NCBI GenBank assembly: GCA_025455225.1
Contig: JALOMY010000001.1
Location: forward strand, 1-44,560
DNA length: 44,560 bases
Direction: 5' to 3'
From: Cyclobacteriaceae bacterium
GTDB lineage: Bacteria > Bacteroidota > Bacteroidia > Cytophagales > Cyclobacteriaceae
Part shown: positions 1 through 44,560 of the stretch, piece by piece
Position numbering within the stretch: position 1 is the stretch's first letter
Layout: each line of letters opens with the position of its first letter
Notes under the pieces: model-generated
The model's input: the letters and a program-made list of their open reading frames with translations, nothing else
Told to the model about the DNA's origin: nothing
The model's database searches: none
Made by a program: the position numbers and the translations under genes

Positions 1-153
1 GAATGTGTTCATCCTCATCCTTCCATTACCGAAGGTATACAGGAATGCGTTCGGATGTTATTAGGTAAGTCGTTGTTCAAACCATCCGTGTTGACGGGTA
101 AACTTACTTGCAGAACTTGTTGTAACGGAGTGTATTCTAATATTGAGTTTTAG
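1..153 (+). CDS. C-terminal fragment of a class I FAD-dependent pyridine nucleotide-disulfide oxidoreductase (5' end outside the window)
   Basis: Frame +1 is open from the window edge to TAG at 151-153. The translation ECVHPHPSITEGIQECVRMLLGK... carries the H-x-H-P-[ST]-x-[ST]-E dimerisation-domain signature of lipoamide dehydrogenase / MerA / glutathione-reductase relatives. It ends in a Cys-rich tail, LTCRTCCNGVYSNIEF. Confidence 0.6.
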   Translation, partial: ECVHPHPSITEGIQECVRMLLGKSLFKPSVLTGKLTCRTCCNGVYSNIEF

Positions 154-174
154 TCTATGTAATTTCGAAATTCT

Positions 175-750
175 ATGCGTTCAATTCTTGTCTTGGTGGC
201 TGGTTTATTGGCGGGAATAGCTTCAGATGCTTACGCCCAGGTTTGGTTTAAAAGCAGGCCTAAGAAAACAATTTACGAGGAAGTTGACCTGGAACAAATG
301 ATCAGGCGCTACTTTGGCAAAGAAGTACAAACTGTTAGTTCAATTGAAGGTATTTATTCGGTAACCTGTATAATCACCAAGAAAGGTTATAATTTGTTTA
401 CCGGGCAAGAACAGGAGCGCATTATCGAACGAAAGGAAAATTATGCACGCGTGGCTATCTTAAAAGACTGGCCGGGTTCCAACCGTGATTTTATTGAGGT
501 ATCGATGAGTTATCACCTGGCAAACAAATATCCTATTGTCGGCACGTTTGAAGTTATGCTGGAAGGTGGGGGCTATGTGTATACACACATCGAACCCGAT
601 GGAGAAAAATTAAATTTTACGATGTTGTACGATAATATGGATATGATTGAGGGTGAATTTTCAAAAGTGCAACGCAGGAAGACGATTACTTATAATCTTT
701 CTTATATGAAAATATACCCGAAAGCCAATGAACTTAATGTGCTTCGGTAA
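175..750 (+). CDS. hypothetical secreted protein
   Basis: 191-aa ORF with an N-terminal signal peptide (MRSILVLVAGLLAGIASDAYAQ). I recognise no family motif. Confidence 0.6.
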   Translation: MRSILVLVAGLLAGIASDAYAQVWFKSRPKKTIYEEVDLEQMIRRYFGKEVQTVSSIEGIYSVTCIITKKGYNLFTGQEQERIIERKENYARVAILKDWPGSNRDFIEVSMSYHLANKYPIVGTFEVMLEGGGYVYTHIEPDGEKLNFTMLYDNMDMIEGEFSKVQRRKTITYNLSYMKIYPKANELNVLR

Positions 751-756
751 CAGGAT

Positions 757-1446
757 TTAATACCAGATTGATATTTCATCAATACTTTTACGTTCCAATT
801 CAGGAACATACGTTTCTTCAGCCGGGTATCCAACTGGAATCAATAAGAATGGACGTTCATTTTCAGGTCGATTAAGAATTTTGGTAAGGAAATTCATCGG
901 GCTTGGTGTGTGCGTTAAAGCCACGAGTCCTGCATGATGAATGGCGGCCAATAAAAATCCACAGGCTATTCCAACCGATTCGTTAACATAGTAGTTATTT
1001 ATCTTCGATCCTGCGGAATTCAGATCATAGGCTTTTTTGAAAACAACAATAAGATACGGAGCTGTTTCCAGGAATGGTTTATGCCAATCGGTTTGAAGCG
1101 GACGCAAATCGTTTAACCACTCATCACTCATGCGGCTGGAATAACTATCATATTCTTCTTTTTCAGCAGCTTCCCGTATTCTCTTTTTAAGTTCAGGATC
1201 GGTAACAATGCAAAAAGTCCACGGTTGTTTATGGGCGCCCGATGGTGCCGTACCAGCTGCACGAATAATATTCCTTACAACTTCGGCTGGAACGGGTTTA
1301 TTTGAGAAATCACGAACACTCCTGCGCAAATTTATATATTCATAAAAGTCCTTACTCCGCTGCAGCATTTCCGGTTCATAAAATGGTTTGGTTTGGTAGC
1401 GGATAAACGGAAATCCATCGATCCATTTTTTATCTAGGGCATTCAT
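757..1446 (-). CDS. nitroreductase-superfamily flavoprotein, iodotyrosine deiodinase (IYD)-like
   Basis: 229 aa, collinear with the animal IYD catalytic domain as I recall it: RRSVRDF, TAPSGAHKQPWTF, the lid motif EEYDSY...(21 aa)...DWHK, TAPYLIVVF, NESVGIACG, LLIPVGYP. Confidence 0.75.
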   Translation of the reverse strand: MNALDKKWIDGFPFIRYQTKPFYEPEMLQRSKDFYEYINLRRSVRDFSNKPVPAEVVRNIIRAAGTAPSGAHKQPWTFCIVTDPELKKRIREAAEKEEYDSYSSRMSDEWLNDLRPLQTDWHKPFLETAPYLIVVFKKAYDLNSAGSKINNYYVNESVGIACGFLLAAIHHAGLVALTHTPSPMNFLTKILNRPENERPFLLIPVGYPAEETYVPELERKSIDEISIWY

Positions 1447-1518
1447 TGCTGAAAGGTACTTAATTGGGATTTAATAATCCGGTTGTTGCATAATCAACCC
1501 AGTAGACAGTTCAAGGCG

Positions 1519-2109
1519 TTAACGATGCCGCTGCTGAAGAACTTTTTCAACCTCGTTAAGCGATGTGTTTTTTGCTGAAAGCAATACCAGGAAATGATAC
1601 ATCAGATCGGCAGCTTCGTTAAGGAATTTTTGCTGGTCATTGTCTTTGGATTCAATCACAAGTTCAACGGCTTCTTCACCAACCTTTTGTGCAATTTTAT
1701 TGATACCGGATTGAAACAAAGAGGTGGTGTAGGATCCATCTTTAGGATTGGATTTTCTGTTTTGGATAACATGCTCCAGTTTGCTCAGGTTCCATTCCTG
1801 GTTTGATTCATTAAAGCAGGTATCGGCACCGGTATGACAGACAGCACCTGATGGATTGACTTTGATAAGTAAAGTATCATTATCACAATCCGGAATTATC
1901 TCAACCAACTCTAAAAAATTCCCTGAGGTTTCTCCTTTGGTCCACAGCCGCTGTTTAGAGCGGCTGAAAAAAGTCACTCGTTTTTCCCGTATGGTGGTTT
2001 GATAAGCTTCATTATTCATGAATCCTAACATCAATACTTTATGGGTAGTAGCATCCTGAATAATGCAGGGTAAGAGACCGTTGAGTTTGTTGAAATTAAG
2101 TTCATTCAT
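1519..2109 (-). CDS. hisIE: bifunctional phosphoribosyl-AMP cyclohydrolase / phosphoribosyl-ATP pyrophosphatase
   Basis: 196 aa. The HisI part shows LLPCIIQD...[18 protein letters not shown]...DCDNDTLL...CHTG. The HisE part shows L..VI..R...P..GSYT..L...G..KI.QKVGEEA.E. It overlaps the hisF stop by 4 nt. Confidence 0.95.
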
Positions 2110-2861
2110 AAACGTACTGGAATTTGGTGTTTGCTAAGAAATTGTTTGAGCTCTGGAATTTTAATTTCTCCAAAATGAAATACGCTGGCCGCCAGGGCTG
2201 CATCGGCCTTTCCAAGCGTAAAGACATCTGCAAAGTGACCCATTGTGCCTGCACCACCTGATGCAATAACCGGAATGGTAAGAAGTTCGTAAAGTTTAGA
2301 AAGGGGATCGATGGCATAACCATTCTTCGTCCCATCGTGATTCATGCTGGTAAACAGAATCTCACCTGCACCCCGTTCCTGTCCTTCTTTTACCCATGAG
2401 AATAATTTCTTTTCAGTTGGGTTCTTACCACCATGGGTATGTACTATCCAGGCATTATCAATTTTGCGTGCATCAACTGCCAACACTATGCATTGTGCCC
2501 CAAATGCTCTCGAGAGATCATCAATCAATTCAGGCTTTCGTACAGCCGATGAATTAACACTTACTTTATCGGCACCGGCCTCCAGTAAAGGCGCTACATC
2601 GTGTACGGAACTAATGCCGCCACCCACAGTAAAAGGTATATTAATATGTAAGGCAATTTCTTTAACCAGTTTGGATAAGGTTTTTCGCTCTTCCTGCGTA
2701 GCCGAAATGTCAAGAAATACCAATTCATCAGCTCCTTGTTCGGCATAGGCGGAAGCCAATTCTACCGGGTCACCGGCATCTCGAAGGTTAACGAAGTTTA
2801 TGCCTTTTACCGTTCGGCCGTCTTTAATATCGAGACACGGAATAATTCTCTTGGTCAGCAT
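2106..2861 (-). CDS. hisF: imidazole glycerol phosphate synthase, cyclase subunit
   Basis: 251 aa with textbook HisF motifs: [40 protein letters not shown]. Confidence 0.95.
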
Positions 2862-2867
2862 AACGGG

Positions 2868-3590
2868 TTAATCAAGATAAAACGATTTTAATTCTTCCAG
2901 TTTGACGCGGCCTTCATAAATGGCTTTGCCTATAATGACTCCATACACATGAAGCGACTTTAATTTATTGAGGTCGTTCACTGAGCTAACTCCACCACTG
3001 GCAATCAGCTTTATCCCGGGAAATCGATTCATGAGGTATTCGTACAATGAAAAATTGGGACCCGACAACATTCCATCGGTTTGAATATCCGTACAGGTTA
3101 CATGATTAATTGCAATGGATTGATATTGTTCGATGAAGTCTTCAATAGAAATCGAAGAGGTTTCTGACCAACCATGAATAGCAATTTTCCTTTCCCTGAC
3201 ATCGGCACTCAAGATGATTTTATCGGCACCAAATTCATTAGCCCAAATATGTACTTTTTCAGGTTCTTTTACGGCAATGCTGCCCAGGTTGACTTGTTTG
3301 GCCCCGGTTTCCAGGATCTGTCGAATTTCAGTTTTTGTTTTTATCCCCCCTCCAAAATCCACATGAAGGTTAGTATGCCGGCATATGGCTTCAAGTGTTT
3401 TCCAATTCATTACTTTTCCGTGTCGGGCACCATCCAGATCAACCAGGTGAAGGTATTGTAATCCGTCATCTTCAAACATGCGGGCAACTTCAACCGGGTT
3501 TTCATTATATACCTTGGTTTGATTGTAATCTCCCTGTGAAAGCCGCACACATTTTCCGTCAATTATATCAATGGCAGGAATGATTAACAT
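2868..3590 (-). CDS. hisA: 1-(5-phosphoribosyl)-5-[(5-phosphoribosylamino)methylideneamino]imidazole-4-carboxamide isomerase
   Basis: 240 aa with IIPAIDI.DGKCVRL.QGDY, LHLVDLDGA, GGGI. It sits between hisH and hisF. Confidence 0.95.
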   Translation of the reverse strand: MLIIPAIDIIDGKCVRLSQGDYNQTKVYNENPVEVARMFEDDGLQYLHLVDLDGARHGKVMNWKTLEAICRHTNLHVDFGGGIKTKTEIRQILETGAKQVNLGSIAVKEPEKVHIWANEFGADKIILSADVRERKIAIHGWSETSSISIEDFIEQYQSIAINHVTCTDIQTDGMLSGPNFSLYEYLMNRFPGIKLIASGGVSSVNDLNKLKSLHVYGVIIGKAIYEGRVKLEELKSFYLD

Positions 3591-3593
3591 AGG

Positions 3594-4181
3594 TTATGAT
3601 AATTTTAAGAAGTCGAGCAATACCTGTTCACCTGCTCGTGCTGATTTTTCCGGATGAAACTGCACGGCATAGAAATTATCCTTCTTCATGGCTGCACTGA
3701 AAGGAACCGAATATTGGCAAATGGCCGATGTAAACGGATTAACCGGAACATAATAGCTGTGTACAAAATAAAACTCCTTGTTTTCCAGAATGGGATTCAA
3801 CCAGCCATTGGTCAGGGTTAGTTGATTCCATCCCATATGGGGTACCTTGAAGTTTTTATCGGGTTTAAACTGAAGCACATTTTCATTAAAAATTCCAAGG
3901 CAAGGTGTATCATTTTCTTCAGAATGGGTACACATCAATTGCATGCCCAGGCAAATACCCAGCACAGGTTGTTTTAAATTGCGAATAACATCATCGAGCC
4001 TTTTATCTTTAAGATACTTCATTGTAGTACTGGCTTCACCTACACCCGGAAAAATTACTTTTTCGGCAGAAAGAATTTCTTCGCTCTTATCGGTAATATG
4101 GTAGGTAATATTTAATCGCTCCAGAGCATACGATACCGATTGAATGTTGCCGGCATTATATTTTATGATAGCCACCTTCAT
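3594..4181 (-). CDS. hisH: imidazole glycerol phosphate synthase, glutamine amidotransferase subunit
   Basis: 195 aa class I GATase with PGVG, the GICLGMQL nucleophile elbow, and FHPEKS. It overlaps the hisB stop by 4 nt. Confidence 0.95.
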
Positions 4182-5293
4182 AGAGTCCCTTTGGTTGATG
4201 GTAATTGATTGCCTTCCCGTTTGATGGCCATCCGTATGGCTTTGGCGAAGGCTTTGAATACCGATTCGATTTTATGATGTTCATTTGTTCCTTCCGCCTT
4301 GATGTTTAGATTGCACTTTGCGGTGTCTGAAAAGGATTTGAAAAAGTGAAAAAACATTTCAGTGGGCATTTCCCCGATCTTTTCGCGTTTAAATTCAGCA
4401 TTCCAAACCAACCAGGGCCGGCCTCCAAAATCAATTCCTACCTGCGCCAGGCAGTCGTCCATTGGTAAAAGGAATCCATACCGTTCAATTCCCCGTTTAT
4501 CACCCATTGCTTTTAAGAAAGCATCACCCAGGGCAAGTGCAGTGTCTTCAATCGTATGGTGTTCATCGATGTGTAAATCACCTTTAACTGCAATCATGAG
4601 ATCAATGTTTCCGTGCCTCGAAAGCTGATCCAGCATATGATCAAAGAATCCAAGCCCGGTATTAATTGATGACTTGCCTGTACCATCCAGGTTAATCTCG
4701 ATTTGAATGTCGGTTTCTTTGGTTGTTCTTCGTACATGAGCTTTACGTGGAGGATAAACAAGAAAATCGAAAATAGCTTTCCAGTCGGTAGTAATTAAAG
4801 AACATGTTTCTCTCACTTCATTGATCTTATCAGATAAAGTACCATGATCGATCAGAATGGCCTTACAGCCAAGATTCTTTGCCATTTGGGCATCAGTAAT
4901 CCGGTCACCGATTACATAGGAATTCTTTAAATCGTAGTCTCCATGCAGAAATTCAGTGAGCATAGCAATCCCTGGTTTACGGGTAGGTTTATTTTCATGA
5001 GGGAAGGAGGGATCAATGAATATCTTTGAAAAAGTAACACCTTCACCTTCAAATGTTTTTAGAATTTTGTGTTGAGCCGGCCAGAATGTTTCTTCCGGAA
5101 ACGAGGATGTACCCAATCCATCCTGGTTGCTGACCATTACCAGCTCATAATCGCACGATTCTGCAATTGCACTTAACCAACGGAAGACACCGGGAAAAAA
5201 TTCAAGCTTTTCCAGGCTGTCGATTTGCTGATCGGGAGGTTCGAGAATTAAGGTGCCATCGCGGTCGATAAACAATACTTTTTTCATGATCAT
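4178..5293 (-). CDS. hisB: bifunctional histidinol-phosphatase / imidazoleglycerol-phosphate dehydratase
   Basis: 371 aa. The N-terminal HAD phosphatase carries FIDRDGT. The C-terminal IGPD carries DxHH.IED and NEHH motifs. The start could instead be the ATG 6 nt downstream. Confidence 0.93.
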
Positions 5294-5298
5294 CTGCT

Positions 5299-6339
5299 TT
5301 AGTTAGACTCCGAATACAAAATCAGTTTCTCAATCAATTGATCATTCTCAAGTGATGTTCCGATGGTTATACGGAGACAATCCTGACACAATACAACGGA
5401 AGAACGGTCGCGTACAATAATGCTATGATGCATCAGGTAATTATAAATGGATTTTGCATTTGCCATTCTGACCAACAAAAAATTTGCATCTGAGGGAAAT
5501 ACGGTTTGTACAATCGGAAGTTGTATTAAACGGTTTACAAGTCTTTCCCGTTCCTGGCGAATTATGTTGACTTGTTTGTTTTTTTCAACTTCCTTATCGA
5601 GTTGTTCTAAAACGATTTGTTGAGTGATTGAATTGATATTATACGGATATTTGATTTTGTTCAGTATGTTGATAATGGCTTCAGAAGCGAAAGCCATCCC
5701 TAATCTTAACCCAGCCAGGCCCCATGCTTTAGATAGTGTTTGCATCACAACCAGATTAGGAAACCTGGATAATATAGGAATAAACCCCTCATCGTCCGTA
5801 AAGTCAATGTAAGCTTCATCAATAACTACAATACCTTTGAATTGCTTAAGTAATTCCATGATTATTTCTTTATCCAAAAGATTACCGGATGGATTATTGG
5901 GCGAACAAAGAAATATCAACTTGAGAGATGAGTCTATTTTGGAATAGAGATCATCCGGGTTCAGTTGAAATTGAGAAGTAAGAAGTGATTTTTTAACAGC
6001 AACATCATTAATACTGGCGCATACAGAATACATTCCATAAGTGGGTTCTGCAATAAGAATAGAATCTTTACCGGGTTCACAGAAGGCACGTATCAGCAAA
6101 TCAATTGCTTCATCGCTTCCATTTCCGATAAATATTTGTTCAGCTTTGATTTTTTTGATGCCCCCAATTTTGTCTTTGAGTTTGATCTGCATGGGATCTG
6201 GGTACCGATGATAAAGGGACGGGAATGGATTTTCATTAGCATCCAGATAAATATCAGCAACCCCCTTAAATTCATCTCGGGCAGTAGAGTAGGGTTTGAG
6301 TTGTATGATGTTTGGTCGAACCAGGGAAAGTATATCCAT
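5299..6339 (-). CDS. hisC: histidinol-phosphate aminotransferase
   Basis: 346 aa class II aminotransferase with LDANENP, NPNNPSG, and the [17 protein letters not shown]-lysine motif. Confidence 0.93.
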
Positions 6340-6342
6340 TTT

Positions 6343-7644
6343 CTAAATGTTTTTTGACATTTTATCTAAATAGTTTAACCGTATGCTTACAGCTTGCTTA
6401 TGCGCCTCCAGCAATTCGGCTTCTGCCATCTTTTCCACAACAGGGCCAATATTCCTGATCCCTTCCTCCGAGACTTCCTGAAACGTGATGTATTTAAGGA
6501 AACTTTCAACCGAAACCCCTGCATAGGCTTTGGCATATCCATTAGTTGGCAGGGTGTGATTCGTTCCGGAGGCATAATCACCTATTGATTCGGGTGAATA
6601 GGAACCAATGAAAACCGAACCTGCATTCGTAATTTTTTCAGCTTGTTCCCGGGCATTTTGAGTTGCAATAATTAAATGCTCGGGTGCATATTCATTGATG
6701 AATTCCTCCGCTTCCGATTCAGAATCAAAGATCACAATGCGGCTGTGTTGTAACGCTTGTTCAGCAATTGATTTTCTGGGCAATGAATTCAGTTGCCTGG
6801 ATAACTCAGTTTGTATGGAAGTCAAAATATTTTCATTCGGTAAAACCAGCATTACCTGGCTATCGGCTCCATGTTCAGCTTGCGAAAGTAAATCAGCAGC
6901 AATGAAGGAGGGAATCGAAGAGTCATCGGCCCAAACTAGAACTTCAGATGGACCGGCCGGTAAATCAATTGCTATACCTTCCTGGCTGACCAATTGCTTG
7001 GCTTTAGTAACATACTGGTTTCCCGGACCAAAAATTTTTGATACGCGTGGAATACTCTCCGTGCCATAAGCCAATGCACCAATGGCTTGCGCACCTCCTG
7101 CCTTGCAAATACGCGTTACACCTGTAAGATGAGCTGCATACAGAATGGCAGGATTGATTTTCCCTGATTGATCAGGAGGGGAGCAAAGAATTATTTCGGC
7201 ACATCCGGCAATCCGTGCAGGTATGGCAAGCATAAGTACAGTAGAGAATAAGGGGGCTGTTCCACCCGGTATGTAAATTCCCACCTTCTCAATAGGCACC
7301 CCTTTTCGCCAGCACGTTATACCGGGCATTGTTTCGATTATTTTTACTTTTCGAAGCTGAGCTCGGTGAAATTTTTCTATGTTGTCTGCGGCCTGGTTAA
7401 TGGCCTTTTTCAAATCCTTTGAAACTAGTTCGATTCCCTCTTTTAGTTCCGCTTCATCAACCATTAACGATGTTAATTCTGCTTTGTCGAACTGGGCAGC
7501 AAATTCTTTCAAAGCCTGGTCACCGGATTGTCTAACGCGGTTAAAAATATTACGCACGGAACTTTCAAGATAATCCAGTTCCAATTCAGGTCGTTGGGTT
7601 AATGTGTTCCAGGTGGATCGGGGAGGATTATTATATACTTTCAT
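6343..7644 (-). CDS. hisD: histidinol dehydrogenase
   Basis: 433 aa with IYIPGG.AP..S.VLM, AGPSEV, QAEHG, and GDY..G.NH.LPT zinc/NAD motifs. Confidence 0.95.
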   Translation of the reverse strand: MKVYNNPPRSTWNTLTQRPELELDYLESSVRNIFNRVRQSGDQALKEFAAQFDKAELTSLMVDEAELKEGIELVSKDLKKAINQAADNIEKFHRAQLRKVKIIETMPGITCWRKGVPIEKVGIYIPGGTAPLFSTVLMLAIPARIAGCAEIILCSPPDQSGKINPAILYAAHLTGVTRICKAGGAQAIGALAYGTESIPRVSKIFGPGNQYVTKAKQLVSQEGIAIDLPAGPSEVLVWADDSSIPSFIAADLLSQAEHGADSQVMLVLPNENILTSIQTELSRQLNSLPRKSIAEQALQHSRIVIFDSESEAEEFINEYAPEHLIIATQNAREQAEKITNAGSVFIGSYSPESIGDYASGTNHTLPTNGYAKAYAGVSVESFLKYITFQEVSEEGIRNIGPVVEKMAEAELLEAHKQAVSIRLNYLDKMSKNI

Positions 7645-7658
7645 AATTTTAGCCGCAT

Positions 7659-8543
7659 TTATAAAATCATTTTTTCAATCGGAATTACCAGGATGCCCTC
7701 GGCACCAAGGGCCTTCATCTGATCGATCTTTTCCCAGAAATCATTCTCATCGACAACTGAGTGTAAAGAGCTCCAGCCTTTTTTTGCCAGGGGAAGAATG
7801 GTAGGGCTTTTCATTCCGGGAATAATACGAGTAATTGGTTCAATGGCTTCATTCGGGCAATTCAATAAGATGTATTTATTGTTTTTCGCTTTTTGAACGG
7901 CTTCAATGCGGAATAGAAGTTTATCCAAAATGGATTGTTTCGCTGCACTTAAATCCGGGCCTGCAATCAAAACAGCTTCTGAACGTAAAACAACTTCAAC
8001 TTCTTTAAGTCCGTTGCTGAGTAAAGTGCTGCCGGTACTTACAATATCGCATATAGCATCTGCTAGTCCTATGCCTGGTGCAATTTCTACCGAGCCGCTG
8101 ATTTCATGAATTCCTGCTTGAATGTTATTTTGTTCTAGAAACTGGCGAACAATAAATGGGTAGGAGGTAGCAATGTTTTTACCATTGAACCATTGAATAT
8201 TGGTGTACTCAACCGATCGGGGCACTGCCAGGGATAACCGGCATATCCCGAAATTGAGCCGATTAACAAGTTTATTATTTTTTTGTTTTTCGATGAACAC
8301 ATTTTCACCAACTATACCGGCATCAGCCACGCCATCTTCAACATATTGAGGAATATCATCATCGCGAAGGAAGAGCAGTTCAACCGGAAAGTTTACGGCT
8401 TTGGTTTTGAGCTGGTCTTTTCCGTTTGAGAATCTCAGACTGCTTTCTTTTAATAATTGGATGGATCCTTCCTGTAGCCGACCTGATTTCTGGACGGCAA
8501 TTCGCACTATTTCTGTTTCCATTTTATCGTTTAGCATAGCCAT
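7659..8543 (-). CDS. hisG: ATP phosphoribosyltransferase, long form with C-terminal regulatory domain
   Basis: 294 aa with IAVQKSGRL, DIP.YV..G.AD.GIVG, and D.V.TG.TL. It is the first gene of the operon. Confidence 0.93.
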   Translation of the reverse strand: MAMLNDKMETEIVRIAVQKSGRLQEGSIQLLKESSLRFSNGKDQLKTKAVNFPVELLFLRDDDIPQYVEDGVADAGIVGENVFIEKQKNNKLVNRLNFGICRLSLAVPRSVEYTNIQWFNGKNIATSYPFIVRQFLEQNNIQAGIHEISGSVEIAPGIGLADAICDIVSTGSTLLSNGLKEVEVVLRSEAVLIAGPDLSAAKQSILDKLLFRIEAVQKAKNNKYILLNCPNEAIEPITRIIPGMKSPTILPLAKKGWSSLHSVVDENDFWEKIDQMKALGAEGILVIPIEKMIL

Positions 8544-8571
8544 ATTCGGATATTCAGTTTATAAGTTTGTA

Positions 8572-8610
8572 TTAAACAAAAAAGGCCTGCCGGATCGCGG
8601 CAAGCCTTTT
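8572..8610 (-). terminator. intrinsic terminator (attenuator stem-loop) between the his leader peptide and hisG
   Basis: Minus-strand RNA reads AAAGGCUUGCCG-CGAUC-CGGCAGGCCUUU. This is a 12-bp stem with one G.U pair, followed by UUUGUUUAAU. Confidence 0.8.
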
Positions 8611-8629
8611 TAAAAGTCTTATCTCCAGG

Positions 8630-8707
8630 TTAAACCATAAAGCTGCCACGCATCGTGTTGTAAACATGATGATGGTGATGATTCAATATGGCTACCGTAT
8701 TGCTCAT
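8630..8707 (-). CDS. hisL: his operon leader peptide (25 aa, MSNTVAILNHHHHHVYNTMRGSFMV)
   Basis: The ORF runs from ATG at 8707 to TAA at 8630-8632. It has five consecutive His codons (CAT CAC CAT CAT CAT, 8666-8680). It ends 86 nt upstream of hisG and is followed by the terminator. It is too short to appear in the supplied ORF track. Confidence 0.8.
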   Translation of the reverse strand: MSNTVAILNHHHHHVYNTMRGSFMV

Positions 8708-8732
8708 AAAATTACGGCTCAAAGAAAAATAA

Positions 8733-9362
8733 CTAATTGGAATTATCAAAACTGACCTTAATTTTTCTTCTTACATAAACAAAGATTATGGTAAAGATCA
8801 GAAAAACAGCACCTACAGCACCAAATAAAACGGTGAATTCATATCGTTCAGTGTAGTTATTAAGAATAATTTCATCCGGATTGACTGGGTTAATCAGAAT
8901 GGGGATTTGCTCGCCCACCTCATATTGCGGAGGAGTATAGTAAACAGTACCCTTTGCTTCTTTTAATTGACCTTCCCATTCATATTGCAGAACCGGCACA
9001 GCACCCCCGGTATCGTTCCATTCCAGTGAAATGACTTTACCGGTTGCCACTGCTCCATTTTGAAACGGGTTACTCATGAAGTAGAATACTCCGGCAACGA
9101 TTGTAAAAGCCAATGCAATTAGACCAAACAAGAAGGAGAAAATGAGTAAAAAAGCAGAAATACAGCCTGTTACATTGATGACCCGGTCAGGTAATCCAGT
9201 AGGAGAAATTTTACGGGTTTCGGAAACTAAAGCTTCAATTAGTTTGTCTGCCTCTTCTGAAGTTATTTGCAAGCGGGATTGAAAGAGGACTTTTGCCTGG
9301 TCGCGATGGCCGCTTCGTATTAACCGAATAGCCTCCTCTTTTAATTGTTGCTCAAAATTCAT
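8733..9362 (-). CDS. DUF3592-like membrane protein with an N-terminal helical (L7/L12-C-like) module
   Basis: 209 aa. The N-terminus reads EEAIRLIRSGHRDQAKVLF...SEEADKLIEAL. A TM helix is followed by a beta-rich segment (GKVISLEW...VLQYEW...Y.PP.YEVGE.I.I..NP..P) and a C-terminal TM helix, which is the typical DUF3592 architecture. Confidence 0.65.
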   Translation of the reverse strand: MNFEQQLKEEAIRLIRSGHRDQAKVLFQSRLQITSEEADKLIEALVSETRKISPTGLPDRVINVTGCISAFLLIFSFLFGLIALAFTIVAGVFYFMSNPFQNGAVATGKVISLEWNDTGGAVPVLQYEWEGQLKEAKGTVYYTPPQYEVGEQIPILINPVNPDEIILNNYTERYEFTVLFGAVGAVFLIFTIIFVYVRRKIKVSFDNSN

Positions 9363-9407
9363 TGTACAGTTTTTGTGAAAATAAAGAATTTTAGATTTTT
9401 CAATGAT

Positions 9408-10448
9408 ATGGGAAATATAAGGTTATCGAAATATCTGTTTGCAGTGCTTTTGCTGCTCCTGGCGTGTTCGGATAATAAGGAAACACGCAAGCAACGGTTT
9501 TTATTAAAAGGGAACGAGCTCCTGTTGAAACAGAATTATGCATTAGCCATAAAGAATTATAATGAAGCTCTTGCTCTTGATTCGTGTTACGCAGATGCAT
9601 TGAATAATTTAGGCACAGTTTATTTCAAACAAAAGCAATTTGCGGAAGCATTGCAGTATTATCAATCTGCCCTGACCTGCCGGGAAAATTTTATTAACGC
9701 CCGGTTTAATGAAGCAAACACTTATTTTGAACTGGGGCGCCTGGATGAAGCGATGCGGGATGTGATGCAGCTTAAGCAATTAAAGCCCGATACAGTTCCG
9801 GTTCATTTCCTTGAAGGATTGATTTACACGCGCAAAAGGGAATTTGCTTCAGCTTTAACTTCATTCAATCATGCATTAACTATTGATACCGGAAACATTG
9901 AATTACTTATTAACCTGGGAACTGTTCATTACTACACCCGGGCTTATCGGGAAGCCCGTGAAATTCTTGATCACGCACGAAAACTAAACCCTGACGAGCC
10001 TAATATTTATAACACGCTGGCAATGGTAAATTCTGCTGAAGGTAATTTGAAGGAAGCGTATTCAATGATTAATCACGCGTTGAGCCTAAGGCCGGGAGAT
10101 GCTTATTTTCTTAATAACCGGGGATATTTTTATTTGTTGGAAGGAGACCTTACTAATGCCGAGAGGGATATCAATGCCAGCATTGCAACTGATCCATATA
10201 ACGGATGGGCATACCGGAACAAAGGAATTTTTTACCTGATGAATGAAAATACGGAATCCGCATTACGCATGTTCAACCAGGCATATGAAATGGATCCTTT
10301 TATCGAGCAAATCAATTATTACCGTGCAGTTACTTATTGGAAAGCCGGAGATCGAATCAAATCCTGTGAGGCATGGAAGCAATCCCAGAATAAGTTAGAG
10401 AACCTGAATCAGGTTATCATCCGTCAGGATTTTAGTATGTGCAAATGA
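9408..10448 (+). CDS. tetratricopeptide-repeat lipoprotein
   Basis: Multiple 34-aa TPR units (A...Y..AL.L.P....A..NLG..Y). The lipoprotein signal is MGNIRLSKYLFAVLLLLLAC-S. I prefer the ATG at 9408 over the track start at 9345, because 9345 overlaps the divergent gene and adds a non-signal extension. Confidence 0.8.
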   Translation: MGNIRLSKYLFAVLLLLLACSDNKETRKQRFLLKGNELLLKQNYALAIKNYNEALALDSCYADALNNLGTVYFKQKQFAEALQYYQSALTCRENFINARFNEANTYFELGRLDEAMRDVMQLKQLKPDTVPVHFLEGLIYTRKREFASALTSFNHALTIDTGNIELLINLGTVHYYTRAYREAREILDHARKLNPDEPNIYNTLAMVNSAEGNLKEAYSMINHALSLRPGDAYFLNNRGYFYLLEGDLTNAERDINASIATDPYNGWAYRNKGIFYLMNENTESALRMFNQAYEMDPFIEQINYYRAVTYWKAGDRIKSCEAWKQSQNKLENLNQVIIRQDFSMCK

Positions 10449-10493
10449 TTCAAAATATGTGTAATATTGATTAACCGATAAAATTTTACGCAT

Positions 10494-10595
10494 ATGTCAA
10501 AATCAATGGACAGAAAAAAGGAAACCAAGAAGAAGCCGCAGAAGTCTCTCAAGGAGAAGCGAGCTGAGAAACGATCCAAGAAGGACAACGGCTAA
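10494..10595 (+). CDS. possible small lysine-rich protein (33 aa, MSKSMDRKKETKKKPQKSLKEKRAEKRSKKDNG)
   Basis: An ATG..TAA ORF read from the sequence, not in the track. An intrinsic terminator on the same strand follows 19 nt later. No family is recognised, and it could equally be a non-coding 3' region of the TPR transcript. Confidence 0.25.
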   Translation: MSKSMDRKKETKKKPQKSLKEKRAEKRSKKDNG

Positions 10596-10613
10596 GCAAA
10601 ACCATCTTGCACG

Positions 10614-10643
10614 AAGGCCCATCATTGGATGGGCTTTTTGATT
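10614..10643 (+). terminator. intrinsic terminator (plus-strand orientation)
   Basis: The hairpin is GCCCATC-ATTG-GATGGGC, extendable by A-T and G.T pairs, and is followed by TTTTTGATTT. The other strand has no T-tract after the stem. Confidence 0.65.
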
Positions 10644-10698
10644 TAATGGGATCGATTTCTCTTTTGACGATAGAAAAATGATGCTTTGATCGAAATCT

Positions 10699-11448
10699 TT
10701 AAGCCTCGATTGCCTTTGTAACATTAGATTTCCTGTTCAGAAATAAATCCAGACTGAGTACAAAGAAAATAACGGCAGAGTTGAATTCTGAAATTTCTCC
10801 TATTGAATCATAATACTGAACGGAATAACCATCTGGTAAAAGGTTGCCTTTAATGAACTTAAACAGAAGCCAATTAAATATAAAAAATGAGCCAAGTACC
10901 AGGGAAGGAACCGGAACTCTCATCTTATTGATTAATTGCTTAACAGGAGAGAACAACAATACCGCAAGAGGAAGAATGCCTCCGAAACTAAAACAGAAAA
11001 TTTTATAGAGAAAATCCACCGTCAATAGCTTTCTTAAACCTGTTTTTTGAGTATGGTCAAAATCGTGATCATTTAGAAATTCGATGTTATGAAGAGTAGT
11101 CTCTCCCTGAACATTGAGTTTTGATAATGATTCAGGTGTTCCAAATCCAAGAATTCGTTGTCCCCAGCTAATCTCTTCACCAAATCCAAAAAATAGAAGC
11201 AAGGCTAACAGTAAAATCCAAACATTTCGTTTAGCAATGAATAGCCGGAACAGTGTAAGCGAGGCAAGAAGAAAAAATAAGGCTGTTAAATATTCAAATA
11301 ATCCATCCTCTTCTCCAAGTGTATTCACATTCTTCTCTCCAAAGAAATAAACAGAGTATGCTGCTACTATTATGATAATAAGAGGAATAAACAATTGTAA
11401 CTTTTGAGTAAGTTCATTTTTTACGGTTTTAAATAAATTGCTAATCAT
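10699..11448 (-). CDS. hypothetical polytopic membrane protein
   Basis: 249 aa with about 6 hydrophobic helices. No recognisable catalytic motif. Confidence 0.6.
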   Translation of the reverse strand: MISNLFKTVKNELTQKLQLFIPLIIIIVAAYSVYFFGEKNVNTLGEEDGLFEYLTALFFLLASLTLFRLFIAKRNVWILLLALLLFFGFGEEISWGQRILGFGTPESLSKLNVQGETTLHNIEFLNDHDFDHTQKTGLRKLLTVDFLYKIFCFSFGGILPLAVLLFSPVKQLINKMRVPVPSLVLGSFFIFNWLLFKFIKGNLLPDGYSVQYYDSIGEISEFNSAVIFFVLSLDLFLNRKSNVTKAIEA

Positions 11449-11559
11449 ATCGTCACACTTAATTCAAGGGATTTAACTTGTAATAATTGACAAATATAAA
11501 GCCATATGAGGATTCTTAAATAATTAATTTAAATTAGACATAACTTTAAATTTACTTTT

Positions 11560-12123
11560 ATGACTGCAGGTATTATAACCATTATCATCGTTGCTGTAGT
11601 AGTATTCTATCTTATAGGTATTTATAACAGACTGGTGAAACTGCGAATACGAAGAGAAAATGCATTTGCAGATATTGATGTGCAACTCAAGCAGAGGCAC
11701 GATTTAATTCCCCAACTGGTGAATACGGTTAAGGGGTACATGAAGCACGAAGAGGGAGTATTGGTTAAAGTGACCGAAGCCCGTTCCCAGGCTATGCGGG
11801 CTTCCGGTATTGATGAAAAGATAGCTGCTGAAAAGCAGTTATCATCAGCATTAAGTGGTCTTCGTATTCAACTCGAAGCATATCCTGATCTCAAGGCTAA
11901 TACCAATTTCATGCACCTTCAACAGGAAATCTCCGATATAGAAAATAAGCTGGCAGCTGTACGCAGGTTCTTCAATTCTGCCACCAAGGAATTAAACACC
12001 GCCATACAGGTTTTTCCTAATGTTTTGATAGCAGGTATGTTTGGTTTTAAAACCGAACCTATGTTTGACTTGGGAGAAGAACGCAGCACAGCCCAAAAGG
12101 CGCCCGATATAAATTTTAATTGA
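11560..12123 (+). CDS. LemA family membrane protein
   Basis: 187 aa with an N-terminal TM, then YN.LV.LR....A.ADIDVQLKQRHDLIP.LV..VKGY..HE..V...V.EAR and EAYPDLKA...F..LQ.E....EN..A..R..FN. This is the canonical LemA pattern. Confidence 0.9.
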   Translation: MTAGIITIIIVAVVVFYLIGIYNRLVKLRIRRENAFADIDVQLKQRHDLIPQLVNTVKGYMKHEEGVLVKVTEARSQAMRASGIDEKIAAEKQLSSALSGLRIQLEAYPDLKANTNFMHLQQEISDIENKLAAVRRFFNSATKELNTAIQVFPNVLIAGMFGFKTEPMFDLGEERSTAQKAPDINFN

Positions 12124-12126
12124 TCC

Positions 12127-13068
12127 GTGTCAGGTTACGTGGGCATTCAAAAGCAGATCAGCCGGAACAACCGGATGTCTGTGTTCTACTTGATTGCATT
12201 CCCCTTTTTGGTTTTAGCAGGGGTTTATGCTTTTATTTTTTTCATGACGGGAGATGAATACCGCCCAGCTGATTTTCAGTTGGTGAATTCTGCGTTTGTT
12301 TCGGTAATTCCATGGGTTTTAGGAATGGTACTAATATGGTTTCTCATTGCCTTTACTTTTCACAGCCGGATAATTGATTCTGCAACAGGCGCCAAACCGC
12401 TTGAACGCAAAGAGAATATGCGCGTATATAACCTGGTTGAAAATCTGTGCATGAGTGAAGGAATGACGATGCCCAAAATCCACATCATCGAAGATCCTGC
12501 ACTTAATGCATTCGCCAGCGGTCTTTCAGAGAAGAGTTTTACAGTAACCTTAACCCGTGGCATCATCGATTCGCTGGATGATTTGGAACTGGAGGGTGTA
12601 ATTGCTCATGAACTGATGCATATACGCAATCGTGATGTACGGTTGTTGATAATCACCATCATTTTTGTCGGTATATTTTCATTCCTTGTTCAGATTCTTT
12701 TCCGCAGTATGTTGTACGGATCGGGAAGGAGAAACCGAAAGGATAATAAAGGAATTATCATTGCTTTACTGATTGCCGTGGCCGCCTACTTATTATCCTT
12801 GATTTTTAAGTTTGGTCTGTCGCGAAAACGGGAATACATGGCTGATGCGGGCGCTGCTGAGATGACCAGGAATCCAAAGGCACTGGCTTCAGCACTTCGT
12901 AAAATATCCGGAAACTATGAAGTAAAGTCCGTTAAGGGTGATGACATAAAAGAGATGTTCATTCAGAATCATCCCGATAAATCAAGTGGGTTTATGGGTG
13001 GATTGGAAGGTTTATTTGCAACTCACCCGCCAATTGAAAAGAGGATTGAAATACTGGAACAATTCTGA
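12127..13068 (+). CDS. M48 family (HtpX-like) zinc metalloprotease
   Basis: 313 aa with a GTG start 4 nt after the lemA stop. It has TM helices, the HELMH zinc motif (HEXXH), the downstream EY.AD motif, and a C-terminal THPP...RI. Confidence 0.85.
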   Translation: MSGYVGIQKQISRNNRMSVFYLIAFPFLVLAGVYAFIFFMTGDEYRPADFQLVNSAFVSVIPWVLGMVLIWFLIAFTFHSRIIDSATGAKPLERKENMRVYNLVENLCMSEGMTMPKIHIIEDPALNAFASGLSEKSFTVTLTRGIIDSLDDLELEGVIAHELMHIRNRDVRLLIITIIFVGIFSFLVQILFRSMLYGSGRRNRKDNKGIIIALLIAVAAYLLSLIFKFGLSRKREYMADAGAAEMTRNPKALASALRKISGNYEVKSVKGDDIKEMFIQNHPDKSSGFMGGLEGLFATHPPIEKRIEILEQF

Positions 13069-13072
13069 ACGA

Positions 13073-15043
13073 TTAGTTGCGCCTTAGAAAAATAAAACCA
13101 GTCAATGCTTCACTTGCCTGGTCTTTGTTCAAGACATAATAATAGGTGCCTTCCGGCAGTTCTTTTCCTTTATCGCTGATGCCGGTAAACTTCTTGGTAT
13201 TGTTGTCATATCCTTCAGCATCGTAAACCGGGTTACCCCATCGGTCGAAGATCTGAATTCGGTTTTGTGGATACAACCAAATGTTCCGGATATTCAGAAA
13301 ATCATGTTTTCCATTAGGGTTTGTAGTCACTACGTTGTATATCTCTAGTTCGGCATTGCCTTCACCGATCAGGTTAAGCGTAAATACGGGTATATTACTA
13401 TTGCTGAAGATTGTAAGTGTACCGGTTCTTGAACCGATTTCAGTCGGAACGAAACGGATACTTAGTGTTTCACTTTCATTAACGTCAATCTGGGTTGGTG
13501 GTGTGTTTTCGAGGTTGAAATCACCTGTAACTGTAATCGATGAAATGCTCAGCGTAGCACTGCCGGTGTTGCTGATTTCAAATTGACGGATTCGTTGATC
13601 ACCAACTTCGGTCAATTCAAAATTGATTGTTGCTCCATTGGGTTGAGAAATTCCATCTTCTGTTTTGGCACCGATTATTGGAACGCCTGTAACGGTTAAC
13701 GTAGTTGGTTCCGTTTGCAAAGTGAGGTTGGGAACGATTGAATTGGTAATAAACAGTTCATACGTTCCGGCATCCGGAAAATCAACAGCGGCAATAGTCA
13801 GGGTGTTGCTGGTGGCCCCCGCACGGTTTACTCCATTTTTCCTCCATTGGTACTGGTTAGCAGTACCGCCTACGGAAAAACTTTTCGTAAATGTTTCACC
13901 TACAATCAGGTTCCTGGTTTCTCCGCCAGGAATTATCCGCTGAGGTGAATAAATATAATTGGCAATTCCCATATTAGGCTCGAGGTCTTCGAACGTTAAA
14001 TTATTGGTACTCACATTAAGATTGACCAATGATTTTGAAAAGGTGGGTACCGCAGTTAAGAAATTGCTCTGAAGCTGCACATTAGTAAGACTAGAAATTG
14101 TGGCTATTTCGTTAGGTACAATCCCTGTTAATTGGTTATTGCCTACCAATAATTCTCTCAGTTTGGTCAGGTTACCCAATTCTTTGGGAACTGATCCGTT
14201 CAATTGATTTCGGTTAATTCGGAGAAACTGCAGATTACTTAAACTACCAAGTTGTGTCGGTATTCCTCCGGTAAGAAGGTTGTTTGACAAATTTAGTTCA
14301 ACCAATGCAGACAGATTGCCAAGTTGTGTGGGAAGGTTACCGGATAATTGATTTTCACTGAGGGAAAACGAAGTCAGTTTGGAAAGCGAGCCGAGTGCGC
14401 CTGGAATTGAACCGGTTAATTGATTATTGTCTAATAAAAGTTGAACCAGGTTAGTAAGGTTACCAAGCTGAGCTGGAATCGAACCAGTTAACCGGTTAAA
14501 GGTCAGGTTGATTTGTGTTGCTTTAGCCAGGCTGCCTAATTGCGTTGGTATTTGACCACTCAATTGATTGTTGTTTAACAATAAAACAGTCAGGTTACTC
14601 AAATTACCTAACTGAGAAGGAATTGTTCCTGTTAATTGGGCATTACTAAGATTGAGAAAAACCAAGTTAACCAGATTGCCTAATGATGTAGGTATGGATC
14701 CGCTTAGCCTGTTGTATGCTAAGTCCAATGACGTTAACCCCGTAAGGCTTCCTAGTTGTGCTGGAAGTGTACCAATCAGGTTGTTCCCGGAAAAAGGTGG
14801 ATTGGCCGGATTCATATTGATCTGCGTCACCCGGTTTCCAGTAACAGTAATTCCGTACCAGGTACTTACCGGACGGCCGGGTACAAGCCAATTGGTCCTG
14901 GTCGTCCAACCCGGCCCGTTCGTACTGTTATATAATGCTACTAATGCCAGGGAGTCAGAAAGCACTACCTGAGCTTTCGTGGAATAAGAACACGTTAATC
15001 CGACCAACAGACAGAAGCCAAATAGTGCCCTAAAAATTTTCAT
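13073..15043 (-). CDS. secreted leucine-rich-repeat (plant-type LRR) surface protein with a type-B T9SS C-terminal sorting domain
   Basis: 656 aa. It begins with a signal peptide. About 11 LRRs follow, nine of them exact 24-aa units. Next come an Ig-like segment (YQWRKNG...GATSNTLTI..V...DAGTYEL) and a choice-of-anchor-D/HYDIN-like segment. The C-terminus reads NVVTTNPNGKHDFLNI...IFDRWGN...GTYYYV, which is the gliding-motility CTD. Confidence 0.85.
   Translation of the reverse strand: MKIFRALFGFCLLVGLTCSYSTKAQVVLSDSLALVALYNSTNGPGWTTRTNWLVPGRPVSTWYGITVTGNRVTQINMNPANPPFSGNNLIGTLPAQLGSLTGLTSLDLAYNRLSGSIPTSLGNLVNLVFLNLSNAQLTGTIPSQLGNLSNLTVLLLNNNQLSGQIPTQLGSLAKATQINLTFNRLTGSIPAQLGNLTNLVQLLLDNNQLTGSIPGALGSLSKLTSFSLSENQLSGNLPTQLGNLSALVELNLSNNLLTGGIPTQLGSLSNLQFLRINRNQLNGSVPKELGNLTKLRELLVGNNQLTGIVPNEIATISSLTNVQLQSNFLTAVPTFSKSLVNLNVSTNNLTFEDLEPNMGIANYIYSPQRIIPGGETRNLIVGETFTKSFSVGGTANQYQWRKNGVNRAGATSNTLTIAAVDFPDAGTYELFITNSIVPNLTLQTEPTTLTVTGVPIIGAKTEDGISQPNGATINFELTEVGDQRIRQFEISNTGSATLSISSITVTGDFNLENTPPTQIDVNESETLSIRFVPTEIGSRTGTLTIFSNSNIPVFTLNLIGEGNAELEIYNVVTTNPNGKHDFLNIRNIWLYPQNRIQIFDRWGNPVYDAEGYDNNTKKFTGISDKGKELPEGTYYYVLNKDQASEALTGFIFLRRN
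13979..14830 (-). repeat. in-frame tandem 72-nt (24-aa) LRR units within the LRR gene
   Basis: Residues 100-315 form nine back-to-back 24-aa units with consensus LxxLxxLxLxxNxL[ST]GxIPxxLGx. Degenerate units flank them. Confidence 0.85.
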
Positions 15044-15048
15044 GGGTT

Positions 15049-15960
15049 TTAAAAATACCGAAATATTTTATGCTGTGTACCCAAAGGACTAAATTCTATC
15101 AGAATGGAGAGTTCGTGGGTTCCGTAATTCCTTGTTAATAAGGCATTTACAGGTAATTCAAATCCATAGCCAATACGGGTTCGCTGGGAGATCTGAATCT
15201 GGGTATTGATGCCTACAGCCGAAAGATTACGCACCGTCAAACCTATCCATAAGGTTTCCATAAAGAGTGCATGCAGGTTGGCATCCAGGGCTATATTTCC
15301 ATCCGGAACCATACGCAAAAGAAACGATGGTTTGATTCTTACTTTGCTGTCAAAGGAGTTATTTAGTAAGACACCACCACTGAAATAAAAATGACGCAGG
15401 TACCGTGTACTGCTTACCAGTCCATCATTTACATCTACATTGAGAATACGGGGAGAAGAGGCACCAAAATAAAACTTATCCGTTTTTATAAATATTCCGG
15501 CACCGAAATTTGGTTTTGTGTATTGAGTGAGATTGAGATTCAGATCCTCATCGTCCAGGTACTCCAGGTTTAATTTTGTATAATCATACCGGTAATTGAT
15601 AATGCCTCCCTGAACTCCCAGAGCCAGAATGAATCCATTGCTTTCAATGACGTTAAAGGAGAAGGGTAGTTGAAATTCGAAATTCTGATTAATACCTAAT
15701 TGATCGGAGACCAGCATGCCACCGGTACCAAACCGATAACCCAATGATGATGTGACCGATAAAAAATTGGTGAGGGGGGCACCGTCAATGCCAATCCATT
15801 GCTTGCGTGAAATCAGGTTTACCGTAACATCTTTATAAATTCCAACATAGGCCGGGTTGATCATCCCCTGGTTATAGAAATAAAGATTGTATAATGGGTC
15901 CTGCTGCGCTTTACCCCCAAGAGCCAACAAAAACAGTAAAAACAAGACGGTACTCCGCAT
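15049..15960 (-). CDS. PorP/SprF family type IX secretion system membrane protein
   Basis: 303 aa. After the signal peptide comes QQDPLYNLYFYNQGMINPAYVG, the family-typical N-terminus. The rest has beta-barrel-like alternation. Its stop codon ends 5 nt upstream of the start of the type-B CTD cargo gene. Confidence 0.85.
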   Translation of the reverse strand: MRSTVLFLLFLLALGGKAQQDPLYNLYFYNQGMINPAYVGIYKDVTVNLISRKQWIGIDGAPLTNFLSVTSSLGYRFGTGGMLVSDQLGINQNFEFQLPFSFNVIESNGFILALGVQGGIINYRYDYTKLNLEYLDDEDLNLNLTQYTKPNFGAGIFIKTDKFYFGASSPRILNVDVNDGLVSSTRYLRHFYFSGGVLLNNSFDSKVRIKPSFLLRMVPDGNIALDANLHALFMETLWIGLTVRNLSAVGINTQIQISQRTRIGYGFELPVNALLTRNYGTHELSILIEFSPLGTQHKIFRYF

Positions 15961-16154
15961 TCAAATGGTACGCCTAAAGCCAATTTAAGGGCGTGAAGGT
16001 AATAATTTATAGTTAAATGGGTACGAACAGATTTTGAAGAGGCATGCTCAAAACTAAGAATATGGCCATTCTGCAAAGGCCTGATTCGGATTACAGTACT
16101 AGTTCAGACCGTTTATAAATTCAACCCTAATGCAACCTGTTAGTAATAGATACG

Positions 16155-16162
16155 TATATTTG
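16155..16162 (+). promoter_or_regulatory. candidate Bacteroidota -7 promoter element (TATATTTG = TAnnTTTG)
   Basis: An exact match to TAnnTTTG ends 20 nt upstream of the padR-like ATG. No clean -33 TTTG was seen. Confidence 0.35.
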
Positions 16163-16181
16163 TTTTACAAAATATATAGAA

Positions 16182-16511
16182 ATGAATAAAGATTACCTCG
16201 GAGAATTTGAGGAATTGGTGCTTACCATGGTGGGCATATTGGGTGAAGAAGCGTACGGAATTGCCATTGTTAATGAGATTCACGAACGATTGGGCAGGGA
16301 AGTGAATCTAAGTGCCGTGCATGTAACCCTTTACAGGCTTGAAGACAAAGGACACGTTAAATCAAGAATGGGAGGGGCAACCAATGCCCGTGGAGGAAGG
16401 CGCAAACGGATATTTACGATTACCAATGCCGGATTGGCCATGTTAAAAAACATGAAGGAAGCCCGCATTGATCTTTGGCGGATGATACCCCAACTTAAGT
16501 ATAGTGTATGA
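16182..16511 (+). CDS. PadR family transcriptional regulator
   Basis: 109 aa winged-helix protein with LGEFEELVL..V..LGEEAYG..I...I......V.LSAVHVTLYRLEDKG.V.S. It overlaps the downstream permease by 4 nt. Confidence 0.9.
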   Translation: MNKDYLGEFEELVLTMVGILGEEAYGIAIVNEIHERLGREVNLSAVHVTLYRLEDKGHVKSRMGGATNARGGRRKRIFTITNAGLAMLKNMKEARIDLWRMIPQLKYSV

Positions 16512-19228
16512 ATTTCGAATCCGGATCATACAATAATAACTCTAAATCACAGCAAACAAAATCGGCTCTGGATGCGCGTGCGGTTCGGTTTACCATGCGG
16601 TTTCTGAATTGGTTTTGCCCGCCTGAGCTATATGAAGGCATTGAAGGCGATCTGCTCGAACAATTCGATTACGACTTACAACATTCAGGATTAGAGAAGG
16701 CCAAACGGAACCTGATTTGGAATATGTTGAAATTTTTCAGGCCTGGAATTTTTATGCGAAATCGATTCACAATTCAACTCATCAATACCATTATGTGGGG
16801 AAATTATTTAAAAGTGGCTACCCGGAATATAGCCAGAAGAAAACTCTATTCCTTTATTAACGCCATCGGATTGAGCATTGGAATAGCCTTTTGCATTCTT
16901 ATCTTTTTATATATAGACGATGAGAGAAGTTTTGACCAGTTCCATGAAAACAAGGATCAGATATACAGGTTGAATGAAGCCAGTTATAGTGTCTGGGCAG
17001 CCGAGCGTGGTGAATACCCAATGGAAAAATCGGCATACCTGCCTTTGCCGTTAGGCACAGCCTTGAAGAATGAAATTCCTGAGATTCAATACCTCACTCG
17101 TTTTAATTCAGGGCAAACAGCGATCTTCCGTTATGAGGATAAGGTATTTACAGAGCACATTGCTTTTGTTGAAGCCGACTTTTTTAAAATGTTTTCATTC
17201 CCTGTATTAGCCGGTTCCGCTGAACAATTGTTTAAGGATAAATATGAGATAGTACTGACTCCTGAAATTGCAACAAAATATTTTGGCAAAGAGGATCCGA
17301 TTGGTAAAGTAATTACCCTGGATATACAAGGAGAACATCAATTTACAGTTAGCGGTGTAATTGAGGAGCCTCCTTCCAATTCAAGCCTCTCATTCAAAAT
17401 TCTTGTTCCCATTGAGAATCAATTCTGGTACGAGCGAAATCGGGAGCAGTGGGGAAGTTTCAGTTATCCAACGTTCATACAACTTCATGCCAATACCAGC
17501 CCGGATGACTTTCAAGCCAAGGTCGATACCCTCATCAATAAGAAAATGGGTGATCGGTTAAAGCAATGGCGCAAGGACGGAAAAATACCAGATGAATATC
17601 CTGTATTTGAGTTAAGTTATACCAAACTGACAGACATTCATTTAAATACGGAAGTAAGCTGGGATAAAGTAAGCGATCCCAAATATTCATGGATACTGGG
17701 CGGTATAGCCTTGCTGATTATTCTTATCGCATCTATCAATTACATCTCACTCGCACTAACGACTTCAGCTTCAAGAAGGATAGAAGTGGGCATTCGAAAA
17801 GTTGTTGGTGCACAAAAGAAACAATTGGTTTCGCAGTTTGGATTAGAGTCGCTTATACTCGCGTTTGTTTCCTTGTTTATAGGTGTAGGTCTGGCCGTGC
17901 TATTCCTGCCTCCATTCAATGAATTTACCGGTAAAGGTATAAATATATACAGCGTTAATGCACTTCAGTTTATAGGTTCAGCCCTGCTCATAACGGTACT
18001 CGTGGGAATTGTTGCCGGAAGTTACCCTGCGCTTTTTCTATCGGGCTTTTTACCGGCTGCTGTGCTTAAGGGTGGCTTTACATCAAAGCTAAAAGCTGGA
18101 TTTACCAAGCCATTGGTTGTGTTTCAATTTTTTCTTTCTGCTTCCATGATCATTTGTTCTGTAGTCATGTATCGACAAATGGAATTTATTGCTGTAAAAG
18201 ATCTTGGGTTTGATCACGAGCAGGTGTTGGTTATTCCAACCCAGGCAGGATGGAACGAAGAGGCCGATAAAGTGGTGGAGCAATTCAGAAATAAGGCAAG
18301 TACTGAACCTTCCATAACACATGTAGCCGGAACCAGTTCATCGTTTAATCAGGGATGGTCGCGTTATGGTTATAAAATCAAGGATGAAAACAAGTCAGCT
18401 TATGTGTATCGGGTTGACCCTGCTTATGCTGAGTTACTGAATCTCGAGTTTGTGGAAGGAAGAAATTTTGACGAACGGATAGCCTCCGATAGTACAGCTA
18501 TAGTGGTAAATGAAGCACTAGTCCGCGATATGGGATGGGATAACCCACTCGATGAATATTTGAACTGGCGTGAGGATAGTGTTGGATTGGGATCGAAAGT
18601 AATTGGCGTGGTTAAAGATTATCATTTCCTTTCCCTGGAACGTGATATTGAACCTATGTTTTTATCAATGGATAAGCGTAACACAGGTTATTTAACTTCC
18701 ATGCTGGTAAAGGTAAACCCGGGTGATCTTTCCGATAAGCTTGACCGAGTAAAGAAAATCTGGACCGGATTGTACCCCGATAAGCCATTCGATTACTCAT
18801 TCATGGATCAGGATGTAGCCAATCAATATCAGGCCTATAAGCGTTGGATGAAAATCACGGCTTTGTCTACCGGCTTTGCCATTTTTATTGCTTGCCTGGG
18901 ATTATTTGGACTTGCGGGAGTTAATGCCATTAATCGCACCAAGGAGATCGGCATTCGAAAGGTAATGGGGGCAGAACTTTTCAGTATACTGTTTATGCTT
19001 AATCGTCAATATGTTTGGCTGGCCATTATAGCCTTTTCACTGGCCGCCCCAATTTCATGGTACGTAATGACCAAATGGCTGGGAAGCTTCAAATATGCCA
19101 TTACAATAAGTTGGGATTTGTTCGCAATTAGCTTGTTGGCAGGATTGAGCCTTGCCCTATTTACGGTGAGTTACCATGCCATTAAGGCCGCTAACGTTAA
19201 TCCGGCAGAGACATTGAAGTATGAATAA
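16508..19228 (+). CDS. ABC-transporter permease of the duplicated FtsX/MacB type, with an N-terminal permease-prefix domain
   Basis: 906 aa. It has an N-terminal cytoplasmic prefix. Two MacB-like periplasmic domains are each followed by an FtsX 3-TM module (...EIGIRKV.GA....L). No ATPase gene is adjacent. Confidence 0.85.
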   Translation: MNFESGSYNNNSKSQQTKSALDARAVRFTMRFLNWFCPPELYEGIEGDLLEQFDYDLQHSGLEKAKRNLIWNMLKFFRPGIFMRNRFTIQLINTIMWGNYLKVATRNIARRKLYSFINAIGLSIGIAFCILIFLYIDDERSFDQFHENKDQIYRLNEASYSVWAAERGEYPMEKSAYLPLPLGTALKNEIPEIQYLTRFNSGQTAIFRYEDKVFTEHIAFVEADFFKMFSFPVLAGSAEQLFKDKYEIVLTPEIATKYFGKEDPIGKVITLDIQGEHQFTVSGVIEEPPSNSSLSFKILVPIENQFWYERNREQWGSFSYPTFIQLHANTSPDDFQAKVDTLINKKMGDRLKQWRKDGKIPDEYPVFELSYTKLTDIHLNTEVSWDKVSDPKYSWILGGIALLIILIASINYISLALTTSASRRIEVGIRKVVGAQKKQLVSQFGLESLILAFVSLFIGVGLAVLFLPPFNEFTGKGINIYSVNALQFIGSALLITVLVGIVAGSYPALFLSGFLPAAVLKGGFTSKLKAGFTKPLVVFQFFLSASMIICSVVMYRQMEFIAVKDLGFDHEQVLVIPTQAGWNEEADKVVEQFRNKASTEPSITHVAGTSSSFNQGWSRYGYKIKDENKSAYVYRVDPAYAELLNLEFVEGRNFDERIASDSTAIVVNEALVRDMGWDNPLDEYLNWREDSVGLGSKVIGVVKDYHFLSLERDIEPMFLSMDKRNTGYLTSMLVKVNPGDLSDKLDRVKKIWTGLYPDKPFDYSFMDQDVANQYQAYKRWMKITALSTGFAIFIACLGLFGLAGVNAINRTKEIGIRKVMGAELFSILFMLNRQYVWLAIIAFSLAAPISWYVMTKWLGSFKYAITISWDLFAISLLAGLSLALFTVSYHAIKAANVNPAETLKYE

Positions 19229-19286
19229 TCACTCAATTAATTACATGAGGTTTTGACCGTGATTATTCACTCGGTATCTTTTGAGA

Positions 19287-19676
19287 ATGAAAGTTTTTGA
19301 GAAAGAAATTGTTGTTCAGGAAAGTGATATTGATAATCTAAGACACGTTAATAATGTTGTATACCTGCAATGGGTTCAGGATGTAGCCTCAGCACATTGG
19401 ATAACCATTGCTTCCGAAGAAATGAAGGAAAAATATGCCTGGGTGGTTCTTAAGCATGAGATTGAATATATGGGACAGGCATTTTTAGGTGATCGTATTC
19501 ATGTTAAGACCTGGGTGGAATGGTCAGAAGGATTTCGTTCTGAACGGCAGGTTGAATTCAGAAATTTGACCAACAAAAAATTATTGGTAAAAGCAAAAAC
19601 TACCTGGTGCCTGCTCGATGGAAAAAGCATGAAGCCCCGTAAGATTGAAGAGGATATAAAAACGATCTTTCATTAA
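19287..19676 (+). CDS. acyl-CoA thioesterase, hotdog fold (4HBT/YbgC-like)
   Basis: About 129 aa with V...DID.L.HVNNVVYLQW. I prefer the ATG at 19287 over the TTG at 19281. Confidence 0.8.
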   Translation: MKVFEKEIVVQESDIDNLRHVNNVVYLQWVQDVASAHWITIASEEMKEKYAWVVLKHEIEYMGQAFLGDRIHVKTWVEWSEGFRSERQVEFRNLTNKKLLVKAKTTWCLLDGKSMKPRKIEEDIKTIFH

Positions 19677-20593
19677 CCCAGAACTTCTCGGATCATTCTT
19701 TTGCGCATTCCATCATCCGGAAGGCGTCCGAAACCGGCCTTGCAATTATCCAGCATATGATGTGGCTTGGATGTACCTGGGATAACACAGGTAACGGCAG
19801 GATGTGAAACAATAAACTTAAGAAAGAATTGTCCCCAGCTTGAACAATCAATTTCACTTGCCCAGTCGGGTAGAGGTTTACCCTTGATGCGGCTAAACAG
19901 AATTCCTTCTTCAAACGGACGGTTAATTAATACACCAATCTTCCTTTCCTGTGCTAATGGAAAAAGACGCTCTTCCGCTTTACGACTGAGTATTGAATAA
20001 TTGATTTGAAGAAAATCTACAGGGTTACTTTTTATAATTTGTTCGATCTGATTATACGCACTTTCTGTATAATGAGTAATACCCGTGTACCGGATTTTCC
20101 CCTGTTCTTTCCAGTCCCTTAAGGTTTTGAGGTGGGTTTGCCAGTCAAGCAAGTTATGGATTTGCATTAAATCAATTTGTTTCCTGCGCAGTAAGAGAAA
20201 GGAATCAGTCATTTGGCGTACACCGGCTTCTTTTCCGCTTGTCCATACTTTGGTTGCAATAAAAAGTTTTTCATTCAGGCCAGTCTCACTTGACAAATCG
20301 CCAACGACTTTTTCGGATTGGCCGTACATGGGTGAGCTATCAACAACACGCCCATAGTTTTCAACCAGGGTGCGCAGAACTTCCCTTAAAGGGTTTAATG
20401 CATCAGGAGAGGAGTCTACATCGAAAGTTTGCCAGGTTCCAAGCCCGATTACGGGTAACTCTTCTCCGGATAAAAGTGACCGGGTGATCATTTTGGTTGG
20501 AGTTGCTGTATTCAAAAATGACAGAAATGGCGCGGCACTTAATGCTGCGAGTTGATGAAGGTAATTTCTTCGTGATATCCTGACTTCCGTCAC
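19673..20593 (-). CDS. aldo/keto reductase with a twin-arginine (Tat) signal peptide
   Basis: 306 aa. The N-terminus reads ISRRNYLHQLAALSAAPFL (S-R-R-x-[FY]-L plus an h-region). AKR core motifs follow: GLGTW, D.SP.YG.SE, Y.GI..., LQINYS. Confidence 0.8.
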   Translation of the reverse strand: MTEVRISRRNYLHQLAALSAAPFLSFLNTATPTKMITRSLLSGEELPVIGLGTWQTFDVDSSPDALNPLREVLRTLVENYGRVVDSSPMYGQSEKVVGDLSSETGLNEKLFIATKVWTSGKEAGVRQMTDSFLLLRRKQIDLMQIHNLLDWQTHLKTLRDWKEQGKIRYTGITHYTESAYNQIEQIIKSNPVDFLQINYSILSRKAEERLFPLAQERKIGVLINRPFEEGILFSRIKGKPLPDWASEIDCSSWGQFFLKFIVSHPAVTCVIPGTSKPHHMLDNCKAGFGRLPDDGMRKRMIREVLG

Positions 20594-20595
20594 TG

Positions 20596-21114
20596 CTATT
20601 TAGGTGGATAGTTTTTCAGCAACTTGGTTATACCGCGTCTGATGTTTTTTTCAGATAAATCCGGAGTGGATTCCAGATATCCCAAAGCCTGGCTTTGCCA
20701 CACTACCTCACTTGTTTTATGGTCAACCATATGAATGATGATTGTACCTTTTGTGAGAATTAGTTCTTCCGGATCCATGAACGTCATCCGGTAATAATAA
20801 GGTTCATCTTCCCGGTTATGATATGTAATCACTTTTTCATTTTCGATTGTGATGTGAAAATCAACCAGTAAGTCAGGTTCCTGGTCAGTATAGGTTAATC
20901 CTTTTTTCTGAAGATTATCGATGATTGCTTCTTTTACCCTGGCCTGAATGATGGTGTCATTCATGTATTCCGGTCCGGTAAAAGTAAATTGGCAGCCCTC
21001 CAGCCAGCAAAAGGATTTATATTGATTATAATCGATCTGGTGATTGTATGAACTCTGGATGGCACTGCAACCTGAAATTATTAAAATCAATAAAATGAAA
21101 TGAAAGACCTTCAT
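20596..21114 (-). CDS. DUF4136-like lipoprotein
   Basis: The lipoprotein signal is MKVFHFILLILIISGC-S. The C-terminal pattern GT.II.MVD.KT.EVVWQS is typical of DUF4136. I prefer the ATG at 21114. Confidence 0.65.
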   Translation of the reverse strand: MKVFHFILLILIISGCSAIQSSYNHQIDYNQYKSFCWLEGCQFTFTGPEYMNDTIIQARVKEAIIDNLQKKGLTYTDQEPDLLVDFHITIENEKVITYHNREDEPYYYRMTFMDPEELILTKGTIIIHMVDHKTSEVVWQSQALGYLESTPDLSEKNIRRGITKLLKNYPPK

Positions 21115-21190
21115 AGTACACAAGTACGTAACATCAAGGCAAATGAAAAAAGTTTATAAAGTAAAAGATCAGATGATCTTTATCAGGTCA

Positions 21191-24100
21191 TCAGGCCAAT
21201 TCGCGCAAATCAACGGGTACCACTTTTGATACACCTTTTTCTACCATGGTGATGCCATAAATTACATCCGTTGATGTCATGGTGCGCTTATTATGCGTTA
21301 CAATAACAAATTGCGAGTCCTTGCTGAACGTACGGATAATGTTATTAAACTTATCGATGTTGGCATCATCCAACGGAGCATCCACCTCATCAAAAATACA
21401 GAATGGTGCAGGCTTTAACAGGTACATGGAGAACAACAAGGCGGTAGCGGTCAGGGTTTTTTCTCCACCCGATAACTGGTTGATGGTAAGCGGGCGTTTG
21501 CCTTTCGGTTTTGCCATGATATCTATTTCAGATTCAAGCGGGTTATTCGGATCAACCAGTTTCAGGTCGCAATCATCTTCTTCATTAAACAAGGAACGGA
21601 ATACGCGTTTGAAATGATCGCGTATCTGATTAAAAGCTTCCATGAATGTAACGCTGGCAGCGCCTTCAATCTCAGTAATGGTGCTGAGCAGCGATTCTTT
21701 TGCCTTGGTTAAGTCTTCTTTCTGAGCAATAATAAAGTCATTCCGCTCTTTGATTTCCGTATAGGCTTCCATCGCCATCGGATTGATGGGCCCCATATTG
21801 TCCAATCGTTCGCGAATGCGCGAAACTTCCTGGCGAAGTTTTTCTTCATTTAATGAGGCTAATGTTTCGGATTCTTCCGGGGTGGCTTGTTCAGTCAGTG
21901 CATCCAGGTCAACATTAAATTCAACGGACAATCGCTCTTTAACAGAATTTAGCTGAAGCTTGCTTTCATTTAACTGATTCTGAAGCTCCATGAGGAGATT
22001 GTCAATCGTGTTTCGTGCATGCTGCACTTCACGTAAGTCTTTCTCCAGTTGGTCGATATCACCACGGGTTTGATAATAATCCTTTTCTGCTTCATTGAGG
22101 CCTTTTTCCATCTCCTCTTTTTCCGCATACATGGCAATGAGTTCATTATCGTTGGCGTGCGTGCTTTCGATAATGCCTTTGATTTCTTCTTCGTTTTTCT
22201 TCAGTTCTTCCAAATTGAGTTCAATGCGTTGGCTGCTTTGCTCCATCGATTCCTGCTTGAACCGGATTTCCTGATCAATGCTTTTAACCCGGTTTTCCTG
22301 TTGGTGGAAAAAGATGTTTTGTTCATTGAACGCTGCTGATTTTTGACTCAGAAGATCGTTTTGAGAAGATAACTTCCCGGTAATTTCACTCATCTGGGTT
22401 TCGTGCAGCAACACATCGTGGTTCAGTTGCTGGGCCCTCGGTTTTAATTCATCCAATTCTTTGAGCAGCGAGTCTATTTTCTCCAGTATATCTTCCCTGC
22501 GTAAATCAGAATTGCTGAGCAACTGGGAGAACTGTTCGCTTTTTGTGCGGATGGATACATATTCTTCATTGGTCTGCCGGATTGAATTCTGTATTTCTTC
22601 AATCTGCTGACGAATGGTGTGGTTGCGAAGTTTCTCCAGGTCGGACTGGCGCTGTACCAGGCTTTCACGTGTTGTGTTCAGCTTACCGGTTAATTCACGG
22701 ATTTCCTTATCAAGTTTTTCAAGATTTTTTGCGCGGCCAATTCGTTTACCTTCAAACAATCCTACTGAACCTCCCGAGAGGCTAAATCTGCGTTTTGTGA
22801 ATTTTCCACTCTTTGTAATAAAGATGTTGTCGTCCTCAGCAGGAATTCCCTTAATATCTCCGCCTTCATAGATATACACCCGGTCGAGAATAAACGACAT
22901 TAACTTGCGGTACTTCGGATCGAATTCAATGATCTGAGTTGCTGGAAAGGCATTGTCGTAAATTCGGGTAGGCGTGGGATCAAATTTTTCAAAGGCATCA
23001 AGAATGAAGAAGTTGGCTTTTCCTTTCGAGGCATCACTCAGAATATTGATGGCTTCATAGGCTTCTGATTCATGATCAACAATGTAATAGTTCAGATAGG
23101 ATTCAAGGTAATTTTCAATCGGAACCCGGTACTCTTCCGGACAGGTAAGTATATCCGAAAGCAAGGGTGCATTTTTAGCGATTCTTTTTTTCAGGAATTT
23201 GATCGCTTCCGGAAAACCTTCCAGGTTTTCAACAAGTGATTTGGTTAAATTATACTCGTTTTGTCGTGCATCCAGTTTGCGACTGATGGAAGTAAGCTCT
23301 TCACGGATCATTTCGATGGTTTTCTCCATTGATGAAATGCGACCCAGCGTATCTTCTTCTTCCCTTTTCAGGCTTTCCAATAATTCGTTTTTCTTGTTGA
23401 TTTCTTCCTGCAACTCAACCAGTTTCTTTTCAAACTCAACCAGGCTTGCGCTTTGCTGGCTTGTATCCGAAGCTGTACGTTCAAGTTCCTGCTTAAATGA
23501 GTTTATCTGAATTTCACGAATTTCAACCGCCTTATTAATCTGAAAGCTTTCTTCCTGCTTTGTACGCTGTACTTGTCGGAGTGAATCAACTTCAGATTGC
23601 AATGAAGCGGTAACTGTTTTTTGTTCTTCGTATTCTGCTTTTAATGAATCAAGCTTTTGAGTTATTTCTGTTAAAATAAGTTGTGCTGATTCCTTTTCGG
23701 ATTCCAGGCTTTGTATACTGAAGCGGGCGCGTTCATTGCTCTTTTTATCCTGGTCGATTTGTTCTTTGAGGTTGCTGATCCGGTCGTTCAGGTATTTTAA
23801 TCGCTCGTTCTTGATTTGCTTGTCGCTTTCGTATTGCCTGATTCGTGATACAAATTCATTTATAGACTTTTGCCTTGATGAAAGTGTCTTTTCCTTACCA
23901 ATTAAATCGGCTTTAGCTTGTTCAATGGAGGCTTCCTTGTCTGCTGTAGAGCTGGTTAATTCCAGCTTACGGTCATTTTCATCCTGGATACGCTTTTGAA
24001 TGGAATCATGCCTTGATTTCTGCTGATTAACAACCACTTTGGCGAGTGTAATGCTTTTTTCTTTGTACTCGTCCTTAATGCGGTAATAGGTTTCGGTTTG

Positions 24101-24730
24101 TTTTGCCTGTTTTTCAAGGCTTTTCATATTCTTTTCGATTTCGAAAAGAAGATCCTCAACACGTTCCAGGTCGGCATCTGTGTCTTCCAGTTTTTTAAGC
24201 GTTTCTTTTTTACGCTTTTTAAACTTGGATATACCAGCCGCTTCCTCGAACAACATTCTTCGGGAGTTATCCTTGTCGTTCAGCAAATCATCAACCATGC
24301 CTAACTCAATGATCGCATAGCTGTTGGATGCGATACCGGTATCCATAAAAAGATTGGTGATGTCTTTCAACCGGCAGGTAACGCCATTCAATAAGTATTC
24401 ACTTTCACCCGAACGATAAAGTCTGCGGGTTATCGTTACCTGTGAGTATTCGGTAGGAAGAATATTTTTGGTGTTATTAATCGTAAGTGATACTTCGGCC
24501 ATCTGCAACGGAGATCTTCCGCTGGTTCCGTTGAAGATCACGTTCTCCATTTTTTCTGAACGAAGGGCACTTGTCTTTTGCTCACCCAGTACCCATCGAA
24601 TGGAGTCAACAATATTGGATTTTCCGCATCCGTTCGGGCCTACGATACCGGTAATTCCTTCATCAAAATTGATAACGATTTTGTCTGCAAAACTCTTAAA
24701 TCCTTTAATCTCCAGCTTGGCTAATTGCAT
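21191..24730 (-). CDS. smc: chromosome segregation protein SMC
   Basis: About 1179 aa. It has the N-terminal Walker A (KGFKSF...GPNGCGKSN). Long coiled coils flank a hinge. The C-terminus has LSGGEK and Walker B (FCIFDEVDAPLD). I prefer the start at MQLAKLEIKGF (24730) over 24775. Confidence 0.95.
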   Translation of the reverse strand: MQLAKLEIKGFKSFADKIVINFDEGITGIVGPNGCGKSNIVDSIRWVLGEQKTSALRSEKMENVIFNGTSGRSPLQMAEVSLTINNTKNILPTEYSQVTITRRLYRSGESEYLLNGVTCRLKDITNLFMDTGIASNSYAIIELGMVDDLLNDKDNSRRMLFEEAAGISKFKKRKKETLKKLEDTDADLERVEDLLFEIEKNMKSLEKQAKQTETYYRIKDEYKEKSITLAKVVVNQQKSRHDSIQKRIQDENDRKLELTSSTADKEASIEQAKADLIGKEKTLSSRQKSINEFVSRIRQYESDKQIKNERLKYLNDRISNLKEQIDQDKKSNERARFSIQSLESEKESAQLILTEITQKLDSLKAEYEEQKTVTASLQSEVDSLRQVQRTKQEESFQINKAVEIREIQINSFKQELERTASDTSQQSASLVEFEKKLVELQEEINKKNELLESLKREEEDTLGRISSMEKTIEMIREELTSISRKLDARQNEYNLTKSLVENLEGFPEAIKFLKKRIAKNAPLLSDILTCPEEYRVPIENYLESYLNYYIVDHESEAYEAINILSDASKGKANFFILDAFEKFDPTPTRIYDNAFPATQIIEFDPKYRKLMSFILDRVYIYEGGDIKGIPAEDDNIFITKSGKFTKRRFSLSGGSVGLFEGKRIGRAKNLEKLDKEIRELTGKLNTTRESLVQRQSDLEKLRNHTIRQQIEEIQNSIRQTNEEYVSIRTKSEQFSQLLSNSDLRREDILEKIDSLLKELDELKPRAQQLNHDVLLHETQMSEITGKLSSQNDLLSQKSAAFNEQNIFFHQQENRVKSIDQEIRFKQESMEQSSQRIELNLEELKKNEEEIKGIIESTHANDNELIAMYAEKEEMEKGLNEAEKDYYQTRGDIDQLEKDLREVQHARNTIDNLLMELQNQLNESKLQLNSVKERLSVEFNVDLDALTEQATPEESETLASLNEEKLRQEVSRIRERLDNMGPINPMAMEAYTEIKERNDFIIAQKEDLTKAKESLLSTITEIEGAASVTFMEAFNQIRDHFKRVFRSLFNEEDDCDLKLVDPNNPLESEIDIMAKPKGKRPLTINQLSGGEKTLTATALLFSMYLLKPAPFCIFDEVDAPLDDANIDKFNNIIRTFSKDSQFVIVTHNKRTMTSTDVIYGITMVEKGVSKVVPVDLRELA

Positions 24731-24881
24731 GAAATAGGGTCGTAATAGTGGTTGTTTAAAAAATGAAGGCAGCAAAGTTAAGATGAATTAAGCAGATGCC
24801 AAACGCGATCAACGGGTATTGTGTCAAACCATCGCAAGATTCCAAAAACCGCCCAAATTCGTGTTAATTCAAGATTTTTAA

Positions 24882-24889
24882 TACATTTG
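24882..24889 (+). promoter_or_regulatory. candidate -7 promoter element (TACATTTG = TAnnTTTG)
   Basis: An exact TAnnTTTG match ends only 5 nt before the ATG at 24895. This implies a very short or absent 5' UTR. Confidence 0.3.
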
Positions 24890-24894
24890 TTACT

Positions 24895-25473
24895 ATGGAC
24901 GATTTTCAATTTTGGCTCTATGTAATTATTGGTGTGATCTACCTGATCAGCCAGGTAAGAAAGAAATCAAAAGCCGGTCAGGAGCTTCCACCGGAGCGTC
25001 CACAACCTCGACAGAAAACAAAACCCCAAACCTCCTGGAAATCAGAAGAAGTAACTACAGCGCCCTCCAACAAGCCCATAACCTTTGAAGAATTATTAAA
25101 GGAAATAACGGCTTCAAAAGAAAAACCGGTTACTGAAACCAAGTCTTATGAAGATTATCAACCCGAATATGAAGATTATGACGATCGGGTTGAGGATGAA
25201 ATCAAGGATATAGAAGAAGAAGCGGTTACTTATCCTCAGAAGGATTCTATTTATAAGCAATTTGAAGAAGCGAAATACAAAGATTATACAAAGGATACGT
25301 TAGAGGAGTCACTTAAACTCGAGAATGTGAATATGAATTACGGCAGATTCAAGGAGTTTGAAAGCAAAAAAGAAGTGAATCTATTGGAAGCATATGCCGG
25401 TGACCTGAGAAATCCGGAAGGATTAAAAAAGGCCTTTGTTCTCTCTGAGATTTTTAACCGGAAAGAATTCTGA
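24895..25473 (+). CDS. hypothetical membrane-anchored acidic protein
   Basis: 192 aa with a single N-terminal TM (FWLYVIIGVIYLI), a Pro/Lys then Glu/Asp/Tyr-rich body, and a C-terminal ...KKAFVLSEIFNRKEF. Confidence 0.6.
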   Translation: MDDFQFWLYVIIGVIYLISQVRKKSKAGQELPPERPQPRQKTKPQTSWKSEEVTTAPSNKPITFEELLKEITASKEKPVTETKSYEDYQPEYEDYDDRVEDEIKDIEEEAVTYPQKDSIYKQFEEAKYKDYTKDTLEESLKLENVNMNYGRFKEFESKKEVNLLEAYAGDLRNPEGLKKAFVLSEIFNRKEF

Positions 25474-25622
25474 TGCTTTACGTTAGGATTCCAAAGCGAT
25501 TGATGTTCAAATGCCTGGGATAAGGAAATACTAATTTTTGAGTTAACGCAAATAGAACAGGTTGCATTAAATATTTGAAAACAATTCAGTTCGAGCGTAT
25601 TTTTTTTTATTTTTCACTTTAA

Positions 25623-25952
25623 ATGAAATATTCTAAAACATTACTGATGAGTAGTTTCTTGTTCCTGGGATTTACCCTTTCAGGTAATGCCCAAGCCAGG
25701 AATTGCACCATTGAAGCAACTACGACAACTGTCAATCCACAGGCAGGCAGAAATGATGGCCGCATTGAATTCAACTTCACTGATAAATCGCGTACGTATA
25801 AGATTTACCTCATTAACCGGAATCCGGATGAGGCAAAAAAGCCACTCAGGGGAGTGGAGTTGAGGGATTTGAAGGCCGGTTTTTATGATTTTGTAATTGT
25901 TGATAATGAGGGGTGTTCAAAGCAAATAACAGTAGTCTTAAAAGGTAATTAA
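25623..25952 (+). CDS. small secreted protein with a single SprB-like repeat
   Basis: 109 aa with a signal peptide (LFLGFTLSGNAQA). Then comes NC...NPQAGRNDGRIEF.F......Y.IYL...GFYDFVIVDNEGCS, the same Cys...DG.I...Cys module as the repeats in the downstream giant gene. Its stop codon ends 10 nt upstream of that gene. Confidence 0.7.
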   Translation: MKYSKTLLMSSFLFLGFTLSGNAQARNCTIEATTTTVNPQAGRNDGRIEFNFTDKSRTYKIYLINRNPDEAKKPLRGVELRDLKAGFYDFVIVDNEGCSKQITVVLKGN

Positions 25953-25962
25953 ACGACAGAGG

Positions 25963-28900
25963 ATGCACCAGATCAGGCATTTTTTAATTGCGGCATTACT
26001 CCTCATTTTTTCTGCCGTTGCTTATGCACAACCTGCCACCGTTACGGTTGATGAAATTAGAAATCCCTGCGGGGCATCCGTTAACGGATCCATCCGGATC
26101 ACGGTAACCGCTGGTGCCGGCCCATTCACCTACTTTTTAATTGGTTTCAATACTCCAATTGTTTTATCCGCAAATCTTGCGCTGGGTGTTCCAACGGTGG
26201 TACCCAATCTGCCCCCAGACAATTATCTGTTAATAGTCTCGGACAATGATCCGGCTCCAAATTTTCAACAAGCATTTAATCTGGTCAGCTCCCCAATAAT
26301 TACGGGATCCGTTGACCCTGGATTTCCGGTAAACAATACCGGGTGTACTACACCTGATGGTGCAATCTCAGTAACAATTAATGGAGGTACTGGCGCTTAT
26401 TCCTATTTGTGGGCCGGGCCATCCGGTTATACCAATAATATAGAAGATATATCGGGTCTTGCAGGGGGTGATTATTTATTGCTGGTAACAGATGCCGGAT
26501 CAAGTTGTAATTTCCAATTGGGACCCATTAAGATTACTGATCCAGAACCTGCCTTACAGTCGATTACGAACACAGGTACTCAATTGATTTGTGTTGGTGA
26601 TGATGCCGTGGTCAATTTATCAGGGTCCGAAACAACGGTAACCTATGAAGTTCTGGTTAACGGTTTCTCGGTTGGAATACCAACAGTAAACGGAACCGGT
26701 GGTTCCATCAATATTCCTGTACCGGCCGGGTCGTTTACCGATGGTGATGCCCTGGTGGTACAAGCCCGCTCGGGAATATGTACTCCAATTCTAATGAATG
26801 GAGTAATCATCACGGATATTGTTGCACTGGTAACAAATAGTGTCGTAACCAACAATACAAGTTGTATATCATTTAACGGAGCAATCGATTTAACAGTAAC
26901 CGGAAGTGCCGGTCCATTTACCTACCAATGGTCAGGTCCTAATGGATTTACAAACAATACTGATCAGGATATCTCTAATTTGGAACAAGGTAATTATACA
27001 GTAATCGTTACCGATGTACCCAGTGGATGTACCCTCAACTCGGTTATCGTGGTTGGCGATAGCCGTCCTGTTCTTACGGTCGATAATTTAACATTTGCCG
27101 ATGTTTCCTGCTTTGGCGGAAATGATGGATCCATCCAGATTGCGGTGATCGGGGGCGCAGGATCCATAAGTTATACAATAACACCGGATGTGAACCTGGT
27201 TGGGAGTGTGGCATTAGGTAATTTTACTAATCTTCCAGCCGGAAACTATACGGTGCGTGCTACCGATGCTGTTAGCGGATGTTTTATTGATGTTATTCAG
27301 GCCATCAGTCAGCCACCGGCACCCACAGCCGATGCCGGGCCGGATCAAACAGTTTGTGCTGGAGACAATGTAGTGTTAGCAGGTGTTATAGGTGGTTCTG
27401 CAACCGGTGCATCGTGGAGCGGAGGAACAGGTGTTTTTACACCCGACAATCTTACCTTAAATGCTACATATACGCCCAGTGCTGCTGAAATAACTGCCGG
27501 TACAGTGACATTAACACTGACTACAATTGATCCGGACGGTGCAGGTCCTTGTACAGTAGCGTTTGACCAGGTAACCATTACAATTAATCCGGCAGCAACA
27601 GCCGATGCGGGTGCGGATCAAACCATTTGTTCCGGTAATACGGTAAGCTTATCGGGAGTAATAGGAGGTTCTGCTTTAAGCTCCACATGGTCTACTTCGG
27701 GTGATGGAACATTCAGTGATGCATCCATCTTAAATCCCATTTATACCCCAGGTCCTAATGATGTTACTTCAGGTTCTGTTACATTAACTCTGACAACGGA
27801 TGATCCTTCCGGACCATGTCTACAGGTAAGTGATGTTATTTTAATTACCATTAATCCTCTGGCAACAGTTAATGCCGGCCTTGACCAGGAAATTTGTTCA
27901 GGTCAGACAGTAACATTAGCCGGATCATTTGGAGGGGCTGCATCAAGTGCCATATGGACAACCGCTGGTGATGGCACCTTTGATAATGCGAGCTCACTCA
28001 CTGCAATTTATACACCGGGTCCGAATGACATTATAGCAGGAACAGTTACACTTACTCTTACTACTGATGACCCTTCCGGTCCTTGTTCACCGGCAATCGA
28101 TGATTTAATAGTTACAATTACGCCAGTTCCAATTGTTAATGCCGGAGCCGATCAGGAAATCTGTTCAGGCCAGACGGTGAGTCTGACCGGGTTAATTGGT
28201 GGTTCTGCGAGCAGTGCTACGTGGACAACCTCAGGCGATGGTACGTTTGATAATGCAGGTTCACTTACCGCGATTTACACGCCAGGCGCGAATGATATAT
28301 CAACGGGTACGGTCACATTGACCTTAACGACCAATGATCCAGCGGGGAACTGTCCATCCGTAAACGATGCAGCAGTCATTACCATTACACCTGCAGCCAC
28401 CGTGAATGCCGGAGCCGACCAGGAGATTTGTTCGGACCAGACTGTAAATCTGATTGGAGTAATCGGTGGTTCAGCGAGCAGTGCTAGCTGGACAACCTCG
28501 GGTGATGGAACGTTTGACAACGCAGGTTCCCTTACTGCGATCTACACTCCAGGTGTAAATGATATTATAGCTGGCACGGTTACATTAACCTTAACTACCG
28601 ATGATCCAGCCGGGAACTGTCCATCGGTAAACGATGCAGTAATCATTACGATTACACCAGCAGCCACCGCGAATGCCGGAGCCGACCAGGAAATTTGTTC
28701 CGATCAGACTGTTAGCCTGACCGGAGTAATAGGTGGTTCGGCAAGTAGTGCTACCTGGACAACTTCAGGAGATGGTTCGTTTGATAATATTAATTCATTA
28801 ACAGCGATTTATACACCTGGATTGAATGATCTTACTAACGGAACCGTCACATTAACCCTTACAACCGATGATCCATCCGGCAATTGTGGGTCAGTAAGCG

Positions 28901-31900
28901 ATGTAATAATCATTTCGATTTCCCCTGCGCCTACAGTAAATGCAGGCCCTGATCAAGCGATATGCAGTGGCAATACAGTAGCTTTAAATGGGATATTCGG
29001 TGGATCAGCAAGCAGCGCATCCTGGTCAACTTTGGGTGATGGAAGTTTCGACAACGTAAATTCACTTACGGCAGTATATACTCCAGGCCCAAATGATCTT
29101 ACTGCAGGAACGGTTACGTTAACTCTTACAACGGATGATCCGGCAGGGAATTGCGGACCCGTAAACGATATTGTAATTATAACGATTACCCCTGCCGCAA
29201 CAGCGGATGCCGGTACGGATCAGGAGATATGTTCCAATCAGACCGTGAGCCTCAATGGCGTAATCGGTGGATCGGCAAGTACCGGTACATGGACAACTTC
29301 AGGTGATGGCGTATTTGACAATGCCAATTCACTTACAGCGGTTTATACACCAGGTACCAGTGATTTAACAACAGGTGCTGTAACGCTGACTTTAACTACT
29401 GATGACCCCGCTGGAGATTGTACTCCAGCCAGCGATGCCGTAGATATCACAATTACACCATCTGCCACAGTTAATGCAGGAATTGACCAGGAGATTTGCT
29501 CCGGACAAAGTGTAAGCTTAAATGGAATTATCGGTGGTTCAGCCAGCAACGCAAGCTGGTCGACATCAGGCGATGGCTCATTTGATAATGTGAATTCATT
29601 AACTGCGATTTACACCCCTGGCCCTAATGATCTGACAGCCGGTACAGTTACGTTAACCTTAACCACAAATGATCCGGTTGGGAATTGCAGCGCATCAAGT
29701 GATGCGTTACTTATCACAATAACACCTTTGCCAACTGTAAATGCCGGAGCAGATCTGGATGCATGTTCGGATCAGTCGGTAACCCTGAATGGATCAATAG
29801 GAGGTTCAGCCAGCAGTGCTACCTGGACAACTTCAGGCGATGGTACTTTTAACAATGTCAATTTATTAGCGGCAATTTATACTCCAGGTCCAAACGATCT
29901 CGTGGCCGGAACGGTATCATTAACCTTGACCACGGATGATCCGGCAGGCAATTGCAGTTCGGTTAATGATCTCCTCGTTGTTACGTTTTCAACTGCAGCA
30001 CTTGTAGATGCAGGTCCTGATGTTTCAGTTTGTTCAGGAAATACTGTTTCGTTGAACGGAACTTTTGGTGGATCTGCAAGTAGTGCTGTTTGGACTACAG
30101 CCGGGGATGGAACATTTGATAATCCGAATTCACTCACAGCAATTTATACTCCGGGTGCCAATGATCTCACTGCCGGCACAGTTACGCTGACTCTTACAAC
30201 CGATGATCCTGCAGGTGTTTGTTCGGCAGTAAGTGATAATTTGGTTGTAACAATATCTTCTGCGCCTACGGCAACTCTTTCCGGAACAAATACAATCTGC
30301 CAGGGTGAAGCAACCAATCTTACTTTTATTTTAACCGGTGTAGGGCCCTGGAATCTTGTCTATACCGATGGGACAAATAATTTCCCGGTAAACAACATAG
30401 CATCAAGTCCTTTAATAATCAGTGTCACACCCGGTACAACAACAACATACAGCCTGGTTTCCATATCGGATACATGTGCACCTGCCGGAACGGTAAATGG
30501 AACAGCCATAATAACCGTTCAACCGTTGGCGCCACCAACTTCAGCAACCTTAAGCGGTGATGCCACTATATGCAACGGAGAGAATACGGATCTCTCAGTA
30601 ACTATTGCAGGTGGCACCGGTCCTTTTGAGGTAACAATCAACGATGGCACCTCGAATATTTTGATTTCTAACTATTCAGACGGAACTCCTATTTCTGTTT
30701 CTCCGGTTACATCGACAACCTATACTTTGGTTTCAGTCGTAGATAATAATGGATGTAATTCATTAGCATTGGCAGGCACCGCCACAGTTACCGTTAATCA
30801 GGGACCTACTGCGGCAACATTACAAGGCACCATATCCATTTGTACTGGTGGAACTGCCGTATTATCTGTTGCAATTACCGGGGGTATCGGACCGTATAGT
30901 TTTACTATTGATAATGGGGTAGGGTTGATTTCAAATTATATCAGCGGAGATCCAATCAATGTAGCACCACTTGTAACAACAACCTATGCGATTGTTGGTA
31001 ACGTTACAGATGCCAACGGGTGCATTATTGCTGGTACAGGGACAGCCGATGTTACAGTCTCGAGCGCACCAACTGCTGCGATCAGTGGCACGGCTTCCAT
31101 TTGTGACGGTCAATTTACAGATCTGACCATTACACTTACCGGAGTCGGACCGTGGGATATCGTTTATTCAGATGGCTCTTCGAATATTTCCGTTACCGGA
31201 ATTTTAACCAGTCCTCTGATAATACCTGTTAGCCCGGTCGCAACGACAACGTATACCCTTGTTTCGGTAGATGATACCTGCGGTGCAGGCACCGTATCCG
31301 GATCAGCAACAATAACAAAACGTCTTCCTACTGATCCTGTATGTATTGGAATCGGCATTGGCTGCTTTGCCTATACAATTGTAATTGATAATACACTTAC
31401 ACAAAGACCCTCATGTGATAATCAGAATGATGGAGTTATCGCGTTCAATGTTACGGGCACCGTGCCGGGTAATTACATCATACAGCTGATTTCTCCAACA
31501 GATACCCTTTCCCAGGTTGGGCCATCCGGGTTGTATGTATTTTCCAATTTATCTCCGAATGCTTACAGTTACCGGATTGAGGATGTAAATGGCAACATAT
31601 GCCAGCAACCATTCAATCTTCCATTGGAGACATCTGTGGTGGCTACAGCTTCAGGCTTTATTGATGTTGCTTGTTTTGGAACATCAACTGGCCAAGCCAC
31701 CTTTACAGTAACATCAGGGGGTAATTCACCTTATGAATATTCCGTGGATGGATTAACCTGGTTTTCGTTTTTATCTGGCCAGTCGGTAACTAATCTGCCT
31801 CCCAATGGAACGTATACAGTATTGATAAGGGATGATGAAAATGATTTATGTCCATATCCTGTATCCGTCACGATTAACAATATCAATCCGGCAATTACCA

Positions 31901-33249
31901 TTGATTTTGATACACAAGACGCCACGTGTGGCAACAATGATGGATCGATTTCCATTGTAACTCCACCGGCTGGAGGAACGGGCGGGCCGTATACCTTTAA
32001 AGTTGATGGAACAGATGCCGTTCCGGTAAATGACACGTTTGAGAATCTGTTTGGTGGAAACCATATCATAACCGTAATTGATAACTCAGGTTGTGAGCGT
32101 AATTTCACAGTCTTTGTTCCCTATCCGGATTTTATTCTGATTGCAGCCGTTAACAGCACTGATGCTTCCTGCACGCAACTTGGAAGTATTGGTATTCTGA
32201 TCGATAACTTTATCCCTTCCGCACCGTATGAGGTTGCCATTACCAATTCCATTTCAACGGTTCCTGTTGATTTCTTGGGACAATATTATTTAGGAAACGG
32301 TCTTGTTTTAATTACGGAGTTGACCCGGGGAGATTATTTTGTATGGATTAGAACCAGTGGTTCACAATGCCCAACCTTAGTAAATAACATAATTAATAAT
32401 TTACCGATTACTCTGGCTGGCCCTGTTCCAGTATCATTTGACGTAAGCTGCAGGTTCTCCAACGGTGATTTACAGCTAACAAATATTTCAGGTGCTCCGG
32501 GTTTGCCCTACCAATTTGAAGTATTTGGAAATGGTTTTCTGGTTACAGGAAACTTAACACCCGATCCATTGGGCAATGCTGTTATCAGTGGGTTTACATC
32601 CGGTCAGTATGCGGTTAATCTCATTCAGGACCAGGGCCCAATTGGAGGATGCCCTACAGCAAGTTCCGGTTACCAGAATGCGCCCTTAGCATCGTTGGAT
32701 ACAGTCTCTGTCCGTGTACCCGATCCGTTTGCCAAATTTGATCAATCATTCCCTGAAAAAGGGACAGCATCCCGCATAATACGGATACAGGAAAGCGGAT
32801 TGGGTGATTATGAAATCCGACTTGAATTGGTGGATGCTTTCGGATCACCGGATCCGAATCCAATCCGGGATTGGACGGTGATAAATAATCAGGAAATCCA
32901 ATACAGTGACCTTTTTGCAGGTAATTATATTCTTTCATTACGCGATGGTTATGGATGTCAGAAAAATTATAACCTGACCATCGATATGTTTACCGGTATC
33001 TGGATTCCCAACATCTTCACACCGAATAACGATGGATATAATGATACCTTTTACATCCGTAATCTTCCTGCTTCGGGTGCGGATTTAATTGTTTCCAATC
33101 GTTGGGGTAATCAGGTGTTCTCATCATCAGACTACCAGAACGAATGGGATGGAGCCAACCAGGCAGATGGTGTATATTATTACAGGCTTCAGGTGAATGG
33201 TGAAGTCTACACCGGATGGATTGAAATTATGCGGGGTTCAAAACCTTAA
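25963..33249 (+). CDS. giant SprB-repeat cell-surface adhesin with a type-B T9SS C-terminal sorting domain
   Basis: 2428 aa with a signal peptide (LLLIFSAVAYAQ). SprB-type repeats (C.....DG.I.....GG.GPY.Y.W.GP.G) occur in the N- and C-proximal parts. The middle holds 11 x 89-aa and 4 x ~90-aa tandem domains. The C-terminus reads IPNIFTPNNDGYNDTFYI...SNRWGNQVF...WDG...DGVYYY. Confidence 0.9.
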   Translation: MHQIRHFLIAALLLIFSAVAYAQPATVTVDEIRNPCGASVNGSIRITVTAGAGPFTYFLIGFNTPIVLSANLALGVPTVVPNLPPDNYLLIVSDNDPAPNFQQAFNLVSSPIITGSVDPGFPVNNTGCTTPDGAISVTINGGTGAYSYLWAGPSGYTNNIEDISGLAGGDYLLLVTDAGSSCNFQLGPIKITDPEPALQSITNTGTQLICVGDDAVVNLSGSETTVTYEVLVNGFSVGIPTVNGTGGSINIPVPAGSFTDGDALVVQARSGICTPILMNGVIITDIVALVTNSVVTNNTSCISFNGAIDLTVTGSAGPFTYQWSGPNGFTNNTDQDISNLEQGNYTVIVTDVPSGCTLNSVIVVGDSRPVLTVDNLTFADVSCFGGNDGSIQIAVIGGAGSISYTITPDVNLVGSVALGNFTNLPAGNYTVRATDAVSGCFIDVIQAISQPPAPTADAGPDQTVCAGDNVVLAGVIGGSATGASWSGGTGVFTPDNLTLNATYTPSAAEITAGTVTLTLTTIDPDGAGPCTVAFDQVTITINPAATADAGADQTICSGNTVSLSGVIGGSALSSTWSTSGDGTFSDASILNPIYTPGPNDVTSGSVTLTLTTDDPSGPCLQVSDVILITINPLATVNAGLDQEICSGQTVTLAGSFGGAASSAIWTTAGDGTFDNASSLTAIYTPGPNDIIAGTVTLTLTTDDPSGPCSPAIDDLIVTITPVPIVNAGADQEICSGQTVSLTGLIGGSASSATWTTSGDGTFDNAGSLTAIYTPGANDISTGTVTLTLTTNDPAGNCPSVNDAAVITITPAATVNAGADQEICSDQTVNLIGVIGGSASSASWTTSGDGTFDNAGSLTAIYTPGVNDIIAGTVTLTLTTDDPAGNCPSVNDAVIITITPAATANAGADQEICSDQTVSLTGVIGGSASSATWTTSGDGSFDNINSLTAIYTPGLNDLTNGTVTLTLTTDDPSGNCGSVSDVIIISISPAPTVNAGPDQAICSGNTVALNGIFGGSASSASWSTLGDGSFDNVNSLTAVYTPGPNDLTAGTVTLTLTTDDPAGNCGPVNDIVIITITPAATADAGTDQEICSNQTVSLNGVIGGSASTGTWTTSGDGVFDNANSLTAVYTPGTSDLTTGAVTLTLTTDDPAGDCTPASDAVDITITPSATVNAGIDQEICSGQSVSLNGIIGGSASNASWSTSGDGSFDNVNSLTAIYTPGPNDLTAGTVTLTLTTNDPVGNCSASSDALLITITPLPTVNAGADLDACSDQSVTLNGSIGGSASSATWTTSGDGTFNNVNLLAAIYTPGPNDLVAGTVSLTLTTDDPAGNCSSVNDLLVVTFSTAALVDAGPDVSVCSGNTVSLNGTFGGSASSAVWTTAGDGTFDNPNSLTAIYTPGANDLTAGTVTLTLTTDDPAGVCSAVSDNLVVTISSAPTATLSGTNTICQGEATNLTFILTGVGPWNLVYTDGTNNFPVNNIASSPLIISVTPGTTTTYSLVSISDTCAPAGTVNGTAIITVQPLAPPTSATLSGDATICNGENTDLSVTIAGGTGPFEVTINDGTSNILISNYSDGTPISVSPVTSTTYTLVSVVDNNGCNSLALAGTATVTVNQGPTAATLQGTISICTGGTAVLSVAITGGIGPYSFTIDNGVGLISNYISGDPINVAPLVTTTYAIVGNVTDANGCIIAGTGTADVTVSSAPTAAISGTASICDGQFTDLTITLTGVGPWDIVYSDGSSNISVTGILTSPLIIPVSPVATTTYTLVSVDDTCGAGTVSGSATITKRLPTDPVCIGIGIGCFAYTIVIDNTLTQRPSCDNQNDGVIAFNVTGTVPGNYIIQLISPTDTLSQVGPSGLYVFSNLSPNAYSYRIEDVNGNICQQPFNLPLETSVVATASGFIDVACFGTSTGQATFTVTSGGNSPYEYSVDGLTWFSFLSGQSVTNLPPNGTYTVLIRDDENDLCPYPVSVTINNINPAITIDFDTQDATCGNNDGSISIVTPPAGGTGGPYTFKVDGTDAVPVNDTFENLFGGNHIITVIDNSGCERNFTVFVPYPDFILIAAVNSTDASCTQLGSIGILIDNFIPSAPYEVAITNSISTVPVDFLGQYYLGNGLVLITELTRGDYFVWIRTSGSQCPTLVNNIINNLPITLAGPVPVSFDVSCRFSNGDLQLTNISGAPGLPYQFEVFGNGFLVTGNLTPDPLGNAVISGFTSGQYAVNLIQDQGPIGGCPTASSGYQNAPLASLDTVSVRVPDPFAKFDQSFPEKGTASRIIRIQESGLGDYEIRLELVDAFGSPDPNPIRDWTVINNQEIQYSDLFAGNYILSLRDGYGCQKNYNLTIDMFTGIWIPNIFTPNNDGYNDTFYIRNLPASGADLIVSNRWGNQVFSSSDYQNEWDGANQADGVYYYRLQVNGEVYTGWIEIMRGSKP
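27328..30270 (+). repeat. 11 in-frame tandem repeats (first 273 nt, then ten of exactly 267 nt = 89 aa) inside the adhesin gene
   Basis: Unit starts, read from the sequence: 27328, 27601, 27868, 28135, 28402, 28669, 28936, 29203, 29470, 29737, 30004. The consensus is [AV][ND]AG.DQ.ICS...V.L.G.IGGSASS..W.T.GDG.F.N...L.A.YTPG.ND...G.V.LTLTTDDP.G.C....D...ITI.P. There are two Cys per unit. Confidence 0.9.
30271..31320 (+). repeat. 4 in-frame tandem repeats of a second domain type (~87-91 aa) inside the adhesin gene
   Basis: Units start at 30271, 30544, 30814 and 31075. The consensus is A.[LI]SG...IC.G....L...[LI].G.GP[WFY]...Y.DG........S.P..I.V.P...TTY.LVS[IV].D.. Confidence 0.85.
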
Positions 33250-34256
33250 CGCAACGAGGTCAGGAATTTAAGTGTATCTATACCATCTGCATAGTCCCAT
33301 ACGTCCGGATACTGAGCTTTTCCAAAGGGTACAGTAGCAGGGTCAACGTTTCCAACTATACATTGTAGTTTATCCTGTATGGATGAAATTCGTTTCTGAA
33401 GTGTGCTTGCATCCTGGTAGTATTCATAGTATAGAACCGATATAGGCGAAACCAGACGTTCATTTTCCTGCAGCAGAATATAACCGGAATCAAGGAATAT
33501 CTGCTGATTGACAAGCAGAATGGCTTTCTGATAATCGTAATTATTCGCGTATTTGTGATGGTCGATCAGATTTGAATTACCAGACCAGAGTTTAAATAAT
33601 TCAGCTGGATTATAGCCTTCCGGAATAAACACCTTAGATACATTTCGGCAACCCAGACCAAAAAAGGAGAAGACATCTTTACCCAGGCTTTCCAGTTCTT
33701 GTGGAGTTTCATCGCCAGAAAGAATGGCGCAGGAAGTACGGTTTTTACGTATGATGTGGGGGAATTTCCCAAAATAATATTCGAAATGCCTGGCCGTGTT
33801 ATCGCTTCCAGTAGCAATGAATGCATCTGATCCCTGAAGCGTTCCGGTTTCAATCACAATCTGGTTTTGAAAAGCTGGTTCCATGGCAATTAATTCCGAG
33901 ATCAGCCATTTCATGGTGCTGGTGTCTTTGGAACTAAGTTTGGCTTTAGCTGTATGCCCGCTCAGTAGTACACATAAAAGATCATGAAAACCAACTAAGG
34001 GAATATTCCCGGCAAGTACTAACCCGATAACCTTTGTACGTACCTGACTAAAATCATATTTACTGGTCCATTTTTGGAGCGTCTCGCGTTCCAGAAAATG
34101 CTCTATTCCGTGTAGAGCCTGAAGCACATTAGTACCTGTAAACCATGGATTCTCAAGTATGGCCAGTTCAGCGAGTTCCTGCTTTTCTTTAGTACTCAAT
34201 TCACGAATCCGATCCCCCAGTTTCGATAGTGCAAGTATTCGTAGATCAAGGGTCAT
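33246..34256 (-). CDS. LuxC-like acyl-CoA reductase family protein
   Basis: About 336 aa. The overall pattern (...VLAGNIPLVGFHD..CVL..GH....K.SS.D...G....AATGSDN.....YYF...P...R..R.S.A.L.G.E...L..L..D.F.FFG.GCRN.SK...P) matches the Bacteroidota acyl-CoA reductase family as I remember it. I prefer the ATG at 34256 over the TTG at 34268. Confidence 0.65.
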   Translation of the reverse strand: MTLDLRILALSKLGDRIRELSTKEKQELAELAILENPWFTGTNVLQALHGIEHFLERETLQKWTSKYDFSQVRTKVIGLVLAGNIPLVGFHDLLCVLLSGHTAKAKLSSKDTSTMKWLISELIAMEPAFQNQIVIETGTLQGSDAFIATGSDNTARHFEYYFGKFPHIIRKNRTSCAILSGDETPQELESLGKDVFSFFGLGCRNVSKVFIPEGYNPAELFKLWSGNSNLIDHHKYANNYDYQKAILLVNQQIFLDSGYILLQENERLVSPISVLYYEYYQDASTLQKRISSIQDKLQCIVGNVDPATVPFGKAQYPDVWDYADGIDTLKFLTSLR

Positions 34257-34348
34257 GCTGCAAAACAATTAATGATATAAATCAGTTTGATGATTATGCT
34301 TTTGAAGGCTAATTTTATATAGCTTTAAACGTTCAAAATTAAGTAAAG

Positions 34349-34699
34349 ATGGCTATTAAGATAACCGATGAATGTATCAATTGCGGAGCTTGTGAGCCTG
34401 AGTGCCCGAACACCGCTATATATGAAGGAGGAAGAGAATGGACCTGGTCTGGTGGTACTAAATTGTCAACCGTAAAACTGGAAGATGGCTCTGAAATAGA
34501 TGCGAGTACTCCTCAGAACCCAGTATCGGATGAGTTTTATTACATCGTTTCCGGTAAATGCACGGAGTGCACCGGGTTTCACGAAGAACCTCAATGTGCT
34601 GCCGTTTGTCCGGTAGACTGCTGTGTTCCGGATCCGGATCATGTGGAATCAAAAGATGTGTTGCTGGCCCGGAAAGCCTATCTGCACCAGGAAGGTTAA
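34349..34699 (+). CDS. 4Fe-4S dicluster ferredoxin
   Basis: 116 aa. It has [12 protein letters not shown], and a second cluster motif [18 protein letters not shown]. Confidence 0.9.
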
Positions 34700-34711
34700 G
34701 CCTTCCTGTTT

Positions 34712-35620
34712 TCACTTCATCCTGGCACGTTTAATCAGGTAGGTCTGAAGTATTGTGTTGATGTCATCACGGACATCAACGGGAACGAAGTCAATCTTGT
34801 ATTGATGACATCGCATTTGTAGGTTATTATAAAACTGAAATGCTGCTTCCTGGTACGTTGACCGAACATCAGCAGGATTTAGTTTTATCTTCTGCTGGTT
34901 CTCCATGTCAATAAATTCGATGGGCCGGTCATCGAATTCGAATTTAAATTCTGTTGCGTAATCCAAAACATGGAAAACAATCACTTCGTGCTTGTTATGC
35001 TTGAGGTGTTGAAGTGCTTTGAAGATGCCTTCCGTCTCATTGACATCACCATCGAACATATCGCTGAAAATCACAATCAGCGAACGCTTATGAATCTTCT
35101 CTGCAATTTCGTGCAAAACCCCGGCAACATTGGTGTTCCGGTCTGACGGTTTTCGATCCAATAATTCATTTAAAATCAACAGTACCTTATCTAAATGGGT
35201 AGGGGATGATTTTACCGGGGTAAGGGTTTCTATTGAATCCGAGAAAAAGCATAATCCAACAGCATCTCGCTGGATATTTAACAGGAAAGCCAATGAAGCG
35301 GCAACTACTGTGCTGTAACGGATCTTGGCCCTTGATTCCCTTGGGTAAAACATGGAAGGTGAAGTATCGATCGCAATCAGGCATCTCAGATTGGTTTCTT
35401 CCTCATAGCGTTTAGTAAAAAGTCGATCGGTACGGGCATATACTTTCCAATCTATATGGCGTGTACTTTCTCCTTCATTGTAAAGGCGATGCTCGGCAAA
35501 TTCAACTGAAAAACCATGATAGGGTGACTTATGCAAACCGGTAATGAAACCTTCAACCAGTTGCCTTGCTAAAAGCTCCAGGTTCGTTGTTTTATTGATA
35601 TCCGACAGGTTGATTTTCAT
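34712..35620 (-). CDS. DUF58 domain protein (vWA-like, normally MoxR-associated)
   Basis: 302 aa with G.H.S...G.S.EF.EHR.Y..GD..R.IDWK..AR......K.YEEE, then the LIAIDTS.SM...vWA-like core. Confidence 0.85.
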   Translation of the reverse strand: MKINLSDINKTTNLELLARQLVEGFITGLHKSPYHGFSVEFAEHRLYNEGESTRHIDWKVYARTDRLFTKRYEEETNLRCLIAIDTSPSMFYPRESRAKIRYSTVVAASLAFLLNIQRDAVGLCFFSDSIETLTPVKSSPTHLDKVLLILNELLDRKPSDRNTNVAGVLHEIAEKIHKRSLIVIFSDMFDGDVNETEGIFKALQHLKHNKHEVIVFHVLDYATEFKFEFDDRPIEFIDMENQQKIKLNPADVRSTYQEAAFQFYNNLQMRCHQYKIDFVPVDVRDDINTILQTYLIKRARMK

Positions 35621-35800
35621 CGATTTATGTCAATATTTCAAACTTTTAAGGGAAGTAATGAATTGATTTTCAAGCACCTATACTAGCCCAAAATGTGATT
35701 TTTGACTTAATTCAATCGTTGGCACTTTTGCAATAAAAGTCCAAAATACTATATTAACAGAATAAATTAACCTAAACCCTTAACCTAAACCTGAAGGATT

Positions 35801-36172
35801 GTGGAAGAGAACAAACCAAACGGCAGGGATGAAATATTCTCTGCCAAAGTAAAAGCGGGTAAGCGAACCTATTTCTTTGATGTAAAGTCCACCCGCGGTA
35901 ATGATTATTACCTGACCATCACCGAAAGCAAAAAACGCTTCAAGGAAGATGGATTCACGTATGAGAAGCACAAAATCTTCCTTTACAAGGAAGATTTTAA
36001 CAAGTTTCTCGAAGCACTTAACAACACGGTAAATCACGTTAAAAACCAATTAATGCCGGACGTTGATTTCAGCCAGTTTGATCAAATTCACGACAACCAC
36101 GAAGAAGTGCATGCCTCGGAACCGGCCATTAAGGAGAATAACCACAATAATTCAGAGCTTAAATGGGACTGA
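35801..36172 (+). CDS. bacterial PUR-alpha-like nucleic-acid-binding protein (DUF3276)
   Basis: 123 aa with a GTG start. It has IFSAKVKAGKRTYFFDVKSTRGNDYYLTITESKKR...KHKIFLYKEDF.KF...L, the PUR-repeat pattern. A strong terminator follows. Confidence 0.75.
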   Translation: MEENKPNGRDEIFSAKVKAGKRTYFFDVKSTRGNDYYLTITESKKRFKEDGFTYEKHKIFLYKEDFNKFLEALNNTVNHVKNQLMPDVDFSQFDQIHDNHEEVHASEPAIKENNHNNSELKWD

Positions 36173-36195
36173 TTTTACTTAACTAATTCATATTG

Positions 36196-36228
36196 AAGCC
36201 TTTGGTCAGACCAAAGGCTTTTTTATTT
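36196..36228 (+). terminator. intrinsic terminator after the PUR-alpha-like gene
   Basis: AAGCCTTTGG-TCAGA-CCAAAGGCTT forms a perfect 10-bp stem, followed by TTTTATTT. Confidence 0.85.
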
Positions 36229-36257
36229 CTGACAATTAAGCATTTGGGGTAAGCTTT

Positions 36258-36265
36258 TATATTTG
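36258..36265 (+). promoter_or_regulatory. candidate -7 promoter element (TATATTTG = TAnnTTTG) for ychF
   Basis: An exact motif match ends 25 nt upstream of the ychF ATG and lies just after the upstream terminator. Confidence 0.4.
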
Positions 36266-36289
36266 CGGCCTGTTATAAACTAATTATAC

Positions 36290-37387
36290 ATGGGCTTGCA
36301 GTGCGGAATAGTAGGACTACCCAACGTGGGTAAATCAACCTTGTTCAATGCCATTTCCAATAATAAGGCGGAGGCTGCAAACTTTCCGTTCTGTACCATA
36401 GAACCTAACGTTGGGGTAATTTCTGTACCTGATCCACGTCTGAAAACTTTGGAAGACCTGGTTAATCCACAGCGTGTGATCCCTGCAACTATTGAATTTG
36501 TTGATATTGCCGGCCTTGTAAAAGGTGCCAGCAAAGGGGAGGGATTAGGCAACCAATTTCTGGCCAATATACGTGAGGTGGATGCTATTGTACATGTAAT
36601 CCGATGTTTCGATAATGACAACATCGTGCATGTAGATGGACGTGTTAACCCGGTTGCCGATAAGGAGATAATCGATACCGAACTTCAACTTAAAGACCTA
36701 GAATCGGTGGATAAGAAAATCAACCGGGTTGAAAAGATTGCTAAAAGCGGGGATGCAAAGGCTAAAAAGGAACTATCTGTTCTTCAGATTTATAAAGACG
36801 CTTTGCTGGAAGGAAAAAATGCCCGGGTAGTCGATGTTTCTGAAGAGGATAAAAAGGCAATTGAGGATTTGCAGCTATTAACAGCTAAGCCGGTGATTTA
36901 TGTCGCTAACGTAGATGAAAAGTCAGTACACACCGGTAATGAATATGTGGATGCCTTACGGAACCTGGTCAAATCGGAGCAAGCCGAAGTTGTTGTTATT
37001 TCAGCCGCTATCGAAGCCCAGATTGCAGAATTGGAATCGGAAGAAGAACGTAGTGTCTTTCTGAAGGAATATGGCTTGGAGGAATCAGGACTTAATAAGC
37101 TAATCCGGGCCTCCTACAGCCTGCTTAATCTGATTACATACTTTACGGCAGGTGAAAAGGAAGTACGGGCCTGGACCATCAAAAGAGGGTGGAAAGCGCC
37201 TCAGGCAGCAGGGGTAATTCACACCGATTTTGAGAAGGGATTTATCAAAGCTGAAGTAATTAAATTATCTGATTATCAACAATATAAGACCGAGCAAGCC
37301 TGCCGGGAAGCAGGTAAAATGGCAATTGAAGGAAAGGAGTATGTGGTTCAGGATGGTGACATTATGCACTTCCGTTTTAATGTATAG
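36290..37387 (+). CDS. ychF: redox-regulated ribosome-binding ATPase YchF
   Basis: 365 aa with [43 protein letters not shown], and the C-terminal TGS domain (RAWTI..G..AP.AAG.IH.DFE.GFI.AEV). Confidence 0.97.
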
Positions 37388-37515
37388 ATGTGTAAATATT
37401 CAATCGGGTATTGCTTAATTTTTTAATTTTTTTGTAGCTTTATAATCCGCTCATTATCAGGTTAAAGCGGGTCTTCAGGTTTAGGCATTTTTTAACCACA
37501 TTTATTTTTTGACAC

Positions 37516-38316
37516 TTGAGAACCAGAATCATTTTTTCGCTTAAGAACAGGGGAGCCTATGTACCGTTCCACCATCAGTTTTTACTTGCTCAGTTCATAA
37601 AGGGCCTATTGATGTTTGGACCTGACAAGTCATTCAGAACATATACACAGTTTAATTTCTCCGGTTTAAAGGGTCAGACTAAAATCAGCAGAAAAGGACT
37701 ACACTTTTATTCATCAAAAGTCACCCTCGTCTTTGCCTGTACAGACAAAGTATTTCTGGATTATTTTCTGGGACGGCTATTTGAGCAGAAGGATATCATG
37801 CTGGGCAGTCTTCATCTGAGTCCGGAAGCCGTTGAGACAGAAGTACCGGCAGAAATATATTCCGAATCCCGGTTCTTATGTATTTCACCTATTGTGCCTA
37901 TTCCTGCCTCTTTCAATGATGACCAGGGAAAAAAATTCATCTCACCCGATACAGACGAATTTTCAGATTTACTGTATGATTCAACACTTTCCAGAATGGA
38001 AGAAAGCGGACGGTTCACGGCTGAACAATTAGCAAGCTTTTATAAGTTTCAGATTGTTCCTGATGCCGGATATTTGCAGAAATTACAGGAAGCCAATAAG
38101 AAATTTGCCAGGATTTACCCGTTATACGATAACGATATAAAATTTGAAGTCCGGGGTTATACGTTTCCTTTTACACTATATGCAGCCCCGGAAGTTCAGC
38201 AATTCATATATGAATATGGTCTCGGCCATTTTACACACAAAGGCTTTGGAATGCTTGACGTTGCGGGAAACGATTCGGTTAAGCGGGAACCTCGAAAGGA
38301 TGTAGTTTACGCCTGA
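37516..38316 (+). CDS. Cas6-like RAMP endoribonuclease homolog (solo; no array or cas partners in the window)
   Basis: 266 aa with a TTG start. The N-terminus reads MRTRIIFSL...YVPFHHQFLLAQFIKGLL (compare the VPYNHQYYLQGLIY element of archaeal Cas6). Mid-protein has F.CISPIV. The C-terminal glycine-rich loop is YGLGHFTHKGFGML, matching G-h-G-x5-G-h-G. Confidence 0.65.
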   Translation: MRTRIIFSLKNRGAYVPFHHQFLLAQFIKGLLMFGPDKSFRTYTQFNFSGLKGQTKISRKGLHFYSSKVTLVFACTDKVFLDYFLGRLFEQKDIMLGSLHLSPEAVETEVPAEIYSESRFLCISPIVPIPASFNDDQGKKFISPDTDEFSDLLYDSTLSRMEESGRFTAEQLASFYKFQIVPDAGYLQKLQEANKKFARIYPLYDNDIKFEVRGYTFPFTLYAAPEVQQFIYEYGLGHFTHKGFGMLDVAGNDSVKREPRKDVVYA

Positions 38317-38382
38317 TTTCCGTTGATTACTTTTACACTAAAATCCTGAACTTAATCGTTTATCGAATAGTTAATTAAGCGT

Positions 38383-39081
38383 ATGAAGTTGTTTCGTTAC
38401 TTTCTTGCTCTTTTCAGTGTGTTAACCGTGTTCATGTTCAGCACGTGTGATGAAGATGAACCTGATTCGGATTTAGGGCGTGCTGTATACGATAAAAGTG
38501 GTAATCAATATTCAACCATTAAAATTGGAGACCAGGTTTGGTTAAAAGAAAACCTACGCACTACACTCTATAACAATGGCGATCCGATAAGTACTACCGC
38601 CAATGCTTCAACTGATATTTCAGCTGAAGGATCGCCAAAATACTGGTGGATCTATTTTGATGGGAGCGATCCGGTTGGAACCAGTGTAGGGCGCCTTTAT
38701 ACGTGGCATGCATTAAATGATGCAAGAGGTGTGTGCCCTCCCGGATTTCGGGTGCCGGTTGAAGATGATTGGATTGAATTAGCCAATTTTCTGGGTGGTA
38801 ATTTATTTGCCGGTGGCAAGTTGAAACTGGAAGGAACAGGAATCTGGAATGCACCTAATTCAGGGGCGACAAACGAGGTAAATTTCGATGCTTTGCCGGG
38901 TGGTTTTCGACAGCCGGATGGTACTTATGTCGGATACGGAACTTCGGCTTTATTTTGGACCTCAACCTCTTCAACCGTTGATACGGCTATCGGATTTACC
39001 TTATCTAACCAAAATACGGTCTTAGGTACAGCAACACAGGATAAAAAATACGGAGCCTCCTGCCGTTGCATTGAAAATTAA
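38383..39081 (+). CDS. FISUMP-domain lipoprotein (Fibrobacter succinogenes major paralogous domain)
   Basis: 232 aa with lipoprotein signal ...VFMFSTC-D. It has Y.T.KIGDQVW..ENL......NGDPI, GRLYTW.A......CP.GFRVP...DW..L...LGG...AG.KLK..G...W......ATNE..F.ALPGG.R. Confidence 0.85.
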   Translation: MKLFRYFLALFSVLTVFMFSTCDEDEPDSDLGRAVYDKSGNQYSTIKIGDQVWLKENLRTTLYNNGDPISTTANASTDISAEGSPKYWWIYFDGSDPVGTSVGRLYTWHALNDARGVCPPGFRVPVEDDWIELANFLGGNLFAGGKLKLEGTGIWNAPNSGATNEVNFDALPGGFRQPDGTYVGYGTSALFWTSTSSTVDTAIGFTLSNQNTVLGTATQDKKYGASCRCIEN

Positions 39082-39083
39082 GA

Positions 39084-40400
39084 TTACCGCAACCGTGGAT
39101 TCTTTTCAAAGCGGAGGTAACCAATCAAGACATCAATTTGTCTCTGAAATTCCCTGTAGTACACAAAAATTTCATAGCCATTTTCGGTTTGAAAATAGCT
39201 TCCTTCAAAATAATGGGAAGGCAGCGTTGTTGATTTAACACTGTATTGGTAATCATACCAACCTTGTTTTAGAAGGAACTTTGCCTGGTAGGTGCGCGAC
39301 TGCGCATCGTATTGCATTCGGGTTGATTCGTCTTGGATCCATTGGTTAAACGATCCAACAGCGTAAACATCTCCGTTTATCCTCTCCGGAGAGGCTAACG
39401 TGAACGCCACGTCCAAATAATTGGCAGCATTGGTAATCCGGTAGTCGTAATTATCAAGCATAAAATTACCATTGATGTCTTCGTACTGTGAATAGGCTTC
39501 GCTTGCTCGGTTTTTATCTTTTTCCAGATAGGCGGTCCAGGGCATTGCAGATTTATCCATGTAGGCCACATTTCTGCCTGGATAGTTAATGGAACGCAGA
39601 TCGAAAAAGCGAAATTCATTCCCACCTTTAATAAGATCTGTATCGCTGAAAAACCGATACTCAAGTTCATTGTTAAACTCCCGAACAAAAGAAGGTTTTA
39701 CTTCCTGGGCAATATTATCCCATCGTTGATTTTGCCTGATCGATACATTAACGGTTTCTATCGGGTTAATCATCGCGAAGTTTTTATAGTTAACAGTGAA
39801 GTTTATCTGTTGATTCTGAACCGCAGCACTTCCGGAAGTAATCATATTTTCTTCTCGCTGGAAGGTTACCCGTTGATCATAAACCATGAATCGCTTACTT
39901 AACACAATATCATCCCGGTCACTTCCCCGGTACACAACAACAACATAATTGCCGGGCAATTTAACAGCAGGAAGCATGACCCAGTAATGAACGTAGGGAA
40001 TCCAGGTATCGAGTGAAAACTCAAAATCATTGATCGGGAATTCATTGTAATCATGAAGAAAATCTAGATCCATGAGGGATGATTTCGTCCAGTTCTGATT
40101 GCAATGAATGATTCTCATTGAATAGGAGTCCCGGTCAGTATGTAAATCATCGAATTCCAATACAAGATTCCATTGCCCCATACGGGTAACAGAAGGTTGC
40201 ATTTGCATGGCAGGAGTTGGCAGAGCCGGGAATACACGTACAGTTTTGATATTTTCTTCGTAGGTCCGGTCGGCTAATTCAAGTTTTTTGTTATGGTATT
40301 TATTAAAGGAAATACCCGTTACCGGGTTTGAAAAAGCTGCCAAAACAAATACAAGCACTATAGGGTGTTTCATACTTTTAAAAGTAAAAATATAATCCAT
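39084..40400 (-). CDS. DUF5103-like protein (T9SS plug-protein family candidate)
   Basis: 438 aa with a signal peptide. It has IKTVRVFP...P.......L.LEFDDL......Y...I.HCN.NW..S.L....FL..Y.EF.I.....S..T..PY.HY....P, which I associate with the DUF5103 / T9SS plug N-terminal domain. The assignment is from memory only. Confidence 0.55.
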   Translation of the reverse strand: MDYIFTFKSMKHPIVLVFVLAAFSNPVTGISFNKYHNKKLELADRTYEENIKTVRVFPALPTPAMQMQPSVTRMGQWNLVLEFDDLHTDRDSYSMRIIHCNQNWTKSSLMDLDFLHDYNEFPINDFEFSLDTWIPYVHYWVMLPAVKLPGNYVVVVYRGSDRDDIVLSKRFMVYDQRVTFQREENMITSGSAAVQNQQINFTVNYKNFAMINPIETVNVSIRQNQRWDNIAQEVKPSFVREFNNELEYRFFSDTDLIKGGNEFRFFDLRSINYPGRNVAYMDKSAMPWTAYLEKDKNRASEAYSQYEDINGNFMLDNYDYRITNAANYLDVAFTLASPERINGDVYAVGSFNQWIQDESTRMQYDAQSRTYQAKFLLKQGWYDYQYSVKSTTLPSHYFEGSYFQTENGYEIFVYYREFQRQIDVLIGYLRFEKNPRLR

Positions 40401-40465
40401 AAGCCTGCCAACTTTTTTAATTGGGGGTGTGTCTAATTAACCGAAAAGCCCGTTATATAGCGTGC

Positions 40466-41017
40466 ATGCTCAACGAAAACGAGCTTATAGAAAATTGCAG
40501 GAAAGGCAAACGAGCCTCCCAAAAGGCTTTGTATGACCTCTATTGTAAAAAAATGATGGTGGTATGTTTACGGTACTCGAAATCTATTGCCGAGGCCGAA
40601 GACATTCTTCAAGAGGGTTTTGTAAGGGTATTTCAAGGATTAGATGGGTTTAGGCAAGACGCTAGGCTTGAAACGTGGATGACAAGGATTATGGTGAATA
40701 CAGCCCTCAACCACCATCGAAAAAAACTCTACCTCTTTCCAATGGTTGACGTTGAAAAAACCAACCTCATTGAAAGTGAAATCAGCCTCTCGGGAATCCA
40801 TTTCACTCAATTGCTTGAAATGATTCAATCTCTTCCGGAAGGTTGCCAGATTGTCTTTAACCTGTTTGCCATTGAAGGGTATAGTCATAAAGAAATTGCA
40901 GAGCAGCTGGGGATTTCCGAGGGCACTTCCAAGTCACAATATGCAAGAGCTCGGAAACTTTTACAGGAAAAGCTCAATCGCGAATCACATAACTTAAAGG
41001 CCTATGGAAAGCAATAA
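40466..41017 (+). CDS. ECF-type RNA polymerase sigma-70 family factor
   Basis: About 183 aa. Region 2 reads LY..Y...M..VC.RY......AED.LQEGF..VF. Region 4 reads LP.G...VF.L...EGYSH.EIA..LGISEGTSKSQ..RAR..L. I prefer the ATG at 40466 over the TTG at 40421. Confidence 0.9.
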   Translation: MLNENELIENCRKGKRASQKALYDLYCKKMMVVCLRYSKSIAEAEDILQEGFVRVFQGLDGFRQDARLETWMTRIMVNTALNHHRKKLYLFPMVDVEKTNLIESEISLSGIHFTQLLEMIQSLPEGCQIVFNLFAIEGYSHKEIAEQLGISEGTSKSQYARARKLLQEKLNRESHNLKAYGKQ

Positions 41018-42410
41018 TTTTGAACGGCAGTGGAAGGATGCATTTCAGGGTGCTGAAGCTTTACCTTCAGGCAGCGTGTGGACCAACGTAGAATTAGATC
41101 TTGAGAAGGCGGCTGGGCGGAAAATGAAACAGCGCATACTTTTTTATAAGTTAATGGCTGCTGCATCATTAATTTTTGCATTGGGCCTTGCCGGGGTTTA
41201 TTATGTTGAACGCTTTTCTATTATTGACTCGATGGCAAACAATGGTGCAGACAATTTAAGTCCGGACAAAATAGTTAAATCTCAATCATCGCAATCAATC
41301 GATCGATTTGAAGATTCCGGGTCGGAAGAGTCAGATGGATCTTCTCAGTCAGAATTGAATCAAGAGGTAAATCAAACACGTTCTGACCTGAAAAAACCTT
41401 TTGAACCAACTTACCAAACCACGCAAAGTGAATCGCCTTTCCTTTTCATGGATGATCATGAGAGCAAGTCGGCTAAGAGTAAAATTGTGTCATCAGATGA
41501 AATTGGAAGCATAAAGAATTCAAATGACCTTCGTTATCCAGGTTTAATTGCCCAGGATTATCCCTTTAGCAAATCGGCATCCAATCTTACAGCCCTGTCT
41601 GTAAAAAAGCCTGCGTTTCCAAAACCACAATCCAATGCTGATCCGGGTATGGTATTACTCGCTCAATTAAAGGATCAGGAGAGCCGATTTAATGAGGAAC
41701 ATCGAAAAGTTGAATCAGAAAAAATTTGGAGTTCCCTTGGATTCGGTGCAGGAACGTTTAATCCGAATTCACCACAATCCTCTACTGTACGAAATAGCCT
41801 GAGTAGTGGTAATACGAGCAATGTGTCCAATAATCCTTCACCGGGTTCAAGCTATTCCGTGGGTTTACAGGTAGGCGGAAAATTAACAGAGCGATTGGTG
41901 CTCCAGGGAGGTATTTCCTACCTGACTCATAATGCATCGTATTCTTCTAACCTGGTTTCAATGGAATCAGCTTCCATGCGGGCGGTATTGAATGATTATG
42001 CGTTTAGTAATTCTTCATCGGTAGCCACTAGTCCGTACGGTGTTTCCAGCAATCTTCAATACATCAGTTTACCGGTTCAGGCGGGATATATTCTTCTGGA
42101 TCGTAAGTTTGCTATTCAAATTAATGGAGGCATCGCCACGGACGTGTTTTTGCAAAACACCTTAACGCCTGATTCAGATACCATTGATCCTGTTTCCCAG
42201 GGGCCTGGAACGGATTCACCTTATCGACCTGTTAGTTTCAGTGGTCTGGCAGGAACTGAACTAAGTTACCGGGTGGCAGATCGTTACCGGATTGCTTTAA
42301 ATCCCGGCCTGAGGTATGCATTAGGTTCAATCTACAAATCAGACTATGCATTTGACGTTGAGCCGCTAACCATTGATGTTGCTTTGAGATTTCGATACAT
42401 TTTTAAATAG
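41004..42410 (+). CDS. anti-sigma-like membrane protein fused to a C-terminal OMP-type beta-barrel domain
   Basis: 468 aa, overlapping the sigma gene by 14 nt. It has a short N-terminal cytoplasmic segment and one TM (FYKLMAAASLIFALGLAGVYYV). A low-complexity Ser/Asp/Glu/Gln-rich linker of roughly 200 aa follows. The C-terminal ~190 aa has alternating beta-strand periodicity and ends ...VALRFRYIFK. Confidence 0.7.
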   Translation: MESNNFERQWKDAFQGAEALPSGSVWTNVELDLEKAAGRKMKQRILFYKLMAAASLIFALGLAGVYYVERFSIIDSMANNGADNLSPDKIVKSQSSQSIDRFEDSGSEESDGSSQSELNQEVNQTRSDLKKPFEPTYQTTQSESPFLFMDDHESKSAKSKIVSSDEIGSIKNSNDLRYPGLIAQDYPFSKSASNLTALSVKKPAFPKPQSNADPGMVLLAQLKDQESRFNEEHRKVESEKIWSSLGFGAGTFNPNSPQSSTVRNSLSSGNTSNVSNNPSPGSSYSVGLQVGGKLTERLVLQGGISYLTHNASYSSNLVSMESASMRAVLNDYAFSNSSSVATSPYGVSSNLQYISLPVQAGYILLDRKFAIQINGGIATDVFLQNTLTPDSDTIDPVSQGPGTDSPYRPVSFSGLAGTELSYRVADRYRIALNPGLRYALGSIYKSDYAFDVEPLTIDVALRFRYIFK

Positions 42411-42468
42411 ACTTACAACGGTTGTACGTTGGATAGGGTCTAATCGATATAAACCAAAACCTGAGTGT

Positions 42469-43782
42469 ATGAGAGCTACGCCATTCCGCATTACATTTTC
42501 GGCTGCATTGCTTGTAGCGGCTGTAATTAGTTTCCAGTTGATGCTTTCCGGATGTACCGATCAGTGTACAGAAACCTATTCATTTACCTATTACGAACCC
42601 GTTTTTACTCCCTTATCAGAAATACGGAATAGTGTTTCAGTGGGAATTCCTCAACCGTTGGAAGAGGTGGGTAAAATTTATTTCAAAGATGGCTATCTGT
42701 TTGTAAACGATCCCGGAAAAGGTATTCATGTAATTGACAACCAGGATCCGTCTAATCCGGTTAAGAAATATTTCATCAACATTCCGGGCAATTATGACCT
42801 TTCGATCCGCAATACCATTCTGTATGCTGATAGTTATATTGACCTGGTGGCACTCGATATTTCTGACCTCAACCAGGTAAAGGAAGTTGGTCGTCTTGAA
42901 AATATTTTCAGTGGTTATAACAGCATGGGATTTTATGCCGATAGTGAACGGGGCATTGTAACCGAATGGGTTGAACGAAAGGATGTACAGGTAGACCGCT
43001 CATCGTGTGAAGGTATTATGGAGACGTGGGGTGGTATCTATTATAGGGGAGGAATAGCCTTAATGGACGGAGCAGCCTTTAGCTCTAAAGCCGCTATCAG
43101 TCCCGGCAATACTACCGGTGTGGGAGGCTCTATGGCCCGATTTACTATCAACAATGATCATCTCTATATGCTGGATGCGGGATCAATTCATACGGTTGAT
43201 ATTGGTATTCCGGCTTCGCCTGAGAAAAAGTCATCCCAATATTTTCGATGGGATATTGAAACCATTTTCCCTTACGAGGATAAATTATTTATCGGAGCAC
43301 AAAGTGGCATGCATATATTCGATCTGTCTGACCCTGATAATCCCACATTTGCCAGTACCTATGAGCATATTAACAGTTGTGATCCGGTGGTTGTCGATAA
43401 TGATATCGCGTACGTAACCTTACGTTCAGGAAATGAATGTAACGGGTTTACCAATCAACTGGAGGTTTTGGATGTGGAGGACTGGACGGCACCGGAATTG
43501 ATAAAAATTTACCCGATGCACAATCCGCATGGGTTAGGAATTGATAATGAACTCTTATTTCTCTGCGATGGAGATGATGGACTTAAAATTTACAATGTTG
43601 CTGATAAGCAAAGTATTGATCAGCATTTAATCAAACATTACCATACAATTCACGCATACGATGTCATTCCAATAAATGGCGTATTGATGTTAATTGGCGA
43701 AGATGGTATTGTTCAATATGATTATTCGGATCCAGAGAACATTACGAAAATCAGCCATTTAAAAATTCAAAGTGGAAGTTAA
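42469..43782 (+). CDS. LVIVD-repeat beta-propeller lipoprotein
   Basis: 437 aa with lipoprotein signal ...FQLMLSGC-T. It has at least 7 repeats of the pattern h-Y-h....G-h-.-h-h-D-h-S-D-P..P, for example LFVNDPGKGIHVIDNQDPSNP, LFIGAQSGMHIFDLSDPDNP and LFLCDGDDGLKIYNVADKQ. Confidence 0.8.
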   Translation: MRATPFRITFSAALLVAAVISFQLMLSGCTDQCTETYSFTYYEPVFTPLSEIRNSVSVGIPQPLEEVGKIYFKDGYLFVNDPGKGIHVIDNQDPSNPVKKYFINIPGNYDLSIRNTILYADSYIDLVALDISDLNQVKEVGRLENIFSGYNSMGFYADSERGIVTEWVERKDVQVDRSSCEGIMETWGGIYYRGGIALMDGAAFSSKAAISPGNTTGVGGSMARFTINNDHLYMLDAGSIHTVDIGIPASPEKKSSQYFRWDIETIFPYEDKLFIGAQSGMHIFDLSDPDNPTFASTYEHINSCDPVVVDNDIAYVTLRSGNECNGFTNQLEVLDVEDWTAPELIKIYPMHNPHGLGIDNELLFLCDGDDGLKIYNVADKQSIDQHLIKHYHTIHAYDVIPINGVLMLIGEDGIVQYDYSDPENITKISHLKIQSGS

Positions 43783-44356
43783 CCGGCTTTTAATCGTTCT
43801 CTTTTTATTGAGTTCGTATTGGGGTAAAGCTCAAAATGATTCAATAAACACAAGCACACGATATTTCAATACATTCATGAGTGGTGCTTTAGTGGGTTGC
43901 GGAGACTGTAACCGGGGAAAGGATTTTACTTTAAGTTTTACGACTTTTCATGGAATAGCCTGGAAAAGTGGAGTTCGGTTGGCCGTAGGTGGGGGATTGG
44001 ATGTCTATAACGACTGGCGTATGATTCCGGTTTTACTGGGCATCACCTATGATAAGCAAAAGCGAGCACAAGGATTTTATATACACCTCAATTCAGGTTA
44101 TTCGTTTGCTCAATATTTACAGGAAGAACCCGGTGAATTTGTTGAGATAAAGGATGAAGGCGGGTTCACGGTTAATCCGATGTTAGGCTATCGCATCGGG
44201 TTGGATAAAATCCGGATTTACATTCAGGGCGGGTATAAATATCAAAAAGCATTTACCGGAATCTATTACGACAGCTTCTGGGGATCTCCATACAGCATTG
44301 AGCGCAAATATGAACTTCAACGATTTGTTATCCAGATGGGATTTGGTCTCCACTAG
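43772..44356 (+). CDS. hypothetical small outer-membrane beta-barrel-like protein
   Basis: 194 aa with a GTG start overlapping the upstream gene by 11 nt. It has a signal peptide (LLIVLFLLSSYWGKAQ), and alternating hydrophobic/Gly/Tyr strands throughout. Confidence 0.55.
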   Translation: MEVNRLLIVLFLLSSYWGKAQNDSINTSTRYFNTFMSGALVGCGDCNRGKDFTLSFTTFHGIAWKSGVRLAVGGGLDVYNDWRMIPVLLGITYDKQKRAQGFYIHLNSGYSFAQYLQEEPGEFVEIKDEGGFTVNPMLGYRIGLDKIRIYIQGGYKYQKAFTGIYYDSFWGSPYSIERKYELQRFVIQMGFGLH

Positions 44357-44489
44357 GTTGGCCAATCATTAATTGACCCTTTCGAAACAGAATTAATTAT
44401 AAAATTAATTAATGTTATCTATTTAAAATATAAACTAATTCAAATGAAATGGGTTTGCGAATTTTGCGGCCGATTAAACCCATTCATTC

Positions 44490-44560
44490 ATGACAAGAAT
44501 TACAGTTGCCAAGGGCGATGGTATCGGCCCGGAAATTATGGATGCCACGCTTGCCATTAT
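44490..44560 (+). CDS. 5' end of an isocitrate/isopropylmalate dehydrogenase-family gene (runs off the window)
   Basis: The ATG at 44490 gives MTRITVAKGDGIGPEIMDATLAI.... GDGIGPE is the N-terminal signature of beta-decarboxylating dehydrogenases. Confidence 0.6.
   Translation, partial: MTRITVAKGDGIGPEIMDATLAI

Follow-up and report, generated by a model that had tools for sequence, protein, structure and literature searches.

Cas6 is generally seen as a dedicated CRISPR enzyme. PfCas6 (PDB 3I4H/3PKM) and M. jannaschii Cas6-1 (5YI6) belong to CRISPR loci, whose crRNAs they process; the Cas6b-type enzymes of type I-B (PADLOC PDLC01782) keep a helix-1 Tyr, a 'WLHDxGY' His loop and an 'FKxFTFS' Lys, together with their cas operons; and the Pyrococcus Cas6-related proteins PH0350 (PDB 3QJJ/3QJP) and 3UFC are archaeal paralogues with affinity for CRISPR repeat RNA (PDB title 'One RAMP protein binding different RNA substrates'). 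The genomes that encode them carry CRISPR, and their group is the one for which a non-catalytic Cas6 homolog is on record. Cas-derived proteins outside canonical adaptive immunity have also been described, among them a Streptomyces I-E derivative with a STAND NTPase, haloarchaeal HRAMP, solo Cas4 and type IV/CAST (PMC8730458, PMC5704561). The protein described here, termed Cas6L, likewise stands outside canonical immunity; however, the known exaptations are multi-gene modules, are linked to defence or mobile elements, or belong to nuclease families with many non-Cas relatives, whereas Cas6L is encoded by a single RAMP gene in a housekeeping neighbourhood without any Cas-derived partner. Among the papers searched we found none pairing Cas6 with ychF or describing a solo Cas6 of the Cytophagales. 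Cas6L proteins are labelled in databases simply as 'Cas6' or 'CRISPR-associated endoribonuclease Cas6', and profile matches outside CRISPR-cas islands are treated as false positives by the most recent pipeline for Cas classification (PMC12669027).

The window, that is, the whole 44,560-nt stretch of DNA that was analysed, comes from Cyclobacteriaceae bacterium (GCA_025455225.1, contig JALOMY010000001.1, positions 1 to 44,560) and holds cas6L among the following genes:

35801..36172, + strand: DUF3276 gene (PF11680 on orthologues), often kept upstream of ychF-cas6L
36290..37387, + strand: ychF, encoding a ribosome-associated Obg-family ATPase (YchF-GTPase_C/MMR_HSR1 on orthologue), 128 nt upstream of cas6L
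37516..38316, + strand: the cas6-like gene cas6L, 266 aa, TTG start, stop codon counted in
38383-39081: Fib_succ_major (FISUMP) protein gene, a neighbour of cas6L
39084-40400: PF17116 (T9SS_plug_1st) gene, a neighbour of cas6L

The initial annotation had proposed the 266-aa frame with its TTG start and had read two Cas6 motifs in it; the same frame is present in the ORF list, and both motifs were found, MRTRIIFSL...VPFHHQFLLAQFIKGLL at residues 1-32 and the glycine-rich YGLGHFTHKGFGML at residues 234-247. An automatic gene call on the same contig (P0002) starts at M33 and yields just 234 aa. The TTG start is correct, as all homologues conserve the first 32 residues and the structure model gives them a pLDDT of ~95. 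Profile searches and structure prediction with comparison, the checks that the annotation had named, returned a significant Cas6 match and a tandem-RRM Cas6 fold. Cas6L scored 71.5 bits against Pfam PF01881 Cas_Cas6_C (cut-off 23) and 92.9 bits over its full length against the PADLOC Cas6b model, while 51.9 bits against the NCBIfam equivalog TIGR01877 fell short of the 58.65 cut-off; it is thus a family member that fails the equivalog-level model. The best PDB sequence matches were 3ufc (a Pyrococcus furiosus Cas6-related protein), 5yi6 and PH0350, with family-profile E-values of 1e-15 for 3ufc and 6e-15 for 5yi6. The AlphaFold2 model (pLDDT 91.8, pTM 0.87) and its Foldseek comparison with the PDB (best E 3e-18, TM up to 0.84; top matches all Cas6) revealed two tandem ferredoxin-like/RRM domains, and all but three of the 50 PDB matches listed were Cas6-family chains, the exceptions being type III-D effector chains. 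Cas6L is a genuine Cas6-fold protein and a structural relative of the CRISPR RNA-cutting Cas6. Fold and profile scores rule out that it is not a real Cas6 and, together with the purifying selection described below, that it is a decaying pseudogene. Its C-terminus carries a conserved '...YA' after a disordered tail.

Cas6L and the Cas6b-type enzymes have the same fold, length class, glycine-rich loop and 'LSP' core, at 24-30% identity over almost the full length. One of these enzymes, the Bacteroidota homologue P0200, is the closest relative outside the clade (30% identity) and lies in a cas operon with Cas3; its best-scoring profile is identical to that of Cas6L, at 207.6 rather than 92.9 bits. 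The Cas6L clade, in contrast, has none of the three catalytic features of the Cas6b type and lies beside ychF. 3UFC and PH0350 are among the best PDB matches (profile E 1e-15 and 2e-13) and superpose on the model with TM 0.75-0.84 despite only ~20% identity, yet they have no known ychF linkage or housekeeping-like conservation. PfCas6 and M. jannaschii Cas6-1 have in common with Cas6L the tandem RRM fold (TM 0.70-0.81), a 'VP(Y/F)xHQ' helix-1 start and the glycine-rich loop.

The search for homologues of Cas6L yielded 1562 proteins, the best 120 of which are 71-86% identical and nearly all 266 aa long, and no fewer than 530 GTDB species, from the Cytophagales and from some uncultured Bacteroidota, encode a member of the clade. 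Identities in clade comparisons ranged from 66 to 86% with saturated synonymous sites; this saturation of dS, present in nearly every comparison, limited the dN/dS analysis to an upper bound and to the ranking of dN values. The dN values were 0.10-0.25 for Cas6L, 0.07-0.24 for YchF and 0.18-0.50 for the T9SS plug. Judged by these values, Cas6L is under strong purifying selection and evolves at a housekeeping-like rate. The clade is monophyletic, with the deletion of a catalytic loop (see below) as its defining trait; its derivation from CRISPR-linked Cas6b-like enzymes is inferred from sequence comparison, and by the same kind of inference cas6L is a vertically inherited single-locus chromosomal gene. 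Cas6L was absent from 2.9 M viral contigs and from phage records, and its sole match in a plasmid collection was to a 602-kb, non-mobilizable replicon, on which purQ and rimM are found as well. A mobile-element origin is ruled out by the lack of viral or phage matches and by this single replicon with housekeeping genes.

Directly upstream of cas6L, ychF was present in 83/83 close loci and in 8 of 10 distant loci (L084-L087, L089, L091, L092, L094), where all other neighbours had changed; in two family members, L093 (beside GmrSD and MmeI genes) and L095, ychF does not adjoin. DUF3276 is kept in 69 of the 83 close loci as well as in L084-L087, L089, L091 and L092. The initial annotation had listed ychF and envelope genes as neighbours, which is accurate. 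The insertion of the FISUMP gene is recent and specific to the lineage; across the loci surveyed, ychF is the one constant partner and the envelope genes are incidental. The fixed adjacency suggests a functional link between Cas6L and YchF, which has not been demonstrated. As YchF is a ribosome-binding translation regulator (PMC8138138, PMC11814078), a link of Cas6L to translation is inferred.

The residues of the clade were compared with those of canonical Cas6 proteins at three stretches in particular:

37564..37578, + strand: codons of P17-F-H-H-Q21 at the start of helix 1, with the clade signature H20 + Q21 (canonical relatives mostly N-Y-Q)
37612..37653, + strand: shortened helix-1/strand-2 connector, residues 33-46, from which the canonical His-bearing catalytic loop is deleted
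38218..38253, + strand: glycine-rich loop G235-L-G-H-F-T-H-K-G-F-G-M246, the RAMP/Cas6 signature and the best-matching stretch of Cas6L against PDB Cas6 chains

Of the 32 clade representatives, 29 have 20-29 aa in the segment of residues 22-47, as against 35-41 aa in 41 of the 49 canonical relatives; an LH[DENTQ] motif is carried by 0/32 and 31/49, respectively, and in alignment A5 a gap of ~12 residues in the clade faces the canonical 'YAxWLHDxGY'. The absence of a His after helix 1, remarked on in the initial annotation, holds clade-wide in both alignments and motif counts. The PfCas6 residues Tyr31 and His46 align to K29 and Q45 of Cas6L, and the PfCas6 K52 loop aligns to a gap. Tyr31/His46/Lys52 form the PfCas6 catalytic triad, a numbering that agrees with the aligned PDB chain. 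A Tyr at position 29 is found in 2/30 clade sequences (alignment A1) compared with 39/49 canonical relatives, and K29, opposite the canonical helix-1 Tyr, varies within the clade. Cas6L accordingly fails a catalytic-residue test modelled on PfCas6 and the nearest Cas6b-like enzymes, which calls for a loop His plus a helix-1 Tyr and/or a Lys. As aligned, the clade is without the canonical catalytic Tyr, the loop His (by deletion) and the strand-2 Lys.

Kept, on the other hand, are the loop glycines, the helix-1 'HQ' and several invariant residues of basic or aromatic character. The helix-1 start of Cas6L aligns with 'VPYNHQ' of PfCas6, and H20 is present in 54/54 (alignment A4) and 29/30 (A1) clade sequences and in 30 of 32 representatives, compared with 3/49 canonical relatives. 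Glycines G235, G237, G243 and G245 are invariant in all alignments, canonical Cas6 included; conserved basic residues of the clade comprise R2, R4, K52, K56, R160, K195, K196, R199 and R213, with many basic residues conserved at ≥90%, and H20, S49, K52, Y186, R199 and Y215 are invariant in the clade. Cas6L passes a Cas6nc-like test, which calls for a Cas6 fold, no catalytic His and retained RNA-binding elements. Binding of RNA by Cas6L is inferred from the invariant glycine-rich loop and the conserved basic residues.

Since the gene is fixed in the chromosome beside ychF in >500 species and has lost the cutting residues, Cas6L probably handles cellular rather than CRISPR RNA, and we infer that the conserved non-CRISPR context argues for an RNA other than CRISPR repeats. 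We therefore favour, with moderate confidence, the reading that Cas6L is a CRISPR-independent sequence-specific RNA binder, possibly a non-canonical processor, in a YchF-linked translation-related pathway, its function being inferred. The proposal of the initial annotation, a Cas6 fold kept outside CRISPR as an exapted RNA-binding or RNA-processing protein, gains support from the fold, the constraint, the CRISPR-free flanks and the lost catalytic positions. According to this model, an ancestor of Cas6L would have branched off CRISPR-linked Cas6b-like enzymes and then abandoned CRISPR-Cas; the clade would have dropped both the His loop and the strand-2 Lys and exchanged the helix-1 Tyr, while retaining the glycine-rich loop, the helix-1 'HQ' and an invariant Lys/Arg/Tyr/Ser set. 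Cas6L would use the RNA-binding surfaces of Cas6 to recognise one specific element in a cellular RNA, without canonical His-mediated cleavage, resembling the non-catalytic Pyrococcus Cas6 paralogues, and may act with the ribosome-binding ATPase YchF in a common pathway of translation- or ribosome-related RNA handling.

Cleavage has to be weighed against mere binding. Cas6L is possibly, though in our estimate improbably, a CRISPR-independent active endoribonuclease with a rebuilt non-canonical site that processes a specific cellular RNA, for example a stable-RNA precursor or an mRNA leader, and that would leave 2',3'-cyclic phosphate ends. YmdB-family phosphoesterases act on 2',3'-cyclic phosphates, and a gene of this family occurs in the same gene string in two divergent lineages, which offers a weak lead. 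The invariant residues H20, S49, K52, Y186, R199 and Y215 of the clade could form a replacement active site. Loss of the canonical triad is no proof of lost cleavage, because Cas6 active sites vary widely and some active Cas6 enzymes have no His (PMC3902920). However, the Tyr, loop His and Lys of PfCas6 and of the nearest canonical relatives are all gone, and the helix-1 residues Arg22 and His23 of TtCas6A/TtCas6B add <7-fold to the cleavage rate (PMC3902920), although the equivalence of H20 to them is not established. The closest solved sequences, moreover, include PH0350 of Pyrococcus horikoshii, a species for which a non-catalytic Cas6 homolog is reported (PMC3902920).

We consider it very unlikely that the Cas6 fold has been re-used without RNA, in a protein-binding adaptor or a DNA-binding factor whose RNA-binding features are structural leftovers. 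No RNA partner has been identified with Rfam (no match at gathering thresholds in the window and none at E≤1 around the cas6L gene) or with RNAalifold, and the C-terminal '...YA' could be a docking motif, but the loop glycines do not vary and the clade conserves many basic residues at the level given above. To our knowledge, every characterised protein of this fold binds RNA. The near-neutral pI of the Cas6L family would also suit a protein that does not bind RNA; the canonical CRISPR-linked relatives, however, overlap the same range, and pI was dropped as an argument in either direction because it does not separate the clade from canonical Cas6.

The results on CRISPR context cover the window and the locus flanks (+/-7-10 kb), not whole genomes. 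In agreement with the initial annotation, which had reported neither an array nor another cas gene in 44.5 kb, a TRF and direct-repeat search of the window found nothing CRISPR-like, and no other cas gene was found among its sizeable ORFs, which, when scanned, had a non-cas Pfam match, no Pfam match or a conserved non-cas orthologue (assignments include the his operon, SMC, T9SS/SprB genes and ychF). The flanks of 94 related loci, ~1.5 Mb in all at +/-7-10 kb per locus, were free of arrays, and those with Pfam or PGAP annotation were free of cas genes. That Cas6L is an ordinary dispersed cas6, maturing crRNAs in trans for remote arrays or cas6-less type III loci, is hardly credible, despite the database name 'CRISPR-associated endoribonuclease Cas6' and the uninspected remainder of each genome, given these empty flanks, a position fixed beside ychF in at least 83 species under housekeeping-like constraint, unlike that of patchy, fast-evolving cas genes, the clade-wide deletion of the catalytic His loop, and a monophyletic clade separate from the relatives located in cas operons.

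More tentatively, and with some doubt, the clade might represent the first case in which a RAMP/Cas6-fold protein was domesticated for good as a housekeeping factor, here a YchF-coupled, CRISPR-independent, sequence-specific binder (or non-canonical cleaver) of an rRNA, tRNA or mRNA element, tuning translation in the Shine-Dalgarno-poor Bacteroidota. If true, this would clearly exemplify the recruitment of a RAMP to core cellular RNA biology and would give a concrete handle on the function in Bacteroidota of YchF, which is universally conserved and poorly understood. It would also provide, in a well-understood fold, a sequence-specific RNA binder from nature that does not cleave or cleaves differently, and would correct a database label that makes automated surveys report orphan cas genes.

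The spacer between ychF and cas6L holds two further features:

37435..37445, + strand: promoter-like box TAGCTTTATAA, conserved in the ychF-cas6L spacer, promoter function inferred
37447..37470, + strand: small hairpin CCGCU(C)-13 nt loop-AGCGG, immediately 3' of the promoter-like box

RNAalifold found no consensus structure among 77 spacers, whole-spacer folding was no better than that of shuffles (z 0.56), and no conserved RNA element common to the whole Cas6L family was found in the spacers. For the hairpin itself, which has 5 bp, 89% of cells are paired, and sliding the partner column lowers this to 34-54%; one pair covaries (CG 31, UA 16, UG 12, other 6), and its score was reached by 0/500 shuffles. 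It occurs once in the window and is not present outside the Chryseolinea-like clade; as a clade-restricted, single-copy element it is ruled out as a family-wide Cas6L substrate. A 5' leader structure of the cas6L mRNA and a weak ychF terminator remain candidate roles. A scan of the spacer for sigma-70-type promoters and terminators returned nothing, Bacteroidetes promoters being outside the scope of the scanner. Expression of Cas6L may be low and driven by a promoter of its own, with translation from the TTG start codon. The box resembles TAnnTTTG, the consensus of the Bacteroidetes -7 element; its positions T1, A2 and T5-A11 are invariant in 65/65 distinct spacers, and comparable TAnnTTT(A/G) boxes are readable in the spacers of Fulvivirga, Roseivirga and Fulvitalea.

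The gene under study was recovered in the ORF listing exactly as the initial annotation had read it:

37516-38316, + strand: cas6-like gene (cas6L), TTG start, 266 aa

The two motifs from which that annotation had recognised a Cas6, an N-terminal segment and a glycine-rich loop, are both present in the product (Cas6L), and profile and structure comparisons bore out the assignment. Cas_Cas6_C (Pfam PF01881) covers residues 114-249 (71.5 bits; cut-off 23) and the PADLOC Cas6b model matched end to end (92.9 bits), with the NCBIfam equivalog TIGR01877 slightly below its cut-off (51.9 bits; 58.65). Searching the PDB with the Cas6L family profile retrieved Cas6 chains at 1e-15; the top sequence matches included PH0350 of Pyrococcus horikoshii and the P. 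furiosus Cas6-related protein 3ufc. The AlphaFold2 model, computed from 54 homologues (pLDDT 91.8, pTM 0.87), has a strand and helix order consistent with two ferredoxin-like domains, and its best 50 Foldseek matches in the PDB were nearly all Cas6-family chains (5yi6, 3ufc, 3qjj, 3i4h/3pkm; TM 0.70-0.84). The profile scores, the PDB matches and the confident model thus identify Cas6L as a true Cas6-fold protein; a chance motif match was ruled out by the same data. The TTG is the correct start: every homologue conserves residues 1-32 (strand 1 and helix 1), a segment that the model also resolves well. In the automatic annotation of the contig, the gene (P0002) starts at M33, giving 234 aa without strand 1 and helix 1 (window 37516-37611).

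A search of 5.8 billion proteins yielded 1562 matches. The best 120 of these share 71-86% identity, are nearly all exactly 266 aa long, and come from Chryseolinea, Dawidia, Chryseosolibacter and 'Cyclobacteriaceae'/Fulvivirgaceae MAGs; every name given by the sources was Cas6. Clustering at 50% gave 48 clusters below 1e-30, after which full-length matches fall to ~1e-10 and canonical-looking Cas6 proteins (21-31% identity) begin. Relatives are encoded in at least 530 GTDB species (one genome scanned per species), and the wider family extends to Fulvivirga, Roseivirga, Fulvitalea, Penaeicola, Microscillaceae, Algoriphagus sp., Bernardetia and further Bacteroidota MAG lineages. The Cas6L clade was monophyletic in a neighbour-joining tree (32 of 32 members, no intruders), and the best match outside it (P0200, 30% identity) shares, unlike Cas6L, a cas operon with Cas3. 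In comparisons with eight orthologous loci, dN was 0.10-0.25 for Cas6L, 0.07-0.24 for YchF, 0.14-0.23 for DUF58 and 0.18-0.50 for the type IX secretion (T9SS) plug; synonymous sites were saturated in nearly all comparisons, so that omega is well below ~0.15, and protein identity parallels that of the adjoining housekeeping genes. The dN, saturation and identity data fit a cellular gene that is inherited vertically and under constraint; they do not fit a cas gene of patchy distribution and fast evolution.

The absence of a CRISPR array and of other cas genes, noted on first reading, held throughout the window: repeat searches found no CRISPR-like array, Rfam returned no family, and the remaining ORFs (his operon, SMC, T9SS/SprB genes, ychF and similar) are all non-cas. 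As the window is apparently the whole 44,560-bp contig, 'solo' applies to the window only, the rest of the genome lying outside it. CRISPR-like arrays were also absent from ~1.5 Mb of flanks of related loci, and family members from 2.9 M viral contigs and phage records. The two weak matches of a k-mer array scan in the flanks are simple repeats: short dispersed 'AATCCTGTAAATCC'-type repeats upstream of ychF in Chryseosolibacter histidini (locus L052, 8560-8740), and a tandem repeat in locus L080 (937-1120) with 30-nt units arranged head to tail. Neither has spacers and so neither is CRISPR.

An alignment and 81 full-length representatives were used to compare the clade (32) with canonical relatives (49). 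Three changes define the clade: a shortened connector, replacement of the helix-1 Tyr, and Y-to-H at position 20. The helix-1/strand-2 connector has lost ~12 residues (mostly 20-29 aa in the clade, mostly 35-41 aa among canonical relatives), and with them the 'YAxWLHDxGY' loop; the lack of a His after helix 1 remarked on earlier is clade-wide, with the LH[DENTQ] motif in 0/32 members versus 31/49 canonical relatives. Position 29, Tyr in 39/49 canonical relatives, is mostly K/D/N/R/E in the clade, and His at position 20 (30/32 versus 3/49) creates 'PFHHQ'. Pairwise, the PfCas6 triad Tyr31, His46 and Lys52, in a numbering that agrees with the printed PDB chain, stands opposite K29, Q45 and a gap. 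The glycines of the G-rich loop, S49, the 'SP' core (S124, P125), Y186, R199, Y215 and many basic residues are retained. The C-terminal tail (residues 250-266, window 38263-38313) is variable and predicted to be disordered (pLDDT 48-58); aligned 266-aa members (61-86% identical) nevertheless end in a conserved '...YA', which may be a short docking motif and is absent from the 292-aa Roseivirga member.

The most consistent feature of the neighbourhood is ychF, directly upstream on the same strand in 83/83 close loci, mostly at a distance of 113-130 nt; 80/83 have the T9SS-plug gene converging on the cas6L 3' end. ychF also lies directly upstream in 8/10 divergent contexts, where the other neighbours differ. 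Individual contexts were:

Fulvivirga ligni, Roseivirga and a 9-Mb genome: ychF directly upstream
Fulvitalea: ychF directly upstream, cold-shock gene downstream
Context of homologue P0143: ychF directly upstream
L091 3456-9090 and L092 3753-9158 (~30% identity): DUF3276, arginase-family, YmdB-like metallophosphoesterase, ychF, cas6L, rhodanese, YceG, all on one strand
Lineage at 29% identity: ychF directly upstream, dxr downstream
L093 7001-13815 (P0156, 36% identity): no adjoining ychF; GmrSD and MmeI-type restriction genes beside it, defence-island-like
L095, Bernardetia sp. Wsw4-3y2, NZ_CP147018.1 328852-329664 (54% identity): no adjoining ychF; IS4 transposase nearby

YmdB-type enzymes act on 2',3'-cyclic phosphates, making the gene's presence near a Cas6 derivative in L091 and L092 suggestive at most. 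The L093 member may have been relocated or secondarily mobilised; no array was found in that 14.7-kb locus. The L095 replicon is a 602-kb 'plasmid', typed non-mobilizable; it has purQ and rimM as well, and resembles a chromid more than a plasmid.

The ychF-cas6L spacer holds two elements:

37435-37445: TAGyTTTATAA box, invariant in 65/65 distinct spacers of the Chryseolinea-like clade
37447-37470: 5-bp hairpin following the box, with one covarying pair and a conserved UCAG-containing loop

The box resembles the Bacteroidetes -7 promoter element. In distant spacers similar boxes are readable and the hairpin is absent, so that only the Chryseolinea-like clade has the combined element (37435-37470). 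This might serve the cas6-like mRNA as promoter and 5'-leader stem, or else terminate ychF weakly. Among close loci, 83/83 start the gene with TTG or GTG; Fulvivirga, Roseivirga and Fulvitalea use TTG, and the most divergent lineages ATG. Together, box, hairpin and TTG/GTG starts suggest, partly by inference, that cas6L is transcribed from a promoter of its own and translated at a low level.

Taken together, the best-supported reading is a CRISPR-independent Cas6 derivative that would bind a specific cellular RNA and work with YchF or in the same pathway. RNA binding is inferred from the Cas6 fold and G-rich loop, and the shared pathway from the conserved adjacency to ychF, whose product is a ribosome-binding ATPase modulating translation (PMC8138138, PMC11814078). 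The exaptation first proposed from the solo gene stands, strengthened by the ychF linkage, by the monophyly of the clade and by its cleanly deleted loop. That canonical catalysis has been lost is inferred from residue changes and not proven, because Cas6 enzymes have plastic active sites and some are active without a His (PMC3902920); a nuclease that is still active through a rebuilt site remains a rival. A non-RNA role also competes. A trans-acting crRNA maturase serving remote arrays is disfavoured by the gene's distribution, its housekeeping-like constraint and the deleted His loop. We rate Cas6L a domesticated Cas6 in a housekeeping context. Databases already label the family Cas6; our literature search turned up no paper that connects Cas6 to ychF or reports a solo Cas6 in Cytophagales, and current Cas classification treats matches outside CRISPR-cas islands as false positives (PMC12669027).

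The FISUMP lipoprotein gene (Fib_succ_major, window 38383-39081), named alongside ychF as a neighbour at first reading, does not share its conservation: it lies between cas6L and the T9SS plug only in the window and its two nearest relatives (L001, L002), and most of the remaining close loci have the T9SS-plug match starting within a few bases of the cas6L stop. It is a recent lineage-specific insertion. Elsewhere in the window, a complete minus-strand his operon (1519-8543; hisG, hisD, hisC, hisB, hisH, hisA, hisF, hisIE) marks ordinary chromosomal DNA, and a 267-bp tandem repeat (28138-28920; 2.9 copies, 80% match) within an SprB/CHU_C-type ORF (25963-33249, 2428 aa) presumably, judging by orthologue domains, codes for a series of Ig-like or SprB repeats in the protein.
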